From: a virus
Virus record (IMG/VR): IMGVR_UViG_3300044630_005137
Location: 42,227 to 106,226 of that record
Direction: 5' to 3' (one strand)
DNA: 64,000 bases
Notes under the pieces: generated by a model
What the model was told of the DNA's origin: nothing
Seen by the model: only the letters and a program-made list of their open reading frames with translations
The model's database searches: none
In this document: positions 1 through 64,000 of the stretch, piece after piece
How positions within the stretch are numbered: the stretch's first letter is position 1
Layout of the letters: each line of letters opens with the position of its first letter
Made by a program: the position numbers and the translations under genes

Positions 1-1
1 C

Positions 2-220
2 AATCAGGTCTCTACTATCAGTCTTGTGAAGGTTTAAAAACTCTGCTGATCTTCCTTCTGTGTACTTGCTATAACATGCTTGGTCATCTGTATCTCCAAG
101 ATAATCTACAACATCTGGTTTAAACCACTTCATGACTTTGAACCAAAGTGCTATCATCTTATCATCCTGATATGGAAATTGTTGGTCGGATGAAATCATC
201 CACTTTAAATCGTTAGTCAT
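2..220 (-). CDS. Calcineurin-like metallophosphoesterase, N-terminal part (runs off the window edge)
   Basis: My translation reads MTNDLKWMISSDQQFPYQDD...KPDVVDYLGDTDD, with the SD-x-[QH] and GD-xx-D metallophosphoesterase motifs. No stop before position 1. Confidence 0.7.
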   Translation of the reverse strand, partial: MTNDLKWMISSDQQFPYQDDKMIALWFKVMKWFKPDVVDYLGDTDDQACYSKYTEGRSAEFLNLHKTDSRDLI

Positions 221-239
221 TAAAACCCTTAATATATAT

Positions 240-265
240 ATTAAGCCACGATATCGTGGCTTAAT
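240..265. promoter_or_regulatory. Perfect 26-bp palindrome ATTAAGCCACGATATCGTGGCTTAAT (operator or leader hairpin)
   Basis: Read directly. Lies between the promoter at 275-302 and the ATG at 220. Confidence 0.6.
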
Positions 266-274
266 GTTATAGTA

Positions 275-302
275 ATTGTAACATATTGGTGCAGTGTGTC
301 AA
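275..302 (-). promoter_or_regulatory. Sigma70/SigA-type promoter TTGACA-16-TACAAT with extended TG
   Basis: Minus strand reads TTGACAcactgcaccaatatgtTACAAT. Confidence 0.7.
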
Positions 303-310
303 TAGCAATT

Positions 311-748
311 CTATGAAGATGAATCTGAAACAGGCTTTCTACCAGCGCTTAGCCAATGAAATTCAACTTTTCCAGCTATACCTGTACTAGAATAAACATG
401 CAGCGTTGTAGTTCCACCTGAAGTTCCAGTACCAGTAATAGAATACCTAAGATCATTTTTTGATGGGTCCTGAAATCTTGGTGTTGCAACTACAAATACT
501 GCTTCGTATTCTGGCTCCCACGCAAGTGGTATGTTTCTTGAGTTTGATTTACCCTTACCTATGCCATTGTCAAAGCTAACAAAGCCCGCTCTTAAGTGCA
601 TCACGGCAAGTTTTGAAACATCGCCTGCGGTAGCCTTACTCAAGTCATAAGACTCATCAGATCTCATCTTGATGGCATCTATCTGATTTTGTAGGTTCTC
701 TAATTTTTTTGGATCTACTGGCTCTCCGTCTGCAAACGTTTCACCCAT
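311..748 (-). CDS. Hypothetical tail-associated protein (probable start MGETF)
   Basis: ORF 311..775. The internal Met follows the upstream stop at 750. Last gene of the tail operon. Confidence 0.6.
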   Translation of the reverse strand: MGETFADGEPVDPKKLENLQNQIDAIKMRSDESYDLSKATAGDVSKLAVMHLRAGFVSFDNGIGKGKSNSRNIPLAWEPEYEAVFVVATPRFQDPSKNDLRYSITGTGTSGGTTTLHVYSSTGIAGKVEFHWLSAGRKPVSDSSS

Positions 749-749
749 A

Positions 750-938
750 TTATGAATCCCCCATCTTTGCTGCAATTTCTTCTGAATAAGAATCTAAAGC
801 TTTTTGCTTATCATCTGATTGATTAGATAGAACTGTTAGCTCTGCTCTTAGCATTGCAATTTGTAACTCATAATTAGCAGCAAGCTGGCCAATTCTTTCT
901 TGCATAGCAGATATTACTAGCTGAGATTTTTCTTCCAT
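750..938 (-). CDS. Small coiled-coil hypothetical protein
   Basis: 62-aa ORF with an AAGG RBS and a heptad pattern. Confidence 0.7.
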   Translation of the reverse strand: MEEKSQLVISAMQERIGQLAANYELQIAMLRAELTVLSNQSDDKQKALDSYSEEIAAKMGDS

Positions 939-947
939 TTGTTTACC

Positions 948-1166
948 TTATTCTGCGATTAATGTTAATTCTGCGGCGAGAACAACTAGCTTTGCATTTA
1001 TATCTGCAAGCTGTGTATTTAGATCAGCAATTGTTGTTGTGTTTGGTGTGGACACAGCATTTTCAACCTTCAAAGATACCTGAACATTATACTTTGCATA
1101 TTCTAGTGATCTTGAATGCTGATTTATTACTGCTTCTTTTTCTTCATTTGTTAATTCATATGTCAT
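948..1166 (-). CDS. Small coiled-coil hypothetical protein
   Basis: 72-aa ORF with a strong AAGGAGG RBS and TGGTATAAT upstream. Confidence 0.75.
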   Translation of the reverse strand: MTYELTNEEKEAVINQHSRSLEYAKYNVQVSLKVENAVSTPNTTTIADLNTQLADINAKLVVLAAELTLIAE

Positions 1167-1247
1167 TTTGTGCCTCCTTTCATATTATACCATTATCATA
1201 TACCATTTAGCAATATGATCAAAATTTAATTACAGATTAACTATTTA

Positions 1248-4200
1248 TTAAGATGGCCCTATTGCAGATGTGAAAGCCCCATTAGACCAGCCGCTAACCC
1301 CAGCAGAATTCCTTGCTCTAATAAACCAATAATATTGATTAGATATTGGAGCAGTAAATACTTCTGATGTGATAAGAGGCTGTCCAGGTTGTGGATAATC
1401 TATAGTCGCTGAGCTTGAAGGTTTTGTTGCACTTGTTCCCCAATACAACTCATAGCTAGTTGCTCCAGATACTGCATTCCAGGAAAGCTGTGTATTAGAA
1501 CCAGATAGGTAAGCTGTTAAACCTGTTGGAACTGCTGGTGTTGTAGACGGGAAGTGTGGTGGGAAGAACGGTGGGAAGTGTGGTGGGAAGAACGGTGGGA
1601 AGAACGGTGGGAAGTGTGGTGGGAAGAACGGTGGGAAGTGTGGTGGGAAGAACGGTGGGAAGAACGGTGGGAAGTGTGGTGGGAAGAACGGTGGGAAGTG
1701 TGGTGGGAAGAACGGTGGGAAGAACGGTGGGAAGTGTGGTGGGAAGAACGGTGGTGTATTTGCAGCTGTTGCAGTAATAGTATTTGTTGAAGAAACATAA
1801 GAAGATGTACCAGAAGAGTTAGTTGCTCTGGCAAAAGATCTGAATATATTTTCTGGCGAAATTGCATCATTTGATGTAATTGTATAAGAAGCAGATGTTG
1901 TTCCAGTTGCAACAACTGTACTTAAATCTGTTGGTATAGTAGGATAAAGCGCAGTTGTAATAATTGTTTCATACGAAGTTGGCGTTGGAGACCATCCAGA
2001 AGTTGCTGCGGATATAATACTTCCAACGGTTGATGTTCCAGTTAAAGTAACCGATCCTCCAGAAGGTATTGCCACTGTTGGATTTTGAACTGTAAACGTT
2101 GCAGTTGCTGTTCCGTTAGGAGAAATTCCATTTGATGCTGTTACAAAAAGTCTCCAGGAAAGTGCTGTGGTCCCTTGAGCTACAGTTGGAGAAAATGTAG
2201 ATCCTGTCGCAACTTCTTGCCAAGACCCATTGCTTAAAAATCTCTGCCAAGAATATGCATAAGTTATAGTTTGAGATCCACTCCATCCTGAAGTTGATGC
2301 AGTAAATGTTGTGGATCCGTATGTTCCGCTAGCTGGGCTAACCGATGCTGAGCCTCCAGTTGGTGCAAGTGCTGGGGGTACGTATGGCGTAGAGGTAATA
2401 ATATTTGAAGAATATGTTGGTGAGGTTCCACCTGAATTTGAAGCATATGCAAATGCAATAAACCGATCTGGAGTACCAGAAGCTTCAGAGTCTGTAATTG
2501 TATGTGAAACTTGAGTAGATGCAGACGAAGTGACTAGTGTGCTTGACTGTGTTGGGTTTGCACCAGTTGCCTTTCTTATTTCAATGTAAGATGAGGTTGG
2601 AGAATTTGTAAATGAAGAAGTTGCAGTTATTTGAGTACGTGCTTGAACTGTACCAGATGGAGAAATAGATACAGAACCTACTGGTGCAGATACTGGAGCA
2701 GAAACGGTTACGTCATTTGAATTAGCTGGTGTTGATCCCCCACCATTAATTGCTGTAACAACGCATCTTAATGTGTTTCCGTACAAGGAAACAAAATTTG
2801 CAGGTGGAGTATACGTACTTTGATTATTTGTGCCAGGTGCAGCTGGGTATATAACGCTTGTCTCCCTGTATCTCCATGAATACGTGTATCCAGTTGGGCT
2901 TCCACTCCATGAACCATTTGTCGTTGAGTATTGAGTAGAACCTGCAGTACCAGAACTAGGGGTTACCTCTGGTGCAGAAATAAGTGATGGTGCATTTACA
3001 AGACCAACAGTAATAGTATTTGAATCAACCGTTCCTTGATCATTTGATGCTCTTATAAAAACAGTATAGTCGTATCCAGCTGTTAATCCAGTAATTGTTG
3101 AAGGAGATGTTGTAACCTGTTTAGATGTAGGTCCTAAGATTGATGATGTTCTTAGGTAGTATATAACATCACTGCCTCCAGTATTTTTTGTTCCTCCGTA
3201 TATAATACTTGGAGTAAAAGTTGTTGCAATAGATGTTGAAGATGATTTTGTTGCAGTCAAAAGGCTAGGTGCTTCTGCTTTTGTGTTTATGTACGCTCCT
3301 GGTGCTGGTGAAACTTCACTAACAGAATATCCCTGTGCATTGTGTGCAAAAACTTTTGCCCTAATTGTATATGAATCTGGAAATGGGCCAGCCGTCATTG
3401 ATGTTGCTGCCCAAGTATCTGATAGAGTGTACCATGTACTTAAATCATAATCATAAGCATACTGAACCCTATAGTAATCTATCGCAGATCCTCCATTGTT
3501 TAATGGAGCTTCCCAGGATATAGATATCTGACCTTCACCATAACTTCTGAAAGCAACGTTTTGTATTGAAACATTTCTTGCTGGCCCAGGAGCAGTTAAT
3601 ATAACTTGTGTAGTTACTGATCCAGTTATTGAATCTCCAGGAGAAGATGAATTAAATGGTGTGATTCTATAGTAATATGTTGTATTACTAGGAAATGGTC
3701 CTACTGGTGTAAATGTTCTAGAAGATGTAAGTGTTGCAATTGTTCCATAATTTATAGTTGATCCATATTCAATTTCAACCGATGTTGTGTTTGCTCCAAA
3801 TACGACCCCAATAGACCAGCTTGATGTAGTTGAAGATGTTGTTATTGTTGGATCAGAAGGTTTATATTTAAGCACAGGAACAGATGTTGATGTATAAACT
3901 CCAGCGCTTGTTGCATAAATATTTCTTGCATAAACGATACCAGATAAGGTGTTTGATGTCTCGGTTAAAAAAGTGTAATCCCAATAGCTATTAGATATCC
4001 ACCCACTGTTAACATAGCTATTCGCACCTTGATTATTTACTTCATATTGAAAATAATATTCAGTTGGTAAATTCGTAAATGATGGAGCTGTAATTCTATA
4101 TGTAGATCCAGGACGCCCTGCAGGCCCCGCCTGTAAAGATAGTACTGCAGATACAGGAGTTGCTACTGGCGTTCTATCTGTTATGTCTAAAATAAATCCA

Positions 4201-5717
4201 TCTGAATATTCATCTCCTTCGTTATTGGTAGCTTTTATTTTTAGCTCATAAGATTTATTTGCCGTAAGTCCCGTAATTGTAGTTGGAGATGTTGTAATCA
4301 GTTTATTAAATTGGCCTGTGTCTGATGTGGCGTAAAGACGGTAGGTTGTTACAGACCCGCCATCTCCCTTATTGCCACCATAGTCCCACAGTGGGTCAAA
4401 GTATACAGAGATTGAGGTATTAGAAGCTTTTGTTGCATTAAGAATTACTGGTTTTTCCGCTTTAGTAGATGTAAGAATTTCGTTTGAAGTTACGCTTGTT
4501 AGGGTATAGCCAGCTGAGTTATGAGACCAAATCTTATGAGTAACAAAATACCCTCCATAATTTGCTGCATATGGGGAGCTAGTAATACTTGTATTTGGCC
4601 ATGTATCAGACAAAGTGTTCCATGTTACTCCGCCATAATTTCCAGAAGAATTAACGTAAGCATACTGAACTCTATAGTAATCAACTGCTTGAGGGTCTAA
4701 AAGTGGAGGGCTCCATGTTACAGTAATCTCTGCATTATTATAAGGTCTTCCCGAAGTTTGTGTTGCTACAACATTTCTTACTGGTCCTGGCAAAGAAACT
4801 CCTGTTGTAAAATCTACTCTCATAAAATCTTGTGTAGGATTGGCTGTTGATGACCAACCATCTTGACATATAACTGTAATTTCTGCAGTATACGTTACTC
4901 CAGTTTCTAAAAGAGTTGGTTCGTTTATAGTTATAGTTTGCTGATTAATTAACACATCATCGTCATATATAAGCTCATCAGTTTCATAATCATAAATTCT
5001 AATTGTTTGTTTAAATAAATCTTCAACTGGTGAATCTACAACATTTCCATCTAATGTCCAAGAAAACTTAGCTCCATATGAAGTCTCATTACTTACAGTA
5101 AATGTATTTATTATTGGGCCATGCGTCATTCTTGGCATTATTGCTTCTGTTATATATGTACCTTCAAGATTTTGTGCATTTGTTGCAACATGCTTAGTTC
5201 TATATGAGTATCCTTGCCTAACTCTTGATTTTGGTATAGTATATCTATTAGAGGCAAGTGGTGGGAATTGATCTAAACCATCTGAGGATAAGTATTCATC
5301 ATAATTTTTTATGTGTGTCTGTATCGCAGACCATGATCCGCCTGGAGGCTTTTCTTGTATTTGAATATTAAAGTTAATTGGCTCTTCCGCCCAGTATCCA
5401 CGAGTTGTATACAGCTTAGTATTTGGCTGGAGCATAGGGTTGTCTGGGTCTGTATTAACTGCAACAAGGTACGGGTATGGAACTAATGGTGCTGGTACAG
5501 ATAAGGAAGTAAATATTAAATCCCATAGTCCTGCGCCAGCATACCTCCAAGCAGTTTTTATTCTTAGCCAACCATCTACAATCCATGGATTTGAGCTCGA
5601 TGCAGAAGATATGGTATCCGAAATAGAAGCCTTTCTCCATATGCTTTGAATTTTGATCCAGCCATTAATATTATGAGAACCGTTATCTACTGCACTTGCT
5701 TTTCTCCACCAAGACAT
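1248..5717 (-). CDS. Large tail fibre/adhesin with multiple FN3/Ig-like domains and a (PPFF/PPHF)17 tract before a C-terminal FN3
   Basis: 1489 aa, Ser/Thr-rich. Repeated FN3 signatures (ITGLTA.K.Y..I.A.N, WEAP..GG..ID.YRVQY). Located in the tail module. Confidence 0.8.
1551..1754 (-). repeat. 17 x 12-bp tandem repeat encoding PPFF/PPHF, with a 60-bp higher-order period
   Basis: Plus-strand units GAAGAACGGTGG and GAAGTGTGGTGG. Lines 1561, 1621 and 1681 are identical. Confidence 0.95.
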
Positions 5718-8700
5718 TAAGCTTTCCTACTTAATACTATGTCTCCAACAGAAAACGCTTTAGTTCCTTGCTCTTTTCCAGGGAATGAAGGAATATCGCC
5801 TCTAGTTAGTGCGTTTCCAGGATAATTATTTCCAGCATAAAAGAATGCTCTGCCAACTGTCAATGTTCCGTCCGCAGCCTGTACTATTGTTGGATCTCCA
5901 GCAGTTCCATCTCCATTATCTTGGACATTCATCTTAATTCTAAATTTAGATATAGCTTCGGCACCTGGATTAAATGTTAATGTAGATCCATCATAAGTAA
6001 TCATTCCTCCTGCTAGTCTAAAAGACCCCGCTGGTTTTGTTATTCCGTTTACAGATGGCAACATTTTGCTTGCACCTAATATAAAATCATTTGAAAAACT
6101 TTCTCCTGTTCCTAAAAATATATTAGATGCAACTAAATCTGTTTGAACATTAAAGGTTCCATTTGGATTTTGTGTAGTAGGTGTTGCATAAGTTATTTTT
6201 CCTCCTGCTAATCTAAATGCTCCAGTAGAAGATATGTAATCAACGCCTCCTGGGTTTCCGCTTCCTTCACCAGGGTAAGTTGTGTTCCAAACTGCAGGGT
6301 CCATAAAATAATGATTTGATCCAACTATGTTTCCACCAATAATAGATCCCTGGAGGCCATCAAGTTTTACTTTTGGAGTAGCATTTGGATTTTCATCAGA
6401 GTCCATAAAAGACTGTATGGATGGTCCATTTATCTTCCATCCGCTAGTTATCTTTTTGCTTGTTGTATTATATAATCCAAAATACCCAGCGCGGGCTTGG
6501 ATTACTCCATATATTGTTGCTTCCTTTGCAATTAAAGAACCACCATATGTTACTGAGAAATTAGGACCAGGTGTTCCTGTTCTACTTCCGCCTGCCCAAA
6601 TAGCAATATCTGATAAAGTTGTTGTATTATAAAAGCCAATATCTTCTCCATTATTAATTGAATTAGCATCAATAGTCCATCCGCCGATGCTTCCCTTCTT
6701 GGCTATAATTCCGTTAATAGGATCTAGTTGTGCGTAAACACCATTTGTTGTATTTGTTACTTGGATACCAGCCCCAACTGTGGCTCCAAGGCTTTGTGAA
6801 GATAATGTTCCTACCTCTATCTTTCCACCTGTTGTACCAGGAACGGTAACTCTTAACTGACCAGCCACTAGAGTATCCTGTCCATTAACTTTAATGGTTC
6901 CACCAATATCCATTGATCCCAAAATACCAGATGAAGCTTTTATTGTTCCACTAAGCTCTGCATCTATAGCTTTGACTAGTCCGTTTGTATTAACTTCAAA
7001 ATTAGATCCAACTTTTATAGTTCCGCCTAAAACATTTATATTTCTTGCTATAACAGATCCATCTGGCTTTACAGAAAATTTTGCATCTTGATTAGCATTA
7101 ACAGAATATCCTCCAGGTACTCCTGCGCCCGCCCAAAAAGAATAAGTACCACTAGGAGATAAACCAGTAAATGTTCCAGCGACTGCTCCAACGTTTGCTA
7201 TAGCGTTACCAGTATTTTCAATTTTACTAGTAGATATAATCCAATCTGCTATCTTAGCTTTTTGTGTAATAAATGTAGCAGGCGTTAGGTTTGGATATGC
7301 AGGATCATACTTTCCAATAATTTGGGTTGTTGGATTTGTTCCATTTAAATCGTTATCGTCATACAAGAATAAACCACGTTTGTTTATTAACATTCTTGCT
7401 CCAGATAAAACTGGATCATCATTTTCATCTAGCGTTCCCGCAAATATAGAACCCTCTGTTTTTATCTTGATTGGATTTTCAATTAAAGAAAGTGCTCCTA
7501 CATCAATTGGGGTTACTGCATGTGCGATAGATAGTGCTGATATACCTTCTTCGCAATTCCATAGTCCCTTTACCCAAACTTCAGTACCAGCATTTAGGTC
7601 ATCATAAATTGCTACGGGGCTTGAATTTGAAGAGCCAACTTGTGAATATGTACCATTTTCAGATGAGCTTTGATAGATTATAATTCCAGTAGCAGCTGCA
7701 TTAAAATTTGAAGAAACAGTATATCCATTAGCTGCTGGAGTAACAGATATTGTTGTAATAATTCCAGTAAGTGGGTTTGGTTTTACTTGAGTTGCTATAT
7801 TAGATATGGCAACCTGTGTTGTATTTTCATTTCTATATATATCTAAATCAGTTACGTAGCCGCCTGAAAAAGAGCTTGGGCTTTCTCCGAAAGATTCAAT
7901 AAGTTTAGCTCTGGTAATTTTAACTGAGGTAGAAGCAGAAGCTGCTGCAGAAACTGGATACTCAAAGGATCTGGTTTTTGTTCCAGATGTTAGGTGCACC
8001 TTTACATATGATGGAAGATTAATTGCTGGCATAGTAAATGAAACATCTAGGTCTCTTACGTTCCATGCTGCTAATGGATTTATAACTGGGTCTGGTGGAA
8101 TGTCATCAAAAACTATCTGGTCGTAGGCTTTTGCCTCAACAATAGCCGAGTCAACAGACTGGCAACCAGAATCCGACAAATGATTTAATTTAACATATAC
8201 AGTATTCAATGTGTATAAAGTTATAGATGCTGGTCCAAAGCCTGTGTATCTACGAACCCAATTATATGGAGATGCTGTTTCTGAAACATAAACTCTAGTT
8301 TCTCTATATGTTCCAAGCTTGGTTGCTGGGTCTTGCCATGAAACAATTATTCCGCTATCAGCGCTTATAACAGTTGGTGTAGCTGTTGCAGATACACATA
8401 CTGGATCAGTATAAACTGGTATAACAAATGGGCAATCATCAGATGAACCGTCTCCATATATACTTGTTATCTTTCCAGTTATTGTTGTTTGAAATACTCC
8501 GCCAAAGTTAGCCATGTTATTTGCTTGGCTAAGCGTATAACTATATTCATTAACGCCAGATTTTGCAGCGAAAGGAATAAAGATTGGCTCTTCACCAGCT
8601 GCCGTTAAGGTAAGTTGAAAAAGTTTTATCCTGTTGTCACGAGTTACATTGTCTGCTAAAAATGGTTTCTCCCAGGAAACCTTTAAGTCTGCAGTTGCAT

Positions 8701-8923
8701 CATTCCATACTGCAACAACATTGATTGGGCATGTTCTTCTTGGTCCAGGAGTTCTAAAGTTAAACCTATCAGAAAATTCGCTTGTTCCAGAAGACTTGTC
8801 ACTAAATATCCATGCTATTTGAAGGGCGTAGTCAGTACTACAATCTAAGTCTGGGATTACAACATCCCAGTAATCTCCATCTTGCTTTTGAGTTATTCCT
8901 AGATCTTCATATTGTTCTGACAT
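5717..8923 (-). CDS. Minor tail protein / central tail fibre
   Basis: 1068 aa. N-terminal FN3-like segments, then phage-tail beta repeats (FSVKPDGSV.A, GSIGGWTI). Confidence 0.75.
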   Translation of the reverse strand: MSEQYEDLGITQKQDGDYWDVVIPDLDCSTDYALQIAWIFSDKSSGTSEFSDRFNFRTPGPRRTCPINVVAVWNDATADLKVSWEKPFLADNVTRDNRIKLFQLTLTAAGEEPIFIPFAAKSGVNEYSYTLSQANNMANFGGVFQTTITGKITSIYGDGSSDDCPFVIPVYTDPVCVSATATPTVISADSGIIVSWQDPATKLGTYRETRVYVSETASPYNWVRRYTGFGPASITLYTLNTVYVKLNHLSDSGCQSVDSAIVEAKAYDQIVFDDIPPDPVINPLAAWNVRDLDVSFTMPAINLPSYVKVHLTSGTKTRSFEYPVSAAASASTSVKITRAKLIESFGESPSSFSGGYVTDLDIYRNENTTQVAISNIATQVKPNPLTGIITTISVTPAANGYTVSSNFNAAATGIIIYQSSSENGTYSQVGSSNSSPVAIYDDLNAGTEVWVKGLWNCEEGISALSIAHAVTPIDVGALSLIENPIKIKTEGSIFAGTLDENDDPVLSGARMLINKRGLFLYDDNDLNGTNPTTQIIGKYDPAYPNLTPATFITQKAKIADWIISTSKIENTGNAIANVGAVAGTFTGLSPSGTYSFWAGAGVPGGYSVNANQDAKFSVKPDGSVIARNINVLGGTIKVGSNFEVNTNGLVKAIDAELSGTIKASSGILGSMDIGGTIKVNGQDTLVAGQLRVTVPGTTGGKIEVGTLSSQSLGATVGAGIQVTNTTNGVYAQLDPINGIIAKKGSIGGWTIDANSINNGEDIGFYNTTTLSDIAIWAGGSRTGTPGPNFSVTYGGSLIAKEATIYGVIQARAGYFGLYNTTSKKITSGWKINGPSIQSFMDSDENPNATPKVKLDGLQGSIIGGNIVGSNHYFMDPAVWNTTYPGEGSGNPGGVDYISSTGAFRLAGGKITYATPTTQNPNGTFNVQTDLVASNIFLGTGESFSNDFILGASKMLPSVNGITKPAGSFRLAGGMITYDGSTLTFNPGAEAISKFRIKMNVQDNGDGTAGDPTIVQAADGTLTVGRAFFYAGNNYPGNALTRGDIPSFPGKEQGTKAFSVGDIVLSRKA

Positions 8924-8924
8924 A

Positions 8925-9785
8925 CTAAACTCCGAACGATAGGTCTAGTTTAAATTCTATTGATGCTTCTCTTCCAATTACTTTGATCATGGTTGAATCT
9001 AAAATAGATCTAGCAATTAATCCGTATGCTGGATCAAAGGTGTCCTCATCATTGATTCTAAGACCATCCATTGATACAGATGTTTGAGCAGTTGTTGGTG
9101 TAACAACAATACCTAGCTTAACAACACTTTGTGGATTAAATGTTCCTGTTGATACTCCAGTAGACATATTTAAATTCTTTATATTATATCCAAGTGAATG
9201 TCCAGTAAATGTGAATTGCAAGTAATCCGTATCTGAGCTATACAACTTAACCTTTAATGATGAAAGATTTGCATCGTTTACCTTATAAGAAAATGATAAT
9301 GTATCTGATGGATTGTATCCAGATACATCCATTGTTCCAAGATCATATGTGTATTCTTTTGGCAACGCCGCATTTGATGTAAATATTAATGAGCTATCTC
9401 CAACTCTATAATCAGTTTGATCTAATGCTGGCTCTGGGCTCCATTTGTATGGCAATTCAAAATCAGACAAGAACTTGCTATCATATAAATTTCTTGTATA
9501 AGATTGCCCAGAGTATATTCCAATCTCATTAATTTTGCCTGCAATGTTTGTAGGAAGTGTAGCTGAATATATGACTGTATACTTTACTGGTGATACAGAT
9601 GTGTCTATATCTATTCCGCCTTGTCTAATTGGAACTCTATAAAATTCAAATCCTAATCTTGAGTTTGTATCAGATAAAGCATACTCGGCATTTGTTGAAA
9701 TTCCTAATGCCATCTCTTTTGAACTAAAAGAGGAATTGCCAGCAACAAAGTTGGTTAAGAATCTTTTTCCAAACTTAGTTATCAT
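8925..9785 (-). CDS. Minor tail / tail-tip protein
   Basis: 286 aa, MITKFGKRFL...EIGIY pattern typical of tail proteins. Position in the tail module. Confidence 0.65.
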   Translation of the reverse strand: MITKFGKRFLTNFVAGNSSFSSKEMALGISTNAEYALSDTNSRLGFEFYRVPIRQGGIDIDTSVSPVKYTVIYSATLPTNIAGKINEIGIYSGQSYTRNLYDSKFLSDFELPYKWSPEPALDQTDYRVGDSSLIFTSNAALPKEYTYDLGTMDVSGYNPSDTLSFSYKVNDANLSSLKVKLYSSDTDYLQFTFTGHSLGYNIKNLNMSTGVSTGTFNPQSVVKLGIVVTPTTAQTSVSMDGLRINDEDTFDPAYGLIARSILDSTMIKVIGREASIEFKLDLSFGV

Positions 9786-10120
9786 TCTGTTCCCCCTTGA
9801 GCATCTGCTATTGTTATTGCATAAAGGAAGCCATCTATTGCTTCTTCACTTGAATTATAAATTCTAAACTTTGCTTTTGCTCTTTGCATTCCAGATGAAT
9901 CTTCATACAACTCAAAACCTTTTAGAACTATGTCCGAAAGCTGTGGCCTTTTGCCTTCCTTTGGGTCTGGATCTCCACCGTTGTCGCCCTCTGAATTTCC
10001 AGTTGAAAATGGAAATGGCCTGGAAAGTGTTCTTGTTTCTCCGACCTTACCCTTCCATACTGTAGCAAGGCGTGGGTCATCGTCAAATATGACCGCAATT
10101 TTTCCTACTTCAATTCCCAT
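9782..10120 (-). CDS. Hypothetical tail-region protein (leaderless start)
   Basis: 112 aa. TGGTATAAT lies 6 nt before the ATG. Confidence 0.65.
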   Translation of the reverse strand: MGIEVGKIAVIFDDDPRLATVWKGKVGETRTLSRPFPFSTGNSEGDNGGDPDPKEGKRPQLSDIVLKGFELYEDSSGMQRAKAKFRIYNSSEEAIDGFLYAITIADAQGGTE

Positions 10121-10143
10121 TTATTTATTATACCATTACGTTA

Positions 10144-13100
10144 TTAGATTGCTCTACACGAAATTGAGGTACTTAGCCCCTCCCTATACTCTAAAGTACA
10201 TTTAGTTATTACATACTTATTGCTAGACTGAGTCATTCCTAATATCGGATAATTTATGCTAACAATATCCCCAGCAGATAAAATTGGATTTCCAAAGACT
10301 GTCATATCAACAAATCTACCTTTATTTAAAGAGTTTGATTTAATCCAATTTGCAAGCTTTTCTGCGTCCTGTTCATTTTGAATCCATGAGGAATCAAATA
10401 TTACAGACTCTTTATTTTTAGGGTCATCTGACTGATCTGTATTATAATCTATGGCGGAGGATCTACTAATACTATTTCCAAGTATATAGAAGGTTGTATA
10501 ATTACTATCGTGTAAAACAACTGAAGTAGAGGTGTTGTTTAAAACGTATGCCTCAGCTGTAAATGGCTGCAACCTTTTATCAAGTACTGTGACGTAAGGA
10601 TTATTGGGAGTTCTAACCATAATAGGCAGGGCTGGCCTGTCGTCATAAGGAACTTTTATTTTTCTTATTTCTCTTGCAGTTGTTCCAAACTCCATAAGGC
10701 CCACCTCCTGTTCAGGAGTAGTGTCCGCATCATTATAAATTATATCTCCATATAACATAGAAATTGTATCGTCAGAATAATTTCCATTGTGCCTGTATGA
10801 CTGCAAACTACTATTTTTTTTATAAAGATCTTCATTGATACTTTTCCCGTATAAGAAATCAAAGAAGGCAATTCCCTGCCCACAATGCAGCGCTAAATTT
10901 TTTGTTATACCAATTGGTGGGATATATTGATTAAAAGAATCATTTCCCTGATCAACTGCTACTATCTTAAACCCATTAATAAAAACAGTAATTGTATTTT
11001 TAACTAATTGCCCCGACGTGGTTTGCGCCTTAACAAGCACGTCTATGCTGTAAGAACTACCTGCCATTATTCCACTCAGCTTTGTTGAATCAGATTGTTG
11101 ACTATCTTTTAAAACAGTAAGTTTATTATTTTGAATCTTGACAATCATTATATCTTTTTCTAATTTTGCAAAAGCTGATGTACGAACTATTACATAATAA
11201 CCATTTTTGCCAGTTGAGTCTAGGCAAAATCCTATGCCTCCAACCTGTTCTGGGCTCATAGCCTGACTATCAAAAAACATTCTAGTACCGCAAGCCATGT
11301 ATAAAGATCCTGTATTAATTGAATTAAATGGCTTCAACACCAAGCTATACATTTTTTTATCTCTGTCTAAATTTGATACCATAAGAAAGCTTTTGGACAG
11401 TGTATCAAATTTTGAATTTGCTGGTGCAGTTATATACCCTTCACGAACTTTTAATTGTGCAACATCTGGAGTCGCTAACGTAACTGTGTACCTGTTAAAT
11501 TTATTCGCATCTGTTTCGCCTGGATTATTAATGTAAGAGGATAAACTTTTTTTGTGATTCTTTTTAGATGTTTTAAAAGCTTCCCTTGTTTTAATATTAT
11601 ACTCCCCAGTTGGATAAAAATTTTTATATCCTGGTTTTGCCAAAGCTTGATACTTCCAAAAATCTGACTGGGTTTTCATTAGAACTCTAACTGGAGGCTT
11701 GTCACGTGCTGGAGTAAAAGAGTAATCTTTTTCTGCGGGAACATATTGATACCAAAGTCCGTCGTACTCAATGATCTCGTCATTAATTAAAACGTATCCG
11801 CTAAAAGCATCAAGGACCTTGTCAATTCTTGCTGAATTTATTGTGTTTGGAGTTAGCTTAAATGTTGTACTATTGTCATTAATATCTTCATCAAGTTTTC
11901 CAGCTCCAAGAAAAGAATCTGCTGAAGTCCAAAGTGGCGAGCTAGAATTACTATTTACAGCAACAGATGCCGAAGAGTATCTAACTGTAACTTGATTTGC
12001 AGAAAATATTTCTCTAGATGATAAATCAATTATATTTGGGGCATAGTCAAGAACATTTGCAGTTTTAACTTCTTCGCTTGTAAACACCCATTTAGGAGCA
12101 ATTGTGTTGTCGTATATAACATTTCTGCTGTAAAAATTTAAAACATTATTTTCATCTACAAATGCATTCATTTGAATATCTCTGCATAGCTCTTGCAATG
12201 TTTCCCAAACCGTTTTGTCTCCGTCACACCACCAGTAAAGTAAAGATGTAATTGAATCATCATCAGCTTTTCCATCGGTCATTTTTATATTAAATTTATA
12301 TGTGGAAAAACCAATCGAGTCAAGTATTCTTTTTATTACTGAAGTTACTGGTGAATCTTGAACTAATAATTGTGGGCACATAGTATCTTGTAATATTTTT
12401 GCTGCATCAGTTGCATCAATAGATACGTCTCCAAACTCAGAAATTGTCCAGGAGTTAGCATAAAATACACCTTGTTTTATTTGTTCTAGCGATACGCCTT
12501 CTCCAAGATATACGTATGGTTCTATGATGGTGTTTTTAAATAGATAAACCTTAGTATCGTCTATAATGGGATCTTTTATGTTATATTCTAAAATTGATCT
12601 AGATGTAGGAGAATGAGGTTTAAACAAAGCTAAGCTCAAGTAGTTTGCTGTAATCACTCCAACTGGAACAATTGAATTATCATCTGCTGTTGTTTCTTTA
12701 TTAACAGAAAATGATACTATGTCTGAGTCTATTGGTTTTACCCATCTTGGACTAAATTCGATTACCCCTAATAGTTTACCCGCTTTTGAATTAACTGCAG
12801 TTAATGTTATCTTCTTTAAATATTCCGTTGTTGTATATGTAGGAGGCTTGCTTGTTGACCATCCAGTTCCATTATAATATATTATTGCTTCCCCGTTAAC
12901 AAGTGTGGTTCCAGTGACAGATATAGTTGTATTATCTGCCCTAACCCCAGTTATGGTCCATGAAGTTGGGCTGGAGTGATTAGTTTCAAACCTTGCAATA
13001 ATTTTATTTGCAGGAACTAGCTTTACTGTAGTCTTTGCTTCATCTAAAAAATATTCTAAAGAAACACTAATGTCTTCATCTTTAGGTGCCAGCCAATATT

Positions 13101-13455
13101 TATACACCATGCTTGGGCCAGGATAATATAGTCTTGGCTTGTCTCCAATAGCTACGTCTCTAGGCTTTTCATAAAAACTCTGGTCTGGTGTGTCTGTCTG
13201 CTTGCCAGTTATAGGATCTTTTGTATAAACTAAATATTTAATTCCTGGGGCTAGAGGTCTAAATGGCTTATAGATTGTATCGATTGGAAATAGTTTTTTA
13301 TATGCATCTGTATAAGTATGTTTTGCAGCTGTAGATGTTGCTTTTATATATTCAACCATAGAGTTTAAGTTATACTCCATTGTTGCACCTGCTGAAGTTT
13401 TTATAGATGACCCCTTTTTAAGCAAGTCTTTATTTGAAGCGTTTATGGATATCAT
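10144..13455 (-). CDS. Tail-tip hub (Tal/baseplate hub-like) protein
   Basis: 1103 aa, second gene after the tape measure. C-terminal GNPILSAGDIVSI motif typical of hub proteins. Confidence 0.7.
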   Translation of the reverse strand: MISINASNKDLLKKGSSIKTSAGATMEYNLNSMVEYIKATSTAAKHTYTDAYKKLFPIDTIYKPFRPLAPGIKYLVYTKDPITGKQTDTPDQSFYEKPRDVAIGDKPRLYYPGPSMVYKYWLAPKDEDISVSLEYFLDEAKTTVKLVPANKIIARFETNHSSPTSWTITGVRADNTTISVTGTTLVNGEAIIYYNGTGWSTSKPPTYTTTEYLKKITLTAVNSKAGKLLGVIEFSPRWVKPIDSDIVSFSVNKETTADDNSIVPVGVITANYLSLALFKPHSPTSRSILEYNIKDPIIDDTKVYLFKNTIIEPYVYLGEGVSLEQIKQGVFYANSWTISEFGDVSIDATDAAKILQDTMCPQLLVQDSPVTSVIKRILDSIGFSTYKFNIKMTDGKADDDSITSLLYWWCDGDKTVWETLQELCRDIQMNAFVDENNVLNFYSRNVIYDNTIAPKWVFTSEEVKTANVLDYAPNIIDLSSREIFSANQVTVRYSSASVAVNSNSSSPLWTSADSFLGAGKLDEDINDNSTTFKLTPNTINSARIDKVLDAFSGYVLINDEIIEYDGLWYQYVPAEKDYSFTPARDKPPVRVLMKTQSDFWKYQALAKPGYKNFYPTGEYNIKTREAFKTSKKNHKKSLSSYINNPGETDANKFNRYTVTLATPDVAQLKVREGYITAPANSKFDTLSKSFLMVSNLDRDKKMYSLVLKPFNSINTGSLYMACGTRMFFDSQAMSPEQVGGIGFCLDSTGKNGYYVIVRTSAFAKLEKDIMIVKIQNNKLTVLKDSQQSDSTKLSGIMAGSSYSIDVLVKAQTTSGQLVKNTITVFINGFKIVAVDQGNDSFNQYIPPIGITKNLALHCGQGIAFFDFLYGKSINEDLYKKNSSLQSYRHNGNYSDDTISMLYGDIIYNDADTTPEQEVGLMEFGTTAREIRKIKVPYDDRPALPIMVRTPNNPYVTVLDKRLQPFTAEAYVLNNTSTSVVLHDSNYTTFYILGNSISRSSAIDYNTDQSDDPKNKESVIFDSSWIQNEQDAEKLANWIKSNSLNKGRFVDMTVFGNPILSAGDIVSINYPILGMTQSSNKYVITKCTLEYREGLSTSISCRAI

Positions 13456-14057
13456 ACTTGCTCCAGGCTTATGTTAACACTCCAAAAGGGTTGTATGCCT
13501 CTTTTTATTACAGTAAAGTCGCATGAGGTAAACATCATATTGTAAGTATATTTATTTGCCAAGAGGCCAGATGATTCCTCTATCATATCTACTGGAAATA
13601 CTGTTGGGTTTAATTTAATTAAAAATGCACCTTGACCAGCTGCGCTTTCATAAAAAGTTTTTAAATCTTCTGCTCCCCATCCACCATCAACTGTTTCATT
13701 TCTAAATGACGGTATCATTGCCCAAGATATGGATAGGTTTAGTTTATCAGCAATAAAATACTTTCTTAATGTTCCATTTGACATTCTTTGGCTATTTTCA
13801 ATTCTATTTGTACTTATAGAAAGAGGATCTCTATTGTGCTCTGTAACTCTTCTAAATTTTGTTGCAGTTGTTTTATCGCTAGTTGCAAGACCGTTTTTAG
13901 CTGCTGTATGAAAATCATATATATTTCCTGGTGCTGGAATATTTACTCCCTTATAATCAAAAGTGTTGTTAGCTGTATCAATTGCAAGTGGGTCGGGTGC
14001 TTGTATATAGAGAATTGATCCCTTTGATAAATTTTGAAACAATGGGCTCTGTGTCAT
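13452..14057 (-). CDS. Distal tail (Dit-like) protein
   Basis: 201 aa directly after the tape measure. Motifs RM.NGTLRKY and W.V.I.LE.V. Confidence 0.65.
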   Translation of the reverse strand: MTQSPLFQNLSKGSILYIQAPDPLAIDTANNTFDYKGVNIPAPGNIYDFHTAAKNGLATSDKTTATKFRRVTEHNRDPLSISTNRIENSQRMSNGTLRKYFIADKLNLSISWAMIPSFRNETVDGGWGAEDLKTFYESAAGQGAFLIKLNPTVFPVDMIEESSGLLANKYTYNMMFTSCDFTVIKRGIQPFWSVNISLEQV

Positions 14058-17000
14058 TATCCATTACCTACTCTTCTATTTACTCCCGCTGCCATTTCTT
14101 TTAATCTCATTTCTTTATGTATTTGAGTTGCAACATCTTGTGCTGTTACATTAGTTCCATTTAATTCTACACTAATATTATATACTGAACCTGATACAGC
14201 CGCCGATGCATTTGGATTAAATGGGTTCATATTGGCTGGAATTACTGCTTCATTTTTATGAAGCATTGCCAGCATATTTGCAGGAACCATATTGATTCCA
14301 TTTTCAAACATTGGAACACCTAGATTTGAAAGAGAATTAACCATTCCACCATTTGCAAATTTTGGTCTAATTGAACCAAACTCAAGCAATTTTTTAAAAG
14401 TATTATTAATAGCATCCATGAATGGAAGGTTCCTGCTATGTAAATCCGTTTTCATTAATCGGGATAAATCATGTGGGTAAATTCCTTGGGGCAAAGCCGC
14501 GCCTCTAACTACAGAGTAGAATTCATCTGCAGTGTTAGCTCTTTGTGGTCCAGGTGTTCCCCTCTTGTCCCCTCTTACAGTAAATTTTTTGCCCCCAACT
14601 GCAATTCTTTGTCCTCCGCCAAGTAATTCTACTAATTCTGGGGGTAAGGTTGATGTAAATTCATCATACATTCCACCAATAGAAAGTGGTGTCGGAACTT
14701 GTTCTGGGAGTACGTCTATCTTATAAAGACCAGCATTGCTTCCACCCATCCAGTTTCCTGCTTTATCTCCTGTAAGGTTTAAATGAGCATCGCTAGCATA
14801 GTGTGCTGCCATTTTTGAAGACAAACTCCAGTATCCACCAAGCTTGCTATGTGCTTCGGTAGCTTTATACATTGCAAGGGGTTGATTTGGATCTAGTCCG
14901 TGGGCTGCGGCGTATGCTTTATTTGCAGCTTTAGAAAACTCCGTGGTGACTGTTTCTGCAGTTTCAGCTCTGCTAATTTGTCCTTTACCCATTAAGCCTA
15001 GCATTGTCATAAAATATTCTTTTGACACGTCTTTAATTGCTGGGTCTCCGTTTTTGTTTAATATTTCCCACGCTTCTCCCCAATAATAATTGTAAGCTCT
15101 AGACAAATCTGTTCCTGGCGGACTAAAAAATGTAGTTGGGGCATCAGTTAGTGCACGATCTCCAGATAAAACCATCTCTGGAATAGAAGCTCCCCTTGCT
15201 TCAGCATACTCCATTGCTTTTTTCTGTAAGTTTCTAATAATTGTTTTACTTGCTTTAGAGGATTTCATTGATGAGACAGCAGGTCCGCCAGCACCAGTTG
15301 TAGCATTTGCCAAACGTGCAGAGTTTGCTACACCAGTAGCTCCCATTCCAACTCTTGCGCCGAGACCAAATCCCATAAAATTAAATGGCAGCAATGATGC
15401 AGATAAGTTATCTCCCTCTCTGCTTTGGCCAGTAGCTTTTCTTAAAGCAGCAACTGCTCCAAGTGGGTCTGAGGCCATCCATGAAGTAAGTGGTGATCTA
15501 GAAAGAATTGCTTGAGCTTCATCTTGTGATTCAGTTAATCCAGATACATATCTTTGTAGCCAATTTTGTTTTTTAGATGTTGGCTCTCCATACTTATGCT
15601 TATGTCCTACTGGACCACCTTTGTGGAATCGCTTAGCGTTCATTTCAATAATCTTGGCTCGCATTGCGGTCTTAGATAAATCGTTAAGGATTTGGCTTGC
15701 TACCTCACTTGCAGAACCCATGCCAGCATCTACGTACTTATACTTATCGTGTCTACTATAGCCTATAGTTCCATCGCTACCTAGCCACGAGTATGCAGGA
15801 CCGTCAGAAACTTTTATTGGCTTAGTAAGTTTAGCAGCAGTCTTTGCTGCCCCTCCGTAGTTCCTAGCCATTTCGTATGCGTACTTAGCATAGGCAGTAG
15901 TACCTTTACGAGGTGCTTGTATTAGTGTATTTGTAAGAGCGTCATGAGGATGTGGATGGACATAGCCACCGTCGTGCATACCAACCGTAAATCCTCCGCC
16001 GCCGCCTAACAATCCGCCAGACCATGCAGATGCGCCAGAGCCAATTAGTGGAGGAGTATACTTGTCTATACCCATTCCTGGAGACTTGAATTTCTTTCTC
16101 TTCTTAGGCCAAGAAGGAATGCCTGGTCCGCCACCTTCGCCAAAGGCTTGAACCATTCCTCCACCTGCAAACTTTTTAGGGATATTTATCCTACTGCCTT
16201 TGTAAACTGTATTGCCTAAAAGATAATCAGGATTTAATTCAGCAAGTACTTTTGAATCAATATTAAGACTTTTTGCAATTTGTGATAAAGTTTGATCTTT
16301 TTCTACCACATGAGTTGTTCGTTGATTTACAGCTGCAGATATAGCATCTTCAATTGCTGTAAGTGGAGAAGGCATAAAGTTGGGTCTTGCATAGGCTACT
16401 AGGGCATTGTCCCCTACAGATTCTTTTGTTAAGTAATACCCACTTTGGCTAACTCTGTCTCTTATATTTCCATCAACAGTAGATATACTAAATTGTTCTA
16501 CGCCGCTATAACTCTTTTCTCTTTTAACTTCAGTTGCAATTGCGGCATGTCTTATTCTATTCGTATCAGAATCAGAACTTTGCTGAGCCCAATTTAAATA
16601 CATAATGTCGCCAGGCTTTGGAGGATTTTTTAAAATCCTAGCCCAGCCAGCTTTTGCTTTATCCTGTTTAGATTTTTCTCTTTTTGCTTGATAGGCATGA
16701 TATTTTTTATAATACTCATCCGCAGCTTTTTCATACCTTTCAATATCTTTTGGATTCCCATAGTATTTTCCAGTATCATAATTTACTCCAACGTTAAAGT
16801 CAGAAGCTCTTGGCGATTCGCCTACATCATCCGAAGCAGATCGATCATCTATTTTTGTTGGTATTGTTGTAGCAACATCTACAAGCTGACCTAATCCTGC
16901 AAAACTTTTAGCACCGTCTGCTGTATAAAAAGTATCTGGTATTTTAACGCCAGACATGTGTGCGGCCCACTGAACAAATGTTCCACACCATGCAAATGCT

Positions 17001-20000
17001 TTTGCTCCAAGGTCTTTTATGCTATTGAGCCATCTTGAATATTTTGTTATATTATTACCCTCTGCGCCATATGTTTTGCCCATTACTTCTTCTTCAGTTC
17101 CAAGTTGAGAAATTGCTGTATCTATAAATCTTTTAGCAGTACCAAGTGGTGATTTAACATCTTTTAATGTTGGATCTTTACCTATTTCTTTTAGTAATGC
17201 TTGTCCGCCAGTTGAAAATTTTTGAACTTGGCCTCCATTTGCAAACCGACCAGCATTTATATCATCCATTGCTTTTACGCCATACTTTGCAACAGAAGAT
17301 GCCTTGATCACATATTCTCCATGTGAAAGCATCGCTGGAATAGAGTCTGATGTTGCAGTTCCTGGACCTCTAACCTTACCTCCGCTAGCATATGTTGGAC
17401 TGATATCTCTTTGGTACTGAATACTTCCATCATTTAAAACTAAGAATTGTTTTTTAACTCCATTAGCTTCTTCTAAAGTAAATTGTTGTCCTGGTTTATA
17501 TCCCTTTTTTGCTGCAAAGTACTTTACTGCGCTTCTATCATTAAATAATGGTGTGTTCCAATCAATATATTTTTTACCTACCGCGTCCTTTGCGGTTCCA
17601 GCATTTATTGGATCTTTATAAGTTCCGCCACCACGAATTGCTGCAACTATTTCTTCGGTCATTTTCTTTATTGAGTACCCCTTGCCACCAGTAATCTGAT
17701 CAGCAAACTTTGTTACTGCGGCAACATCTCTATCAAATATAGAAAGTGTGTCTTTATTTACAGATACTCTTGGAACTATTCCTGCAGTGCCAGCGTCTGG
17801 CAATCCAGCAGGTTTAGATTCTACATATACTTTCTTTACAGTTCCATCTTTATTAAAATATTCAGCAAAGGCTGATCTTATGTCCTTTGCAGTTTGGCTA
17901 TTTCCAGTTCCTGCCACACCAATTTGTTTAAGCAAATTATCAAGTCTGCCCAGAAGTTGTACCTCTGAATCTCTTTTTGCTTTGCTATCTGGTAACAGAT
18001 TATTTGTTATTCTTAGTGTAGTTATCTCATCATAAGTATCTTTAAAGCCTTTAATTAGATCTGCAATTTTAGTTGCGCTTGCTGCGCCATCTTGCGCTCC
18101 CTCGAACTTTTGGGCTGCTGCATCGGCTTTTGCTTGTTTTGCATCTATTTTCTTTTGCTCAATAGCCTTTAGTCTAGCTGCTTCGTCCTCTATTGCTTTT
18201 TGAGTTAGGTCAAACTGTCTATTACTAGTAAGTTGATCTATTTCTATTCTTGCTCTAGCTGCGCCAGCCTGATCTCCACGAGATATAGCGTCTGCATATT
18301 CTATTTGAAGCTTTTGTAATTCTAACGCATAGTTTGATGCATCTTGAGTTGCTCTTAAAGACTCTAATTTTTTATTTTTTTCATCTTCAATAAGACTAAT
18401 TTTTTTAGCAATTAATTTTAATTCTTCTTGAATATTTTTCTGTGTGGCAGCAGCAGCTTTTTGTGATGCGGCGGAAGTAGCTGCAATTGATTTTTGTAGC
18501 TTATTTAATATCTTTCCAACAGATCCATATGTGCTTCCGTCCCCAGCGGCTTTAGTTAATCCATCAATTCCTTCTCCAACTGCTGCAGTAAATCCAGCTA
18601 GCTTTATAGCTAATTCGCCATCAAGGTACTTAAGGTCTAGACCGATTCCAGAAGTAGATAGTTTTATTTTTGCTAAAATTGATTTTATTGAATCAAATTT
18701 ATTTGTAATTTTTGCTAACTCTGGACTCATATCTTGTATTACTTTAAAAGTTTCTTCTCCTATTGCAGCATTAAAATTAGGAACATCTTTTTCTAGATTT
18801 GCTAAAGATATTTGATATGCCTCATACTCATCAATGACTTCACCAGTTGCATTCTTTGTTCCAATAAGTGCTTTAGTACTAGAGTCAAATGTACTTATAA
18901 CACTTTCAAGACCAGATATAACACCCTTCTTGTATGCATTAGTATCTGCAAAAGCATTGGCATATCTATCAATTAGGCCAATGAATGTTAAATCTACGCC
19001 TCTTTCAAATAAGTTATTTTCTTCCTTCCATTGCTTAGTAAACCACATTGGTTGTTTTGCAAGATTATACTCAAAAGATCCCTTTGACCAACCAGTTTTT
19101 GGTTCAGGCTTTAATGTTTCTAGTAAATTTTTAACAGCAAACTCAGCCGCTGTGGCTTTATCTGTAATTGCACCAAATCCGCTATTGGCCAACAATTCAT
19201 AAGATTTTGTGGCTTTCTCGCTATTAGCAATTGCTCCGTAAATCATTCTATTTGCTTGCTCTACACTCAAGCCTCCTGCAATAAATTGTGCTTTTTGGTT
19301 GTTTATTAAAGTTTGAAGCTCTCCAGTGCTTGAAGTTCTATTAATTGATTCAATTAAATCTTTAAGAGCCGCGCCTTCTTCTTTTGCTTTCTTCATGTCT
19401 TCTACTGATTGTGGTATACCAGGCATTCCTATGGAGCTGCTTCTTCCTCCTTGTGCCGCAGCATTTGCCAATTTTTGTTTTTCAATATACTCTGTAAGGT
19501 AGTTATTAAGATTAAAGTATGATATTCCAGCTTGTTCAGCACCGTCTTTAGTAATGCCCAAAGACATTGCGGCATCCTGTTGAGCATTATTATATTTCTT
19601 CCAAACATCAAAGCCAATTAAAAGAACTGATATGACTACACCAACACCTTTAAGAATTTTAATATATTTACCTAATTGTGCTCCTAACTTAGATATTGCA
19701 TCTTTAAAGCCTTTAGCAGCTTTAATTGCAGCCATAGTTGCACTAGTGGTTGTTTTTATTTTGTTTCCAACTGTTAACCATGGGACCATAGGGATTATAG
19801 TTGATGCGGCCATAATACCTAATCCAGCATTCATTCCAGACATTTCCATGCCAAGCATATTAACTTTTTCCTGCTGCATCATGTACATTCCGCCCATGTT
19901 GCCAGCCATACCGATACCCATCTGGGCACCCATTCCCATTCCGCCTCTTATTTTGGTATCAAGCCCTGCTGCTTGTGCAGACTTTTTATCATGGATATAT

Positions 20001-23000
20001 CCGTCGGCGTCCATGTACTCACGTTTTCTGTAGCCCAAGGTTCCAACTTTACGGCTCTTTGTTCCATCTTGCCCAGTCTCTTTCCAATCGCCAACCATTC
20101 CAGGACCAGACATAGATATTGGCATAATTTGGCCAGGTCCCATTAGATAGTTTGCACCTGGATATGCAGCCGAATAGCTTCTAGCTTGATGTCTTAATAT
20201 ACCGTCCTTAATATCTCTTGTATTTGTTTTTACCCAATTAGAAAGGAATGAAGCATTTAGTCTTGCAGATGCTACTTGGGATTTTGCAAAATCTCTATAT
20301 GCGCTATTAATGTGAGTTGCTGATGTTGCAATTCCATATCTTAAACCTACTGTGCCGACCTTAATTGATTTAGTTAAAGAATCAAACGCTCTAGTTACTC
20401 CTGCTGGTAGCTGACCTATTTGAGAAAGCTTTAAGGTATCTATAATCTGTTGAGATTGACCAGTTGCTACTGAACCAAAAGCGTTACCAGCAACTCCAGA
20501 TCCTCCAACATAAGGAACTCGGATGACCTGCATTTGAGGGTTTCCTGAAGATGTGTATCCAGATCCAGATGGAGGATTATAAGATGCAGTTCTTGCTGCT
20601 CTTAATCTATCATCTTCAGCTCTTTTTGCTGGGTTTCCTGATCTCTGTGACCCTTTTTTATTCTTAGCGCCATATGCATATCTTCCTGATCTAACTGGGC
20701 CTCCGCCGATTGGGCCACCACTATTTCTTTTAGCTGCAACATGAACTGCATGCAGCGGACCAAAATCAGTTGCATCATCCATTCCATTTTCAAATCTTTG
20801 TAGCAATTTGATATATGGGGCTCTGTCTTCTCTCGGCAACGTTGCAACAAACTTAATAAGTTTTGGATGCATCTTTTTCATTGCGGCTTTTATTTTTCTG
20901 TTATACTGCTTAGATGTCATTCCTGCAGCAATTGGTGCTGTGTTTACTGCAAAGTCTTTCCTGGCTCCGCCTTTAACTCCAAGCAGATTTATCATAGCTT
21001 GATCTATCATAGAAGGAAGAGACTCTGCGTGTGCGGTATTGCGTGAAGCTTTAGGGAATACTCCTGCTGCTCCGACATCTGCCAAAACATTTCCATAAAC
21101 ATTGCTTGGAGATAAATCCTTATTATTCATAACTAAAGATGCAATTGTTTGTCTAATCATTTCATCTTCGGTAAAGACTGTTCCTCCAGTAGTAAACCTT
21201 TTATCAAACGGTGACTCAACACCGAGCAACTTTGATTTGCCACTTGGGTCTAATGGATTTGATATTGTTTTAATTGTTTGCTCAGGAGCATCAAGCCCAA
21301 ACACTTCTCTAGCCATTCTAGTTCCGTATACCTCAGCTTTAGCAGATATTTCATTTGGAACACCCTTAAAGAACTTAAGTCTACCTTCGGAGTCTCTGTA
21401 TAATCCAGAAACACCAGGTATTGGATAACTCATTCCAGAGCTTGGTGAAACCATGTGTCCATATTTAACGGGAGGCAAATCTTTAAACGATCCAGTTGCT
21501 GTAGCCCTTGACATTTCACGAGATTGCTCTAAAATATCAAGTTGCTTACCTGGCGGTAATAATTTTAACAATGGGGATATGCTAGTCCCTCTATCTCTGC
21601 CCGCTACTGCTTCTTTAATCCACGGGTACTTAATCATATCGGCTTCACGCTTTTTAGCATATTGAGCTTGCTGAGCCAATCTAATAGACTCTAGTCTTGC
21701 AGAGAGTGGAGGAACCACTCCGTATGAAAATCTACCTGGAGATACAGATCCACCTGGAATCATACCTCCCATGTTAAGTTTAGCAAGTACTGGTGTCATT
21801 ATAGGAGGTCTTCCTCTAGGGATTAACATCCATCTCTTTCTTTCCATAACGGCTTCAAGGAACATCTGAAGATCGTTTCTTTGCTTTGGTGTTGCTCTTA
21901 CAACTGAACCAGATGCAATTTGTTCTTTAGTTTTAAACAAATTATTTTCTTCAAGCGCTGTAGCAATATCATCTACTGTTGTCATCTTGTGCATTCCAAC
22001 AGATTTAAGTGCTATCTGAAAATTCTTTCTAGCATCTTCTCCGCTCAAGTGAAGTATGTCTGGAGATATTCCTATATCTTGAAGTCTAGCCATTATGCTG
22101 TTAATACCGTTTGGAATTACTGCGGCAACTCCCATGTGACCGCTAGTGGCATACCCAACATTTCCATGACGTGTAATATGGCCTCTAGCATGCAAGCCTT
22201 CTATATAAGGCATGCCCTTTGAATTCTTAAGATCAGTAGGAGTAACCCCTTCAATCAAATCAAATACATCTTTAAACTTTCGATTCTTAAGCATAGCGGA
22301 TCTTACATTATTTAGTTCATAGTTTAGGGCTGTGCTTCCGCCAGTGCTTCTAGTATTTGTAGGATCATTTAGCTTTAATCCAGGGAATTTAAGATTACCA
22401 TTAGCATCTTTAGCTCCTTCTAAACCTTGAACCTGTTTAATTCTTATGTCTATAAACTTCTCAATAGATCCGCCTGATTTTCCTATAGCTTTATCAAAGT
22501 TACTAGTTGCAATATTAATAGCTTTATCAATAGGCATTTTAGCTTTGCCTGCTAATTCAGCAGCATCTAACATGATCATTCTTACTCTAATGTCGTCTGC
22601 GTATCTTGGGTTATTAATAAATCTTAGATATTCTCTTAGCCTTCTCTTATAATAGGCTTTATTTTCTACTTGTGGAGTTTTGCCTGTCTTCTTTCCATAT
22701 CCAGTAACTCCATTCATTATCTGCCCGCCGAAATTGTAACCGCTATTTGCGGCATCTACAGCTGCATACAGTTCAGGCATTCTTTGAATCTTAGGACCAA
22801 ACACTACTTCCCGTGGTGTGAGTGCTGCTGTTATCTCTCCACCATTTTCATATGTAGCAGAAGCCATTGCAACAAGCGGTGCATTTGCTGGGTCCATAGA
22901 TGCTGATTGGTTTAATACGTATCCACCAACTGGAACACTTCCAAGTCTATCGTCATAGTTAATAGAAGATGGACCAGAAACCATAGTCTTGCCTGGGCCA

Positions 23001-25729
23001 AATGATTCAATGTCTCCACCAGTATTAAACTTAGGCATTCTTGTTGTCTGCATGCTATACGGAGCACCAAACGTTCTGATTCCACGCAGTCTACCAAACT
23101 CGGTCATTACAGCTGCGTTATTTTTTTTCTTATAAAGATCTCTTAATGTAAATTGACCATTTGCATCAACAACTGGTTGATCCATCATTGGGGCTCTTGT
23201 TAAATCAAGGCTTCTTCCACGTCCTGCAGCGTACATACTTACAGCAGCGCCCATGTCTGCTTCTATCTGTGCATTTAAAGCAATAATTCTTGCCTTTGCT
23301 TGATCAACTGTTATTTCTGCACTTCTCATTTGCTGAACTATTAATCCAGACTGTGTAGCTGCACTATCTGCAAATCTTTGAGTTATAGGAAGAATGTCAT
23401 CAAATGTGTCAAGGAGTTCTCTACTGACTGTTCCGCCCATCATAATTGTTTTCTTTAATGCTGCAATTTCTTGCTCTGTTTGCATTCCAAGTGTTGCCAT
23501 TAATGCATGGAACTTGGCTGCTTCTCCTGGAACAATTCCTGTAGATATTCCCTTTACGCTTGTTAGACCTTCAATGTTAGGTAGTCTATCATGCATATAC
23601 ATTTGAGGAGTTCTTGATATTCCTCTATTTACTGGTATTGCTCCTGGTACCCCGCCAAATATTGTTGCTGGCTTATTTGGGTCTCTAGGATTAATATGAG
23701 ACATTGCTCTTGTGTTAGGATCTCCTACATAAGGATCGTTAGGGTCAACAACTCTTCTTCCATGAGCAGGAGCAACAATTGTATTTCCAGCAACAGTAGA
23801 GACTCCTGCGTTTACTGGAACTGCACCCTTCATTGATGCTGCTTGAAGATTTTGATAATCTAAAACAAGTTTTTGAAGTGCATTGTGAAGAACTTGAGCC
23901 GCAGCTGCATCAGAATAAAATGCATTCTCGACTAGCTCTGCTGCTTTTTGTGCGGCAATAATTTCTGGAGTAAGCATCTTCCAGCCATTTGCTTTCATAA
24001 AGAATGCTCTTAGCTGGACAACACCCTTAGTTATATATCCAAAGAAGTTTGCGAGTAAACCAGTTAACATAATAAGTGGTCCAACTAATGCTGTAAATCC
24101 AGCAAGGAAGGTCAATCCTTTTTTAATTGGGTCTGGCAATTTAGTAAAGAAATCTAAGATTTTTGTTGCTGCGCTTATAAGCTTAGTTGCAACTCCAAGA
24201 AATTCCTGTCCTACATCTGCAAGCTCTGCTTTTAGTCCTTCTATGGCTCTCTTGTATTTACCAGATGCAGACTCTGTAACCATTTTTAATTCTCGGCTTG
24301 CTATATCTGCTAAATCTCCAGTACTTGCTTTCATCAATTCTAAAACTTGAAGCGTCTGGCTACCCTGTTTACCTAGATTATTAAGCAATGCGCTCATTCT
24401 TGCAAACTGGAACTTTCCAAACATTTGCTCCATTGCTCTTGCTTTACTTAGTGGGTCAAGGGAGTCTAAAGCTTTTTGCAGATCCATCAATAAACCAGTA
24501 GTGTCTCCAGTATTTTTTGCAACCATGCCCATAACATCTATGCCAAAATCTGACATCATCCCTACGGTTTGTTTTGTTGGGTTAATAAGAGATGCTAAAC
24601 CAGACTTCAAAGCGTTGGCACCTTCTGAAGCGCTAACACCACCTTCACGCATTGCAGTTAGATATAGGGCTAAGTCTTTAACATCTCCACCTAGCTGCTG
24701 AATCACTGGACCAGCTTTTGGAATTGCTTCTACTAGGTCATTAAGAGTTGTTGATGTCTGGTTTTCAACTGCGTTTAGAAAGTTAATAGATTCTGTTAGC
24801 TCTTGAGTATTTTGCTTAAAAGCTGTTTGAATTGATAATGTTGCTTTCATTGCATCTTGTCTATCAACTTCACCCAGAATAGCAAGTCTTGTTGTTTCTG
24901 CAATTGATCCTAGAAGTTCGTTTCCAGTTTGTCCTGTTGCTGCAATATCAGCACCTAATGCAATAGTATCCTTAAATGATGCACCCATTGTTTTAGATAA
25001 TGTTTTTGCAGTCTCAACAACTTCTTCTCTAATTGCTTTTAAATCTGAAGCAGATGTAGCTGCAAGACCACCGTAAACTTTTGTTAATCTTACAAGCTCT
25101 TGGTCTGCTTCTTTAAATGCTTTACCAGCTGCTGCTCCAAACATTGTGATTGGCACAGTAAGTCCTACAGTAAGCTGTCTACCAGCCCACTGAGTATTCT
25201 TACCCCAGTTAATTAAAGATCCTGCTCCCTCAGACAATGCACGATTCATAATCTGCATTTCCATTCGAGCTAGTTTTCCACTATTTGCTACAGCATCTAA
25301 TCCTCTAGGAATCATTACGTTATACTGCATTAACCCCTGAGCATTTCTACCTAGTGGTTGCAGTACTGAATTTTGAAGCATTACCTGTTCTTTGGCAAGC
25401 TCCCTGATCATACCCTTTTGAGTAGTAGTATGCTCTCTAAATGTAGAAAAATAATTTTTAAGCTTTAATCTACCAGCATCTAAGTTCTTACCGAACTTGT
25501 CTACATCAGAATTAAGGTTTACAAAGTGACTGGAGAACTGTCCGCTTCCAGTTAATGTATCTCTAAATAAATTGTTTGCTAATTTTGTTGAAGAAGAAAT
25601 TGCTTTGTTTGATGCAAGAAGCTCTCTTTGTAATTGTTGGAGACTAGAACTAGCCCTGTGTACTTCAGACACAAGGCTAGACAAGTCGGCTTTGGCGACT
25701 ATACTGGTTACAATTTGTTCGTCAGCCAC
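14057..25729 (-). CDS. Tape measure protein, 3890 aa, with embedded CHAP-like peptidase, LysM and further putative enzymatic modules
   Basis: Follows the tail chaperone. N-terminal TP901-type TMP core, hydrophobic segments, GPGTATSDSIPAMLSHGEYV motif, AWCGTFV...H...GN (CHAP) and HVVEKDQTLSQIA...LNP (LysM). Confidence 0.92.
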   Translation of the reverse strand: MADEQIVTSIVAKADLSSLVSEVHRASSSLQQLQRELLASNKAISSSTKLANNLFRDTLTGSGQFSSHFVNLNSDVDKFGKNLDAGRLKLKNYFSTFREHTTTQKGMIRELAKEQVMLQNSVLQPLGRNAQGLMQYNVMIPRGLDAVANSGKLARMEMQIMNRALSEGAGSLINWGKNTQWAGRQLTVGLTVPITMFGAAAGKAFKEADQELVRLTKVYGGLAATSASDLKAIREEVVETAKTLSKTMGASFKDTIALGADIAATGQTGNELLGSIAETTRLAILGEVDRQDAMKATLSIQTAFKQNTQELTESINFLNAVENQTSTTLNDLVEAIPKAGPVIQQLGGDVKDLALYLTAMREGGVSASEGANALKSGLASLINPTKQTVGMMSDFGIDVMGMVAKNTGDTTGLLMDLQKALDSLDPLSKARAMEQMFGKFQFARMSALLNNLGKQGSQTLQVLELMKASTGDLADIASRELKMVTESASGKYKRAIEGLKAELADVGQEFLGVATKLISAATKILDFFTKLPDPIKKGLTFLAGFTALVGPLIMLTGLLANFFGYITKGVVQLRAFFMKANGWKMLTPEIIAAQKAAELVENAFYSDAAAAQVLHNALQKLVLDYQNLQAASMKGAVPVNAGVSTVAGNTIVAPAHGRRVVDPNDPYVGDPNTRAMSHINPRDPNKPATIFGGVPGAIPVNRGISRTPQMYMHDRLPNIEGLTSVKGISTGIVPGEAAKFHALMATLGMQTEQEIAALKKTIMMGGTVSRELLDTFDDILPITQRFADSAATQSGLIVQQMRSAEITVDQAKARIIALNAQIEADMGAAVSMYAAGRGRSLDLTRAPMMDQPVVDANGQFTLRDLYKKKNNAAVMTEFGRLRGIRTFGAPYSMQTTRMPKFNTGGDIESFGPGKTMVSGPSSINYDDRLGSVPVGGYVLNQSASMDPANAPLVAMASATYENGGEITAALTPREVVFGPKIQRMPELYAAVDAANSGYNFGGQIMNGVTGYGKKTGKTPQVENKAYYKRRLREYLRFINNPRYADDIRVRMIMLDAAELAGKAKMPIDKAINIATSNFDKAIGKSGGSIEKFIDIRIKQVQGLEGAKDANGNLKFPGLKLNDPTNTRSTGGSTALNYELNNVRSAMLKNRKFKDVFDLIEGVTPTDLKNSKGMPYIEGLHARGHITRHGNVGYATSGHMGVAAVIPNGINSIMARLQDIGISPDILHLSGEDARKNFQIALKSVGMHKMTTVDDIATALEENNLFKTKEQIASGSVVRATPKQRNDLQMFLEAVMERKRWMLIPRGRPPIMTPVLAKLNMGGMIPGGSVSPGRFSYGVVPPLSARLESIRLAQQAQYAKKREADMIKYPWIKEAVAGRDRGTSISPLLKLLPPGKQLDILEQSREMSRATATGSFKDLPPVKYGHMVSPSSGMSYPIPGVSGLYRDSEGRLKFFKGVPNEISAKAEVYGTRMAREVFGLDAPEQTIKTISNPLDPSGKSKLLGVESPFDKRFTTGGTVFTEDEMIRQTIASLVMNNKDLSPSNVYGNVLADVGAAGVFPKASRNTAHAESLPSMIDQAMINLLGVKGGARKDFAVNTAPIAAGMTSKQYNRKIKAAMKKMHPKLIKFVATLPREDRAPYIKLLQRFENGMDDATDFGPLHAVHVAAKRNSGGPIGGGPVRSGRYAYGAKNKKGSQRSGNPAKRAEDDRLRAARTASYNPPSGSGYTSSGNPQMQVIRVPYVGGSGVAGNAFGSVATGQSQQIIDTLKLSQIGQLPAGVTRAFDSLTKSIKVGTVGLRYGIATSATHINSAYRDFAKSQVASARLNASFLSNWVKTNTRDIKDGILRHQARSYSAAYPGANYLMGPGQIMPISMSGPGMVGDWKETGQDGTKSRKVGTLGYRKREYMDADGYIHDKKSAQAAGLDTKIRGGMGMGAQMGIGMAGNMGGMYMMQQEKVNMLGMEMSGMNAGLGIMAASTIIPMVPWLTVGNKIKTTTSATMAAIKAAKGFKDAISKLGAQLGKYIKILKGVGVVISVLLIGFDVWKKYNNAQQDAAMSLGITKDGAEQAGISYFNLNNYLTEYIEKQKLANAAAQGGRSSSIGMPGIPQSVEDMKKAKEEGAALKDLIESINRTSSTGELQTLINNQKAQFIAGGLSVEQANRMIYGAIANSEKATKSYELLANSGFGAITDKATAAEFAVKNLLETLKPEPKTGWSKGSFEYNLAKQPMWFTKQWKEENNLFERGVDLTFIGLIDRYANAFADTNAYKKGVISGLESVISTFDSSTKALIGTKNATGEVIDEYEAYQISLANLEKDVPNFNAAIGEETFKVIQDMSPELAKITNKFDSIKSILAKIKLSTSGIGLDLKYLDGELAIKLAGFTAAVGEGIDGLTKAAGDGSTYGSVGKILNKLQKSIAATSAASQKAAAATQKNIQEELKLIAKKISLIEDEKNKKLESLRATQDASNYALELQKLQIEYADAISRGDQAGAARARIEIDQLTSNRQFDLTQKAIEDEAARLKAIEQKKIDAKQAKADAAAQKFEGAQDGAASATKIADLIKGFKDTYDEITTLRITNNLLPDSKAKRDSEVQLLGRLDNLLKQIGVAGTGNSQTAKDIRSAFAEYFNKDGTVKKVYVESKPAGLPDAGTAGIVPRVSVNKDTLSIFDRDVAAVTKFADQITGGKGYSIKKMTEEIVAAIRGGGTYKDPINAGTAKDAVGKKYIDWNTPLFNDRSAVKYFAAKKGYKPGQQFTLEEANGVKKQFLVLNDGSIQYQRDISPTYASGGKVRGPGTATSDSIPAMLSHGEYVIKASSVAKYGVKAMDDINAGRFANGGQVQKFSTGGQALLKEIGKDPTLKDVKSPLGTAKRFIDTAISQLGTEEEVMGKTYGAEGNNITKYSRWLNSIKDLGAKAFAWCGTFVQWAAHMSGVKIPDTFYTADGAKSFAGLGQLVDVATTIPTKIDDRSASDDVGESPRASDFNVGVNYDTGKYYGNPKDIERYEKAADEYYKKYHAYQAKREKSKQDKAKAGWARILKNPPKPGDIMYLNWAQQSSDSDTNRIRHAAIATEVKREKSYSGVEQFSISTVDGNIRDRVSQSGYYLTKESVGDNALVAYARPNFMPSPLTAIEDAISAAVNQRTTHVVEKDQTLSQIAKSLNIDSKVLAELNPDYLLGNTVYKGSRINIPKKFAGGGMVQAFGEGGGPGIPSWPKKRKKFKSPGMGIDKYTPPLIGSGASAWSGGLLGGGGGFTVGMHDGGYVHPHPHDALTNTLIQAPRKGTTAYAKYAYEMARNYGGAAKTAAKLTKPIKVSDGPAYSWLGSDGTIGYSRHDKYKYVDAGMGSASEVASQILNDLSKTAMRAKIIEMNAKRFHKGGPVGHKHKYGEPTSKKQNWLQRYVSGLTESQDEAQAILSRSPLTSWMASDPLGAVAALRKATGQSREGDNLSASLLPFNFMGFGLGARVGMGATGVANSARLANATTGAGGPAVSSMKSSKASKTIIRNLQKKAMEYAEARGASIPEMVLSGDRALTDAPTTFFSPPGTDLSRAYNYYWGEAWEILNKNGDPAIKDVSKEYFMTMLGLMGKGQISRAETAETVTTEFSKAANKAYAAAHGLDPNQPLAMYKATEAHSKLGGYWSLSSKMAAHYASDAHLNLTGDKAGNWMGGSNAGLYKIDVLPEQVPTPLSIGGMYDEFTSTLPPELVELLGGGQRIAVGGKKFTVRGDKRGTPGPQRANTADEFYSVVRGAALPQGIYPHDLSRLMKTDLHSRNLPFMDAINNTFKKLLEFGSIRPKFANGGMVNSLSNLGVPMFENGINMVPANMLAMLHKNEAVIPANMNPFNPNASAAVSGSVYNISVELNGTNVTAQDVATQIHKEMRLKEMAAGVNRRVGNG

Positions 25730-26106
25730 TAATTACTCCTAGAATATCCTAACCCTGCTCCAATTCCAAATCCAGCTTGCGCCGCTAAGGGCCCTTGTAA
25801 ACCAACAACATCATCTGGTGATGCATTTATTCCAAGTGCTCTTCTTTGGATATCTTCAAAGGTAGAACCTTTTTTTTCTTCTTCTACATCATCATCTAAT
25901 TGTATCCCTTTTAGTGATGCTGCAAACTTTCTTTGGTTGTGCTCTCTTTCATTTATCGCTGTAATTGTTTGAATCAATTCTGGCAGTGATAAAGTTTCTT
26001 CTAGTTCTTCGTAATTCTTCCAGTGACCCAGAAGAAAAACTTGACCCTCTAAAGCGGCTAAATCTAGTTCTGGCCAGCCAGTACCGCTGCCGCTATCAGG
26101 TTTGGG
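25729..26106 (-). CDS. Tail assembly chaperone C-terminal extension (gpGT-like), reached by -1 frameshift
   Basis: The -1 frame is open from the slippery site: PDSGSGTGWPELDLAALEGQVFLLGHWKNYEELEETLSLPELIQT... Confidence 0.8.
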   Translation of the reverse strand, partial: PKPDSGSGTGWPELDLAALEGQVFLLGHWKNYEELEETLSLPELIQTITAINEREHNQRKFAASLKGIQLDDDVEEEKKGSTFEDIQRRALGINASPDDVVGLQGPLAAQAGFGIGAGLGYSRSN

Positions 26107-26396
26107 TCGTCCATCTTAATTCCTCCGCAAACTTCAAGGATGCGGTTAATTGTTGGAACATCTAATGCTTCTTCAAGCTTCTCTATGTCTTTAACAAGAT
26201 CAGGTAGTTGAACTTCCAATGCTACTCCGCATGCTTCAACTAAAATTCCAAGTGTTGCAGCTTCGTCTTCTGCGTCTTGTACTTTCTTAATTACTTCCAT
26301 AAACTTTCTTAGTTGTTTGATTGAGAGAGGCTTAAGCTTTACATTAGCTCCGCTTTGTAGCTGAATCTCTTCTACATCATATACTGTTGTTGCCAT
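26064..26396 (-). CDS. Tail assembly chaperone (gpG-like)
   Basis: 110 aa between the major tail and tape measure genes. AAGGAGG RBS. Confidence 0.85.
   Translation of the reverse strand: MATTVYDVEEIQLQSGANVKLKPLSIKQLRKFMEVIKKVQDAEDEAATLGILVEACGVALEVQLPDLVKDIEKLEEALDVPTINRILEVCGGIKMDDPNLIAAAVLAGQN
26100..26106 (-). other. Programmed -1 ribosomal frameshift slippery heptamer C CCA AAC
   Basis: X XXY YYZ in the zero frame (GAC CCA AAC) near the end of the chaperone gene. The -1 frame has a TAA just upstream and is open downstream. Confidence 0.8.
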
Positions 26397-26456
26397 TTTA
26401 TCCTCCTTAAGGATTGTCTAAATTATTATAGCATAACCATTATACGGATACAACAG

Positions 26457-26484
26457 CAAAGCCCCCAATTTCTTGGGGGCTTTG
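26457..26484 (-). terminator. Hairpin after the major tail gene
   Basis: CAAAGCCCCCAA-tttc-TTGGGGGCTTTG, with only a weak U tract. Confidence 0.7.
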
Positions 26485-26503
26485 ATATTAATTATTAATA
26501 TAA

Positions 26504-27265
26504 TTAAATTGCTAGAACGCGGTCAATAATCTTACCGTACTCTGAACCAATATGGTCTGAATTACCAGATGGTAGAAGACGGAATGTTACTGGGAATGTT
26601 GTTGCTGCTGTACGAGCCAAAGAGAACTGTGACTGTTCTACAGACAAAACACGACGTGCATAGTATACACGCTCAGTTGATACTGCTTCTGATGTTGGAG
26701 CCTGTCCAATTGCAATTAGCTGACGCTCTGTTGGAGCTGCACCTAGTGCACCTGCTTCCAAACCTAGTGTGTCAACTGCTGTTAGATCAGAGCCTGTTGA
26801 TGTAAGTGTTGATCCCTTTTGACCAAATACTGCAAGAACGTTCTCTAGAGTACCTTCTGCCATTTCTGTTGAGATCTGAACCATCATTGCAGACTTAAAC
26901 AGCTTAGCTGTATCTAGCAACTGATCAACAGTTACTGAGTCAAATGTTGGCTGGTAGCTGATCTGAAGACCATTATTTGTGTAACCTACGTTGCGGTAAG
27001 CTCCACCAATTGCTGGTGTTGATTCTGTAGGTGTTGCTGTTTGAGTAGCACCTGTTGTTGTTAAAACTTTGTTTAGTGTTGTAGTATAAGACTCTCCTTG
27101 TAAGAATGCTGGTACAAAACGATTCTTTGATGCAACGAAAGCGTTTGCGACGCCTGCATCCATGCTTGAATCATAACCTCCTACTGTTGAATCTTCTACT
27201 GACAAAAATAGTGGTGATGCGCCAACAAGAATATTCTTAGCGTCACCTGTATTTTGATATGCCAT
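26504..27265 (-). CDS. Major tail protein (probable start MAYQN)
   Basis: VGYT.NGL...Y.P...V.VDQ.LD tail-tube pattern. AGGAGG RBS before the internal Met. Followed by a terminator and the chaperone. Confidence 0.85.
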   Translation of the reverse strand: MAYQNTGDAKNILVGASPLFLSVEDSTVGGYDSSMDAGVANAFVASKNRFVPAFLQGESYTTTLNKVLTTTGATQTATPTESTPAIGGAYRNVGYTNNGLQISYQPTFDSVTVDQLLDTAKLFKSAMMVQISTEMAEGTLENVLAVFGQKGSTLTSTGSDLTAVDTLGLEAGALGAAPTERQLIAIGQAPTSEAVSTERVYYARRVLSVEQSQFSLARTAATTFPVTFRLLPSGNSDHIGSEYGKIIDRVLAI

Positions 27266-27368
27266 AATTGTATTTCCTCCTGATTTCATATGAAATTGAT
27301 ATATCTATTTGGCTGGCTAGGCCCTTTCCTCTGTTCTAATTTTACTCTACTACATTATAAAAGGCAAA

Positions 27369-27878
27369 TCAGGAAAATCTGCCTTTACCATCTGTTATTC
27401 TAGAGTATTTTACCTCTAATATTACATCTGCTCCATAGAATCCTTGTATCTCTTCTGATGGGGCTGTAGATGATATGTCTGCTATATGGATGCTATGAAA
27501 CTTAAATTTATTAGATAGCCCCGCCCATTTATTAACATCCCTTGCAGACTCATCCATTCTTCTAAACTCATCAGTTAGGAAGTTTCTTATTTCAACAATA
27601 TCAAGCAGATCTGGTGAATATAGGGTCAATAGGATTTGTTCGCAACATATCATCCAGTTATTCTCATAAGACGTTCCTATCTTATCATAGACTATGTGCT
27701 TCTTCCCGCTCAAAAATTGATTCATTTCTGGCTGTTGCTGTACTGGAACAATTGGAACAAGGGTTTCATTAAGGTTGTCGGAGTAGTAGTCATCTGCATC
27801 AAATATGCTGACGGCTGTAAGTCTACTCCATAAGAATTTTCTTATTTCAAACATAGCATCTAATTTGTAATTAGCCAT
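27369..27878 (-). CDS. Tail terminator-like protein
   Basis: 169 aa immediately before the major tail gene (synteny). Confidence 0.6.
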   Translation of the reverse strand: MANYKLDAMFEIRKFLWSRLTAVSIFDADDYYSDNLNETLVPIVPVQQQPEMNQFLSGKKHIVYDKIGTSYENNWMICCEQILLTLYSPDLLDIVEIRNFLTDEFRRMDESARDVNKWAGLSNKFKFHSIHIADISSTAPSEEIQGFYGADVILEVKYSRITDGKGRFS

Positions 27879-28662
27879 TTGCTAACCTCGCAAATGCTGC
27901 TGATGTTGCGGCGTCGGCTTCATTTGCTAACTGATTTGCAGAGAAGCTGTACTTAACCGTCTTAACTTGTGCTGGAACTCCTAGAGCTCTAGATAATGAT
28001 GAATTAAAAAGTCTTTGGAATCCCGATTTTTTTATAGACATATTAACTAGCTGACCAGTAAAGAAATATCTGTAAGCAGAAAAGAAAGAATTTTTAACTC
28101 CTGCCCCGCCTGGCTTTCTGACAGTAACAGATTCTCCCTTTGGCATAAAAACTGTATATCCATCTACATCAAACACTAGTCTTTCTGAGAACCTAGGTGC
28201 AATAACTACAGTCTTTCCATCTTCCATAACGGAGGCTTTTTTTACAAATACGTGTTTGTTATTAGAATTTTCAGATGGTACAAATGACTTAGAATCAATT
28301 AGTTCATAGTTAACCTTTAAAGATAGGCCATCGGCTGGAAGCTTTTTTAGTTTAAATAGTCTAGCTTCATCTTCTCCAATTCTACCCCATTCATAAACAT
28401 GATGAAAAGACTTTGGAGATGTTCTTGATTTTGCATCTACATAATCTCCAAAATCAACTTGAAGCTGATCAAATATTACATTTCTAAATGCAGATTGAAA
28501 TTGTGCATTTGATGCTAATTTTGCCATGACATTTGTTTTGTAAAACAGTGCAGCAGATATCTGTGCAACTGTACTGTCTTTTATTGCACCACTGGCTGGC
28601 CTATTAGACATTAAGTTAACTAATCCGCTTGCTGCTCTAATTGCTAAAATTTCAGATGCCAA
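27871..28662 (-). CDS. Neck / tail completion protein (probable TTG start, LASEIL)
   Basis: HHVYEW motif and synteny. GGAG RBS before the TTG. Confidence 0.55.
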   Translation of the reverse strand: MASEILAIRAASGLVNLMSNRPASGAIKDSTVAQISAALFYKTNVMAKLASNAQFQSAFRNVIFDQLQVDFGDYVDAKSRTSPKSFHHVYEWGRIGEDEARLFKLKKLPADGLSLKVNYELIDSKSFVPSENSNNKHVFVKKASVMEDGKTVVIAPRFSERLVFDVDGYTVFMPKGESVTVRKPGGAGVKNSFFSAYRYFFTGQLVNMSIKKSGFQRLFNSSLSRALGVPAQVKTVKYSFSANQLANEADAATSAAFARLANG

Positions 28663-29077
28663 TTTGCTGATTCTCCGCTCTTTGTAGTGATGAGTTATAT
28701 CCAACTACATTTCCAAATGGTTCTGCTATTGGAGTTGTTCCTACAACATCAAAGACTGTGTCTGTATCATTTGGGTAATTTAGCTCATACCAAATCGGTT
28801 TGCCATTTACATCAACAATATTCTTAACTTTATCTCTAGCAGTTAGTCTTTCAGATGTTCTAACTTCTATATACTGGTTGTTTGAATATTTATTTGAAAA
28901 CTTTTGGCTATCATTTGACCTATTTCGGCTTTCTGTAATTACTCCTCTAGCGTAGCAATCTATTGTTTTAATATAAGAAAACTCTCTAATCATTGCACCA
29001 GTGTTTGGGTCTTGCCGTTCAGATTGACGATAGACATCCATTTTCATGGTCATTAAACCATCAACTATTTCAAACAT
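28652..29077 (-). CDS. Head closure (stopper) protein
   Basis: 141 aa beta-rich ORF. Synteny after the adaptor. Confidence 0.6.
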   Translation of the reverse strand: MFEIVDGLMTMKMDVYRQSERQDPNTGAMIREFSYIKTIDCYARGVITESRNRSNDSQKFSNKYSNNQYIEVRTSERLTARDKVKNIVDVNGKPIWYELNYPNDTDTVFDVVGTTPIAEPFGNVVGYNSSLQRAENQQIGI

Positions 29078-30060
29078 TACACCAATACCATTTGTGTTAT
29101 AACATAATCTGCTAGAAGTTTATCTGCGTAAGAAGATCCAGTTCCACCAAAGGCCTCTGAAGAATATTCAAAATCCCAGTCTGTTGTAGATATCTTTTTA
29201 ACATATCTTTCTCTCCATATACGATCTTTTGCAAAATACATCTTCATTAGTTCAACTGCTGCATCTCTAATTTCATTTGGAATATAATCCCAACCAAATC
29301 TAGCATAAACCTTATAAGACTTTGATCTTCTAAAAATATTTGGAGATGAATCATTAATAGAGGGAGGAACCATTCCATTTGCAATATATACATCATCATT
29401 GATGCCAGCAAAATGATTGGCTCTTATTCCAAATCCACTTACTGTATTTTCAACAGTTATGCCTAAGTTATTAATACCATTGATATTGTCTATAAGCAAT
29501 TCATCATTGGCATATAGAGTATGTAGCCTATTTATTTTTTTAGGCATTGAAAGTGTATCTGAATCACTTCCTATTGTAAAGAAGCTATCATCATGCAAAT
29601 AAAACTTTTGTCCTGTGTGCCCTTCAATTATATTTCTAGCATATCTTTCAGCTAGCTTTAATTCCTGGAATGTTTTATGATTTGGATCATTTGCATCTGA
29701 ACCAAGACCCATCTCTTGAGCTGCCTCTTGAATATCAACGTATGGAGTAACAATATCTAGGTAGGTTGTAGTTGAGTATGCAACTGAGTTGAACTGCCAA
29801 TCCCATACTAACTTAAACTTTCTATTTCTTGTTGCATTCTGGACTGGCAGATAAACACTAAACGATCCTTGATCAACTTCGCTTGCTTCTGCTGTTACAG
29901 TTGCAATAATTGATGAAGGATTAATCTGTGGAGAAACAAGCGGATCGCCAGTTATGTCATAAAATTTTACAACTACTGATGATGTTGGCGTTATAGCTTC
30001 ACCTTTTACGTAAAGTTTTGTTGTTGCTGCCGTGCTTGTGTTTATGTATATCTCTGCCAT
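29077..30060 (-). CDS. Head-to-tail adaptor with N-terminal Ig-like extension
   Basis: AERYAR.IIE..TGQ.F and GW..IP..I..AA..L adaptor motifs. Confidence 0.7.
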   Translation of the reverse strand: MAEIYINTSTAATTKLYVKGEAITPTSSVVVKFYDITGDPLVSPQINPSSIIATVTAEASEVDQGSFSVYLPVQNATRNRKFKLVWDWQFNSVAYSTTTYLDIVTPYVDIQEAAQEMGLGSDANDPNHKTFQELKLAERYARNIIEGHTGQKFYLHDDSFFTIGSDSDTLSMPKKINRLHTLYANDELLIDNINGINNLGITVENTVSGFGIRANHFAGINDDVYIANGMVPPSINDSSPNIFRRSKSYKVYARFGWDYIPNEIRDAAVELMKMYFAKDRIWRERYVKKISTTDWDFEYSSEAFGGTGSSYADKLLADYVITQMVLV

Positions 30061-30069
30061 GTGTTAGGC

Positions 30070-30468
30070 TTAGTTGTAGTACTCCTGTACTTCTCTAGGT
30101 GTAGCCAATCTAAACCCTTCCTCCTTATCAAAAATTTCTTGAGCCAAATCTGGCTTCATTGCTACAAATGGGTGCTCAATCGTAAATGTAAATCCAAGTG
30201 CATCATATCTGTAGTTTGGTCGATCCATCTTTACAAGAACCATATCTTCATCAAGCTTTTGATTTGGATCTAGTCTAGGAAGAATTTCATCTGCATCTTC
30301 TTTTGCGTTCTCTATGTTTTTAAGTGTGCCTTGGTATACTGACCAAGTTACTCCTTCTTCTGTTAGGGCTGCAATAACATCTGCTTTATTTTTTAGGCCA
30401 TCAACATCAACTGCGAAGTCCGCTGCTAATGTCTTTAGTTCCTTGACCTTAAGTGTGTCAAATGACAT
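30070..30468 (-). CDS. Capsid-adjacent protein with Rho-N/HeH-like N-terminus (probable start MSFDTL)
   Basis: LKVKELK.LA...VD..G..NKADVIAAL. AAGGAG RBS. Confidence 0.65.
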   Translation of the reverse strand: MSFDTLKVKELKTLAADFAVDVDGLKNKADVIAALTEEGVTWSVYQGTLKNIENAKEDADEILPRLDPNQKLDEDMVLVKMDRPNYRYDALGFTFTIEHPFVAMKPDLAQEIFDKEEGFRLATPREVQEYYN

Positions 30469-30519
30469 ATATATACTCCTTTGGTATGTATACAAATTAT
30501 AGCACTATAAAATTAAAAT

Positions 30520-30551
30520 GAAAAGCCCCCAAAATTAATTGGGGGCCTTTC
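30520..30551 (-). terminator. Rho-independent terminator after the major capsid gene
   Basis: GCCCCCAA/TTGGGGGC stem followed by a T-rich tract on the minus strand. Confidence 0.75.
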
Positions 30552-30571
30552 GGTAGTTATTTCTTATTTAA

Positions 30572-31621
30572 TTAAGAAGCAACCTTAACGTCTTTTACGA
30601 CTACCCATGCATCTGCCTGCTCAATTTGGGTACCCACGCGAGTATACATTGTATATTCGATTGAGTCCTTCTTTGGCCAGAAGAAGCGGTAAACAGTTAC
30701 ATCACGCTTGATACCAATAACAACGTTATTTGGGAATGTCAAGTGGACGTCTCCGTGCTCTCCTGTTGGTGTTGCATATGATCCTACCTGAGTTTCCTTA
30801 AGTAGTGGAACTTCAACAATTGGAATACCAAATGCAAATGGTGCAACATATCCTGCTGGACCACCTAGACCACCCTGGTCTCCACGGATGATGCTTGAAG
30901 CAATATCCTGTGGGTTAACGTTCTGGATGTTCTGTGAAGTTGAATACAAGTAATCTTGTATAAGGTTTGAGCCTGCAAGGAAGCGTAGGTCTGGACGACG
31001 TTGCTTGTACTTACGTGGCATTGCCTTTAGAGCCTTGTTGAAGATGTCACGAGACACTGCTGCGCCCGCTCCAGCTACTACACGACCATTTGTCTTTGCA
31101 ATCTTGACAATACCATCAAATGCCTTGTAAAGGTTATCTGAAGATAGTGCTGTGTTACCGTTAAGGACTACGTCCTCTAGGTCGTTACCAGCCTGTGTTG
31201 CCATAAGTCTTGCAATGTGATCTTCTAGGTCAGCGCCTTCAATATTGTCTTCTAGAGACTCAGTTGAAAGTTCCCAATCTAGGCGAAGCTTCTTTGTTGT
31301 GAGAGAAATCTTTGAGAACTGTACGGCTGAATTTGTGCCAGTGTTCTCTGCTTCGGATGCAAGCTTCATAAGCTTCTCTCCGACGCCGATACGATCAATC
31401 TCTGTAGTGTCAGCTCTCATTCGAACTGTACGTGCTACTTTACCGATTACTGTTGCATCGAACATGTAATCTAGGAATCTTGCGGATTGCTCAGGATTGA
31501 GCAAGCCTCCCTTACCCTCGGAACCTACGTGAATTCCGTCTGTAGGGGATGCAGCGCCAGTCATTCCACCTGTTAGTGTTGTGCCTGCTTCTGCTGCTTT
31601 TGCTAATAGTTCATTACTCAT
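30572..31621 (-). CDS. Major capsid protein (HK97 fold)
   Basis: 349 aa, GGLL.PEQ..RF, E.LEDNIEG..LE..I and D.E...LNG motifs. Follows the protease/scaffold gene. Confidence 0.92.
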   Translation of the reverse strand: MSNELLAKAAEAGTTLTGGMTGAASPTDGIHVGSEGKGGLLNPEQSARFLDYMFDATVIGKVARTVRMRADTTEIDRIGVGEKLMKLASEAENTGTNSAVQFSKISLTTKKLRLDWELSTESLEDNIEGADLEDHIARLMATQAGNDLEDVVLNGNTALSSDNLYKAFDGIVKIAKTNGRVVAGAGAAVSRDIFNKALKAMPRKYKQRRPDLRFLAGSNLIQDYLYSTSQNIQNVNPQDIASSIIRGDQGGLGGPAGYVAPFAFGIPIVEVPLLKETQVGSYATPTGEHGDVHLTFPNNVVIGIKRDVTVYRFFWPKKDSIEYTMYTRVGTQIEQADAWVVVKDVKVAS

Positions 31622-31638
31622 TAGTTTTCACCATACCC

Positions 31639-32955
31639 TTATTTTGTTAATTCGCTAACGGAACCGAGGAAAGTGCCGTTCCATTTTGATTTTTTGATTG
31701 TTACTCCTGTTGACCCGCCAAGGTCAGAGGACTTCTTGATTGCAGTGTCTGATTCTACTGCGTCTACTCTTTTTTCAACTGTGTCCATTATAGACTTAAT
31801 TGAATCAACTGCTGTTGAGAGTTCTGTGTGCTTTTCTGCTAATTCTGAAATTCTCAAATCGACATTCTTGCTAAAAGCTTCGACTGTCTCCTTGATTGTT
31901 GAAACCTGAGCAGCGTTTGCCTCAGAGGCCTTTTCCAAAGTCTCTGAGAAGAAACCCTTAAGGTCGCCTAGCATTTTAACAAAGTCAGGTGACTCCTGAG
32001 CTGTTAGTTCTGCTGATTTTTCCAGAACTTCGGCAGAAGTTACTTCAGCTACAATTTCAGCAGAATCTTGTTCTACTGGGGCAACTTCTTCAATAATTTC
32101 TGCAGGTGCTTCTGGAGCTACTGCTTCTTCTACTACTGGAGTTGCTTCTGTTACATTAAGCTTTTCCACTTCATTTCCTCCTTCTGCAATTGCCGTATTT
32201 ATATTTTGTGTTTCAGGCAATGTTTGCAATCTTGATCTACGTGAATCAAGAATCTTCTCTATTTCTTTTCCTTTGTTTACGTCGTTTGATTCTACCCACC
32301 CAATAAGCTCTGTCTTTTTGCCAGTAACTGGAGATAGGTATTCTGATTCTGTTGACATAAAAACAGAATCGCTGTCTGCACAATAAAAAATATTTTCCAT
32401 TTTAACATCTGCTGCGATGCCTTTAAAAATCATTTGTCCGTTTACTTTTTCAATAGAAAAAATGTTACATAGTTCGTTTGCTGGTGAATCAACGATTGAT
32501 AGTTCAACTAGTGCATAATCTTTAATAAATCTTACTGATGCTCCTGTTGATTTGTTTACTTCGTTATCTGATTCAAGAATCTTTCCGCCAATTGAGAATC
32601 CAGTGAGAGTTCCGTCTAAAACTTTCTCCCATGTATCCTGAGCGCCTTTTGAAATGTATGCATCAACGTAAACTCCGTTGTAAAATTCTTTTGTTATTGG
32701 GTCGTAAAAAGTTTCTGGTCTGAATGAAGCAACCTTGCCAACTGCAAGTGGCTGATGCATTTCTCTTAGGTTTCCTCTGAAACTTTCAAATGCTTTCATA
32801 CTTGCTTCTTGTGTAACGACGTCACCAGTCTGATCCAGGTTGTCTAATGTTGCAAAACCCGAGACTGTTCTTTTTTCTCTATTGACCTTTGTAAATGGAA
32901 CTGATAAATTAATAGCATTTCCATTAGAAGACCAATGTGACTTTTCTATGATCAT
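31639..32955 (-). CDS. Prohead maturation protease fused to an acidic/coiled-coil scaffold
   Basis: LREMHQP..VGK, GFSIGG and ELSIVDSPAN motifs. Glu/Ala-rich C-terminus. Confidence 0.9.
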   Translation of the reverse strand: MIIEKSHWSSNGNAINLSVPFTKVNREKRTVSGFATLDNLDQTGDVVTQEASMKAFESFRGNLREMHQPLAVGKVASFRPETFYDPITKEFYNGVYVDAYISKGAQDTWEKVLDGTLTGFSIGGKILESDNEVNKSTGASVRFIKDYALVELSIVDSPANELCNIFSIEKVNGQMIFKGIAADVKMENIFYCADSDSVFMSTESEYLSPVTGKKTELIGWVESNDVNKGKEIEKILDSRRSRLQTLPETQNINTAIAEGGNEVEKLNVTEATPVVEEAVAPEAPAEIIEEVAPVEQDSAEIVAEVTSAEVLEKSAELTAQESPDFVKMLGDLKGFFSETLEKASEANAAQVSTIKETVEAFSKNVDLRISELAEKHTELSTAVDSIKSIMDTVEKRVDAVESDTAIKKSSDLGGSTGVTIKKSKWNGTFLGSVSELTK

Positions 32956-33011
32956 ATGTTATATATTATAGAGATTGTTGTATCAAAAGGCAAATAACCA
33001 GTTGAGTAGGA

Positions 33012-34592
33012 CTAGTTGACTTGTCTTCCATCTCCCTTTGCATTTCTGCCCTCCCCAGATTTATCTGGTGAATTAGCAGATCTTTCTTGATCACGGGTTC
33101 TGCTTTGGGTTGCTTGGGCTTTAATTTCTGCGGCTTGGGCTGCAAGATCGACTGGTACGTCCCCGCCTTCTCTTGGGACCATGCCCATTCTAACTCTAAT
33201 TTCATTTGGAGTTATTACCTGGAATCTAAGATATCTTTCATCTATTTTAGACTGTGTGTCCGCATCAGTTAAACTTAATTCATTAAATTTAAGTTCTAGG
33301 GCATCAGTCATTTCCTGGATTATTTTATTTAATTTCTTTTCTAGGTTTTCCTGTGCTGGTCTGCAAACCTGCTCTTTAAATGTCTTATCTGCGTCTCTAG
33401 CAGCAGCTAAATTAATTCCTGCTGGTGTGCCAATTTTATTAATTGGGACTCTGTGAGCCATCAATATTTCATCTCGATTTGAATTTCTGTACTTTTCAAA
33501 AGAGCCTTCTTGTGCCCCTGCTTCAATTGGCTCCATTTTAAATTCAGTTTTTGAATCTGATGAGTCTGGTGGGAGTGGAATATACAGGGATCTATGATTT
33601 TTTCCTTTAAGCCCAACCTGAAAAAATTCAAGCAATTTACGCTCTGACTCTGGGGAAAGCTTTGCCCCCTTTACTGTAATAATATATCTTGGTACCGCTT
33701 TATTTTCAAAGTAGTCCAGATTATACTTACCAGCAAATTCATTGCCTGCCATAGCATTTTGTGCAGCAATAATATCTGGGATTCCATAATAATTATTTTT
33801 TGGAGTGTACTTCTTTAAATGAATAATTTCATTAGGTCTATCCTCTTGGCCAGCAATTGGGTTTACGGTTTCTGTGTCTCCGAAGTTTCTAAAGAATACT
33901 GCCTTACCATATAGAAGCTGTATAAAACCGTCTCTGAGGCGCCTCACACGCATTGTCTTTGAAGGTATATGACCGATGTACCCTATCTTGCCAGTCGTTG
34001 TTCTACCGACCTCCAGATAGCCATTACCAGTAGCCTCTATGTCAGTGTAGAATTTTATAAGTGTTTCTTTAAATGTTTCATCTTCGTTGCAATCTTCTAG
34101 CCAACGATGTAGGTCTTGCTTAATTCTATTTAGCTTTTTACGTGCTCTTTCTAATTGCTTTTCATCTTCGATATCTTCAAGAGTGTCTGTAGTTTTTTTT
34201 GATTCAATAAAGTCAAATCCTAAACCTACAATATTAGCAACCTTTGCATTTATTGCTGCGTAGTTGTAAGGTGAAATTTCATAAATTGTTGAAAGATAGT
34301 CTAAGTTGTATTCTGGTTGAATTAAGTCAAATGTTGCGTACCCGCTAACTGCCTGTTGATGTTGAAGTTGCTGGCTTACAGAACCATCTTTTCCAGTAAA
34401 AGCTTTTTGCAAGTCTCTCGATACTTTTCTTCTAAATGAAGCTCCAAGGCCTGAAAGCTTTAATACTTCTTCTGCATCTATATCAAACAGGTCGTCAGAC
34501 TTTTGAGTCGTAGGGTTATTAAATCTTACCCAGTCTGCTGCATTTGAAATGTCAATATTTTCGCTAAAAATTTCGTCTTTAGATTCAATCAT
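33012..34592 (-). CDS. Portal protein
   Basis: GNGYLEV, EIIHLK...YYGIP, ILMAHRVP and TPNEIR motifs (HK97/PBSX-type portal). Confidence 0.92.
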   Translation of the reverse strand: MIESKDEIFSENIDISNAADWVRFNNPTTQKSDDLFDIDAEEVLKLSGLGASFRRKVSRDLQKAFTGKDGSVSQQLQHQQAVSGYATFDLIQPEYNLDYLSTIYEISPYNYAAINAKVANIVGLGFDFIESKKTTDTLEDIEDEKQLERARKKLNRIKQDLHRWLEDCNEDETFKETLIKFYTDIEATGNGYLEVGRTTTGKIGYIGHIPSKTMRVRRLRDGFIQLLYGKAVFFRNFGDTETVNPIAGQEDRPNEIIHLKKYTPKNNYYGIPDIIAAQNAMAGNEFAGKYNLDYFENKAVPRYIITVKGAKLSPESERKLLEFFQVGLKGKNHRSLYIPLPPDSSDSKTEFKMEPIEAGAQEGSFEKYRNSNRDEILMAHRVPINKIGTPAGINLAAARDADKTFKEQVCRPAQENLEKKLNKIIQEMTDALELKFNELSLTDADTQSKIDERYLRFQVITPNEIRVRMGMVPREGGDVPVDLAAQAAEIKAQATQSRTRDQERSANSPDKSGEGRNAKGDGRQVN

Positions 34593-34933
34593 TTTTGAGG
34601 ACCCCTAAGTTTAGCCATCTCTTCCTTGTGAACTCCTATGTCCAACGGATCTGGGGTAAGACCCCATCTTAATCTTTGCTTCTGGTATTCAAACTCTTCT
34701 TCATCAATTTGTCGGCTTCCTTCAATAAATTTAGGCTGGCCTTCTTCAATTCCATAATGAGCAACCGCTTTTGCTAACAAATCAATTCTTTCTTTATTGC
34801 CCAGCATTGATTGTATAGACAAGAAGTTGTTGTCTTCGTCGCCAATCCATCTGCCGTCAGGCATCTCCCAGACATAGACTCCTAATCTAGTCTCGCCAGA
34901 TTTCATTTGAGCGTTAATTCTTTTTATGTCCAT
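34589..34933 (-). CDS. Hypothetical protein upstream of the portal
   Basis: 114-aa ORF overlapping the portal start, with its own TGGTAAAAT. Confidence 0.7.
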   Translation of the reverse strand: MDIKRINAQMKSGETRLGVYVWEMPDGRWIGDEDNNFLSIQSMLGNKERIDLLAKAVAHYGIEEGQPKFIEGSRQIDEEEFEYQKQRLRWGLTPDPLDIGVHKEEMAKLRGPQK

Positions 34934-34996
34934 AGTTAATTATTTTACCATTCTTATATCCATAAGTCCAGCTTTTTGTCACTCAACCTGACAAAA

Positions 34997-36760
34997 TTAT
35001 ATAATCTGGAACACAACCCTGTCTCTAGAGTAGGTTGAGACTGAGTCTTCTGTCATGCTCATTGACGAACCCCTCCCAACAGATAAAGTTTTGCCTGTGT
35101 AAAGGTCATAATGCTCCTGGTGGCTAACTAATGGGTCTGAGTATAGGGCAATATTCTGATAAAGGTTATCATCAAGCACACCAGATCTCACTCCTAATAG
35201 TTGCTTTCCGTTAAACCAAATTTGTCCACTTATTACAGAATCTGTTTTTATAAGTATATAATTGGGCTCATCTATATATAAGTATGAGGATATGTTTGTT
35301 GCTGAAGATGCATCTTGCCCATTTATATAGATATTACTAATGTTGGATTTTGATATCACCCCGCCTGCCGCCCAGGAGAGTGAGGTCTCTGTAGATCCAG
35401 GTTTGTTGAATATCAAATGTCCGCTAGACAATGATTTTGGAGTAAATATCATTTCAATATTTCTAACATCATTTGATGAGTTTATAAAAAATGCTGAAGA
35501 CTTTGGTCTTATTCCATTATCATAATTTCTAGTTCTAACTGGATATTTATTATTTGATATGTCAAAATCCCAGATAGTTCCAGTAGTGGGCTGTGATGTA
35601 GACAAGATGCCGCTACCGTTGTGAGAAAACATTTTCTTTTCAGAATGAAAATAAATTTTTAAATAATATAGCTCTGGAATGTATCTGTCTGAATTAGTTG
35701 ATGAAAAAACTACTTTAAAATACAATATTTTTTGTGAAGAAAAGCTAGAGCCCTGTGTAAATCCTGGTATAGATGATCCATTTACACATATAGTCCATGG
35801 GCCAGTCTCGGATGTTTCTGATACATATACCGAAACCCCTTTTGATGCCATCCATTCTATTTTTGAAGATACATATTCATTTGTAATATTTAATACTAAA
35901 TCTTCTACAAATTCTCCAGTAGTAAATCCTGAATTTAAATACAAACTATTGTTAATTGAGTTGTAAGCCAATGCCTCATTGTCGTATATAAGATCTTTCC
36001 ATAATATTTGAACGGGATAAACATATCTGGTCTTTATATCTTGATATCTTTCTGCGCCCCTAAATAGCTCTCCCAGATCTGGTCCTGGGATTTGCTCATC
36101 ATTAATTAAAAATAAATTATTGTAGTGAGATAATATTGAATTTGCAGAAAGAGCATATCTATAAACCGCTGGGCAATCAATTAAAAAATATTGATCTCCT
36201 GTGGCTGGGCCACATGACAAGGTTATGCTTGTGTTTGTAAAAGATATTGATATCGTCTTATTTGCAACTAGCAATCCGTCTACATACAAACTCATTGAGT
36301 CTACTGAATATACACCAACAACATGAATTACTCTATTTGAATTAGGAACAGAGTAATCAACTCTTTCATTTTCTAATTTAAACACTACATTGCCATTATC
36401 CCAATACAAACCAATGCCGTCAGAATCTGCAAATATTGGAGTTACTGATGTTAATGTTTTTGGATGAAACCATGCCTCGAGGGTAAAATCTTTATCAGAG
36501 GTTGAAACGGTTGCAAATCCTCCAGTACCAGTGGTGCCAGAAAAATCTTTTGAAATAGCAAACTGTATTGATTTAGAGCTATCTATTTTATTTGTGTGTG
36601 TGCCACCATCAACTATTGGCATTCCAGATATTCCAATTCCACCTACATACGATCCGTTATTTCCACATCCAGAACTATCATAGGCTACAGACCCAGATGT
36701 CTCATCTAGCTTCCATAAGCCAGTAGGAGAATCTTTTATTACATCAAGGTAGTAGGACAT
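34997..36760 (-). CDS. LamG/concanavalin-A-like domain virion protein
   Basis: W.LDETSG..A.DSSG.GNNG, FTLEAW and HVVGVY....SLYVDG motifs. Confidence 0.8.
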   Translation of the reverse strand: MSYYLDVIKDSPTGLWKLDETSGSVAYDSSGCGNNGSYVGGIGISGMPIVDGGTHTNKIDSSKSIQFAISKDFSGTTGTGGFATVSTSDKDFTLEAWFHPKTLTSVTPIFADSDGIGLYWDNGNVVFKLENERVDYSVPNSNRVIHVVGVYSVDSMSLYVDGLLVANKTISISFTNTSITLSCGPATGDQYFLIDCPAVYRYALSANSILSHYNNLFLINDEQIPGPDLGELFRGAERYQDIKTRYVYPVQILWKDLIYDNEALAYNSINNSLYLNSGFTTGEFVEDLVLNITNEYVSSKIEWMASKGVSVYVSETSETGPWTICVNGSSIPGFTQGSSFSSQKILYFKVVFSSTNSDRYIPELYYLKIYFHSEKKMFSHNGSGILSTSQPTTGTIWDFDISNNKYPVRTRNYDNGIRPKSSAFFINSSNDVRNIEMIFTPKSLSSGHLIFNKPGSTETSLSWAAGGVISKSNISNIYINGQDASSATNISSYLYIDEPNYILIKTDSVISGQIWFNGKQLLGVRSGVLDDNLYQNIALYSDPLVSHQEHYDLYTGKTLSVGRGSSMSMTEDSVSTYSRDRVVFQII

Positions 36761-36786
36761 ATTTTAATTATATCAGAGGGTATTAG

Positions 36787-37332
36787 TTAAACCCAATGAC
36801 CTATTGCAATGTATCTAGAATTACCATAAGCTGGATCTGCAGATACCTGCATTTCTGATGGGGCTATAATTATGCTGCCCGCTTCAGGCTTAAACTTAGG
36901 CTTTCCAGGTATTAAAATCTCTCCATTTGAAAAAGAATCATTAATGTACATTCTGGCCGTATACTTTCCATTTGCCCCGCAGTTGTTCTTTACTTGGCCC
37001 TCATCATGCTTTCTTACAAAGTACTTCGTGCTTAAGTTAACCTGCTCTTCTATGTTATTAAACAGCCTATATTGACTAAAGCAATGATGAAATGTGGCTT
37101 TTAGATTATTAATTATAAAAAGACTACGAGTATCTACGGTTTCTGTTTCATTTGAGAAATCAGAAGATATTCTTTTTTCATAACCATATTCTGTATCGTG
37201 CCACTTACTAATTAAGTTGGTTGTATTGTTTTCGCTTTCTTCAAGGAAGCTTATATAATTCCCAATCTCTTGAAGACAATATGTAAAATAAAATGTCTTT
37301 GGTGCAATTTCTTGAAAAACGTACATTGCCAT
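36787..37332 (-). CDS. Degenerate 2OG-Fe(II) oxygenase-like protein (iron ligands apparently lost)
   Basis: Keeps YINDSFSNGEI..P...KPEAGSII but lacks the HxD and distal His at the aligned positions. Confidence 0.65.
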   Translation of the reverse strand: MAMYVFQEIAPKTFYFTYCLQEIGNYISFLEESENNTTNLISKWHDTEYGYEKRISSDFSNETETVDTRSLFIINNLKATFHHCFSQYRLFNNIEEQVNLSTKYFVRKHDEGQVKNNCGANGKYTARMYINDSFSNGEILIPGKPKFKPEAGSIIIAPSEMQVSADPAYGNSRYIAIGHWV

Positions 37333-37344
37333 AATTAACTCTTT

Positions 37345-38061
37345 CTAGTTTGGAATAAAAACGCCATCTACGAATTTACCAGTGTTAAGCCAAAACGAAG
37401 GAACCATATATTTAGATCCGCCTTTTATAAGGTGTGCTGTATGACTATATGGATCTGTTGAAGGAAAGATTATTACGCTTCCAGCCTTCGGCTTAACGTG
37501 AAACATAATTCTATCATGATTAAGTGGGCTATCAAAATCTTCTGCAGCGGCATCATCTGTAGAAGTCAATACTCCATCTTTTACATTAAAAGATATTTCT
37601 CCGCCTTCGTAATCATCATTTAAATACATTACCATAGAATACCTAAGTCTTCTATCCCCCTCTTGCTGATCAAAGTGGGATCCCATAAAAGTTCCAGGCA
37701 TGTATTTTTTAATTGCTGTATCTGTCATTAAAATTATCTCAGCATCATCACCGATTTTTGAAGCATAATCTTCACAGACATTTTTCATACCATCAAATAT
37801 CTCATTGAAAATATAGTTGCAATCATCTATAACATCTTCGGATATATTTTTTTCTATATCTTCAGAAGACAAACACTTTATTCTTTTGTGTGATCCATAA
37901 ATGTACATTTGTCCACTACATGCACCCCACTCTTCCCAGGGGGTGATGAAGCTTGAGTATTTATCAGATTCTGTTGATTCGATTAAATCAACAAGCTTTT
38001 TAGGCTCCTTTATAACATCAGTGTAGTAATACACCTTATCAAATAATTCTTCGCTTTTCAT
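37345..38061 (-). CDS. 2OG-Fe(II) oxygenase, prolyl-4-hydroxylase-like
   Basis: HFD...YLNDDYEGGE...KPKAGSVIIFPS...HTAH....GSKY. Confidence 0.9.
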   Translation of the reverse strand: MKSEELFDKVYYYTDVIKEPKKLVDLIESTESDKYSSFITPWEEWGACSGQMYIYGSHKRIKCLSSEDIEKNISEDVIDDCNYIFNEIFDGMKNVCEDYASKIGDDAEIILMTDTAIKKYMPGTFMGSHFDQQEGDRRLRYSMVMYLNDDYEGGEISFNVKDGVLTSTDDAAAEDFDSPLNHDRIMFHVKPKAGSVIIFPSTDPYSHTAHLIKGGSKYMVPSFWLNTGKFVDGVFIPN

Positions 38062-38106
38062 ACTTCCTCCTACTTATAACTTTTGTAATAATTGTACCAG
38101 ATATTG

Positions 38107-38916
38107 TTACTTAAATAAATCTTCTTTATCTGGGTAAACAAACTCTGGCTCCCAATTGGGATCTTGCTTAAACAAAACATCTTCTCCAGTTGGATCTATC
38201 CAAAACATCGGAAGCATGTATTTCCATCCTGATTTTACTTCATGCGCTGTATGACTAAATGGTGAGGGTGATGGGAATATAACTATGCTACCAGCTTCTG
38301 GTTTAATATAGAAGTCGTACAATCCCTCATTAGCAGGATGCATAAGGTCACCCTGCAAAGAAAGTTCTGTGGCAGTCAAAACTCCTTCTTTTATAGAAAA
38401 AGAAAGCTCTCCGCCTTCATAGTCATCATTTGGCCAAACTACTAAAGAATAAAGAAGCCTTGTGTCACCTTCTTGAGAGTCGTGATGAACTCCCATATAG
38501 TTGCCAGCCCTATATCTATGAACACCAAACTGTTCTAATAGGGTAAGTTCTTTATCTATGCCTTGTTCTTTTTTATAATCTTCACATACATATCTTATGG
38601 CATTAAATAATGGGTCTCTTATTTTAATAAACATTTCTTTTGTTTCTTCAGAAACGTCTTTATCTATGTTATATACATTATTTAATAAACATAATTTTTT
38701 ATATCCATAAACATATGGGTGCCCCATAGATCTGTTTTCGTCTACATCCCACTGATTCCACGGTGTTAATACAGGGTATATATCAGGATTATTTTCAGAA
38801 TCATTTACAAGATCTAGCCATTCTTTTACATTAGGAATAGCATTTCTATAATAATAAACTTGCGGGTGAAGCTCTTCTCTAATCATTCCGTTTTCTAATA
38901 CAGTCGTTTTTATCAT
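38107..38916 (-). CDS. 2OG-Fe(II) oxygenase, prolyl-4-hydroxylase-like
   Basis: HHD...NDDYEGGEL...HTAHEVKSGWKY. Close paralogue of 37345..38061. Confidence 0.9.
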   Translation of the reverse strand: MIKTTVLENGMIREELHPQVYYYRNAIPNVKEWLDLVNDSENNPDIYPVLTPWNQWDVDENRSMGHPYVYGYKKLCLLNNVYNIDKDVSEETKEMFIKIRDPLFNAIRYVCEDYKKEQGIDKELTLLEQFGVHRYRAGNYMGVHHDSQEGDTRLLYSLVVWPNDDYEGGELSFSIKEGVLTATELSLQGDLMHPANEGLYDFYIKPEAGSIVIFPSPSPFSHTAHEVKSGWKYMLPMFWIDPTGEDVLFKQDPNWEPEFVYPDKEDLFK

Positions 38917-39665
38917 TCTATCTCCAATGCTACTTCTTTTTTAGCAGTTTGATCTGGTCCAGGCTTTAGTCTTTCACCTCTTGCTTTAAGTTCTGCCCAA
39001 AGCTCTGCGTCCTCTGCCTGTCTTTTTCTTTGATCTGCTATATCGGTTTCCCACATAGCCTGCTTTTCTTCGCTATAAACAGCCTCTTCATTATCCCAAA
39101 ATGATCCTATAGTTATTCTTGTTCCTTTAGTAATCATTTGTACTTCATGTATATTGTGATGACCTCCAGCAAATGCTGCTAGCATTCCAGTTTTTGGCTG
39201 CAAAGAAATATCATGATCTCTAAAGTTTAAAACGCCACCTTCAAAATCATCATTTAAATAAAGAAATGCTGCCCACTTGCTTCTTTCAAAAGAATTATAC
39301 TCTGGTGAGTCTATTGGTGTATTGTCTGAATGATAACCAGCGTATGCTCCCTCTACCCATTTTTGTGCATGATAGCTAACTAGTCTAACTTTATCACCTC
39401 TACATATCTCTGTAGCTTCCTGTATTTTATCTTGAAGTGTAATAAAAAAATCAGGCGATAAACCAAACTTTTCTTTATCTTCATCGTCTGGCAAGTTAGA
39501 TGCAAATGAGTCATAAAATGATATTGGTGCCCACGGAAGAGTTCCTTTTTCTACAGAATGTTCCCAGTATTTAATAACTTTTTCGCAATCTTCTGGACTA
39601 AGAAAGTTTTCAAAAAACACTATGTCTTCTTTAATTCTATTTTGATTTTCTAAATTAAATGTCAT
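38913..39665 (-). CDS. 2OG-Fe(II) oxygenase
   Basis: HSD...YLNDDFEGG...HEV....GTR. Confidence 0.9.
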   Translation of the reverse strand: MTFNLENQNRIKEDIVFFENFLSPEDCEKVIKYWEHSVEKGTLPWAPISFYDSFASNLPDDEDKEKFGLSPDFFITLQDKIQEATEICRGDKVRLVSYHAQKWVEGAYAGYHSDNTPIDSPEYNSFERSKWAAFLYLNDDFEGGVLNFRDHDISLQPKTGMLAAFAGGHHNIHEVQMITKGTRITIGSFWDNEEAVYSEEKQAMWETDIADQRKRQAEDAELWAELKARGERLKPGPDQTAKKEVALEIE

Positions 39666-40509
39666 TTAAATTAATCCTTTCTAGCTTTTTAAGTTCATCA
39701 TAGTTTATTGTTTGATAAGCTCCAGACTTTCTTTCTTCTTTAGTTCTGGCAATTTCCATTTCTTTCCATATCTCTTTACCATAAAGCTTTTCGTTTTCTA
39801 GCCATTCTTTCGAGCCAGGATAAAATCTTACCCAATGATTTCTTACAAAATATTTAGGTGTGCCCTTTACCTTTTCAACTCCATGCATATAGAATTGACC
39901 AGCATCAGAAAGGAAATCTGGGTCTCCTGCTGGGAACAAAAGTACATCACCCTTTTCTGGCTTGTAATAGAATGTTTTGTTGTCTACCAAGAATGTCAGG
40001 CCACCGCCTTCGTAATCTCCATTTAAATACATTGTACATGTAAATGTAAACTTGTATCCTCTAAAGTCATGATAATCTCTCTGATAGTCTGTGTGTACAT
40101 GCATAGCGAGATCGGACTCTTCTATACCGCCTTCAACTTCATACTTGCATATAGAAGGACCCATTCTTTTCCATAGTTGAGTTAGAGATCCTTCTTCTTC
40201 ATTAAAAACTTCAGCATCACGATCAATTGGTACACCAAATGTTTCTGCATACTGATTTGTTGTTTTATCAAATACTTCAATTAGCTCTTCCCAGCAAAGT
40301 CTTTCTAGTGATGTTCTTTCAGAAGATTCAACAGAGTTGTCAAACTGATCCGCCTCTTTGCCAAAAGTATACCAACCATGCCAATTTAAAGCAGATCCTT
40401 CTGGGTTCTTTTCAGAATCCATAATTGTTTTTGTTAACAAATCAATATCTTTCCAGGGATTTTTGAATACCCATATTTTTGGGTATATCTCTCTATATTT
40501 AAGTGTCAT
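39655..40509 (-). CDS. 2OG-Fe(II) oxygenase
   Basis: HTD...YLNGDYEGG...HGV....PKY. Confidence 0.9.
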   Translation of the reverse strand: MTLKYREIYPKIWVFKNPWKDIDLLTKTIMDSEKNPEGSALNWHGWYTFGKEADQFDNSVESSERTSLERLCWEELIEVFDKTTNQYAETFGVPIDRDAEVFNEEEGSLTQLWKRMGPSICKYEVEGGIEESDLAMHVHTDYQRDYHDFRGYKFTFTCTMYLNGDYEGGGLTFLVDNKTFYYKPEKGDVLLFPAGDPDFLSDAGQFYMHGVEKVKGTPKYFVRNHWVRFYPGSKEWLENEKLYGKEIWKEMEIARTKEERKSGAYQTINYDELKKLERINLNDI

Positions 40510-41195
40510 GGCTTTATATCACCAGTATGCTCAAGTATCTGCCAAAAGAATGGTGACGTATATCTTCCTCCAGAAATAATTGGTCTAACTCCGTGAATAT
40601 AACCTTTATCACCTGGGAAAAAGTATGCTGATCCGCCAACGGGTTTAAATTCTATTCCTTGAACAGGGAAAAACAATTCTCCTCCTTCGTAATCATCGTT
40701 AAAATAAAATAATGAAGCGATATCGTAATGAGGAAAATCATTAGGTGTACCTGCGTCTGGGCCTTCATGCAGCTCTTTGTCTGCATGAGGATCTTGTCTT
40801 GATCCTACAGGCCATCTAACAATTGCTGGTCCTGTAGCCTGAACCTTTACATTAAAAAACTTTTCTACCTCTACTTGCAGTCTTGATATAAGATTATCAA
40901 CAACATATACAATATCTGGATCTGCGGAAATTTCCATAGATTTACGTGTGCAAACTCTATCGAACCATGCGTTTGCATCATAGATTACTGTACCATTTTC
41001 ATTTACGTGAGAATCAGTAATATCCCATGTTTTATTGGTTTTTGCAAAGTTGGTGAGTCTTGTTCTTTCTTGGTCTGTTAAAAAGTTTTTTAGCTCTACA
41101 ATATTTTCTGGACCTGTGCCAAAAAAGCCAGATGGTGTTATGGACCCTAGAGATCTGTAGTCATGAGTGTTATTAGTATTTAATCTTTGTTCCAT
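40506..41195 (-). CDS. 2OG-Fe(II) oxygenase (probable start MEQRL)
   Basis: HAD...YFNDDYEGGEL...HGVRPIISGGRY. Confidence 0.9.
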   Translation of the reverse strand: MEQRLNTNNTHDYRSLGSITPSGFFGTGPENIVELKNFLTDQERTRLTNFAKTNKTWDITDSHVNENGTVIYDANAWFDRVCTRKSMEISADPDIVYVVDNLISRLQVEVEKFFNVKVQATGPAIVRWPVGSRQDPHADKELHEGPDAGTPNDFPHYDIASLFYFNDDYEGGELFFPVQGIEFKPVGGSAYFFPGDKGYIHGVRPIISGGRYTSPFFWQILEHTGDIKP

Positions 41196-41196
41196 A

Positions 41197-41916
41197 TTAT
41201 TTATACTTCCTTCTTGTCCAAAATCTTTTTTTATAGACTCCACCTTCTGGTGTTCTAAAAATTTCTGATGTTTCCATTGCTTTTTGCATAATATCAATTG
41301 GCTTATGAAATATCAACTCTGATTCCCAGTCTTCCCTTTTAAATGGTATTATCTGCAAATATGGTGTTCCTGCAGGTACAATCCCAGCAAATCCATTTTT
41401 TATAAAAAATGGTATTAATCCAGATGTTGTAACCTTATCACTGTCTATTATACCACCGACTGTAAGCCAAGGTAAGTCAAAATGATTTATCGGCTGTATG
41501 TATAAGGAGCTATATCCTTCTGGAAGCTGTGGAGCCCAATTGGCATACCAATGAAAATGATTTTTTTCATAACCAGGAGGAACTTGAAATCCAGTAGACT
41601 CTGGTCTTTCTCCTACAAAATCATCAAATTTTAAAGGCACCTTTGCTTTTATCCTATTGTTTTTTTCATAAAATTCTATGTCGCATGGGGTTACAAGTGT
41701 ATATCCAGATGTAAATGTATCTAGCATGGCTGGACATGCTTTAAAGTTTAGCATTTTGCCGCCGTCTTTATTTGCATTAGAAACTGGATTCCCATAAAAA
41801 TCTTTTATATATATGTCAGCATCTTGCCACCACTTAGGAATAACTCTTGCAGCTGGGCATGGAGCGGTTTCGACATCATTGTAATGCTTGTTTGAATGAA
41901 ATATTATTTTGTTCAT
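41197..41916 (-). CDS. Beta-rich hypothetical protein of the oxygenase cluster
   Basis: K.CP...D....GY and GTPYLQIIPFKRE motifs. Resembles the neighbouring 41913..42647 protein. Confidence 0.65.
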   Translation of the reverse strand: MNKIIFHSNKHYNDVETAPCPAARVIPKWWQDADIYIKDFYGNPVSNANKDGGKMLNFKACPAMLDTFTSGYTLVTPCDIEFYEKNNRIKAKVPLKFDDFVGERPESTGFQVPPGYEKNHFHWYANWAPQLPEGYSSLYIQPINHFDLPWLTVGGIIDSDKVTTSGLIPFFIKNGFAGIVPAGTPYLQIIPFKREDWESELIFHKPIDIMQKAMETSEIFRTPEGGVYKKRFWTRRKYK

Positions 41917-42647
41917 TGGGGTATTCCACAGCCTTCTGGTCCAGTTAAAGAAGTTTCATCATTTTTTAATCGTAACGATTTTACTTCATGAGATCCTATT
42001 TTATTGTTTTTATGGTCTACAGCATTTCTGTAAAAATCAGTCCACTTTCCAGATTTATTAATATCGCTAACAATTTTGCCATAGTCTTCTTTTGGAAAAA
42101 AATCTATTGGTAAATCCTTATATCCTTTTATTGTTGCTACTGAATTGTTTAAATTAGATAAAGATATTGGGATAATTGATGCAACTGGAGTATTTGCTGG
42201 AATAGTAATAACTTCATTGGCCTTTGTTATTCTCCATGCAATTGGAAAAGTGCCTTTAAAAAACGAAGTGCTTATTAGTGTTGTAAAAGGCCAAACACCA
42301 TCTATTGGCCAGTTTGGTGTTGGCATTGCTAGCATGCTTACATTTTCTTCAGTTTTTATAACTAAATTTGTATTAAAGCTAATTGTTGCATTGGCTCTTG
42401 ATGTTGAAACGTAATCCTTACCTTTTAAAACTTTAACGTGAGTGTCTGTTGAATCTGATATGCCGTCCCAAATAAATTCAATATCTACTGGAAAAGAAAC
42501 TCCCCATCCCAAGGTATTTGAAAGGCTTACTGGAAAACAATGATAGGCATGCTTATCAGATGTTTCATCCATCCATTCTCTTTTTACTCCTAGAGGCTGA
42601 ATATCTGCTGATTGATTTGGATAAACTTTGTATACATCAAAGTTCAT
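41913..42647 (-). CDS. DUF6065-like protein
   Basis: KREWMD.T...HAY.C.P....N..GW pattern, recognised from memory. Confidence 0.6.
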   Translation of the reverse strand: MNFDVYKVYPNQSADIQPLGVKREWMDETSDKHAYHCFPVSLSNTLGWGVSFPVDIEFIWDGISDSTDTHVKVLKGKDYVSTSRANATISFNTNLVIKTEENVSMLAMPTPNWPIDGVWPFTTLISTSFFKGTFPIAWRITKANEVITIPANTPVASIIPISLSNLNNSVATIKGYKDLPIDFFPKEDYGKIVSDINKSGKWTDFYRNAVDHKNNKIGSHEVKSLRLKNDETSLTGPEGCGIPQ

Positions 42648-43288
42648 CAGTACCCATCTTTCATTGATTTATCAGACATAAACTGTCTATAAAAAGACTC
42701 TGTATGAGTTGCATCGTTATAATCTGTCATAGTAACAATTGAATATTTTAGTCCAGATTTTACTGGAAGGGCGGCATGAGAGAACAAATATGTAGATGGG
42801 AATATATACAGATCTCCAGCCTTTGGCTTAATAGTTAAATCCAGTTTATCAAATCTTAATCCGCCTTCTTCATAATCATCATTAATATAAGCAACCATTG
42901 ATACTGTTGATATATATGACCAACCATGATCTGAATGATAAGAGAAATGTTGACCTTCTCCATATTTAATAAAATTCATTGCTTCCCAATATTTTAATTC
43001 AATATTGTAAAAAGAAGAATAATCATTTAATGCAATTGCCTGTGCATCATAAACATCTTGCCAAATTGCATCTACTTCTTGATTGTATTTATCAGGAATA
43101 TGGTTTTCAAATTTTTTCCATTTAAAGTCTACACAGTCTCTATAGTCAGGCATTTTTTCTCTATATCCGACGGTTGCTTCTTTCCAAGTATGCATTCCTT
43201 TAGAATCAAGTATTGCACTTTCAAGCCTGTTGATTATATCCATTTCTGGAGTAATTACATTTCTATAAACCCAAAGTCCTGGGAACAA
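42647..43288 (-). CDS. 2OG-Fe(II) oxygenase, prolyl-4-hydroxylase-like (start uncertain, TTG)
   Basis: HSD...YINDDYEEGGL...HAALPVKSGLKY. Confidence 0.88.
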   Translation of the reverse strand: MFPGLWVYRNVITPEMDIINRLESAILDSKGMHTWKEATVGYREKMPDYRDCVDFKWKKFENHIPDKYNQEVDAIWQDVYDAQAIALNDYSSFYNIELKYWEAMNFIKYGEGQHFSYHSDHGWSYISTVSMVAYINDDYEEGGLRFDKLDLTIKPKAGDLYIFPSTYLFSHAALPVKSGLKYSIVTMTDYNDATHTESFYRQFMSDKSMKDGY

Positions 43289-43295
43289 CTCTTCT

Positions 43296-43538
43296 TTATT
43301 GTAAATTTTCTTTTCCCCATTTTCCTACAGGACATTCAGCTTCGGCAAGTTGAACTTTGATTGGCATAATACAATTACATTTTGAACATTGTGTAGTTTT
43401 TAAATAAAATTCGCAGCCTTTACAAATACTTAATCTATTTTCAGCAATCTTATTGTCTGAAACATGCCTATTGGGATCAAATATGTGCCATGGGCGTGTG
43501 TCACCTACGGCTTTTTTCCATTCTTCCCATTTAGACAT
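43296..43538 (-). CDS. Small Cys-rich protein (DUF6171-like, probable start MSKWEE)
   Basis: RL.IC..C......QC..C.C.M..K......CP.GKW. Confidence 0.7.
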   Translation of the reverse strand: MSKWEEWKKAVGDTRPWHIFDPNRHVSDNKIAENRLSICKGCEFYLKTTQCSKCNCIMPIKVQLAEAECPVGKWGKENLQ

Positions 43539-44026
43539 TATGCTGTGTAGGTAAAGTTTGTGCCGTCCCAAATGTAACCAACTGTTACGCTTGCGTCTTG
43601 ATCTATTTTTTTCAATGTTACATTTCCAGAAAATGCAGCTTCAAACTTTTCATCAAGTATGCTGCCTTTGATTGGAGCCATCATAAAAAATACTTTATTG
43701 TTGCATAACAAAGTATATCCAGAAAGAATTGATGTTCCATCTATAGAAGAATATCTTACCCCAGACTCCCCTTCAGTTCCTATAAATTCTTCTGGAATAG
43801 GATTTGGCAATGTAAAATTTAATCCATCCCATGTACTACCAATTAATAATCCAGGCTTTTCATTTGCTGCTTGGCCAACAATAGTGTAACCAGAGTTTAG
43901 GGCTTCATCAATCCTGCTAACTCTTTCTAAAGATTCTGGCGTTTCGTCTGAAACTCTAATAACATGAAAAACTTCATAGTTGTTATTATCAATTTCAACT
44001 AACATAGCGTATTTATGTACAGTCAT
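43538..44026 (-). CDS. Hypothetical fibre-associated protein with two WDG.NF repeats
   Basis: GSTWDGLNF and GYIWDGTNF. AAGGAG RBS. Confidence 0.65.
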   Translation of the reverse strand: MTVHKYAMLVEIDNNNYEVFHVIRVSDETPESLERVSRIDEALNSGYTIVGQAANEKPGLLIGSTWDGLNFTLPNPIPEEFIGTEGESGVRYSSIDGTSILSGYTLLCNNKVFFMMAPIKGSILDEKFEAAFSGNVTLKKIDQDASVTVGYIWDGTNFTYTA

Positions 44027-44095
44027 TTAATCTCCTTAATTATTATATAGTACATTTTACTATATATTTAATATTATTGTCAATAGCGGTACTAT

Positions 44096-45169
44096 TTAGA
44101 ACTCGCATTGACATCCTCCAGTATAGAATCCAGACCATCCTGATCCGTATACTGCGGCACAGTTTCCACCGCAACCTCCGCCAACAAAGTGTGGTGGGAA
44201 GAATGGTGGGAAGAATGGTGGGAAGTGTGGTGGGAAGAACGGTGGGAAGTGTGGTGGGAAGAACGGTGGGAAGAACGGTGGGAAGAATGGTGGGAAGAAC
44301 GGTGGGAAATGTGGAGGGAAGAACGGTGGGAAGTGTGGTGGGAAGAACGGTGGGAAGAACGGTGGGAAGAACGGTGGGAAGAACGGTGGGAAGTGTGGTG
44401 GGAAGAACGGTGGGAAGTGTGGTGGGAAGAACGGTGGGAAGAATGGTGGGAAGTGTGGTGGGAAGAACGGTGGGAAGTGTGGTGGGAAGAACGGTGGGAA
44501 GAACGGTGGGAAGTGTGGTGGGAAGAACGGTGGGAAGAACGGTGGGAAGTGTGGAGGTGTAAATGTTTCTACAGTTCCAGTTGTTGTACCTAAAGATTGT
44601 CCATTTGCATTTGATGCGTAAACAGTATAAGTTTCAGAGTTTGGAGATGCTGTATCAAATGGAGATGTTGCTGCTGAGGATAAAGATCCCCGAATACTAG
44701 AAGTAATTTGAAAAGTAGTTATTGCGCTTCCACCAGTAGCATTTGCAGAAAAAGTAATTCTGTCATTTCCAGAAGCTGGGACTGGGCTTGGCCCAGGGGT
44801 ACTTGTTGAAACAGTTGCACTTGGAGCTTGTGGAACTGTGGTGGCAGTTATTGATCCAGATGTTGTTGCTTGAGATGAGCCAGCAGCGTTAGAGGCAACA
44901 ACTGTAAATGTATATGCCGTTGCACTTAATAATCCTGTAAAGGTATAACTAGTACTAGAAGTAGTTTGTGTTGTTGTTGCTGGGGTTGATGTAATGGTAT
45001 AAAGTGTTGCTGGGGGTGATGCGGCTGGCAAAGACCATGTAAGAGATGCTGCGCCATTATTATATGCCCGCCCAGTACCCACATTTGTTGCAGTTAAGGA
45101 AGTAACTGCACTTGGTTCTAAGAAATTATCCTGTGCTGAGGATTTTCTACCTATTTTCTTATTTGCCAT
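44096..45169 (-). CDS. FN3 virion protein with a (PPFF/PPHF)31 tract and a Cys/Gly-rich C-terminal tip
   Basis: 357 aa. FN3 motif FTGL...[14 protein letters not shown]. Ends [29 protein letters not shown]. Confidence 0.8.
44186..44557 (-). repeat. 31 x 12-bp tandem repeat encoding PPFF/PPHF
   Basis: Same 12-mers as at 1551-1754, with a few synonymous variants. Confidence 0.95.
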
Positions 45170-45197
45170 TTATTTAGCCCCTATCTTTATTTTTTAA

Positions 45198-47780
45198 TTA
45201 TGCTGTCAAGTCTCCAGCTAGCAACCAAGTATTTATCGCTACCTTGGTAAGTGTTGCTGATGAATGTGTTGTTCTTAGTGTTAATCCTGGTGTGCGAAGA
45301 ATTGTAACTGTACCATCTGCTGCTACAAAGTTTGCGCCAGTTCCTGATGCTTGGTAAAAATCAATTGATGTACCAATTGGGAAGGCTGTTGTTGCATTTG
45401 TTGGTATTGTAATTGCTCGTGCACCTGCAATTGGGATAAGCTGATCTCTTAGAGCAAGGCCACCTGTTGATAGGTTATATGCTGCTGAGATTTCAGTTCC
45501 AATTGTTGTAAGTGATGGGACACCAGCTTTTGTTTGAGTTCCATCTGTAAATGCTACTCCTGCTGCGGCAACTGTCACTGTACCAGTAAATGTTGGTGAG
45601 GCAAGTGGTGCTTTTAGGCCAAGACTTGTTGTTACAGATGTAGCAAAGTTTGCGTCATCTCCAAGTGCTGCAGCAAGTTCATCAAGTGTGTTAAGTGCTG
45701 CTGGAGCAGATGCAATTACTGCATTTACTTGTGCTGTTGCATCTGCAATTGCTTCTGCCTTAGCAGTTGCAATTGCTGAAGCCTGTGCTGTAGATACTGG
45801 TTTTGCTGTATCAGCTGTATTGTCAACAGATCCAAGCCCAACCATAGTTTTTGTAATTCCTGATACTGTACCAGTAAATGTTGGTGAGGCAATTGGGGCT
45901 TTTGCAGCAAGATCGGATGTGAGGCCTGAAATCTTAGACTGGGCAATTCCTGCTGAAGCGTTAATATCTCCATCTACGATTGTTCCGTTTGCAATCTTAG
46001 CTGAAGTTACTGCGCCATCTGCAATCTTTGATTCAGTAACTGAATCAACTGCAAGTTCTGAGCTAGTTACCGATGCTGCAATAATTTCTGCAGTTCCAAC
46101 TGAATCATCTGACATCATTGATTGAGTAATTGTATTTGCAGGAAGTGTTACTGTTCCTGTAAATGTTGGGGAAGCAAGTGGTGCTTTGGTATCAATTTGA
46201 GTCTGAATAGATGATGTTACTCCATCAAGGTAACCAATTTCAACATCTGAAACGTTGGCAACAACTGGCTGCTTAGTATTTAATTGAGTTTGAATTGCTG
46301 ATGTTACTCCATCAAGGTAGCCAATTTCAACATCTGAAACGTTAGCTACAACTGCCTGCTTGGCATCTAGTTGTATTTGAAGACCAGAAGTTACTCCGTT
46401 TAGGTAACCTATTTCTAGGTTGCTAACATCACCGATTGAGGTTGATCCTGGAAGTGTTACATTTCCAGTAAATGTTGGTGCTGCAAGTGGTGCGTAAGTT
46501 GAAGCAGCTGTTGCTGATGCTAACTTAGCATCAATTTGCCCCTGAATACCAGAGGTTACTCCGTTAACATATGCCAACTCAACGTTGCTGACATCACCGA
46601 TTGAGGTTGTTGCTGGAAGAGTTACTGTGCCAGTTAGTGTCGGTGAAGCAAGTGGTGCGTAAGTTGAAGCAGCAATTGTAGTTTCCAGCTTTGCATCAAT
46701 TTGTCCCTGAATACCAGATGTTACTCCGTTTAGATACCCTATTTCTAGGTTGCTAACATCACCGATTGAAGTTGATCCTGGAAGTGTTACTGTGCCAGTT
46801 AGTGTCGGTGAAGCAAGTGGTGCTTTAGCATCTAGCTGTACTTGAACACCAGAAGTTACTCCGTTTATGTATCCTAACTCAACGTTGCTGACATCACCGA
46901 TTGAGGTTGTTGCTGGAAGAGTTACGTTTCCAGTGAATGTTGGTGATGCTAATGGAGCCTTTAAGCTAAGAGCAGTTGTAACAGTTCCTGCAAAATTTGC
47001 GTCATCATTAAGAGCTGCTGCTAATTCGTTTAATGTATTAAGCGATTCTGGTGAAGCAGATGTAAGTATACTTACAGCTGCATCCGCATAAGCTTCAGCT
47101 TGAGTTTTTGCTGTTGCGATTGCTGTAGCAGTTGCGGTTGAAACAGGCTTATTTAAATCAGTTGTATTGTCAACATTTGCAAGGCCCACATCTGACTTAG
47201 TAATTCCAGTAGGGGTATTTATTACTGGAGATGTAAGAGTCTTATTTGTAAGAGTTTGTGATCCTGTTGTAGTTGCAAGGATGCTTGTATCCGCAATACC
47301 GTGAACAGATGTTGTATCTGCTTCATGTGTTGCAATTGCGGCTGAGATGGCTTCTGTTGCTGAAATAACTTTCCAGTTACCATCAGTGCTTGCAGGTGAT
47401 GCAGACAAAACATATGTTGTTCCAGTATCTGACTGAATTGCAATGTCTCCAGATTCTGCTGTTAATGCTAATCTTGCTGCCTGGTTTGCAACAGCACTAA
47501 CTGTTACTTTGGCAAGTGGGGGAAGTTGTGCTGAAGGGATAAATCCTGATGAATCCAGTGAAGCAACACCATTTGCAACACCTTTTGTACTTAAAAGAAT
47601 ATAATCGTCTACTGTTTGTGAGAGAGCATAACTTAGTGAGTTCCAAGCAGTGCTTCCATCTCCAAATTTAAATGTATTAGTATCTGTTTCAATACCAATT
47701 TCTCCAGCTGCTAGGGTTGGATTTGCTGCGACCCATTGAGCTTCTGTGCCTCTTCTTAACTGCAATCTTACTGTTGCCAT
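45198..47780 (-). CDS. Fibre protein with Mtd-N/hyaluronidase-like N-terminal domain and internal repeats
   Basis: QLRRGT...W...NP.LA.GEIG.ETDT..FK.GDG...W..L.Y. Repeated APLASPT.TG.VTLP..TSIGDVSN.E.GY.NGVTS units. Confidence 0.8.
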   Translation of the reverse strand: MATVRLQLRRGTEAQWVAANPTLAAGEIGIETDTNTFKFGDGSTAWNSLSYALSQTVDDYILLSTKGVANGVASLDSSGFIPSAQLPPLAKVTVSAVANQAARLALTAESGDIAIQSDTGTTYVLSASPASTDGNWKVISATEAISAAIATHEADTTSVHGIADTSILATTTGSQTLTNKTLTSPVINTPTGITKSDVGLANVDNTTDLNKPVSTATATAIATAKTQAEAYADAAVSILTSASPESLNTLNELAAALNDDANFAGTVTTALSLKAPLASPTFTGNVTLPATTSIGDVSNVELGYINGVTSGVQVQLDAKAPLASPTLTGTVTLPGSTSIGDVSNLEIGYLNGVTSGIQGQIDAKLETTIAASTYAPLASPTLTGTVTLPATTSIGDVSNVELAYVNGVTSGIQGQIDAKLASATAASTYAPLAAPTFTGNVTLPGSTSIGDVSNLEIGYLNGVTSGLQIQLDAKQAVVANVSDVEIGYLDGVTSAIQTQLNTKQPVVANVSDVEIGYLDGVTSSIQTQIDTKAPLASPTFTGTVTLPANTITQSMMSDDSVGTAEIIAASVTSSELAVDSVTESKIADGAVTSAKIANGTIVDGDINASAGIAQSKISGLTSDLAAKAPIASPTFTGTVSGITKTMVGLGSVDNTADTAKPVSTAQASAIATAKAEAIADATAQVNAVIASAPAALNTLDELAAALGDDANFATSVTTSLGLKAPLASPTFTGTVTVAAAGVAFTDGTQTKAGVPSLTTIGTEISAAYNLSTGGLALRDQLIPIAGARAITIPTNATTAFPIGTSIDFYQASGTGANFVAADGTVTILRTPGLTLRTTHSSATLTKVAINTWLLAGDLTA

Positions 47781-47833
47781 TTTATTACCCCTTATATATT
47801 TTATTTATACTGCTTATTGTATCATTTATTGCT

Positions 47834-48199
47834 TTAAGATATAGATCCAGAGTCAAAAACCATTGAAACGTCAGCATCTGTAGATGATGGGGATCCACCA
47901 TCTACAAACTTGCTTGTTCCATCAGGAGTAACTCCATTTGCCTGAACTGTGTATATTGGCTGTCCGTTATAGTCAATGGCTAGACCAATATCCATAAAAG
48001 TAACCTGTGTACTTGTATCTGGAATATCTGAATTAAAAGCTATTGGAACCCATGTTCCATTTAGCTGTATTTGTAGCTTGTTTGTTGCTGTATCAAATCT
48101 AAGGGGTGTTGTTCCTAAAACGACGTTAGACCCAAATGTGGCAGTGCCTGCTACATTGAGTCCATTTTTTACTTTAAAATTCTTATTATCTGTTGCCAT
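47834..48199 (-). CDS. Small virion fibre-associated protein
   Basis: N-terminus MATDNKNFKVKNGL is paralogous to that of 48269..49993. Confidence 0.65.
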   Translation of the reverse strand: MATDNKNFKVKNGLNVAGTATFGSNVVLGTTPLRFDTATNKLQIQLNGTWVPIAFNSDIPDTSTQVTFMDIGLAIDYNGQPIYTVQANGVTPDGTSKFVDGGSPSSTDADVSMVFDSGSIS

Positions 48200-48230
48200 T
48201 TAAGTTCACATATCCCCTAAGTGTTTTGGT

Positions 48231-48253
48231 GGGGGATTTTTAAGGAATCCCCC
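48231..48253 (-). terminator. Hairpin after the Ala-rich fibre gene
   Basis: GGGGGATT-N7-AATCCCCC. Confidence 0.55.
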
Positions 48254-48268
48254 AAAACCTTTATTTAA

Positions 48269-49993
48269 TTATTTAATTAGTGTTCCAACAACGACAACTT
48301 CAGTGTTAGCGTTTGCTGGGGTTACTCTAATTCTTACATCTGATCCAGAGTAATCTGCTGTTACTGCAGCTAATTCTGTTCCGTTTGAATATGTAATTCC
48401 ATATTCAGAAACTGCTACATTGTTTGCAGTATCAAGTGTTACTACTAAGTCTGAGACCTGAGTATGCACACCATTCTTTACTTTAACTACAAACTTAGCG
48501 CTTCTGTAGTCTGCTGCTACCCATGAGATAGCTGTTGTTTCTGCTGCCACTGCAATGTTTCCAGTTGTTGCTGCAACCTGCTTAGCAACAGAGTTGTAAT
48601 TAATTGCTGTAAATGATGTAGTTCCATTTTGCTGAGCAGTATTAGCTGCTGCTGCGGTTGCTTCTGCTGCTGCCTGAGCTGCGTTAGCCTTAGTTGTTGC
48701 ATCTGATGCGGCTGTTGAAACTGCTGTTGCTACGTTTGCTGTAGTTGCTAGAAGTGAAGTATCTGCAATACCGTGAATGTTTGTTGTATCTGCACTATGT
48801 GCTGAAAGAGCAGAGGCTGCGGTTGCTTCTGCTGCTGCTTGAGCTGCGTTAGCCTTTGAAGTAGCATCTGTTGCTGCTGCTGAGATAGCTGCTGCTTGGG
48901 CTGCGTTAGCCTTTGAAGTTGCATCTGCTGCTGCGGTTGCTTCTGCTGCTGCTTGAGCTGCGTCTGCTTCACCCTTAGCAAATGCTGTAGTTGCAATTTG
49001 AGTTGTATTGGTATCTGCTGCTGCAGTTGGTGCAGTAGGTGTGCCAGTAAGCGCTGGGGAGGCAAGTGGTGCCTTTGTTCCAAGAGCTGTTGTAATAGTT
49101 GTTGTGTAATTAGCATCATCATTTATTGCTGCTGCTAATTCATTTAATGTGTTAAGAAGTGATGGTGCTCCATCAACAAGGCCATCTACTGCGGTTGCAA
49201 TTGCTGTGCCAGCTGCTGTTGCGGCTGCTGAGATAGCGGCTGCTTGTGCTGCGTTGGCCTTAGTTGTTGCGTCTGCTGCTGCTGCTGAGATAGCTGCTGC
49301 TTGAGCTGCGTTAGCCTTAGTTGTTGCGTCTGCTGCTGCGGTTGCTTCTGCTGCTGCTTGTGCTGCGTTAGCCTTTGTAGTAGCATCTGTCGCTGCTGCT
49401 GTAGTTGCTGCTGACTGGGCTGCGTTAGCCTTAGTTGTAGCATCTGATGCTGCTGCTGAGATTGCTGCTGCTTGTGCTGCGTTAGCCTTAGTTGTAGCGT
49501 CTGCTGCTGCGGTTGAAACTGAAGCTGCGTCGCCTGAAACTCTAAGTGCTGCTTCTGCTGCTACCTTAGTTGTTGCATCTGTTGCTGCTGCTGTAGTTGC
49601 TGCTGACTGTGCTGCTGCTGCTGAGCCTGCTGCATCGTATGCTGCGGCTGTTGCTGAAAGTGCACGAGCATCTGTAAAATATTTGTTTGCTGCATTTTCT
49701 GCAAGATCCGCTGTGTCATGATTTGAAAGACTTGAAACTGTACCTGTTACATCACCAGTAAGATTACCAACAAATGTAGCAGTAATTGTTCCTGCAGCAA
49801 AGTTGCCATTGGCATCGCGTTTTACTACGGTATTTGCTGTATTGGCTGAAGTTGCTGTACCACCAATAAGACCAACAATGTAGTCTTGGTCTGCTTGGGC
49901 CTTGGTTAATACACCAAAACCGTTAACGGTAGCTGTGCCACCCTCAACGATAAGACCATTTTTAATTCTAAAGTTTTTGTTTACTGTTGCCAT
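48269..49993 (-). CDS. Ala-rich coiled-coil fibre protein
   Basis: Many DATTKANAAQAAA repeats and an LNTLNELAAA.NDDAN fibre motif. Confidence 0.8.
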   Translation of the reverse strand: MATVNKNFRIKNGLIVEGGTATVNGFGVLTKAQADQDYIVGLIGGTATSANTANTVVKRDANGNFAAGTITATFVGNLTGDVTGTVSSLSNHDTADLAENAANKYFTDARALSATAAAYDAAGSAAAAQSAATTAAATDATTKVAAEAALRVSGDAASVSTAAADATTKANAAQAAAISAAASDATTKANAAQSAATTAAATDATTKANAAQAAAEATAAADATTKANAAQAAAISAAAADATTKANAAQAAAISAAATAAGTAIATAVDGLVDGAPSLLNTLNELAAAINDDANYTTTITTALGTKAPLASPALTGTPTAPTAAADTNTTQIATTAFAKGEADAAQAAAEATAAADATSKANAAQAAAISAAATDATSKANAAQAAAEATAASALSAHSADTTNIHGIADTSLLATTANVATAVSTAASDATTKANAAQAAAEATAAAANTAQQNGTTSFTAINYNSVAKQVAATTGNIAVAAETTAISWVAADYRSAKFVVKVKNGVHTQVSDLVVTLDTANNVAVSEYGITYSNGTELAAVTADYSGSDVRIRVTPANANTEVVVVGTLIK

Positions 49994-50020
49994 TGATATG
50001 ACTCCCTTTTACTGCTTTTT

Positions 50021-50572
50021 TTATGCTTTTAGTGCTGTTCTAAAATATCTTACTTTTATTGATCCTGAAACAGGTGTTACGCATAGACTTATTATACCGC
50101 TATTTTCTTCAAAAGTAACTGTAGCTAGTGATAAATCTGTGTTTGATACTATGTCTGATTCTGATATGTAAACATTGGTTCCATCGTTAAGCAAAACAAT
50201 AGTTGAAGTATGTGTTAGATTTCCAACAGACTTATCAATCTGCAATGTATATCTAACTGTCTTATACACTGTCTTGGAAAATGAGTCTATAGTTGTTTTA
50301 TTTTCTATGCCGTCTATAGTAAGATCGTTGTTTCCGTCCAAACCTAGTATCTCTGAAGCATTTTCTGCATCTAGAGTTGCTAGGTTTGCCTGAAGCTGAC
50401 TTACTTTATAGTCTATAGAGTTTACATCTGTTGATCCGTTGACACCAAGTTTGTTTTCAATTGCCTCAATTGCATCATTGACGTTACCATGCAGCGTTGC
50501 ATGGCCTTCCATTGATTCGGTAGCGGCAGGATTTGTAAGGTTATCTTTTGATGTTGGGTAGCTAGTTGCCAA
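50021..50572 (-). CDS. Virion structural protein
   Basis: 183 aa. The C-terminal domain resembles the end of 48269..49993. Confidence 0.6.
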   Translation of the reverse strand: MATSYPTSKDNLTNPAATESMEGHATLHGNVNDAIEAIENKLGVNGSTDVNSIDYKVSQLQANLATLDAENASEILGLDGNNDLTIDGIENKTTIDSFSKTVYKTVRYTLQIDKSVGNLTHTSTIVLLNDGTNVYISESDIVSNTDLSLATVTFEENSGIISLCVTPVSGSIKVRYFRTALKA

Positions 50573-50939
50573 TTTGTCCTCCGTCCAACAGTGTTAATTC
50601 TGTATAGCTTGCATTTGCGTACGATGATGTTGGAGTGCCACCGTCTAGACCAATTATAGCAGGATTAGTTTCTAAAACGCTTGCATTATTGTTAACATCT
50701 TCAGAAAAGTTTATTGTTTCTTGAAGATTAACTGTATGTACATTTCCATCATAAGAGTGAGTGTGCATATAAAATGGAGCGGGATCAGAAGAGCCAGGAG
50801 TTAAGTCAACCCACACTGCACCGTTGTAAATCTTAATGTTTTTACTTGTTACATTAAAATAAACATCTCCAGTTGATCCGCTCAAAGGATCTTCTGCAAG
50901 TGTAAGGAGATTTAATAATGACTTGAACTTTTTGGCCAT
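50562..50939 (-). CDS. Virion structural protein
   Basis: GDVYFN......IYNG..W fibre motif. Confidence 0.6.
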   Translation of the reverse strand: MAKKFKSLLNLLTLAEDPLSGSTGDVYFNVTSKNIKIYNGAVWVDLTPGSSDPAPFYMHTHSYDGNVHTVNLQETINFSEDVNNNASVLETNPAIIGLDGGTPTSSYANASYTELTLLDGGQIGN

Positions 50940-50948
50940 TTGAAATCC

Positions 50949-52229
50949 TTATCCTATTACAACTACTCTATATTCTCCAGATGCTGGTGCAACTGCAAAT
51001 TTGATAGTTACAACTGAATCTGATGTATGCTCAACATCTGCCTCTATTTGTGCATATGGTGAAGCAACTTCATAAATAGCAGTCACTATATCTTTTGTAC
51101 CCAAATTGTGAGTTACTGTATAAGATGTTGCTGATGTGTTAAGGGTTGTCTTATACTTTCTTGTTATCTCATGATAATTTGTGCCGTCATTTGTTAATGT
51201 CCATTGGTCTGCCGCCTCATTCCATAAAACTTCTACATCTGCAGAGGTTCCACGGTTTACCTTAAGACCAGCATCTGCTGATGGAGCTCCAGTAACATTT
51301 GTATTAAGAACAACTTTATTGTCAACAATATTAACTTCTGTTGTGCTTATAGAGTTAATAGATCCTTGAACATCAAGGTTTCCGCCAATGCTTAAGTTAC
51401 CAGTAACTGTTACATCATCTGGCAAGCCAATAGTTACTGCTGCTGATTCTGATCCAGATCCTGAAACTGTAATTTCTCCAGATGTTCCAGCAATTGTTGA
51501 AACATAGCTTCCAGTCGTGTCAGTACCAAGAGCAACTGAGTTTGGCTCAATTGTTGTTGATATTGTAACATCGCCCAAATTGGTCATTGTTGCAGAACCA
51601 GTTACATCTCCTGAAAGTGTAATTACTGGATCTTTATTAAGAGATACCGCTCCTGCTGTAACTGTAAAATCTGTTGAGCTAAATGAAGCAACACCCTTAT
51701 TTGTGTATGTTGCATCTTCTGCAGATACTGTAATTGTGTTATTTGTTACCGCTACGTCAATTCCCTCTCCGCCAGCTACTGTAATAGTATCTGTAAGAAG
51801 GTCAACTGTATCTGTTCCTGTATCTCCAGCAACTGAAAGATTAGTTGCTACGTTTACTGTTCCAGCTGCAGTCAAACGACCTTGAGCGTCAACTGTAAAT
51901 GTAGGAATTGCTGTTGTTGATCCGTATGATCCAGCAGTTACTGCTGTATCATTAAGCTTTAATGTTGTTGTGCCTGCGGTATCGTCGTATGTTGCGGTTA
52001 AAGCTGTTCCTGCTAATACGGACGAACCAATAATGTCTTGAATTACTTCTGTAGAACCAGATGCAGGTGTCCACTCTGTTCCATTGTAGAAGTAAAGAAT
52101 GTTTGTGCCAGTATTGTAGTATATTTGACCAGATACTGGATTTGAAGGCGCTGAGCCTAAGTTTTGTATTCTAGCATTGAGCAACTCATTCTTGTTGAGA
52201 TCAACGCTAACTAAAAATTTTCTTGCCAT
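50949..52229 (-). CDS. Virion fibre/structural protein
   Basis: 426 aa, Thr/Val-rich. GQIYYN...YNGTEW, VTAGSYG....PTFTVDAQGRLT and VTHNLG motifs. Confidence 0.75.
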   Translation of the reverse strand: MARKFLVSVDLNKNELLNARIQNLGSAPSNPVSGQIYYNTGTNILYFYNGTEWTPASGSTEVIQDIIGSSVLAGTALTATYDDTAGTTTLKLNDTAVTAGSYGSTTAIPTFTVDAQGRLTAAGTVNVATNLSVAGDTGTDTVDLLTDTITVAGGEGIDVAVTNNTITVSAEDATYTNKGVASFSSTDFTVTAGAVSLNKDPVITLSGDVTGSATMTNLGDVTISTTIEPNSVALGTDTTGSYVSTIAGTSGEITVSGSGSESAAVTIGLPDDVTVTGNLSIGGNLDVQGSINSISTTEVNIVDNKVVLNTNVTGAPSADAGLKVNRGTSADVEVLWNEAADQWTLTNDGTNYHEITRKYKTTLNTSATSYTVTHNLGTKDIVTAIYEVASPYAQIEADVEHTSDSVVTIKFAVAPASGEYRVVVIG

Positions 52230-52240
52230 TTGCTATCTCC

Positions 52241-52681
52241 TTATGACAGGTATGCTGTCCCTGAAAATGGTTGAGCCATAGTCAGTGTTAATTGATTAGT
52301 ACTATTGTAGTCTATTCCAGTTTCCAAAATATCTCCTGCACTAGATTTGACGGTAACGTTTGGTTGGTATCCAAGACCGTGACTAATGACAACAGAATAT
52401 ACTCCTAACGCTGGTCCAGTAACTTGAGCAAGTTCCCAAGCATAGGCCAGAGTGTTATTTGTTAAGAATATCTTATTCGATCCTGACCAAGATGAGTCAG
52501 AAATTTTTGGACCGTGAAAAGCTGCAGATGTTGTATCAAAATAAAAATCTCCAGTAAGGCCTAAATTTGCTGCTGGGTCTCCAGAACCATTTAGGATTGT
52601 TCTTCCTCTTACTCCTTGCGGGCCTGGGGAAGATACTATAACTTTATTTATTTGCTCTTTAACAACTACGGACTCAACCAT
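52241..52681 (-). CDS. Virion adaptor protein with a short collagen-like GPQG segment
   Basis: PGPQGVRG...GDFYFD and HGLGY.P.V motifs. Confidence 0.6.
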   Translation of the reverse strand: MVESVVVKEQINKVIVSSPGPQGVRGRTILNGSGDPAANLGLTGDFYFDTTSAAFHGPKISDSSWSGSNKIFLTNNTLAYAWELAQVTGPALGVYSVVISHGLGYQPNVTVKSSAGDILETGIDYNSTNQLTLTMAQPFSGTAYLS

Positions 52682-53028
52682 TATATAGTTACCGATCTAT
52701 TTAGGGTAATAAACCCTTCAAGGAGCTTTATTTTATTCGCATTAGAATCTACGACCATAATGTCATATACTGACTTTGGATAAAAGAGTTTGTTTGTTTG
52801 TGTTGGTGTAAGGGTTACAGTTAATTTACCAAGGTAACCATTTATTACAATGCCGCCACTTGGAGATGTTAAAGTTACTGCTAACTTAGTTCCACCTTTT
52901 ACGTCACGTACCTGCATTTTTGCAGATGCGCCAGTTAGATCAATCGCATTCTCATTTTCGTCTTTATATTCTACTACAAAGCTGAATGTTGCATTTTGAT
53001 CTACTTCGAAATTCTTTTGTCCTGCCAT
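52681..53028 (-). CDS. BppU-N-like fibre anchoring protein
   Basis: DQ.ATF......D.....IDLTG.SAKMQVR...YDI.......K..LEG pattern. Confidence 0.6.
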   Translation of the reverse strand: MAGQKNFEVDQNATFSFVVEYKDENENAIDLTGASAKMQVRDVKGGTKLAVTLTSPSGGIVINGYLGKLTVTLTPTQTNKLFYPKSVYDIMVVDSNANKIKLLEGFITLNRSVTI

Positions 53029-53048
53029 TTGCCATAGTCTCCTAAATA

Positions 53049-53086
53049 GGAATACTCCTGTACTAATTTTAGCACAGGAGTATTTC
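53049..53086 (-). terminator. Hairpin after the holin gene, with a -10-like TGCTAAAAT in its loop
   Basis: AATACTCCTGT-N12-ACAGGAGTATT. Confidence 0.55.
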
Positions 53087-53099
53087 TAATTGACTGTTT

Positions 53100-53333
53100 T
53101 TACTTTTTAGTGAAACCAAACGATGCTTCGTTCGGATTAAGTGCTTTCAAAATTACGGGTGCTGTGGCAGCAAATCCGCCCAATAGTAGGTCTCTTGGAC
53201 TAGTGTTGCCAGTCATATATAGAGCAATTGCTGCTCCTAGAAAATGACGTCCATAACTTGCTAGTGCTGCTAGAATTTTCTCTTGCATTGTAACCTTTCC
53301 ATCTCCATTAAGATCTTCTTTAGCTTTTGCCAT
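53100..53333 (-). CDS. Putative holin (actinophage type)
   Basis: 77 aa with two hydrophobic helices and ASYGR.F...P..LKALNP....FG. N-terminal DLNGDGKV loop. Confidence 0.65.
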   Translation of the reverse strand: MAKAKEDLNGDGKVTMQEKILAALASYGRHFLGAAIALYMTGNTSPRDLLLGGFAATAPVILKALNPNEASFGFTKK

Positions 53334-53405
53334 TTTTGATCCTCCTTATTTCTAAGCGGGAAGCCTAGGAATTTTGAGCCTTAGCCCAATTCTATAATTG
53401 TACCA

Positions 53406-55496
53406 CTATGCGCTAATATCTACCAATTCGCAATTACCATCAGAGCTACATGCAAGCGTTGCATTTGTAGAAGTACCATCTTCTAGCTCGTAGAAAGATA
53501 AATCTTCCCATCTAATGCTTTTAGGCATCTTTGATACCAGATCTTCATATTCTTCTTTTGAAACCTCTTGGTATGGGGCTTGCTTGTAAGAGTGATCAGA
53601 GTATGGAAGAAAAGAAATTCCAGAAAGATCGTCAAAGTTTTTATATACCCAGGAACCCACTTCCATCCACTCTTCGTCTTTTACAGATACTGTAATTGAT
53701 GGCTTATGATCGCACCAAGCCTTTTGGTATATCATCCAAAGCTCAAGGTGCTCTATGGCTGTAAGGTCTTTTCTAAGTGTCGCACCTTCTGGTGCCTTTA
53801 CAGGAAAAGAAAAAACATAAGTTTCGGTTGGCTTCATAACATCGTCTTCTACTGGTATTCCAATCTCTTTAAGAAAAATTGAAATTGGATCTCCCTTTGA
53901 GCCACGAACTGTTCTTATGTAATATTCTGAGTGCCAAGGATGCATGCCAGAAGAAACTCCAGTAAGCTGTGAAACTGTTCCAGAAGGCTTTACACATGTA
54001 ACAGAGGCAGAAGGATTTATGCCAATATTTAATGCCTCTTTTTTATTTGCTTCGTTAGCTCTGATCTTTAGTCTTTGTAGAGCATGTTCTAGGCGAAGGT
54101 GATCATCTTCTTTAATGTGATCTAAATTTTTGCAATTTCCAGGACATGCGTACCTACATGTATAACCTTCTTTTTTATGGGCTTGATATTTTCCAGAAAA
54201 ATAAGAATTTCCAAATTGACCAGTTAAAGATACGCCAAGCAGTCTTTCTTCTTCTGTATTTTTTCTCCAAACATCTCTTATGTACTTAAAGTTTGTTAGT
54301 GTAGATTGCCATGTACCAAGTATTGAAGCAAGCTCTACTTTTCTAGAAACAGACTCTTCATTATCATCTTCACGAATAACAACTTCTGACAAGTTACAGA
54401 ACTGATTTGGTCTTAATATGATTTCTGAGCAGGGATTAGTTCCATAGTGTATCTCTGGGTCTCTCCCGCTCAATGCAGCTTGTTTTTGTGCTGCTGCAAC
54501 ATTATAGATTCCTCGCTCTCCAGATTTTGAATCGTATAGCGATTTCCATTCAGAAATAAATTGCTCCATATCTGGCTTTCTAGAATATGCTACAGAATTA
54601 TTTGAAAGAGCACGTTGTGGATTGTGTTCCCACCAGTTTCCAGATTTTGCTTGAGCCATTTCTATATCGTTTATATTAGAAAGAGAAATCATAGCTGATC
54701 TGCGAACTCCTCCAACAACAACAACCTCGCCAATCTTACACATTATGTCATGCGCTTCAATTGGCTTAAGTTGTCTTCCTGCTGCATTTTTAAACTTTGC
54801 AATAGTAAAATCAAATAAGTTTACAAGAGGCTGCGGTCCAGATGATCTTCCGCCCATGGTTTTAAGCCTTGCACCAGCTGGTCTAACTTTTGTAACATCA
54901 AAGGATGGAATCTTTCCGTCCCATAGGCTTTTTAAAAGCATCTTGTAGGCTGTTGCCCAGCCTGTTTTAGAATCTTCTACAACAATAACATCAGAAACTT
55001 TTTCCAAAGTTTGAGGGATTGAAGGAAGCTTATTAATGTACTTATACTCTACTGAAAAACCAACTCCAGAGCCACACATCAATATATACATAGTTTCGTC
55101 AAATGCTCTTGGGTGATCAACTGGCAAATACGAACAATTGTATCCAGCAACGTTATCTCTTTCTAGGGCGGGACCAGAAGTCATAACAGCTCTCATAGAA
55201 GGCATTACATTTCTCTTGTATACAGCATCTTTAAGATTTGAAAGAAGTATATCGTCTGGAGTATAATCAAAATTTTCTTTTAGGTTGTTTAGCATAAAAG
55301 AAAAATATCTATCTACGGTTTCTTTCCATGTTTCTCTTCTATTTAAATCTGGTATCCATCTAGCATATCTAGAAATAGCTATAAAATTTTCGTATGGGTT
55401 TTCTATTAAAGCGCTATCTGCATTTGGCTCAAGTAATACCATTGGCTTCTCATCAAAGTAATCTGAGGATTTTTTAAAGTTTTGAATTTTTGTCAT
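53406..55496 (-). CDS. nrdJ: Class II (B12-dependent) ribonucleotide reductase, monomeric RTPR type
   Basis: YNCSY, GGVRRSA, GTNPCSEI and TCVKPSGTVS motifs plus a C-terminal C.....C. No beta-subunit gene nearby. Confidence 0.92.
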   Translation of the reverse strand: MTKIQNFKKSSDYFDEKPMVLLEPNADSALIENPYENFIAISRYARWIPDLNRRETWKETVDRYFSFMLNNLKENFDYTPDDILLSNLKDAVYKRNVMPSMRAVMTSGPALERDNVAGYNCSYLPVDHPRAFDETMYILMCGSGVGFSVEYKYINKLPSIPQTLEKVSDVIVVEDSKTGWATAYKMLLKSLWDGKIPSFDVTKVRPAGARLKTMGGRSSGPQPLVNLFDFTIAKFKNAAGRQLKPIEAHDIMCKIGEVVVVGGVRRSAMISLSNINDIEMAQAKSGNWWEHNPQRALSNNSVAYSRKPDMEQFISEWKSLYDSKSGERGIYNVAAAQKQAALSGRDPEIHYGTNPCSEIILRPNQFCNLSEVVIREDDNEESVSRKVELASILGTWQSTLTNFKYIRDVWRKNTEEERLLGVSLTGQFGNSYFSGKYQAHKKEGYTCRYACPGNCKNLDHIKEDDHLRLEHALQRLKIRANEANKKEALNIGINPSASVTCVKPSGTVSQLTGVSSGMHPWHSEYYIRTVRGSKGDPISIFLKEIGIPVEDDVMKPTETYVFSFPVKAPEGATLRKDLTAIEHLELWMIYQKAWCDHKPSITVSVKDEEWMEVGSWVYKNFDDLSGISFLPYSDHSYKQAPYQEVSKEEYEDLVSKMPKSIRWEDLSFYELEDGTSTNATLACSSDGNCELVDISA

Positions 55497-55643
55497 TTTG
55501 TCTCTTTTCCGCCCAACGGCACATAAAATTTAGTAAGAGTCTTATTCTACCAAAGTTCTTTATAGAAGGGAAGCGTTTAATAAAAAACAACAAAAACTAA
55601 TTGTTTATTAGTTAACTAGAATATATAAAGTATTATATTTGGG

Positions 55644-55673
55644 TTGACATGTAACAATAATTAATGGTATTCT
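55644..55673 (+). promoter_or_regulatory. Sigma70-type promoter TTGACA-18-(TGG)TATTCT
   Basis: Read directly upstream of the transglycosylase gene. Confidence 0.6.
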
Positions 55674-55700
55674 TATAGTTCGTTATCTCTATTGGAGGAA

Positions 55701-56267
55701 ATGCCTATGGAGAATATAAAAGAAAAGCTTAGCGATGTTTTACATCACTATGTTGCAATATCAGTAGCTGTATTGTTTTTATTTACTGGTCAACCAGAAA
55801 TAATTCAATCAGCATCTGCTCTGGTTGTAAAACCAGATGTAAAAACCGAAGCACAACTTAACAAGGAAAAGCTGAAGCAATTCAGTAATACTGTGTGGAA
55901 ACCATCTGAATCTTTAACAGATACAGAATTGGTTGAACTCCTCGAAGCCGTAGGCTTTGAGGGTAGCGCCCTTAAAATGGCGTGGGCTGTGGCTAAAAAG
56001 GAGTCTAATGGACGCCCAATGGCTTATAACGGCAACAGGAAAACTGGAGACAGTTCCTACGGAATTTTTCAGATCAACATGTTGGGAAACCTAGGTGATG
56101 ATCGTAAAGAAAAATTCAAACTGGACAGTAACTACTCGTTATTTGATCCAGCAATCAACGCAGAGATAACGTATTATATGACCAATGGCGGTCAAGATTG
56201 GTCGTCATGGAAAGGTTTAACCGCTAAGACAAAAGAGTGGCTAAACAAATTTCCATCTAAAAGTTAG
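55701..56267 (+). CDS. Lytic transglycosylase/lysozyme-like cell-wall hydrolase with an N-terminal hydrophobic anchor
   Basis: AVAKKES.G...SYGIFQIN...LFDP..NA...W..W motifs. GGAGG RBS, start at 55701 or 55707. Confidence 0.8.
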   Translation: MPMENIKEKLSDVLHHYVAISVAVLFLFTGQPEIIQSASALVVKPDVKTEAQLNKEKLKQFSNTVWKPSESLTDTELVELLEAVGFEGSALKMAWAVAKKESNGRPMAYNGNRKTGDSSYGIFQINMLGNLGDDRKEKFKLDSNYSLFDPAINAEITYYMTNGGQDWSSWKGLTAKTKEWLNKFPSKS

Positions 56268-56294
56268 TAAGGAGTTAATATTAAGATACAAATA

Positions 56295-56492
56295 GTGTCT
56301 GAGTATTTAGCTCTGTCAAGAGAAGGCCTTGTGTCAGAGATGGTTTGTCCATTAGACCAAGGTCTTCTCTTTTCAAACCAAGACGGTGAAGAAGATATCT
56401 TCCTATACTGTCTTTCCTGCCAGTATAAAAGCTATATTGGTAGCGCTATATACTCAAAAATGTTAGAAGGTTTAAAGAATGCCACTAAATAA
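56295..56492 (+). CDS. Small Zn-ribbon-like protein
   Basis: CPLD...YCLSC. Confidence 0.55.
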   Translation: MSEYLALSREGLVSEMVCPLDQGLLFSNQDGEEDIFLYCLSCQYKSYIGSAIYSKMLEGLKNATK

Positions 56493-56682
56493 TGAATTTG
56501 ATGAGGCTTTAAGAGCTAAAGTTGCTAGAAATATTCCATGTATGCATATGCCTGGTTTGCTTCTTGCAGAAAAAGCTCTTATTGTAGTTAAAGAATATGC
56601 TGAAGAAGCTAAATCTAGAGGTTTAACAACCATTGATGAATTGCTTGAAGACATGAAAGTAAAAAATGGACAAGCCGAGTAA
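56479..56682 (+). CDS. Hypothetical protein
   Basis: 67-aa ORF overlapping its neighbours. Confidence 0.55.
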   Translation: MPLNNEFDEALRAKVARNIPCMHMPGLLLAEKALIVVKEYAEEAKSRGLTTIDELLEDMKVKNGQAE

Positions 56683-56869
56683 TAACTTAGAAGATAACCT
56701 ACCTATGGTTAACTACATAATGCTTCATAGAATATATGACGTATTGTGTTTAATTGCTAAAGGAAGTGTAGGTAGCAATGAGATCGAAAAAATGGTAAAA
56801 TATCATGAAGAGGGATTTTTGCTGGGACCCTCCCCAGCATTTAGAGCGGAAGATGAAAAGAATGAATAA
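56666..56869 (+). CDS. Hypothetical protein
   Basis: NLEDNLPMV.YIMLHRIYD. Overlaps its neighbours. Confidence 0.65.
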   Translation: MDKPSNNLEDNLPMVNYIMLHRIYDVLCLIAKGSVGSNEIEKMVKYHEEGFLLGPSPAFRAEDEKNE

Positions 56870-57059
56870 AGATAAAGAATCTGTAGTGCAACTTATGGTT
56901 GCAGTTTATGAAAGTATAAATACAAAAATGGCATTGATGTCTGGAATGACTGAAGAAGAAGTAGAAACAAAAACTCAAGAAGCAAATCCAGCAATGATTT
57001 ACTATATGAGTGAAATTTACAACAAACTTGATGAAAATGACATTATAAAATACGAATAG
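56862..57059 (+). CDS. Hypothetical protein (probable start MNKDK)
   Basis: Internal Met overlapping the upstream stop. Confidence 0.55.
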   Translation: MNKDKESVVQLMVAVYESINTKMALMSGMTEEEVETKTQEANPAMIYYMSEIYNKLDENDIIKYE

Positions 57060-57073
57060 TGTATAATTAGATT

Positions 57074-57238
57074 ATGCCTAGATACCACACGAAAAGAATG
57101 TACGGACCATATTTCCCATGGGATCATGGAACTAAACATCCTTTAGAAGAAGTTAAAGTGTGGAAAAAAGAGCATAAAGTAACTATACTACAAAAAATTA
57201 AAAACATAATAAAAAGAATTAACTCTAGTCGAGCTTAG
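57074..57238 (+). CDS. 54-aa basic hypothetical protein (not in the ORF track)
   Basis: MPRYHTKRMYGPYFPWDHG...RINSSRA*. TATAAT lies 6 nt before the ATG. Confidence 0.5.
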   Translation: MPRYHTKRMYGPYFPWDHGTKHPLEEVKVWKKEHKVTILQKIKNIIKRINSSRA

Positions 57239-57265
57239 GCTCCTAAAGTTAAGCACGTAAGTGCG

Positions 57266-57305
57266 ATAAACCCCAATCGGATCCGCCTCTGATTGGGGTT
57301 TTTAT
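57266..57305. terminator. Bidirectional terminator between convergent operons
   Basis: AAACCCCAATCGGA-N6-TCTGATTGGGGTTT followed by a T tract. Confidence 0.8.
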
Positions 57306-57874
57306 TTTCTGTCTTCATGCACAAAAGCTGCATAGACTATTCTTTCTCCATTGTAAAATTTATTTACAGCATGAGAATAATCAAGATTTCCAGGATGAAC
57401 AAGTAAAGAACCAGCTTTTGGCTTAATCGATATATCTTTATTTACATATACTATTTCTCCACCATCAAAATCGTCAGTAATAAAAATAACAATTCCATGA
57501 GATACAAAGGTCGGTCCTTTTTGATCTTCTTCCCAATCATATGAGGCATCATCCTGATGAGGTTGCATCAAATATTTATCATTAGGGTTATCTGAAGTAT
57601 GCCTGTATTTTGTAAAATCTATTTGTTCAGTAGAAGGTATTCTAATTTTTCTATTATTAGACTCTAACATAGTCTTTAATTTTTCAATATACTCAAACCA
57701 TAAATCTATAACATCTTTATTTTTTCCTACTTTAAGCGTAAGATGAACTGGATGCTCGTTGTCTTCAATATATGAATTATTGTTTATTTCATTTATAAAT
57801 AGGACTAAATCTTCTTTAGATATAAAGTTTTCTATATATATAATATTTTCATCGATATCAATCTTATTCACCAA
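57302..57874 (-). CDS. 2OG-Fe(II) oxygenase
   Basis: HQD...DDFDGGEI...KPKAGSL..HP...HAV....GER. Confidence 0.88.
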   Translation of the reverse strand: MVNKIDIDENIIYIENFISKEDLVLFINEINNNSYIEDNEHPVHLTLKVGKNKDVIDLWFEYIEKLKTMLESNNRKIRIPSTEQIDFTKYRHTSDNPNDKYLMQPHQDDASYDWEEDQKGPTFVSHGIVIFITDDFDGGEIVYVNKDISIKPKAGSLLVHPGNLDYSHAVNKFYNGERIVYAAFVHEDRK

Positions 57875-58616
57875 AGATCTCCTTTTTCTTTTTTTCTACC
57901 GTTTCTAAATTATAAAAATCATTTGTGATATTTTCTGGAACCTCAACCTTTTGTGACCCATACGGCACAAATCCTTGAGATGGTCCCATTCTCCAAAAAT
58001 GTGGAGTTATGTATTTAATACCTATATTAGGAACTGCTTCGTGTTCATTATCTAGGTCGCAGGATTTAAACATAACTATACTTCCAGGCTCTGGCTTTAT
58101 TTGTAAATTATAATTTGGGAAATTTAAATATCCATCAAAATAATCATCATTATAGTATATGACAAATGAGTGCTCTAAGTCGTCATAAGGACAATCTGTA
58201 TGCAAACCCCTGGATTGCATAGAGCCGTATCTACCAATAACATATCCAGGCGATGGTATTCTGGGATTTAAGATAGTATCTATACCTAAAATTTTTGCGT
58301 ATTGGTTTGAGCATTCTACAACAGCGTTGTTAATAGATTCAAACACCCAATGACTTTCAATATTTTTCTTATTTGGGTCATATATATTTGGGTCATATAT
58401 GCATTTAGCTAAACCAAAATCTTCTGGTGTAATTCCTAATAATTCCCAGCCTCTTTTTTGTTCTAATGAAAACGCATATTGATTTCCCCACGGAAGCCAA
58501 TCAGTTATAATATCACTTGAAACAGAATCTATATATTTAATAATGTCATTTGAGTTAGGTATTGCATTCTTAAAATAAAAAACTTTATCGTTGTATATTT
58601 CAACTTCTATAGACAT
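57864..58616 (-). CDS. 2OG-Fe(II) oxygenase
   Basis: HTD...YYNDDYFDG.L.F...KPEPGS...HEA....KY. Confidence 0.88.
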   Translation of the reverse strand: MSIEVEIYNDKVFYFKNAIPNSNDIIKYIDSVSSDIITDWLPWGNQYAFSLEQKRGWELLGITPEDFGLAKCIYDPNIYDPNKKNIESHWVFESINNAVVECSNQYAKILGIDTILNPRIPSPGYVIGRYGSMQSRGLHTDCPYDDLEHSFVIYYNDDYFDGYLNFPNYNLQIKPEPGSIVMFKSCDLDNEHEAVPNIGIKYITPHFWRMGPSQGFVPYGSQKVEVPENITNDFYNLETVEKKKKEIFGE

Positions 58617-58668
58617 AATATATCTCCTTATTGATTGTTAAAAAGTGCGGCGAAAAGTGAGCCGAAAA

Positions 58669-58818
58669 TTAGAGACCATCATTTTCATCTTCGTATAAAC
58701 TTCTCAAATACTCCATATTAGCTAGACGTTGTTCCTCAGACCCTATTTTATGCTCTACTATAACACCTGCCCACATAATAAAAAGGAGGGTCGAAATAGG
58801 AACATCATAAGCTACCAT
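58669..58818 (-). CDS. 49-aa hypothetical protein (leaderless)
   Basis: MVAYDVPISTLLFIMWAGVIVEH... TATAAT lies 6 nt upstream. Confidence 0.45.
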   Translation of the reverse strand: MVAYDVPISTLLFIMWAGVIVEHKIGSEEQRLANMEYLRSLYEDENDGL

Positions 58819-58835
58819 ATTAGTATTATACTCCA

Positions 58836-58851
58836 TGTTTCACGTGAAACC
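58836..58851. promoter_or_regulatory. parS centromere-like site TGTTTCACGTGAAACC
   Basis: Contains the perfect 14-bp palindrome GTTTCACGTGAAAC. 15/16 match to the consensus TGTTTCACGTGAAACA. Intergenic. Confidence 0.8.
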
Positions 58852-58859
58852 AAGTAGGC

Positions 58860-58964
58860 CTATATATTAAACAATAGGAAGATCGATATAGCAAGAAAGC
58901 AAAGAGCAATAAATCTGATCTTCTTTTTTCTTGGCCATTCAGATGGCACTCTTACATTATCCAT
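58860..58964 (-). CDS. 34-aa membrane peptide
   Basis: MDNVRVPSEWPRKKKIRFIALCFLAISIFLLFNI. AAGGAG RBS. Confidence 0.55.
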   Translation of the reverse strand: MDNVRVPSEWPRKKKIRFIALCFLAISIFLLFNI

Positions 58965-58978
58965 ATTCTACTCCTTTG

Positions 58979-59053
58979 TAGGCCTATTGGGATTTGAACC
59001 CAAAGTCGATTGCATATAAGACAATTGCTTTAACCAGGTTAAGCTATAGGCCC
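58979..59053 (-). tRNA. tRNA-Ile, anticodon UAU (no encoded CCA)
   Basis: Full cloverleaf: acceptor GGGCCTA/TAGGCCT, D stem GCTT/AAGC, anticodon arm ATTGT-CT TAT AT-GCAAT, T arm TTGGG-TTCAAAT-CCCAA, discriminator A. Confidence 0.9.
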
Positions 59054-59058
59054 TTATA

Positions 59059-59136
59059 TTAGCCTATTATCTGGTATATGATACCAAGGATAAAAGTAAT
59101 GACAGCTATTATGGCTACTGCAATAAGAGTCTTCAT
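59059..59136 (-). CDS. 25-aa hydrophobic peptide
   Basis: MKTLIAVAIIAVITFILGIIYQIIG*. Confidence 0.4.
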   Translation of the reverse strand: MKTLIAVAIIAVITFILGIIYQIIG

Positions 59137-59333
59137 CTTTCTATCCCGCCTTTTCTTATGTATTTTCTTTATGTTTTTTAATTTTTTATCTGGGGATATT
59201 AGATTTTAGGAAAGCCCCCCTACCCCCCAAATTTTTTCTTTTTGGAAAGATAGAGAAGCACTCCTAAAACGATATTCTCAGATGTTATCTGGTACATATT
59301 GAGTTTCAGGGTAAGCCCCCACAAAGCAAACTT

Positions 59334-59363
59334 AGTGTAGCATTTTTTATTTTACAAAGTCAA
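59334..59363 (-). promoter_or_regulatory. Sigma70-type promoter TTGACT-18-(TGC)TACACT driving the tRNA region
   Basis: Read directly on the minus strand. Confidence 0.6.
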
Positions 59364-59368
59364 TAGTT

Positions 59369-60088
59369 CTATAAATATTTATGTGGAGTTGTGTAAAATC
59401 CTTCAGGCAAATCATCTTCCCCAAATATTCCATTTACAGCACTAGACATTTTAATTGAATCTATGCCTTCATATAGCTGATCATTTTTTCTTAATTCCTC
59501 AGCTTCAGGAAGTGATGCAAATCCAGCTACAATATATCTGACTTTATCGCCTCTTACATCTTCTGTATAGTGTGCATATTCTTCCCATCCAGGATGTAAC
59601 AGCAAATCTCCTTTTTGTGGTTTATATTGAAAGCCAATATTTGGATAAGATATTTCACCACCGTCAAAATTGCTTATATAATGAGTAACGCCAAATACGC
59701 ATTTATTGTCCATCCCCATTGATTCCACCAAATTATCTGCATGTAGGAACATAGACTGGCCTTTGGTCATTCTATGAACAGAGTTCATGCTTTCGACCCA
59801 AAGCTCTTGTCTAAAGAGCTCCTGTAGCCTTATACGCATATGTTTTAGCTCTGCGTCCAACTCTTTATCTTCTACAAAGAAGAATTTCCCATGCCACCAT
59901 TCTCGCTTGTTTTTGTCCCACCAAATATCTTCTCCAAAAGATTCTACATGGCTTACAAGCCTATCGCATAGATCATCTGATAACCAGTTTTTTAGTACAA
60001 CAATGTTTTTCTCAATTAGTACCGCATTAGGTTCTTTTTCTAATATTTGAGAAAGTTGTTTCTTAACTATAGATGCATATGGTTCCAT
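59369..60088 (-). CDS. 2OG-Fe(II) oxygenase (leaderless, start MEPY)
   Basis: HAD...NFDGGEI.YP...KPQKGDL..HP...H.......VRY. TTGACT-16-TATAAT ends 6 nt before the ATG. Confidence 0.88.
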   Translation of the reverse strand: MEPYASIVKKQLSQILEKEPNAVLIEKNIVVLKNWLSDDLCDRLVSHVESFGEDIWWDKNKREWWHGKFFFVEDKELDAELKHMRIRLQELFRQELWVESMNSVHRMTKGQSMFLHADNLVESMGMDNKCVFGVTHYISNFDGGEISYPNIGFQYKPQKGDLLLHPGWEEYAHYTEDVRGDKVRYIVAGFASLPEAEELRKNDQLYEGIDSIKMSSAVNGIFGEDDLPEGFYTTPHKYL

Positions 60089-60228
60089 GCTCTTATTATA
60101 CACCGCCCTATATTCTAGTCAACTGCTTTTTAAGATCTATAAAAATGTTAATATATTTTTTACATGTATGATACACAATTTGGGCAAAACGGACATTTCG
60201 GATAGTGCGCCCATGTTTTAGGGTGTTT

Positions 60229-60269
60229 TGTGATGTATCTCACACGATTTTTTTGTGACTTACACCACA
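60229..60269. promoter_or_regulatory. Two CRP/GlxR-like sites (60229-60244 perfect, 60254-60269 one mismatch)
   Basis: TGTGA-tgtatc-TCACA and TGTGA-cttaca-CCACA. Confidence 0.65.
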
Positions 60270-60303
60270 ATGTCCGAATTATACGCATTTTGAATTAGAC
60301 ATT

Positions 60304-60325
60304 TGTCAGACCCCCATGCTATGCT
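60304..60325 (+). promoter_or_regulatory. PafBC/RecA-NDp-type promoter 1
   Basis: TGTCAG-acccccatgc-TATGCT. Confidence 0.7.
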
Positions 60326-60360
60326 TAAGGTATAACAAACAAACGAAAGGTAATCATCTA

Positions 60361-60507
60361 ATGAATACACTAGAACGAATTAGAAAAGAACAACAAGAAC
60401 GCTATGCGATACAGCGTGAAAAGGATAAGGCTAAGATAGAGGCTATGTTTTCTAATAACCCTCGCCCTTTAAATAACGCTTACCTACTAGCGAAAGAGGA
60501 AAACTAG
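60361..60507 (+). CDS. Small early protein (start MNTLER)
   Basis: GAAAGG RBS before the ATG at 60361. Confidence 0.7.
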   Translation: MNTLERIRKEQQERYAIQREKDKAKIEAMFSNNPRPLNNAYLLAKEEN

Positions 60508-60523
60508 TGTGACTAAGGTCACA
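60508..60523. promoter_or_regulatory. CRP/GlxR-like site
   Basis: TGTGA-ctaagg-TCACA. Confidence 0.65.
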
Positions 60524-60562
60524 AAAATACTTTTGCGACACACCCCCCTAACCTCCCCAATT

Positions 60563-60584
60563 TGTCAGACCCCCATGCTACAAT
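60563..60584 (+). promoter_or_regulatory. PafBC/RecA-NDp-type promoter 2
   Basis: TGTCAG-acccccatgc-TACAAT. Confidence 0.72.
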
Positions 60585-60616
60585 TACAACATAACAACAA
60601 CGAAAGGTCAGAATAA

Positions 60617-60730
60617 ATGACACTAGATGAATACAAGCAAATGGTAGAGGCTCAACGCCTTGCCTCCCTCGCAATCGCCCTAGAGGCGCTAACTAAGTCA
60701 AACGCTATTGCTAAGGAGATGAATAAATAA
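60617..60730 (+). CDS. 37-aa early protein
   Basis: MTLDEYKQMVEAQR... GAAAGG RBS and TAATG coupling to the next gene. Confidence 0.65.
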   Translation: MTLDEYKQMVEAQRLASLAIALEALTKSNAIAKEMNK

Positions 60731-60912
60731 TGTCATACGCATACTCATACGAAACTAACTCAATCTCTAAATGGGACACCATTCAAGAAGATGTCGCAGA
60801 CGCATACGCCTACCTTGATGAGGTAGATGAGGAACAACCTCCACTAGATGACTTCAATGATGAAGATACAGATGAACTAGCAAAACTATACGAACTAACT
60901 TGGGAGAACTAA
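60730..60912 (+). CDS. Highly acidic 60-aa early protein
   Basis: AAGGAG RBS. D/E-rich. Confidence 0.7.
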   Translation: MSYAYSYETNSISKWDTIQEDVADAYAYLDEVDEEQPPLDDFNDEDTDELAKLYELTWEN

Positions 60913-60914
60913 TA

Positions 60915-61064
60915 ATGACTATCACTTACTCACTATGGGACGGCGCACAATTCTTGGGTTTCTTTACCGCAACTAGCGCAGACGAAATGAACAAGACAGT
61001 AAAAGATTTACAATCAATCTCTAAAAATGTAGTAGCACACCTACGAAAGGTAGAACAGAACTAA
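60915..61064 (+). CDS. 49-aa early protein
   Basis: MTITYSLWDGAQFLG... GGAG RBS, translationally coupled. Confidence 0.65.
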   Translation: MTITYSLWDGAQFLGFFTATSADEMNKTVKDLQSISKNVVAHLRKVEQN

Positions 61065-61264
61065 TGACTATTGAACTAAATGAATACGGCTTAATGCTTG
61101 ACCTAGGGGACTTCCTCTATCTATCCCTATCATGGGCTTTCCTTATCTTGTTCGCCGTTGTTTTTATCGGTTATAAGATTTATAAGAGAGTGCAAGCGCA
61201 TAGATGGGCATCTCTAATTAAAAATGAACTAGATGAATTACCTAATGATGAATGGGGTATCTAA
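61064..61264 (+). CDS. Small membrane protein
   Basis: One hydrophobic helix. Coupled to its neighbours. Confidence 0.7.
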   Translation: MTIELNEYGLMLDLGDFLYLSLSWAFLILFAVVFIGYKIYKRVQAHRWASLIKNELDELPNDEWGI

Positions 61265-61383
61265 TGAATAGACTACTAACTACTCTAGTGCAATTAGCCC
61301 TTATCGTTCCCGCCCTTATCATGGGGCGCATGATGTGGCGCGAGATCGTAGCCGACTATAGAGAGTGGGCTAACTCACACTAG
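61264..61383 (+). CDS. 39-aa membrane peptide
   Basis: MNRLLTTLVQLALIVPALIMGR...*. TAATG coupling. Confidence 0.6.
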   Translation: MNRLLTTLVQLALIVPALIMGRMMWREIVADYREWANSH

Positions 61384-61385
61384 CC

Positions 61386-61615
61386 TAACGGCGTGTCGGC
61401 TTGACATTGTCTAGCTGGCCCGCAAAAGAGCGGGGTTATCCACAGGGTTACGGGGGTTATCCACAACCCCCAGGTTTTGCAAGCACGACACGCCCGAGAT
61501 CCGTGTGATTTTTATCACATGACTTGAGCGTCTCACATCATGGACTTACTCGCTAGTAAGTATCTTTTTGTCGGTGGTATCGGCTATAATTGCGGTATAA
61601 CGAAAAAGAAAGGTG
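61386..61615 (+). repeat. Intergenic regulatory module copy 1 (2 DnaA boxes, CRP-like site, palindromes, PafBC-type promoter 3, RBS)
   Basis: TTATCCACA at 61436-61444 and 61457-61465. TGTGA-N6-TCACA at 61504-61519. TGTCGG-N10-TATAAT at 61569-61590. Confidence 0.9.
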
Positions 61616-61621
61616 GTCACC

Positions 61622-61798
61622 ATGACTACACTAAACACACTATGCAAGGCGCATGAGCCTCTTGTTTCCGCTATCTCCGAAATTGGAGATGAACAATTTA
61701 CCCTATGCATGATTTGCGATAGCAACATTGAGCGTTATTACTACGATAGCGACCCTGAGCAATTTCCTACATGGACAGATTGGTATGTGACTAAATGA
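61622..61798 (+). CDS. Small Cys/His early protein
   Basis: C..H...C..C. GAAAGG RBS. Confidence 0.7.
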   Translation: MTTLNTLCKAHEPLVSAISEIGDEQFTLCMICDSNIERYYYDSDPEQFPTWTDWYVTK

Positions 61799-61917
61799 GT
61801 ATTTGGACAAGGTTCGCTACTGTAAGCGATTACCCTAAAGGTATGATGAACGAGTGCGTGTGTGGGCAAGTAGTCCTAGCACCTAAGACACGACATGAGA
61901 ATTGCGAGAATAAATAA
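61795..61917 (+). CDS. 40-aa Cys/His early protein
   Basis: MSIWTRF...CVCGQ...H..C. ATGA overlap with the upstream gene. Confidence 0.6.
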   Translation: MSIWTRFATVSDYPKGMMNECVCGQVVLAPKTRHENCENK

Positions 61918-62081
61918 TGAGTACCTATGTACCAATTAAATCCGTATGTGGTGCGGTATCCACCACAATTAAAATGAACGACTATGACTTAAACCCTCAT
62001 GGCGTTATCTGTTGCGATAATTGCGAAAGCATTTTGTTATGCCGTAAGGCGTGGGACTTTCTTTATAAGGGGAATAAATAA
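61917..62081 (+). CDS. 54-aa Cys-rich early protein
   Basis: MSTYVPIKSVCG...CCDNC. TAATG coupling. Confidence 0.6.
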   Translation: MSTYVPIKSVCGAVSTTIKMNDYDLNPHGVICCDNCESILLCRKAWDFLYKGNK

Positions 62082-62221
62082 TGCCAGTTTTTAATTTTGA
62101 TTTATCCGTAACCATTGAGGACGATAATTTTGAGTCTGCCTTATCATGGTTAAAGGTTATTCCATTGGAACGCCTTGATTTTATTGTTGTCGATTATACA
62201 GAATTAGAGGTTAGCGAATGA
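62081..62221 (+). CDS. 46-aa acidic early protein
   Basis: MPVFNFDLSVTIEDDNFE... Coupled on both sides. Confidence 0.6.
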   Translation: MPVFNFDLSVTIEDDNFESALSWLKVIPLERLDFIVVDYTELEVSE

Positions 62222-62412
62222 AATCACAATTTGAGAAAGATTTAGAAATCAAAGAAAGTTTTATTGATTTACTAAATGAAATTTATCCAACTGTAAAAAT
62301 TGGTTATTCAACTTTTACACCCGCCGAAATCTTAGAGTGTTGCGACCCTGTTGCTTTTGCGATTGGTTTAGTAGAGCATGAAGATTATTTAGCAGAAATG
62401 GAAAATGAATAA
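62218..62412 (+). CDS. Small early protein
   Basis: 64-aa ORF, F.DLLNE.YP.V.IG...F.P.EIL...DP.A. Confidence 0.7.
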   Translation: MKSQFEKDLEIKESFIDLLNEIYPTVKIGYSTFTPAEILECCDPVAFAIGLVEHEDYLAEMENE

Positions 62413-62507
62413 TGGATTTTTTTGGATTTGAAAAAGCAATTGAAATTGATCATCTTACCGATGAGCAAATCTTAAAGCTTGAAGAAATTTTTAAAGATTT
62501 CGAATAA
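62412..62507 (+). CDS. 31-aa acidic early peptide
   Basis: MDFFGFEKAIEIDHLTDEQ... TAATG coupling. Confidence 0.55.
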   Translation: MDFFGFEKAIEIDHLTDEQILKLEEIFKDFE

Positions 62508-62508
62508 G

Positions 62509-62730
62509 TAACGGCGTGTCGGCTTGACAAAGCTGATGCGCCCGCAAAAGAGCGGGGTTATCCACAGGGTTACGGAGGTTATCCACAACCCCTGGAATTT
62601 GCGACACGCCCGAGATTTTGTGATTTTTATCACACGACTTGAGCGTCTCATTATTTGGAATTACTGGCTAGTAATTATCTTTTGTCAGTGCTATCCGCTA
62701 TAATTGCTACTATCAACAAACGAAAGGTGA
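62509..62730 (+). repeat. Intergenic regulatory module copy 2 (2 DnaA boxes, CRP-like site, palindromes, PafBC-type promoter 4, RBS)
   Basis: TTATCCACA at 62558-62566 and 62579-62587. TGTGA-N6-TCACA at 62619-62634. TGTCAG-N10-TATAAT at 62683-62704. Confidence 0.9.
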
Positions 62731-62736
62731 CAACTA

Positions 62737-62949
62737 ATGTCAGCAAATGTCTATTCAATAGAAAGCCTACTTATAGGAAAAACTTATCACTCACGCACTT
62801 TAACAGGCGAAATAATTGACGCAGAAAAGTCTGATGTCTTTTATGGCGCAGGTTTGGAAAGTTATCGGGTTCAGGTTCGCCCACACTATCCCTCAGTATT
62901 TAATCTAAAAGATACTTATCGCTATCTATCAGTTAAGGTCAGTGACTAA
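62737..62949 (+). CDS. Small early protein
   Basis: 70 aa with a GAAAGG RBS. Confidence 0.7.
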   Translation: MSANVYSIESLLIGKTYHSRTLTGEIIDAEKSDVFYGAGLESYRVQVRPHYPSVFNLKDTYRYLSVKVSD

Positions 62950-63140
62950 TGATTAAAGAATACATTGACGAAAACGAATTTTATTTTATTAAAGATGAAA
63001 TAAAAATCTGTTGTGATGAACAACAGTTTATCCATGTCTGCAAAGCGCATGGCGAGCAACAAGGTTGCTACTTTTGCGAATTTAACCCTTATGAGAATTG
63101 CGAGTGTGAAGGCTTATTCGATAGCCCCGAAGCCGACTAA
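62949..63140 (+). CDS. Cys-rich acidic early protein
   Basis: CC...C..H....GC.FC......C.C. Confidence 0.7.
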   Translation: MIKEYIDENEFYFIKDEIKICCDEQQFIHVCKAHGEQQGCYFCEFNPYENCECEGLFDSPEAD

Positions 63141-63141
63141 A

Positions 63142-63163
63142 TGTCAGTGGGCTAGGCTATAAT
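63142..63163 (+). promoter_or_regulatory. PafBC/RecA-NDp-type promoter 5
   Basis: TGTCAG-tgggctaggc-TATAAT. Confidence 0.72.
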
Positions 63164-63191
63164 AAGCAATAACAACAACGAAAGGAAAACT

Positions 63192-63317
63192 ATGATTAAC
63201 TCAGTAATGACGATAGATTGTAAAGATTGCCACGGATACGGCATAATCTTTTTTGGTAATGATAATGACTATGATTGCGAGCCATGCGATTGCGTGGAAG
63301 AATTGGAGAACAACTAA
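63192..63317 (+). CDS. 41-aa Zn-finger-like early protein
   Basis: C..C.G.G...C.PC.C. GAAAGG RBS. Confidence 0.65.
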   Translation: MINSVMTIDCKDCHGYGIIFFGNDNDYDCEPCDCVEELENN

Positions 63318-63523
63318 TGTATAAACTAACTTGCGCTTATGACTCAAATGCTCCGCATTGGTCAGCGGAATACGAAAACGAATTTGGTGCGTGGGAAAAC
63401 TTTTTCCTATTTACCGATTGGGGATTTGCTGATGAATACGCAACTGTAAATCTTTACACGCCAACAGGCAAATGCCACACAAAAATTTTTTACCGAGAAG
63501 GTCGAAAGGTCGTAATTAAATGA
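63317..63523 (+). CDS. Small early protein (start MYKLT)
   Basis: GGAG RBS and TAATG coupling. Confidence 0.7.
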   Translation: MYKLTCAYDSNAPHWSAEYENEFGAWENFFLFTDWGFADEYATVNLYTPTGKCHTKIFYREGRKVVIK

Positions 63524-63678
63524 AAACTTTTGAATTCCTAACCTACATAAATGTAGAAGCAGAAAACTATGATGAGGCTATTGATGTATTTCAATTTCAA
63601 TTAAAATACGGAATAAATAAAAATAATGTCTATGTCGCAGACATAACAGATTTAACTATCGAAAGCGTAGAGGTATAA
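63520..63678 (+). CDS. 52-aa early protein
   Basis: MKTFEFLTYINVEAENYDEA... ATGA overlap. Confidence 0.6.
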   Translation: MKTFEFLTYINVEAENYDEAIDVFQFQLKYGINKNNVYVADITDLTIESVEV

Positions 63679-63680
63679 AA

Positions 63681-63872
63681 ATGATGACACGAAAAGATTA
63701 TGTCGCTACCGCAGAAATTCTAAAGTATGCTAGCGATAAAACTCACCCTGCTGTATTTTCTAAAATGGTAAATGATTTCGCTGAAATGTTTGCGAAAGAT
63801 AATGAGCGATTTGATGTAAAGCGATTTCATGAAGCGAGTGGGTATCATGTCCCAAAATTCACTTCGAGATAA
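63681..63872 (+). CDS. Small early protein
   Basis: MTRKDY...A.IL...F..DN.RFD..RF..A pattern. Confidence 0.7.
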   Translation: MMTRKDYVATAEILKYASDKTHPAVFSKMVNDFAEMFAKDNERFDVKRFHEASGYHVPKFTSR

Positions 63873-63978
63873 GGTAAAGCGAATTCAGGAATTGCGTCGC
63901 AGTAATGCGGCGCAACCTGTTCGCAATAAGAAAAAATATTTTAGAAAGATCAAACATAAAAATAAAATTGCAGAGTAA
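63847..63978 (+). CDS. 43-aa basic early peptide (ELRRSNAA)
   Basis: MSQNSLRDKVKRIQELRRSNAAQPVRNKKKYFRKIKHKNKIAE*. The start codon is uncertain. Confidence 0.5.
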   Translation: MSQNSLRDKVKRIQELRRSNAAQPVRNKKKYFRKIKHKNKIAE

Positions 63979-64000
63979 TGCATAGTTATGCAGCCCGCAA

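Follow-up and report, generated by a model that had tools for sequence, protein, structure and literature searches.

The tape measure gene and its surroundings

In the window, that is, the whole stretch of 64,000 nucleotides that was analysed, positions 14057..25729 of the minus strand are taken up by a single open reading frame of 3,890 amino acids with a GTG start. It encodes the tape measure protein (TMP) of a siphophage, because it matches the Pfam family PhageMin_Tail (PF10145) with 90.3 bits against a cut-off of 33.2, as well as at least eleven TMP PHROGs, among them phrog_10030 with E = 1.4e-120, and because its gene context agrees with this identity. The genes upstream are read as tube and chaperone, the TMP is located between these and the distal tail genes (Table 1), and no sheath gene was seen. 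From its position and size, the 201-aa ORF downstream is read as Dit-like.

Table 1. Features of the tape measure gene and its neighbours (window positions; for each joint motif, the position of its first codon)
Feature	Residues (aa)	Position	Strand	Remark
Minor tail protein		10144-13455		1,103 aa
Downstream ORF		13452-14057		201 aa; sole match phrog_1194, a PHROG without assigned function
Whole TMP ORF	1-3890	14057..25729	-	3,890 aa; Pfam, PHROGs, gene position
Canonical N-terminal TMP part	1-900	23030..25729	-	PhageMin_Tail aa 239-438; hydrophobic segment aa 537-567; helix-prone
First joint cluster (KFNTGG, YENGG, YNFGG)	901-1002	22724..23029	-	Weak GG/PAML module copy
KFNTGG		23029	-	
YENGG		22852	-	
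YNFGG		22738	-	
Helical segment	1003-1317	21779..22723	-	Two unrelated allelic types among relatives
LNMGG		21778	-	
Kinase-like module	1318-1687	20669..21778	-	Between LNMGG and RNSGG joints; predicted fold aa ~1433-1660
RNSGG		20728	-	
Basic, Gly/Ser-rich segment	1688-1925	19955..20668	-	pLDDT mostly below 50
Gly/Met-rich segment	1926-2060	19550..19954	-	Two hydrophobic membrane-type segments, aa 1969-1988 and 2019-2044
Second helix-prone, ruler-like stretch	2061-2779	17393..19549	-	Low Gly+Pro aa 2080-2600, then short variable segment
GG/PAML module (YASGG..SDSIPAMLSHGEYVIKA..RFANGG..KFSTGG)	2780-2842	17204..17392	-	5' boundary of the variable cassette
YASGG		17392	-	
FANGG, 5' copy	2829	17245	-	
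FSTGG		17218	-	
Putative cell-wall hydrolase	2843-3186	16172..17203	-	Split CHAP, then LysM; PHROG and Pfam
FAGGG		16171	-	
Connector (FAGGG..SPGMGIDK..GSGAS..GGLLGGGGG)	3187-3250	15980..16171	-	Recurs between cargo modules of relatives
MHDGG		15979	-	
M5, small alpha/beta domain	3251-3367	15629..15979	-	Bounded by MHDGG and FHKGG; pLDDT about 90
FHKGG		15628	-	
M16	3368-3790	14360..15628	-	No Pfam, no structural match
FANGG	3791	14359	-	
Second GG/PAML-like module (KFANGG..FENGINMVPANMLAMLHKNEAVIPA) and conserved terminal ~45 aa	3791-3890	14060..14359	-	Homology resumes here
FENG		about 14308	-	Inside second PAML-like module; not a full motif
Two small upstream ORFs		26064-26396 and 25729-25977		Upstream side of TMP
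Tube-like gene		26504-27289		Upstream side of TMP

The protein consists of an ultra-conserved N-terminal part (aa 1-1000), a chain of segments and a conserved C-terminal piece that presumably binds the tail tip. The same open frame with the same motif positions is found in 21 independent complete metagenomic contigs. Across all 21 relatives, aa 1-900 are 85-97% identical, and together with the upstream tube and chaperone genes this part forms one contiguous block with 82-91% nucleotide identity, while the total length of the TMP in relatives ranges from 2,794 to 4,710 aa. Megablast of the TMP gene against 50,697 phage records gave no match, and tblastn of aa 850-2000 against cultured phages gave none either. 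Distant relatives were located in MAGs labelled Bacteroidia and Aquiluna, which is inconclusive for the host.

The joint motif and the GG/PAML module

An earlier note on this DNA had claimed that about a dozen related motifs punctuate the protein, and this is borne out: all of them are present, each within 10 nt of the position given there, and the TMP carries 13 copies of a short conserved joint. The joint consensus is [KR]-[FYW]-[NAH]-x-G-G-x-[VI], and it is part of a generic C-terminal TMP module of the lambda gpH type, GG..PAxLxxGE.V..GG. In the TMP, [FY]..GG occurs 12 times (2.37 in shuffled sequences), [FY]..GG.[VI] 9 times (0.25) and [KR][FY]..GG 7 times (0.27), and none of these counts was reached in any of 2,000 shuffles; GG dipeptides as such are only mildly enriched, with 49 against 38 in shuffles.

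Moreover, the GG of the copies at aa 901, 960, 998, 1318, 1668, 2780 and 2829 is 100% conserved in the 21 relatives, while identity in the flanks of these seven core copies falls as low as 0.33-0.42. Where the query has the L of LNMGG and the R of RNSGG, relatives mostly have F, Y or W. FTTGG at aa 1512 (within the kinase fold) and FIAGG at aa 2149 resemble the motif and were not listed in the earlier note; both are poorly conserved and are probably chance matches. The copies differ from each other at synonymous codons, and therefore the constraint acts on the protein; since they share at most about 11 nucleotides, an origin of the motifs as DNA repeats is also rejected. A literature search for the motif strings returned only noise.

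The GG/PAML module at aa 2780-2842 is similar to over 20 TMP PHROGs in their C-terminal parts (lowest E 2e-17). Among these, phrog_2335 is common to the query module (E = 1.3e-6, profile positions 1406-1449) and to the C-terminus of gpH (E = 1.9e-7, positions 1318-1452), and the pairwise comparison of the query module with lambda gpH gives E = 0.014. The first joint cluster can be aligned with aa 2786-2835 over 50 aa without gaps (E = 0.029). The terminal ~45 aa of the copy at aa 3791-3890 are presumed to be the hub-binding end, by analogy with gpH residues 818-849 (PMC12617516) and with the last 35 residues of T5 pb2 (PMC10038345).

In the AlphaFold2 models, pLDDT is below 50 at aa 1318, 1668-1700, 3251 and 3371-3387, and the joints thus fall in linkers of low confidence between the kinase-like and M5 domains, whose folds are predicted with confidence. 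Strings rich in HxH, such as GGYVHPHPH and GGPVGHKHK, come after the cassette joints.

Segments between the joints and their predicted functions

According to the earlier note, the motifs flank globular-looking segments. This is borne out in part: AlphaFold2 gives confident folds for aa ~1440-1670, aa 3270-3370 and parts of aa 3490-3650, and other stretches are of low confidence.

The kinase-like module has a pLDDT of 66-92 over aa 1440-1670. All 50 rows of its VIA search are kinase folds, including CotH (Z 9.8, rmsd 4.6, 210 residues aligned), MavQ (Z 9.7), CtkA (9.3), PI4KIIa (9.3) and HipA (8.6), and Foldseek places PI4KIIa and CtkA on top with E = 2-3e-3. In 18 sequences, G1439, G1442, K1455, E1466, N1536-K-D-L-S1540, N1543 and D1551-V1552 are invariant and G1553 is nearly so; the catalytic set is thus present as a Gly loop, Lys, Glu, a D-x4-N loop (D1538, N1543) and a D-x-G metal site. 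No HipA or PI3/PI4-kinase Pfam profile matches, and a search of the whole protein at E<=0.1 gave only PhageMin_Tail and LysM. From the model, aa ~1433-1660 are predicted to take up a kinase fold of the HipA/CtkA/PI4K-like kind, in which the catalytic residues are intact, without family assignment. Stand-alone relatives of the module are limited to 7 matches, at least 4 of which are on contigs shorter than 3 kb.

On the N-terminal side of this module lies the helical segment aa 1003-1317, whose identity to the query in relatives is either 53-74% or 21-23%. Helices are predicted at aa 1030-1110 and 1140-1160 with pLDDT of 60-80, and for aa 1001-1320 the only Pfam result at E<=10 is an insignificant match to SpoVIF (E = 0.12). 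For aa 644-1000 and aa 1671-1930, no Pfam family was obtained at E<=10.

In the putative cell-wall hydrolase, a charged insertion of ~70 aa divides the candidate CHAP domain into two halves. Its Cys half (aa 2865-2949) is matched by the endolysin family phrog_9589 with E = 9e-10; the His half reaches 17.5 bits in Pfam, below the cut-off of 26, and the candidate LysM domain (PF01476) reaches 20.8 bits against a cut-off of 20.9. In the corresponding cassettes of relatives, CHAP scores 46-50 bits in L007, L021 and L022 and 28.6 bits in L013, and LysM scores 48.4 bits in L013. In addition, the query CHAP segment has a paralogue with 46% identity in the same genome, which is a stand-alone gene of 211 aa.

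M5 and its counterpart in L007 are 93% identical in nucleotides as far as the FHxGG joint, where the similarity stops; homologues of M5 also exist as free-standing proteins of 130-145 aa, Lys-rich and without joints. A search of 1.84 billion proteins turned up no more than 38 relatives of M16, and many of these are giant proteins of more than 2,000 aa. Neither M5 (aa 3251-3367) nor M16 (aa 3368-3790) matches a Pfam family at E<=10, and the structure searches with both gave no credible fold (best Z 5.9, for M5; best Foldseek E 0.9). Phmmer against the PDB returned nothing significant for the kinase, the CHAP/LysM and the M5 and M16 segments. The earlier proposal that several effectors are carried as cargo is supported in part, by the kinase-like fold and the putative CHAP and LysM domains, and M5 and M16 are without recognisable function; the Foldseek comparison of segments between motifs, which the note had recommended, yielded a match for the kinase-like module and no credible one for M5 and M16. 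Weak ART-like pointers were seen for M16 (XopAI with Foldseek E = 1.8; Atlas ART-PolyVal 0.83 and TNT 0.79). The ART-PolyVal HMM (PF18760) had no match in the whole virus record at E<=10, and an ART reading of M16 is not supported.

Exchange of segments among relatives

The alignment of relatives shows where the TMP is variable. Homology with at least 9 relatives stops at aa 2835, inside FANGG 2829-2835, and homology with all relatives restarts at aa 3786-3805, at the FANGG of aa 3791. In place of the cassette that the query has between these two FANGG copies (aa 2836-3790), relatives carry 0 to ~1,840 aa. Further homology breaks were found at aa 1013, 1318, 1687 and 3372, and in 7 of 17 relatives a conserved DNA block ends at aa 1012-1014. 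Blocks of high-identity DNA have 14 distinct breakpoints, nine of which are no more than 20 aa away from a motif, where chance would place 13% (P<1e-4), and the ends of protein HSPs lie within 10 aa of a motif in 30% of cases against 4.6%.

Two examples come from L007, which shares exactly aa 1318-1687 with 92.3% nucleotide identity between unrelated flanks, and whose connector and M5 show 90% DNA identity up to FHxGG and are unrelated beyond it. The motif-bounded segments assort independently among relatives. It is thus strongly supported that the joints are the sites at which related phages exchange, gain and lose segments, and with it the earlier suggestion of recombination or module boundaries. 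The position of breakpoints at joints could also reflect selection, that is, only recombinants joined through linkers survive.

Comparison with processed and unprocessed tape measure proteins

It has been reported that lambda gpH is cut in its glycine-rich C-terminal region into gpH* and gpHC, with release of ~14 kDa, and that gpH attaches to the hub protein through its last ~35 residues (PMC12617516). Residues 733-785 of gpH are collinear with aa 2780-2835 of the query in the order [FY]AxGG, ~10 aa, PAxxxxGE[FY]V, ~20 aa and [FY]AxGGxV, and if gpH were cut directly in front of ATGG (aa 737), a fragment of 117 aa would result. However, gpH has one module and no cargo, whereas the query family combines three copies of the module with about ten short joints, with enzymatic segments and with a cassette that varies from 0 to 1,840 aa.

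In T5 pb2, cleavage after R1127 yields pb2* and the muralytic pb2C (PMC10038345). This cut falls in ..FVPR/AEGGMMYPGVSYQMGEHGTEVV.. (the stroke marking the cut), two residues before GG, which is followed by ..GEHGTEVV.., and the short layout is the same as in the query joints. On the other hand, pb2 has a single site with R at -3, where the query family has F or Y, and its enzyme is a metallopeptidase instead of a CHAP domain. The C-terminus of pb2 matched only its own PHROG, so the resemblance to the query module is at the level of the motif, without profile-level homology.

A third case is gp96 of Thermus phage P23-45, a TMP of 5,002 aa fused to the virion RNA polymerase, which is full-length in virions and is thus a published example of uncut TMP cargo (PMC10770324). 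On this evidence, cleavage is not a necessary step in the release of TMP cargo. Like the query, gp96 is a giant TMP with an enzyme, in this case one that acts in the host cytoplasm, and as the single published example of this kind it establishes that such cargo can be delivered by TMPs; unlike the query chain, its cargo is N-terminal and single, and the part of the paper drawn on here does not mention joint motifs or cassette exchange (PMC10770324).

Proposed mechanism and alternative readings

Taken as a whole, the protein can be read as a modular, cargo-carrying TMP in which the joints delimit the swapped segments and at least some of them are cut in tail maturation; the chances for and against this reading appear evenly balanced. 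The C-terminal ~45-100 aa would dock in the tail tip, and the segment chain would be enclosed by the tail tube. During tail maturation, at least some joints would be cut just before x-x-G-G, as in T5 pb2 (R1127/AEGG). At infection, the pieces would exit tip-first: the wall hydrolase would be followed by the hydrophobic/helical channel part and this by the kinase-like domain, while the N-terminal TMP would come out at the end, before the DNA. This order would match the layers of the cell envelope.

Cleavage at the joints is plausible by analogy, because the T5 pb2 cut sits in a similar motif and the cut in lambda gpH falls in the region of its glycine-rich motif. More tentatively, and with somewhat less than an even chance, the [FYW]-x-x-G-G-x-[VI] joint may be the recognition element of a TMP maturation cleavage common to lambda, T5 and the giant TMPs, the last being polyproteins that release ordered effectors (wall hydrolase, membrane channel, HipA-like kinase) and whose cargo is reshuffled at the joints. 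The TMP might catalyse this reaction itself, or a factor from the host or the tail might do so. A difficulty is that folded domains of 25-45 kDa would need unfolded or extended storage in the lumen of the tube.

A JAB/MPN protease of the lambda gpK type was considered as the cutter and rejected, since PF14464 is absent from the genome; the surroundings of the tail genes yielded no candidate either, and apart from the head maturation protease none was seen.

It is also possible, although with a probability short of even, that the architecture is the same and the joints are never cut, serving as hinges or anchors for threading and packing domains, so that the cargo stays tethered during and after ejection; uncut joints might, for example, touch the lumen of the tube or hold the trimer or hexamer of the TMP together. 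Binding of metal ions by HxH motifs is known from the trimeric fibres and spikes of phages, and the HxH-rich strings after the cassette joints would fit such a role, as would the location of the joints in low-confidence Gly-rich linkers and the negative protease searches (JAB in the genome, candidates near the tail genes). The full-length gp96 with an active RNA polymerase in P23-45 virions points in the same direction (PMC10770324). Against uncut joints, the mapped T5 cut sits in a similar motif (PMC10038345) and the corresponding region of lambda gpH is cut (PMC12617516); moreover, a plain hinge needs no invariant aromatic-N/A/H-x-GG-x-V/I signature that is kept from actinophages to lambda.

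That the motifs are historical scars is improbable. In this case, cassette insertion by recombination between terminal copies of the GG module would have duplicated the module, and what is left would be merely tolerated linkers. It agrees with this that long TMP forms have two GG/PAML modules flanking the cassette and minimal forms have one, and that FANGG at aa 2829 and FANGG at aa 3791 have 11 nucleotides in common. However, scars should decay, whereas the seven fully conserved GG pairs within flanks of 33-42% identity already indicate purifying selection on joint residues, the synonymous codons differ between copies, and very distant TMPs keep the same signature. Finally, the mild overall enrichment of GG (49 vs 38) would agree with the reading of motif recurrence as composition or chance in a Gly-rich giant protein, or of the ORF as an assembly artefact, a reading of negligible probability which is refuted by the shuffles, by the 21 contigs with the same frame and motif positions and by the conservation of GG.

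Significance and related arrangements elsewhere

TMPs are usually treated as rulers, sometimes with a wall hydrolase. The family described here suggests a rule by which one joint, common to the gpH module and like the T5 pb2 cut site, delimits exchangeable segments of a virion protein whose entry into the cell would precede that of the DNA. The kinase-like domain and several domains without assigned function would act before any phage gene is expressed, and such pre-made effectors could matter for host takeover or counter-defence. With regard to gpH, whose cut site and catalyst have been unresolved for about 50 years (PMC12617516), the joint offers a candidate site just before x-x-G-G. In addition, joints with known tolerance are a natural scaffold for loading proteins into phage tails.

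In polymorphic toxins, a short conserved peptide (VENN in CdiA, PxxxxDPxGL in Rhs) marks the recombination point of variable cassettes, and in Rhs the boundary peptide is also a cleavage site. The likeness to the query is one of mechanism, with no sequence relationship; the query cassettes are internal and those of polymorphic toxins terminal, and the query carrier is a virion protein. Sle1 is a TMP-related, reconfigurable effector of actinobacterial contractile injection systems (PMC13277306). Like the query, Sle1 and the phage polyvalent proteins (Iyer et al. 2017) have a TMP-derived or virion-packaged scaffold with interchangeable functional domains; unlike the query, Sle1 belongs to a non-phage nanomachine, and the tested signature of polyvalent proteins, ART-PolyVal, is absent from the query virus record. 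In the TMP gp43 of Rhodococcus phage GuyFagieri, a GG/PAML module (YATGGYVQGPGTATSDSIPAYLSNGEFV..RFATGGIV) lies before an embedded, enzyme-like domain of the HxxxD..HxH type and a YDTGG joint comes after this domain, that is, one embedded domain in comparison with the chain of domains in the query. GuyFagieri gp43 is also an example of the peptidoglycan hydrolases embedded in TMPs, as in those of mycobacteriophages and other actinophages.

A Segmented Tape Measure Protein with a Conserved Joint Peptide

The 3,890-aa ORF, in a window taken from an IMG/VR virus record of 106 kb, encodes a tape measure protein (TMP), with aa 239–438 matching Pfam PhageMin_Tail at 90.3 bits (cut-off 33.2) and the first ~850 aa matched by eleven TMP PHROGs, and it is a chain of segments linked by a conserved peptide, the joint. 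All of the motifs listed in the earlier note are present, each within 10 nt of the position assigned to it. [FY]xxGG occurs 12 times (shuffle mean 2.37), [FY]xxGGx[VI] 9 times (0.25) and [KR][FY]xxGG 7 times (0.27); for each of the three patterns, the observed count was reached by 0 of 2,000 shuffles. A scan of viral contigs gave 51 loci, from which 21 non-redundant complete TMPs of 2,794 to 4,710 aa were analysed. In their alignment, GG is invariant at the copies at aa 901, 960, 998, 1318, 1668, 2780 and 2829, and persists where identity over the 60 flanking residues is as low as 33–42%; the atypical L and R of LNMGG and RNSGG in the query are mostly F, Y or W among the relatives. Since the codons vary between copies, it is the protein that is constrained, not a DNA repeat. 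The copies are summarised by the working consensus [KR]-[FYW]-[NAH]-x-G-G-x-[VI], and the joints at aa 1318, 1668, 3251 and 3368 are located in low-confidence linkers at domain ends. FTTGG 1512 and FIAGG 2149, two look-alikes absent from the earlier list, show poor conservation and probably match by chance.

Exchange of Segments at the Joints

Relatives exchange TMP segments at these joints. The tube and chaperone genes together with TMP aa 1–1013 form one block of 82–91% nucleotide identity in all 17 relatives compared, ending at aa 1012–1014, directly after YNFGG, in seven of them; the remaining TMP and the downstream tail genes are about 65–78% identical or unalignable. One relative (L007) shares with the query exactly aa 1318–1687, from LNMGG to just beyond RNSGG, at 92.3% nucleotide identity between unrelated flanks. 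Segment 1003–1317 occurs in two types, 53–74% or 21–23% identical to the query, and either type pairs with kinase-like segments of 80–94% or 52–60% identity in any combination, that is, motif-bounded segments assort independently. High-identity DNA blocks end within 20 aa of a motif at 9 of 14 distinct ends against 13% expected (0 of 10,000 simulations), and protein HSPs do so within 10 aa at 30% of ends against 4.6%, with the caveat that these sequences share ancestry and that HSP ends are drawn to conserved islands. The suggestion that the motifs are recombination boundaries is thus strongly supported.

The same holds for the gain and loss of modules at the motifs. The relatives are homologous to the query over aa 1–2835, where similarity ends inside RFANGGQV, and again from PKFANGG (aa 3791) onwards. 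Five minimal forms lack the cassette between these FANGG copies, and its greatest length is about 1,840 aa, in L007. A single GG/PAML module (GG..PAxLxxGE.V..GG type) precedes the terminal ~45 aa of minimal forms, and long forms have a second, diverged copy (..NMVPANMLAMLHKNEAVIPA..), so that the cassette is bracketed by module copies. Its modules are mosaic, and the connector ..SPGMG[IL]DK..GSGAS..[FY][HA]xGGxVGHxH recurs between them; for the connector and module M5, query and L007 are 90% identical in nucleotides as far as FHxGG and unrelated beyond. More distant TMP relatives of 1,689–2,613 aa (L054, L055, from a MAG labelled Bacteroidia, and L056, from one labelled Aquiluna) retain the terminal ..YNINxxLNGT..DDV.. 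end and have three or no [FY]xxGG copies; multiplication of the joint is therefore specific to the closer family.

After the cassette joints come strings rich in His-x-His (GGYVHPHPHD, GGPVGHKHK, GGAVGHKH, GGLAHPHPH), which the core joints lack; in a trimeric arrangement of the chains, these strings might build a metal site.

Contents of the Segments

At least two TMP segments are enzyme-like (features are listed in the table).

Features of the TMP, its surroundings and compared loci
Feature	Position	Remarks
TMP ORF	window 14057-25729, minus strand	3,890 aa, GTG start
1,489-aa ORF	window 1248-5717, minus strand	fibronectin type III domains
Conserved tube/chaperone/TMP-start block	window 22690-28729	includes first ~1,013 TMP codons
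HxH-rich strings after cassette joints	window 15940-15979 and 15590-15628	also in L007, L019 and L022 cassettes
Helix-prone, ruler-like stretches	aa 1-650 and 2080-2600	
Hydrophobic segments	aa 537-567, 1969-1988, 2019-2044	
Kinase-like fold	aa ~1440-1670	pLDDT 66-92
Putative CHAP split by insertion, then putative LysM	aa 2843-3186	
M5	aa 3251-3367	confident small domain, pLDDT ~90
M16	aa 3368-3790	
Stand-alone CHAP-type gene	G000:C1:17320-17562 (L060), outside window	211 aa, presumed endolysin
Free-standing M5 homologues	P0011, P0014, P0020, P0021, P0028, P0035	
GuyFagieri gp43	L061:2713-7929	TMP of cultured Rhodococcus phage

With VIA, 50 of 50 matches of the kinase-like segment were kinase folds (CotH Z 9.8, MavQ 9.7, CtkA 9.3, PI4KIIa 9.3, HipA 8.6); Foldseek agreement is weak. 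Across 18 sequences, its Gly loop, Lys, Glu, D-x4-N and D-x-G residues show no or almost no variation. It matches no Pfam kinase family, so it is named a kinase-like fold without family assignment. The CHAP domain has a paralogue in the same genome, a stand-alone gene with 46% identity to the N-terminal half of the TMP CHAP module; in the TMP copy, an insertion of about 70 aa separates the Cys and His halves. The idea of several effector segments is partly supported, by the kinase-like fold and CHAP/LysM; M5 and M16 gave neither a recognisable function nor a fold match. Free-standing homologues of M5 are 130–145 aa long, up to 180 aa among those in the table; they are Lys-rich at both ends and are not flanked by joints. 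The structure search returned no structural match for M5. M16 has no Pfam match, and a search of 1.84 billion proteins gave only 38 relatives of it; hints of an ART-like reading were unsupported.

The C-Terminal Module in Other Phages

The joint peptide is part of a generic TMP C-terminal module. The query sequence at aa 2780–2835, YASGG..SDSIPAMLSHGEYVIKA..RFANGG, matches C-terminal parts of more than 20 TMP PHROG families (E down to 2e-17) and, in tblastn, TMPs of Gordonia, Burkholderia, Vibrio, Mycobacterium and Rhodococcus phages. Lambda gpH aa 733–785, KFHFATGG..PAGIVHRGEFVFTKEA..RGYATGGYV, is collinear with it in layout (pairwise E-value 0.014), and both match phrog_2335 at overlapping profile positions. 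The TMP GuyFagieri gp43 has the same local grammar, namely a GG/PAML module, RFATGG, an HxxxD..HxH enzyme-like domain and YDTGG..NEYILTP. Flanking of embedded domains by the joint may be a general feature of TMPs.

Cut or Uncut Joints

It has been reported that lambda gpH is cleaved within its glycine-rich C-terminal region by an unknown catalyst at an unknown site, and that only residues 818–849 are visible bound to the hub (PMC12617516). T5 pb2 is cleaved after R1127 (PMC10038345), within ..FVPR|AEGGMMYPGVSYQMGEHGTEVV.., two residues ahead of GG, with a downstream GE.V element as in the query; this likeness is at motif level only, and the sole PHROG match of the pb2 C-terminus is its own PHROG. 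By analogy, a modular segment-chain TMP that is also cut at some joints, the other boundary role proposed in the earlier note, has about an even chance of being correct. Cutting would take place while the tail matures, as it does in T5, and the pieces would be ejected tip-first; the segment order suits the envelope, with the wall hydrolase closest to the tip, followed by the hydrophobic and helical part and finally by the kinase-like domain. A somewhat less likely alternative keeps the same architecture with joints that are never cut. Against cleavage, no protease candidate was found near the tail genes, and JAB domains are absent from the genome; moreover, P23-45 gp96, a published TMP carrying a cytoplasmic enzyme (an RNA polymerase fusion), is full-length in virions (PMC10770324).

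TMP-embedded wall hydrolases, cleavage of the lambda and T5 TMPs and one TMP-fused RNA polymerase were already known, and contractile injection systems have TMP-related reconfigurable effectors (PMC13277306). A limited literature search found no paper on the joint motif as an exchangeable-cassette boundary or on a kinase-like TMP segment.

Surroundings of the TMP Gene

The TMP gene is flanked by a tube-like gene and two small ORFs upstream, and by a 201-aa ORF downstream, which is followed by a 1,103-aa minor tail protein. The sole PHROG match of the 201-aa ORF is a function-unknown family, and it is read as Dit-like because of its position and size. Farther upstream come the portal, head protease and major head genes; a sheath gene was not seen. 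The 1,489-aa ORF probably encodes a fibre protein or a central tip protein. Its C-terminal end weakly matches the second Ig-like domain of the tip attachment protein J. The G+C content at window 44001-50000 is 0.41–0.45, above a background of about 0.35, and GC skew, negative in the background, jumps to +0.28 at 44–46 kb.

Follow-up and report, generated by a model that had tools for sequence, protein, structure and literature searches.

The window, by which we mean the whole stretch of 64,000 nucleotides that was analysed, derives from a freshwater (lake), WhiB-encoding, siphovirus-like actinophage of a very abundant lineage. It contains a cassette of overlapping or tightly packed genes that lies inside the virion module, on the strand of the structural genes, and is flanked by tail-fibre genes and the portal gene. 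Re-analysis gave the same gene order on the minus strand as an earlier, sequence-only reading (Table 1). An 860-residue fibre gene, the constant 5' neighbour of the FN3-array gene in conserved synteny, is followed by the genes for a 357-residue FN3 protein, a 162-residue protein, a DUF6171-like Cys-rich protein, an oxygenase (ox1), two DUF6065 proteins (a and b), five further oxygenases (ox2 to ox6) and a degenerate oxygenase paralog (ox7). Downstream of ox7 come a Laminin_G_3 protein and then the portal.

Table 1. Genes and repeat arrays of the virion module and distal oxygenases in the window.
Feature	Position	Strand	Characteristics and evidence
860-aa fibre	45198..47780	-	Mtd_N head + 55-aa repeats; Pfam Mtd_N E 5.7e-16; many tail-fibre PHROGs
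FN3 protein, 357 aa, proposed substrate	44096..45169	-	Pfam fn3 E 3.5e-9; translation
31-unit array	44186..44557		31 x 12 nt; TRF periods 12/24/36
162-aa 'WDG' protein	43538..44026	-	phrog_14370; two W-D/N-G motifs
DUF6171-like small Cys-rich protein	43296..43571	-	PF19668 26.5 bits, just below cut-off 27; phrog_13558 E 3.6e-14
ox1, core P4H-like	42647..43288	-	HSD...H...K; PF13640 47.5 bits
DUF6065a	41913..42647	-	PF19541 E 2.4e-33
DUF6065b, dUTPase-superfamily paralog	41197..41916	-	phrog_7084 E 8e-31
ox2, core P4H-like	40506..41297	-	HAD...H...R; PF13640 28.4 bits
ox3, P4H-like	39655..40509	-	HTD...H...K; PF13640, motif columns, orthologs
ox4, core P4H-like	38913..39665	-	HSD...H...R; PF13640, motif columns, orthologs
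ox5, P4H-like	38107..38916	-	HHD...H...K; PF13640, motif columns; clade-specific
ox6, P4H-like	37345..38061	-	HFD...H...K; PF13640, motif columns, orthologs
ox7, degenerate paralog	36787..37332	-	recognised only by lineage HMM, E 1e-18
Multi-FN3 virion protein, 1489 aa, proposed second substrate	1248..5717	-	second array
17-unit array	1551..1754		linker ahead of last FN3 domain
Distal oxygenase	57302..57874	-	HQD...H...R; PF13640 29.4 bits
Distal oxygenase	57864..58616	-	HTD...H...K; PF13640 21.6 bits, below cut-off; lineage HMM E 4e-42
Distal oxygenase	59369..60103	-	HAD...H...R; PF13640 23.7 bits, below cut-off; lineage HMM E 7e-28

The 357-residue protein consists of N-terminal FN3 domains, an array of PP[F/H]F units, for which a unit census returned exactly the 31 units counted earlier, and a 29-residue Gly/Cys/aromatic tail with four cysteines. 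A second array of 17 PP[F/H]F units in the 1489-residue protein is built from the identical pair of 12-nt DNA units, at a distance of 42 kb in this phage (G000) and of about 35 kb in the relative G006. The ortholog of the 1489-residue protein in the oxygenase-free phage G001 has a short plain Pro/Thr/Gly/Ala linker at the array site. Homologs of the 357-residue protein with FF-P arrays were found at 79 loci. The FN3-array protein of related phages has, immediately behind the array, a C-terminal Hint/BIL domain (profile match to 2lwy, E 2e-9), resembling Hedgehog-type and bacterial intein-like autoprocessing domains, whereas the protein in the window has its Cys-rich tail and no Hint domain.

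The 162-residue and DUF6171-like proteins, which the sequence-only reading had listed in the same run of genes, both track the Cys-rich C-terminal tip and not the repeats or oxygenases. The former occurs only downstream of FN3 homologs with Cys-rich tails (23/48, versus 0/36 for the others), and the latter accompanies 33/48 Cys tails versus 3/36 otherwise (Fisher 1e-8). The oxygenases accompany the array regardless of the tip (44/48 Cys tails, 17/19 Hint tails). An Atlas search gave a weak lead from the 162-residue protein to tail-fibre assembly proteins, making it a candidate for a factor that assembles the Cys-rich tip; together with the DUF6171-like protein it may form a separate sub-module serving this tip.

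Six of the seven oxygenase-like genes in the cassette encode P4H-type 2OG/Fe(II) oxygenases with intact metal and 2OG sites, all six scoring above the Pfam cut-off for PF13640, and the seventh is degenerate. With the three distal genes, the motif columns bear out nine HxD...H triads, one gene without both motifs, and a five-to-four split between Lys and Arg at the 2OG position. Two more oxygenases of this genome lie outside the window, and in total the phage encodes up to twelve prolyl-hydroxylase-like enzymes. The cassette oxygenases have positional orthologs in relatives at 40–65% identity (55–66% for ox2 in distant relatives). Orthologs of ox1 are present in every oxygenase-bearing relative, with invariant residues H118, D120, H171 and K181. 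The true start of ox2 is probably the ATG at 41195 rather than the overlapping TTG at 41297. RNA-library contigs cover ox5 at 99% identity, which we count as weak evidence. Although ox7 has lost both the HxD motif and the distal His, it retains the Arg of SRY, and its ORF is intact in 13 of 13 distinct orthologs aligned. The top fold matches of the predicted ox1 model (pLDDT 85) are protein prolyl hydroxylases only (PHD2, PBCV-1 vCPH, PPHD and Cr-P4H; E 5e-11 to 1e-9, TM 0.6–0.7), with no AlkB, TET/JBP, TauD or nucleoside hydroxylases among them.

Among 16 whole records, all six that carry oxygenases (7–12 each) have aromatic-Pro arrays, in one to three genes each, versus none of the ten oxygenase-free records, which are fragments of 25–78 kb and 20–72% complete (Fisher 1.2e-4, ignoring phylogeny). 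Similarly, among portal-anchored loci that reach 9 kb or more upstream, an array is found in 15 of 17 oxygenase-bearing loci, the remaining two being cut by the flank, and in 0 of 15 oxygenase-free loci (Fisher 2e-7). Array-free FN3 paralogs with Gly_rich_2 tails (11 ORFs, 8 loci) are confined to oxygenase-free loci, and the dispersed oxygenases are likewise absent from array-free genomes. An intermediate locus, L099, has one-Pro (FGFTP)n units and retains two oxygenases. The co-occurrence of aromatic-Pro arrays with oxygenases, which the sequence-only reading had proposed as a test, is perfect across relatives, and no battery without an aromatic-Pro array was found among the relatives compared. 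On the portal tree the oxygenase state changes nine times, at least seven of them on well-supported branches, and the array changes the same way in 4/4 independent pairs on supported branches (sign test, p 0.125) and in 6/6 on all branches. Oxygenase-free relatives carry a parallel cassette, consisting of a Tyr-rich array and a PF11397 glycosyltransferase.

These distributions bear on the proposal, made for T4-like cyanophages, that such oxygenases are auxiliary metabolic genes of a generic kind, without a dedicated substrate in the phage, acting in 2-oxoglutarate drawdown, succinate supply or DNA repair. Cyanophages have several copies from the same Pfam family per genome: several such genes with no assigned role occur in 14/16 cyanomyovirus genomes (PMC3037559), and P4HA ranks with the commonest viral 'AMGs' of Baltic waters, its use being called cryptic (PMC9301287). 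Weak tblastn matches of ox1 are indeed cyanophage and Methylophilales phage oxygenases, but the identity is only about 27–30%, and the genes of this phage form an ordered, conserved operon that lies in the virion module, includes DUF6065 partners and co-varies with a candidate substrate. The position-specific orthologs and the conservation of a dead paralog argue for specialised roles, close relatives from the same habitat have none of the oxygenase copies, and the genes strictly follow the linker type of the virion proteins. We consider a generic metabolic role very improbable.

The enzymes could also be protein hydroxylases with other targets, either in the translation or regulatory machinery of the host or elsewhere among the phage proteins. 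The link with the arrays would then reflect lineage structure and the inheritance of a single large fibre-plus-oxygenase cassette. Host proteins are among the possible targets of bacterial PHD-type enzymes; precedents for such targets are PHD/PPHD on EF-Tu and OGFOD1 on ribosomal protein S23. The fold matches of ox1 include HIF/Skp1-type hydroxylases and the Pseudomonas PPHD bound to EF-Tu (4iw3), and the dispersed paralogs at 57–60 kb lie among early or small genes. Moreover, physical linkage is a confounder: some of the co-occurrence is explained by exchange of whole cassettes, because most arrays adjoin the battery, and clearly unlinked arrays are limited to two genomes. However, the repeated state changes left no discordant genome, the unlinked arrays and the array-free G001 ortholog obey the same rule, and array-free FN3 paralogs never accompany the battery. 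Were the function host takeover, it should not disappear each time the fibre linker type changes, and we regard other protein targets as unlikely.

Of the two DUF6065 proteins, DUF6065a, which is found in oxygenase-bearing genomes only, has a dUTPase fold (Z 10–11 to dUTPases) and no catalytic Asp motif. DUF6065b retains the Asp and Gln motifs as alignment invariants (GxxDxD and GTPxxQxxP), and also occurs in oxygenase-free relatives, where it adjoins a nucleotide-sugar-using glycosyltransferase. Its relatives in haloarchaeal viruses neighbour thymidylate synthase, DNA polymerase and nucleotide kinase, and the genome of this phage contains no canonical dUTPase (PF00692). Partners with a dUTPase fold hint at a nucleotide ligand. 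The fold of DUF6065a, the motifs and gene neighbours of DUF6065b and its relatives, and the lack of a canonical dUTPase would fit action of the battery and the DUF6065 pair on a small molecule, such as a nucleotide or nucleotide-sugar (base or sugar hydroxylation, metabolite synthesis), rather than on protein. Set against this are the prolyl hydroxylase fold of ox1, the missing catalytic Asp of DUF6065a, the position of the cassette in the virion module away from replication genes and its co-variation with a protein feature, while DUF6065b, occurring without any oxygenase, may be an independent gene. On balance, a small-molecule substrate seems improbable. At least 1500 bacterial proteins have a DUF6065 family domain fused to a Cupin_8/JmjC-type 2OG oxygenase. 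These fusions and the adjacency in the phage may, as an analogy only, follow the same logic as the hydroxylase-glycosyltransferase fusions LH3/PLOD3 and mimivirus L230, in which a 2OG hydroxylase is coupled to a second module with a nucleotide-binding fold; LH3 is among the weak sequence matches of the ox1 profile. DUF6065 has a dUTPase rather than a GT fold, and we know of no transferase activity for it.

The closest known viral system is that of chlorovirus PBCV-1, with a P4H-type 2OG oxygenase (A085R/vCPH; 5c5t, the second-best fold match of ox1) and Pro-rich repeats of the same genome as candidate substrates. According to Eriksson et al. 1999, as referred to in PMC7019647, these repeats are of the (PAPK)n type and the link was made in vitro on peptides; hydroxyproline was not detected in PBCV-1 virions (PMC7019647). 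In the present phage the link is known from co-occurrence alone, and 7–12 diverged paralogs and a dead one stand against a single enzyme, aromatic against basic repeats, and DUF6065 partners against none; the host of PBCV-1 is eukaryotic. The best PDB sequence match of the ox1 profile, of marginal similarity, is Bacillus anthracis P4H (3itq/5hv0; E 1e-4), which like five paralogs in the window uses Lys to bind 2OG. Its hydroxylation substrate, the exosporium protein BclA, is collagen-like and forms a repetitive surface filament; unlike BclA and animal collagen, the arrays contain no Gly-X-Y triplets. The plant and algal P4Hs of extensins and HRGPs (Cr-P4H-1, 2jig/3gze; ranks 24 and 28 among ox1 fold matches) have as substrate a polyproline-II repeat that turns into a rigid rod. 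They act in the secretory pathway, whereas the site of action here would be cytoplasmic, and the arrays have no Ser-Pro4 motifs, so that the label 'extensin-like' fails on sequence. The suggestion that the stalk is glycosylatable is not supported: the Skp1-type GlcNAc transferase homolog of this genome (PF11397) does not co-occur with the oxygenases, since five oxygenase-bearing relatives lack it and two oxygenase-free relatives have it.

From comparative genomics and fold, we propose, with moderate confidence, that the region is a dedicated virion-protein hydroxylation cassette, probably a late-expressed maturation set for virion proteins. The sequence-only view, in which the oxygenases act for the repeat protein and not in general metabolism, is supported in part, through the co-occurrence and the fold of ox1. 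Additional support comes from the unlinked arrays, the positional orthologs, the DUF6065-JmjC fusions and the parallel of Tyr-rich arrays with PF11397; against it, a unit of four residues would hardly seem to call for seven to twelve paralogs. In the infected cell, the six intact hydroxylases, with the dead paralog and the two DUF6065 proteins, and assisted by three or more, probably five, dispersed paralogs, would hydroxylate the (aromatic-aromatic-Pro-Pro)n linkers of the 357- and 1489-residue FN3 proteins. The likeliest residue to be modified is Pro, with Phe or His as possible targets of some paralogs; the position-specific paralogs may each take a different site or stereochemistry. Such hydroxylation would yield a polyproline-type stalk, stiffer and less hydrophobic, that presents a variable tip. 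Many phage "P4H" genes are unexplained, and (Phe-Phe-Pro-Pro)n linkers offer a candidate, testable substrate for them.

Seven oxygenase genes of the window lie in a compact cassette in the virion module, in which all genes are on the minus strand and many open reading frames touch the next one or share a few bases with it. The seven cassette oxygenases are designated ox1 to ox7 in order; besides the dispersed copies in the window, two oxygenases of the same genome lie beyond it. Read from its listed TTG, ox2 overlaps the gene of DUF6065b by 100 nt; translation more probably begins at the ATG at 41195. A scan for promoters and terminators in the 34.5–48.4 kb region gave counts not above those of shuffled sequences, and a single good TTGACA-18-TAAAAT site between the FN3 gene and the gene of the 162-aa protein carries no evidential weight.

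Features of the oxygenase cassette, of the unlinked array and of the compared loci (window positions unless a locus is named)
Feature	Position	Strand	Remark
860-aa fibre, Mtd_N head	45198-47780	-	Pfam/PHROGs
357-aa FN3-domain protein	44096-45169	-	31 tandem PP[F/H]F units, then 29-aa tail with four Cys
31-unit PP[F/H]F array, DNA	44186-44557	-	12-nt period
162-aa protein	43538-44026	-	
DUF6171-like Cys-rich protein	43296-43571	-	Pfam/PHROGs
ox1 oxygenase	42647-43288	-	
DUF6065a	41913-42647	-	PF19541, 116 bits, above cut-off
DUF6065b	41197-41916	-	no Pfam match; phrog_7084, also matched by DUF6065a
ox2 oxygenase	40506-41297	-	
ox3 oxygenase	39655-40509	-	
ox4 oxygenase	38913-39665	-	
ox5 oxygenase	38107-38916	-	
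ox6 oxygenase	37345-38061	-	
ox7 degenerate paralog	36787-37332	-	
Laminin_G_3 protein, then portal	after ox7 in reading order	-	
Three further oxygenases	within 57302-60103		
1489-aa multi-FN3 protein	1248-5717		
17-unit array	1551-1754		linker before last FN3 domain of 1489-aa protein; 42 kb from cassette
Parallel cassettes	L164:9037-12148 (G001); L176:13001-16459 (G005)		
Hint-type tails, examples	L120:6995-7477; L122:9679-10188; L143:3386-3907; L105:4532-5008; others		aligned together

Gene order was compared in 79 loci found via the FN3 protein and 80 found via the portal. A common order emerged, i.e. fibre, FN3-array protein, [162-aa protein, DUF6171], ox1, DUF6065a/b, ox2, (ox3), ox4, ox6-like, Laminin_G protein and portal, which is kept down to about 45% identity in the FN3 part and 40–65% in the core enzymes. 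This position-specific order, combined with the divergence of the core enzymes, marks the oxygenase paralogs as old orthologs and not recent duplicates.

Seven of the ten oxygenase genes in the window match PF13640 above its cut-off of 27 bits. The genes at 57864 and 59369 remain below it (21.6 and 23.7 bits) and have a clear match with an HMM of the lineage, which is also the only profile that recognizes ox7. In the lineage-HMM alignment an HxD...H iron triad is present in nine of the ten genes, and the residue for the C5-carboxylate of 2-oxoglutarate (2OG) is Lys in five and Arg in four, in exact agreement with the sequence-only reading, which had counted nine triads, one degenerate gene and the same division between Lys and Arg. 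Both the triad and the basic 2OG residue are invariant among ox1 orthologs. The triad is missing from ox7 in all 13 distinct orthologs (41–92% identity), in which the open reading frame is intact and the 2OG-binding Arg is kept; ox7 could be a pseudoenzyme and perhaps serve as a substrate-binding subunit.

Comparison of the ox1 profile with solved structures gave the prolyl 4-hydroxylase (P4H) of B. anthracis as best match, followed by PiuC-type hydroxylases and the lysyl hydroxylase LH3, all of them weak. An AlphaFold model was made for ox1 as the one oxygenase chosen (pLDDT 85), and this model matches the HIF prolyl hydroxylase PHD2, PBCV-1 vCPH, Pseudomonas PPHD, PhyA, the PHDs of Trichoplax and Dictyostelium, and Chlamydomonas P4H-1 (E 5e-11 to 1e-9, TM 0.55–0.71). 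All top-ranked chains are protein prolyl hydroxylases, except for 3dkq, an uncharacterised PKHD-type oxygenase. The predicted double-stranded beta-helix fold of ox1 is thus closest to that of protein prolyl hydroxylases, and this fold family makes Pro the most likely target. We favour, with moderate confidence, the interpretation that the cassette encodes a dedicated hydroxylation system, with the aromatic-Pro linkers of virion proteins as candidate substrate. Several conserved paralogs would then split the work by site or by stereochemistry.

The co-occurrence of arrays and oxygenases across relatives, which the sequence-only reading had named as the point to check, was borne out. Out of about 600 portal relatives in IMG/VR, 80 were examined, and the locus-level test used portal-anchored loci with at least 9 kb of upstream sequence. 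An array is present in 15 of 17 oxygenase-bearing loci, the remaining two being cut by the flank, versus none of 15 oxygenase-free loci, in which the FN3 proteins end in a Gly_rich_2 domain instead. None of the loci compared has a battery of oxygenases beside an array-less FN3 protein. An apparent exception of this kind in locus L010 proved to be an alternative frame of the repeat itself. Locus L099 has one-Pro units, (FGFTP)n, and two oxygenases only. On the portal tree the oxygenase state changes nine times, at least seven of these on well-supported branches, and the array changes in the same way in 4/4 independent pairs on supported branches and 6/6 on all branches. For the supported branches, the sign test falls short of significance (p 0.125).

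The same picture is seen in sixteen records that were read whole. Six oxygenase-bearing records contain 7–12 oxygenases each, dispersed copies included, and 1–3 array genes; the ten oxygenase-free records, which are fragments of 25–78 kb and 20–72% complete, have neither an oxygenase nor an array anywhere in the sequence at hand (Fisher 1.2e-4, phylogeny ignored). Counts of FF units and of oxygenases are also correlated (Spearman 0.55, p 0.005, n=25), in an exploratory comparison that ignores phylogeny and has truncated ORFs among its data. Few "auxiliary" genes of aquatic viromes are more abundant than P4H-type 2OG oxygenases, which occur in multiple copies in cyanophages and whose role has been termed cryptic for more than 15 years (PMC3037559, PMC9301287). 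In our opinion it is very improbable that the battery represents generic AMGs that consume 2OG, the proposal made for cyanophages (PMC3037559).

Most arrays adjoin the battery, and adjacency alone could give the observed pattern of co-occurrence, so that evidence from unlinked genes matters most. The enzymes could be protein hydroxylases with other targets, the association with arrays then being a matter of cassette inheritance, which we consider unlikely. In the genome of the window, the 1489-aa multi-FN3 protein contains a second, distant array, which consists of two 12-nt DNA units that also make up the array of the cassette, CCACCGTTCTTC and CCACCACACTTC; these common units point to sequence exchange or a very recent common origin of the two. 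An equivalent array is located about 35 kb from the battery of the related record G006. The homolog in the oxygenase-free record G001 is 57% identical over the 67 residues preceding the array site, and has a short Ser/Pro/Ala/Thr/Gly linker at the site itself. The dispersed oxygenases are likewise missing in array-free genomes. A locus search with a conserved segment of the 1489-aa protein found no relatives, and the test of unlinked arrays therefore rests on few whole records.

The array units vary across relatives, and include PP[F/H/Y]F and xFFxPP; common to all is a pair of aromatic residues with flanking Pro, and this pair is Phe-Phe in nearly all cases. A link between His units and the clade-specific ox5 and ox7 was considered and dropped, as clade is a confounder and His units occur in L144 although both genes are missing there. 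The arrays of the window do not have the Gly at every third residue that marks the Gly-X-Y triplets of collagen, and they contain neither Lys nor Arg; one relative with GFFSPP units has a sub-threshold Collagen match. No SPPPP or Ser-Pro(3-5) motifs are present in the arrays of the window and its relatives, and the PF11397 glycosyltransferase, a candidate for O-glycosylation of hydroxyproline (Hyp), does not travel with the hydroxylases, so the earlier description of the stalk as extensin-like could not be upheld.

In relatives the array is followed by one of two types of C-terminus, a short Cys-rich tail or a domain of some 170 residues. The latter resembles Hint domains and bacterial inteins, as a profile of the aligned tails matches 2lwy in the PDB (E 2.3e-9), followed by more than 12 inteins. 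Position 1 of these tails is Cys or Ser and they often terminate in HN(K), with both Cys1 and a terminal HNK in several members. About one in five related phages has a Hint tail directly after the array; the protein of the window itself has none. This suggests that autocatalytic cleavage or transfer of the stalk C-terminus may replace the Cys-rich tip. The type of tail is reflected in the neighbouring genes: DUF6171 accompanies 33/48 Cys tails versus 3/36 other tails (Fisher 1e-8), and the 162-aa protein 23/48 versus 0/36, whereas oxygenases accompany the array irrespective of its tail (44/48 Cys tails, 17/19 Hint tails). The initial gene list, put forward as one set serving the repeats, hence mixes two functional units; it holds for the oxygenases, which follow the array, and fails for DUF6171 and the 162-aa protein, which follow the Cys-rich tail. 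These two proteins may act at the tip as chaperones for folding, disulfides or metal. Protein Atlas scores for the 162-aa protein were all <0.9.

A parallel type of cassette was identified in the oxygenase-free records G001 and G005. Here the Mtd_N fibre is followed by a gene whose product starts with a PASTA domain, continues with a Tyr-rich array of (PQYYAA)n or (APYH)n units and finishes with a Cys-rich tail. In both records a PF11397 glycosyltransferase and DUF6065b-like genes come after the Tyr-array gene, and in G001 a 162-aa-like protein and DUF6171 lie in between. Repetitive stalks in this lineage thus tend to come with predicted modifying enzymes, as the gene content of both cassette types shows. 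The characterised member known for PF11397 is the Skp1 hydroxyproline GlcNAc-transferase. The genome of the window also has a PF11397 gene, flanked by an SDR and a homolog of flavin-dependent Trp-halogenases (PF04820, E 2e-103; L199:2132-5535, equal to G000:C1:22132-25535). Elsewhere the phage encodes a GT2, an NTP transferase, a subtilase, a glutathione-peroxidase-like protein and a PT-repeat protein. Glycosylation of Hyp with GlcNAc after hydroxylation was considered and rejected: the PF11397 gene exists, but does not travel with the oxygenases, being absent in all five other oxygenase-bearing records and present in two oxygenase-free ones. A pathway of hydroxylation followed by GlcNAc addition is therefore unsupported, and the proposal that the stalk is made glycosylatable finds no backing in the distribution of PF11397.

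The DUF6065 proteins are the other conserved partners of the oxygenases. The model of DUF6065a, with a pLDDT of only 73, has a dUTPase-like beta-barrel, with VIA Z scores of 10.8–8.4 to twelve dUTPases and an rmsd of about 3 A over 109–129 residues; the top Foldseek matches are all dUTPases, at a marginal E of about 1e-3. The alignment of DUF6065a has no invariant Asp at the catalytic position of motif III. DUF6065b keeps GxxDxD and the Gln motif GTPxxQxxP, and motif V was not seen. The canonical dUTPase family PF00692 has no match anywhere in the genome. Since neither the five dUTPase motifs nor a profile match were found, DUF6065 was not filed as a dUTPase. Relatives of DUF6065b with 23–25% identity occur in haloarchaeal tailed viruses, such as gp40 of Haloarcula virus HCTV-6 (L160:6899-7762), in genes that adjoin thymidylate synthase, family B DNA polymerase and nucleotide kinase; the halovirus product may be a divergent enzyme of the dUTPase/dCTP-deaminase type. 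The cassette enzymes could perform nucleotide or small-molecule chemistry jointly with dUTPase-fold proteins, which we regard as improbable. Among the records compared, DUF6065a is restricted to oxygenase-bearing ones and DUF6065b-like genes are also found in oxygenase-free ones. At least 1502 proteins of Alphaproteobacteria combine DUF6065 with a Cupin_8/JmjC 2OG oxygenase in one chain, with both domains present in 120/120 of those listed; this fusion links DUF6065 to 2OG oxygenases independently of phages. One such fusion gene, in a Rhizorhapis MAG (L196:7992-9683), has a divergently oriented CMAS-type methyltransferase gene beside it. A fusion search with the phage DUF6065 alignment gave none, owing to a word-index limit, and the fusion was located via its genome locus instead. 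Nothing relevant on DUF6065 was found in the literature.

The IMG/VR record is 106 kb long and estimated to be 91% complete, and the window covers its right-hand 64 kb. The portal, protease-capsid and tail genes are similar to their counterparts in large Streptomyces siphoviruses (protease 45% identical), and an ORF of 3890 aa upstream of the tail genes (14057-25729) presumably encodes a giant tape-measure-type protein. The GC content is 37%, and the presence of a WhiB gene makes an actinobacterium the most likely host. The MAG labels of related contigs (Bacteroidia, Verrucomicrobia, Acidimicrobiia and others) conflict with each other and were left out of the host prediction. Short fibre matches to cyanomyoviruses had raised the option of a hypervariable island of T4-like cyanophages, which is refuted by the Streptomyces-siphovirus-type portal, protease and capsid and by WhiB. 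Lake-water metagenomes from 2020–2024 contained nearly identical DNA in at least 19 runs. Four lake metatranscriptome libraries, a type that can contain DNA, have contigs with 90–99% identity covering ox4–ox6, the FN3 gene and the fibre; stretches without coverage are uninformative. Among 50,697 phage records there was no match, either by megablast with the cluster or by tblastn with the FN3 protein and DUF6065a.

There are precedents for the pairing of such enzymes with repetitive proteins: PBCV-1 has a viral P4H and Pro-rich repeats in one genome, and B. anthracis has a bacterial P4H together with collagen-like proteins. Hyp was not found in PBCV-1 virions (PMC7019647). The phages compared here encode Pro-rich tandem repeats, as candidate substrates, in the same genome as the oxygenases, with perfect co-occurrence. 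Literature searches found nothing relevant on phage hydroxyproline in tail fibres and no paper describing a hydroxylase battery with aromatic-Pro virion proteins, and a survey of freshwater phages does not mention oxygenases (PMC6802176). New elements are the ordered battery of 7–12 paralogs with its conserved putative pseudoenzyme, its DUF6065 partners, the aromatic polyproline type of linker, and comparative genomic evidence that would tie P4H-like enzymes to phage virion proteins.

A broader and rather doubtful extension is a modular "stalk-and-tip adhesin maturation" of freshwater actinophages, with dedicated modifying enzymes of the phage to suit the chemistry of each repetitive stalk. 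Phe/Pro/His stalks would be paired with 5–12 specialised P4H-like hydroxylases that form 3-Hyp, 4-Hyp and beta-hydroxy Phe or His, resulting in a heavily hydroxylated rod that is reminiscent of mussel-foot protein or extensin. Tyr-rich stalks, in which hydroxyl groups are already present, would be paired with the Skp1-type glycosyltransferase homolog. DUF6065, found in both cassette types and JmjC-fused in bacteria, could represent a new class of nucleotide-dependent transferases or adaptors acting after hydroxylation, by analogy with LH3, in which a hydroxylase is coupled with a glycosyltransferase. Finally, Cys-rich knots or Hint domains at the tip would diversify host recognition or covalent attachment.

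This lineage offers a phage-encoded candidate substrate together with natural presence/absence variants. If the proposed hydroxylation of aromatic-Pro linkers is true, it would provide a partner function for DUF6065, with its at least 1500 bacterial JmjC-oxygenase fusions, and a new aromatic polyproline linker type for protein engineering, and it would be the first case in which a phage uses enzymes of its own to hydroxylate phage virion proteins.

Follow-up and report, generated by a model that had tools for sequence, protein, structure and literature searches.

The 64,000-nucleotide stretch analysed here, hereafter the window, ends in a block of about 20 small ORFs on the plus strand (60361–64000) that encode products of 31–70 amino acids, several of them Cys-rich. 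None of the ORFs (about 20) could be assigned to a Pfam family and no domains were found in the block products; two ORFs match PHROGs, both of function not assigned. An Rfam search of positions 60000–64000 gave no match, and megablast found none for the region among cultured phages either. The block genes are presumably early, to judge from their size and position. One lake RNA run contains sequences 85–95% like the small genes, as assembled contigs, which show neither transcription starts nor true transcription.

A first-pass annotation of this DNA had placed the motif TGTCRG-N10-TAnnnT in front of every operon of the small-gene region, and all five of the positions that it named were recovered, each on the plus strand. 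The first promoter (P1, 60304–60325) consists of TGTCAG at 60304–60309, a 10-nt spacer ending in TGc and the −10 hexamer TATGCT at 60320–60325; its predicted start lies at about 60332 and it would drive the ORF at 60361–60507. At P2 (60563–60584) the form is TGTCAG-N10-TACAAT with a TGc extended −10, a predicted start at about 60591 and ORFs from 60617 to about 61383. P3 (61569–61590) has the full RecA-NDp form, TGTCGGTG-N8-TATAAT, with a predicted start at about 61597 and ORFs at 61622–62507. P4 (62683–62704) and P5 (63142–63163) both read TGTCAGTG-N8-TATAAT. P4 is predicted to start at about 62711 and to drive the ORFs at 62737–63140; P5, which begins 2 nt past the stop codon of the preceding ORF, is predicted to start at about 63170 and to drive the ORFs that run from 63192 up to the end of the window. 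A sixth promoter (P6) lies on the plus strand at positions 66–87 of the viral record, followed by AAACGAAAGG and the ATG of a 114-amino-acid ORF (record 109–453) that continues the block; the small-gene block therefore spans both ends of the contig. Predicted start and ATG are 15–29 nt apart at each site, and the A/C-rich leader and GAAAGG ribosome-binding site that had been described are present before every such ATG. With the site at the record start added, each operon of the small-gene region is headed by the motif, and we take the six sites to be real promoters of one family.

Chance was rejected as the origin of this set. Scanning against shuffled controls, as the first-pass annotation had proposed, gave six matches in the window where dinucleotide shuffles predict 1.04 (maximum of four in any shuffled window; 0 of 100 shuffles reached six), and the whole record (106,226 bp) holds seven forward and no reverse matches, an enrichment that counts in favour of reading these sites as PafBC promoters. 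The sixth match in the window, TGTCGGCTTCCTTCAATAAATT at 34710–34731 on the plus strand, lies between two minus-strand genes and has neither TGG nor an extended −10. Because no plus-strand gene follows it, we take it as the single match expected by chance.

We examined 20 portal-related IMG/VR records and later 80 further contigs (757 kb). Forward and reverse sites in portal-related records numbered 24 and 0, 19 and 1, 18 and 1, and 11 and 0, concentrated in the small-gene block, against 0–3 for reversed-pattern controls. The spacer is held at exactly 10 nt, as had been claimed from the window: the small-gene blocks of the relatives (81.7 kb) contain 90 sites at N10 and none at N9 or N11, and the 80 further contigs contain 578 at N10, 4 at N9 and 2 at N11, with the 578 on one strand and only 12 on the other. 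Across IMG/VR, the N10 spacing recovered at least 120 stretches, compared with 11 single matches when the spacing was 1 nt longer.

The box itself is equally constrained. TGTCRG is present at all 6 sites of the record and at 87 and 539 sites of the relatives, a set that was gathered by that pattern; in a pattern-independent check, only TGTCAG (42) and TGTCGG (14) recur 10 nt upstream of TAnAAT hexamers. One-mismatch forms are scarce beside the 87 perfect boxes: there are 7 on the forward strand, of which 3 could plausibly be promoters, and 16 on the reverse strand. Selection acts on all six positions. The same box is found in phages of 28–50% GC with portal identity down to 74%, a constancy that fits a conserved host reader.

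No conserved −35 element exists in this promoter family. Information upstream of the box stays below 0.45 bit at each position, with the top values in an A-run at −3 to −1 instead of a −35 hexamer, and a sigma-70-type scan of 60000–64000 found 10 sites compared with 12.0 ± 3.4 in shuffles, which is no enrichment. P1 is the sole window site with a −35-like hexamer (TAGACA, 18 nt); the other four of the five have none at 16–18 nt. TTGTCA as a misplaced −35 was rejected, in agreement with the earlier judgement that it is too near, being 11 nt from the −10. Also rejected were a LexA box, which is absent, and an alternative sigma factor, none being encoded in the phage; we know of no alternative sigma factor with a 10-nt spacer. 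Most phage sites carry a near-consensus TAtAAT −10, and inverted repeats bracketing the −10 occur at 4 of 87 sites, not above permutations. The family form is AAA-TGTCRG-(TGG or ACC)-N4-TGn-TAtAAT. The TGn extended −10 (G at −14 in 71 of 87 sites, about 80%) was missing from the first-pass annotation and complicates a pure PafBC reading.

The block also carries CRP/GlxR-type palindromes, which the annotation had not mentioned and which likewise complicate that reading. Perfect TGTGA-N6-TCACA palindromes lie at 60229–60244 (about −95.5 from the predicted P1 start), 60508–60523 (about −75.5 from that of P2), 61504–61519 (about −85.5 from that of P3) and 62619–62634 (about −84.5 from that of P4), and a one-mismatch copy at 60254–60269 (about −70.5 from that of P1). 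The four perfect copies compare with 0.11 expected in the window and all fall inside the small-gene block; in the 81.7 kb of relatives' blocks there are 66 against 2.6 expected. A CRP-type site accompanies 263 of 539 promoters of the relatives, with peaks at −54.5, −64.5, −74.5 and −84.5, so that the sites are phased in 10-bp steps on one helix face. Because this fixed face is kept at about half of the promoters, a putative second host activator of Crp type probably contributes there; no Crp-type HTH (HTH_Crp_2) was found in the phage or in one complete relative.

Elsewhere the phage uses other promoters. The motif is absent from the minus-strand intergenic regions, where TTGACA-N16/18-TGnTATAAT or just an extended −10 is seen; this bears out the observation that structural-region promoters lack it, and the same holds for the replication promoters. 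Next to the block, a divergent canonical sigma-A-type promoter on the minus strand (60095–60122, TTGACT-16-TATAAT, 11/12) serves a 2OG-Fe(II) oxygenase gene (59369–60103, minus strand), so the phage also employs ordinary −35/−10 promoters.

The host is, on sequence evidence, a lake actinobacterium, because the phage encodes a WhiB (46 bits) and a portal that shares 57% identity with portals of Stanwilliamsviridae phages of Streptomyces. Mycobacterium smegmatis is a stand-in at most, not the host. A scan of genome contigs with the phage WhiB pointed, through one contig, to a ‘Bacteroidia’ bin, which we rejected as the host: the recA of the bin itself is of Bacteroidia type, and further contigs with a phage-type RecA are binned there, which indicates stray binning. 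WhiB homologue searches returned phage orthologues only. The stretch occurs in 21 DNA runs from as many different studies, and phages of this kind are common in lake metagenomes.

PafBC promoters (RecA-NDp, recA P1-type) operate by sigma adaptation in Mycobacterium and other Actinobacteria (PMC8635444, PMC11804915, PMC8223512). Their published consensus, tGTCgg(N10)tA(N3)T, lacks a −35 and places the −26 element at −23 to −28 (PMC8635444); in sequence and position it agrees with the phage motif, as the first-pass annotation had recognized. We found a single TGTCRG-N10-TAnnnT 76–94 nt upstream of recA in Tsukamurella, Arthrobacter, Nonomuraea and Streptomyces, which represent four orders; these host-side regions, and the Streptomyces DNA below, come from chromosomes misfiled as plasmids in PLSDB. 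The 5′ flank is A-rich in all four despite 61–71% GC, TGG follows the box in two of the four, and 14 of 19 sites in the Streptomyces DNA (2.8 Mb) are TGTCRG-TG, matching the phage preference. The upstream half of the phage promoters is a copy of the PafBC −26 element. Unlike the phage sites, the four host recA promoters have neither an extended −10 nor a near-consensus TAtAAT.

The first-pass annotation had proposed that the early genes fire through host PafBC or through a phage-encoded mimic outside the window. The motif, the likeness to recA promoters, the actinobacterial host and the lack of the motif at structural and replication promoters support the former. The latter gained no support: a search for WYL and HTH activators, also suggested there, found no WYL domain, sigma70 region 2 or Crp-type HTH in the record or in a 100%-complete relative. 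We consider reading by host PafBC to be the best explanation, and a reasonably probable one. PafBC, presumed to be always present in the host, would be activated on binding single-stranded DNA and would take up a position between the TGTCRG box and housekeeping sigma region 4; host RNA polymerase would thereby start at the phage promoters, one of which heads each transcription unit of the small-gene, presumably early, block. PafBC binding, dependence on PafBC, the single-stranded-DNA trigger and early timing are all parts of this model that we infer. Among the points against it, the early promoters of the nearest cultured relatives are ordinary and lack the motif, and it would be unusual for a lytic phage to entrust its first genes to an inducible damage sensor. 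A bolder version, which we advance only tentatively and regard as doubtful, is that this whole, abundant lake actinophage lineage uses the PafBC alarm as an ignition key, whereby single-stranded DNA entering with the phage genome or formed from it would activate PafBC, about 20 promoters would fire, the phased Crp site would report the energy state of the host and the dense arrays would also sequester PafBC from the repair and defence genes of the host.

We judge it unlikely that the housekeeping polymerase of the host fires the sites as self-sufficient extended −10 promoters, without need of the box; either the box would then be a shut-off operator for a phage or host repressor, or a CRP-type activator would recruit. 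Extended −10 promoters are able to work without a −35; TGn and TAtAAT are found at about 80% of the sites, an extended −10 serves minus-strand genes of the phage where no box is present, and the CRP-type sites (263 of 539) hold their positions at −54.5, −64.5, −74.5 or −84.5. As the phage promoters have the extended −10 and TAtAAT that the host recA promoters lack, they could fire without PafBC, and with phased sites at half of them another activator may do the recruiting. However, the spacing deviates by 1 nt in 6 sites beside 578 and the box is a non-palindromic half-site, which is more readily explained by a reader bound to RNA polymerase than by a dimeric repressor, and the half of the promoters without a CRP-type site all keep a perfect box. 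Less probable again is that a non-WYL factor, made by the phage or delivered in the virion, reads the box as MotA/AsiA do at T4 middle promoters, in which case the likeness to the PafBC box would be convergent or the factor would compete with PafBC. Phages often supply their own promoter-specificity factors, and a candidate exists in a conserved small minus-strand ORF (record 29082–29180; 50 amino acids by the ORF call, 47–59 across four records) with sub-threshold HTH_11 and sigma70 region 4 matches in four related records and HTH_DeoR in one; the tape measure, at 3,890 amino acids, could carry cargo. Yet PafBC promoters are matched in the six-base box, in the exact 10-nt spacing and in both flanks (A-rich on the 5′ side, TG(G) on the 3′ side), and it is unlikely that all four converged by chance. 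The record and one complete relative yielded no WYL, sigma or Crp domain. The small HTH ORF is not part of the block, its matches stay under the cut-offs of all families, and it would itself first have to be made; as the box heads every block unit, no unit could supply the factor beforehand.

Very improbable, in our view, is that the arrays act mainly as a sink that pulls PafBC, and polymerase with it, from the host damage and defence regulon, the promoter role being secondary. In its favour are the density of the boxes (about 1 per 0.7 kb in the block versus about 1 per 120–150 kb in Arthrobacter and Streptomyces DNA) and the statement of one paper, which cites another for it, that phage resistance in mycobacteria is under direct PafBC control (PMC12848934). 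Each box nevertheless stands at a fixed distance from a −10, leader, ribosome-binding site and ORF, a promoter layout that a decoy does not need.

To our knowledge, PafBC-type sigma adaptation is known solely as a host DNA-damage response, and we found no literature report tying PafBC promoters to phage early genes. If host PafBC does read these promoters, a lytic-type phage would be using a stress sensor of its host to start or boost its programme, with no factor of its own, and that sensor answers to a molecule that the phage brings or makes, single-stranded DNA. The mechanism would then bear on virus–host dynamics of dominant freshwater actinobacteria, because the phages are common in lakes and hundreds of such promoters occur in related IMG/VR contigs. 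The promoters also form a natural library of optimized −26/−10 hybrids, some with phased Crp sites, of possible use in sigma-adaptation studies and as damage-inducible parts for actinobacteria.

The nearest cultured relatives, the cluster BE phages (Stanwilliamsviridae), also have many short small-gene units close to a genome end, and each unit has a separate promoter that follows a hairpin. In contrast to the boxes described here, the early promoters of Yaboi (Streptomyces cluster BE) combine a −35-like GTTGCA/TTGACA with a TAGACT −10, and TGTCRG-N10-TAnnnT occurs once in its 131 kb, the control level. Like class I CRP promoters (E. coli lac type) and Crp/GlxR sites, the phage promoters have a palindrome upstream of the core in 10-bp steps, but with centres at about −54.5, −64.5, −74.5 and −84.5 from the predicted start rather than −61.5, −71.5 and −82.5, paired with a −26 element, and with no phage Crp found. 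In the sigma appropriation by AsiA/MotA at T4 middle promoters (a −10 with a MotA box at −30), a box stands in for the −35, as here, and an adaptor links it to sigma region 4, as PafBC would here; T4 encodes both adaptors, whereas no adaptor was found in this phage and the box is the host's own. At the SiwR promoter of M. smegmatis, a WYL activator acts at −26 and reads an imperfect palindrome of 19 bp that contains a GGA triplet (PMC10693628): it shares the −26 activator element in place of a −35, and its reader is WYL-type, but the phage box holds the GTC triplet of PafBC rather than the GGA palindrome. With PafBC promoters, to which the likeness is one of sequence, the phage sites share the box at −28 to −23, the 10 nt to TAnnnT, the lack of a −35, the non-palindromic form and the flanks. 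They differ in forming arrays of 6 to 24 per genome of a lytic-type phage, in preceding orphan small genes instead of repair genes, in adding an extended −10 and TAtAAT (about 80%) and a phased CRP-type site (about half), and in a box that varies far less than it does in the host regulon.

The pattern TGTCRG-N10-TAnnnT, a box at −26 placed 10 nt from a −10 element, occurs six times in the window against 1.04 expected, a count reached in none of 100 shuffles. Five matches, all on the + strand, bear out the promoters that the first-pass annotation had placed at window positions 60304, 60563, 61569, 62683 and 63142 (P1–P5). The sixth, at 34710, is followed by no gene and lacks all the flanking features; we count it as the one match that chance would give. 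Over the full record the pattern matches seven times in the forward direction and never in reverse, including at P6 (record 66–87, + strand), which reads TGTCAGTGGTCAATGGTATAAT, followed by AAACGAAAGG and ATG. The homologue of P6 in one relative is the final promoter of the small-gene block; the contig break therefore falls within the block, part of which is probably missing. As had been described for the leaders and ribosome-binding sites, a short A/C-rich leader and then GAAAGG lead from each site to an ATG 15–29 nt past the predicted start. The pattern is also fitted by ATGTCAGCAAATGTCTATACAAT, the conserved start (M-S-A-N-V-Y...) of the gene at window 62737 and of its homologues in relatives G001, G008, G009 and G012; these matches were treated as false positives in coding starts and excluded from the logo described below.

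The record, IMGVR_UViG_3300044630_005137, is linear, 106,226 bp long, 37% GC and an estimated 91% complete, and the window is its final 64 kb. The phage is a siphovirus, with genes for a portal, a prohead protease and a 3,890-aa tape measure (window 14057–25729, minus strand), in which Pfam recognises PhageMin_Tail alone, near the N terminus. It also encodes Pol III alpha, RecA, a primase, a class II ribonucleotide reductase and four tRNAs. The portal shares 57% identity with the portals of Streptomyces cluster BE phages (Stanwilliamsviridae). WhiB proteins are characteristic of actinobacteria and of the phages that infect them, and the record encodes one (46 bits, above the Pfam cut-off); the host is therefore actinobacterial. 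Twenty-one metagenome runs from lake water, no two from the same study, contain the window stretch, and IMG/VR includes over 600 contigs whose portal is at least 74% identical, which together indicate an abundant, uncultured lake phage lineage. Contigs of this lineage also occur in a public 3.6-Mb bin labelled ‘Bacteroidia bacterium EUL_060’ (JBBALJ01; L131–L134), with a 62% identical WhiB and two phage-type RecA proteins of 334–336 aa; the presence of a second, bacterial recA shows the bin to be mixed. The record carries many 2OG-Fe(II) oxygenase paralogues (window 38107–43288, 57302–58616 and 59369–60103; record 6351–8300) and, elsewhere, a tryptophan halogenase, a GlcNAc transferase and a subtilase, a load of modifying enzymes unusual for a phage.

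Nearly all genes lie on the minus strand, and the sole + strand block is the small-gene region, which begins at window 60304, reaches the end of the contig and resumes at its start. Gene size, orphan status and a position near the terminal repeat of the complete relative suggest that this block is early. Its products have no Pfam family, and all PHROGs matched are of unknown function. Several of the small proteins within window 61622–63317 are Cys-rich with CxxC pairs (for example, 61622–61798, 62949–63140 and 63192–63317), have no family match and may be zinc-ribbon-like.

The proposed scan of related phages against controls showed the pattern to be strongly enriched in 20 related records, on a single strand and grouped in the homologous block. 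In a complete 112-kb genome that has terminal repeats, 24 sites are forward and none reverse, and other relatives have 19/1, 18/1 and 11/0, with 6, 6 and 5 in further ones; reversed-pattern controls gave 0–3. The logo from 87 non-redundant sites is AAA-TGTCAG-TGG(or ACC)-nnTaTGc-TAtAAT, with the G of an extended −10 at −14 in 71 of the 87. No −35 hexamer was found in this logo: information is at most 0.45 bit everywhere upstream of the box, and peaks at the A-run at −3 to −1. The claim of a spacer fixed in length and variable in sequence held strictly, with 90 N10 sites and neither N9 nor N11 in 81.7 kb of blocks. One-mismatch boxes were no commoner than on the opposite strand (7 versus 16), and just 3 looked promoter-like. 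Across IMG/VR, TGTCAGTGG-N4-TGnTAnAAT had at least 120 matches, and one additional N left 11 single matches on unrelated contigs that lack N10 sites. Eighty further loci drawn from among the matches listed (757 kb, 28–50% GC) held 578 sites on one strand but just 12 on the opposite one, against four N9 and two N11. In relatives G005 (L125; ~7831) and G008 (L127; ~5367 and ~6736) the −10 lies in the loop of an 8–9-bp inverted repeat, such as GGTGGGCTAG-TGTATAAT-CTAGCCCAC; over all 87 sites such repeats were no commoner than in permutations.

The published PafBC consensus is tGTCgg(N10)tA(N3)T, with the box at −23 to −28 and no −35 (PMC8635444). Its GTC triplet, near-invariant in actinobacteria, is contacted by R46 and R50 of PafB, and PafBC is placed between sigma-A region 4 and DNA, an arrangement termed sigma adaptation (PMC8635444). 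Short single-stranded DNA activates it (PMC11804915). As a host-side control we used four actinobacterial chromosome pieces filed in PLSDB as plasmids (NZ_LT559118.1, NZ_CP081497.1, NZ_AP024648.1 and NZ_LR134457.1); these carry a chromosomal recA–recX and are chromosomes or pieces of them, one of 11.85 Mb. Each has exactly one site upstream of recA, 76–94 nt ahead of the gene: aaaactTGTCAGAGG..TAGCGT in Tsukamurella, aaaaaaTGTCAGGGA..TAGCGT in Arthrobacter, agaaatTGTCGGTGG..TAGCTT in Nonomuraea and gcgcatTGTCAGTGG..TAGCGT in Streptomyces. Their A-rich 5′ flank is conspicuous against genomes of 61–71% GC, and TGG, which phage sites also prefer, follows the box in two of the four. TGTCRG-TG is the form taken by 14 of the 19 sites in 2.8 Mb of Streptomyces DNA (controls, 4), where the density is about 1 site per 150 kb versus 1 per 0.7 kb in the phage block. 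The consensus and the recA sites thus agree with the PafBC-type identity assigned at first pass. SiwR, another WYL activator working at −26, recognises a GGA palindrome (PMC10693628) whereas the phage box has GTC; the box therefore points to PafBC specifically. Judged by sequence, the motif is real and defines a promoter family that copies the PafBC type.

That host PafBC reads these promoters is the best explanation and, we think, a probable one. The box is constant across phages of divergent GC and sequence, which fits a reader conserved among hosts better than one that co-evolves with the phage. HMM searches of all six frames detected no WYL domain in this record, the complete relative or three more relatives, no Crp-type HTH in the first two of these, and no sigma70 region 2 in this record, so the idea of a phage-encoded mimic outside the window gained no support. 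The sole candidate phage DNA-binding protein identified is predicted from a minus-strand ORF outside the window (G000:C1:29082–29180; 50 aa), which neighbours a RuvC-like gene within the replication module; it persists as an open frame of 47–59 aa across four related records and has sub-threshold HTH_11 and sigma70 region 4 scores, with HTH_DeoR in one record. An unrecognised phage factor reading the box is accordingly doubtful, and a decoy role, for boxes that each precede a leader and start codon, is very improbable. It is also unlikely that the extended −10 suffices by itself, with the box as an operator or Crp as the recruiter.

Palindromes accompany about half of these promoters, so a second host activator probably contributes. 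Four perfect copies of TGTGA-N6-TCACA, the Crp/GlxR consensus, occur in the window, all inside the block (0.11 expected), and 66 with at most one mismatch occur in the 81.7-kb set (2.6 expected). Of 539 promoters in a larger collection, 263 carry such a palindrome, centred at −54.5 (20), −64.5 (55), −74.5 (47) and −84.5/−85.5 (44) from the predicted start; such 10-bp steps typify an activator in contact with polymerase from a single helix face. A module of ~230 bp occurs twice (window 61384–61625 and 62508–62740; 89% identity), the copies ending in P3 and P4. Ahead of that promoter, each contains an inverted repeat of long range (GGCGTGTCG ... CGACACGCC), a pair of small hairpins, two DnaA-box-like TTATCCACA words and the CRP-type palindrome. 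Among relatives, GCGACACGCC lies ~27 nt upstream of the box in ~22 of 87 promoters.

The box at N10 is absent from minus-strand intergenic regions, which instead have TTGACA-N16/18-TGnTATAAT or just an extended −10, in line with the earlier remark that structural-region promoters lack it. A divergent minus-strand promoter at window 60122–60095 has a near-perfect −35/−10 pair, so the host polymerase uses ordinary promoters on the phage and the box marks a distinct class confined to the small-gene block. Our literature search found no paper tying PafBC promoters to phage early genes. In Yaboi, among the nearest cultured relatives, early small genes have −35-like GTTGCA/TTGACA and a TAGACT −10, unlike the box promoters, and the genome holds one pattern match, the control level; box promoters are not shared by these nearest cultured relatives. 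Host recA promoters, for their part, lack an extended −10 and a near-consensus −10, whereas most phage box promoters have both and may thus be partly independent of PafBC.
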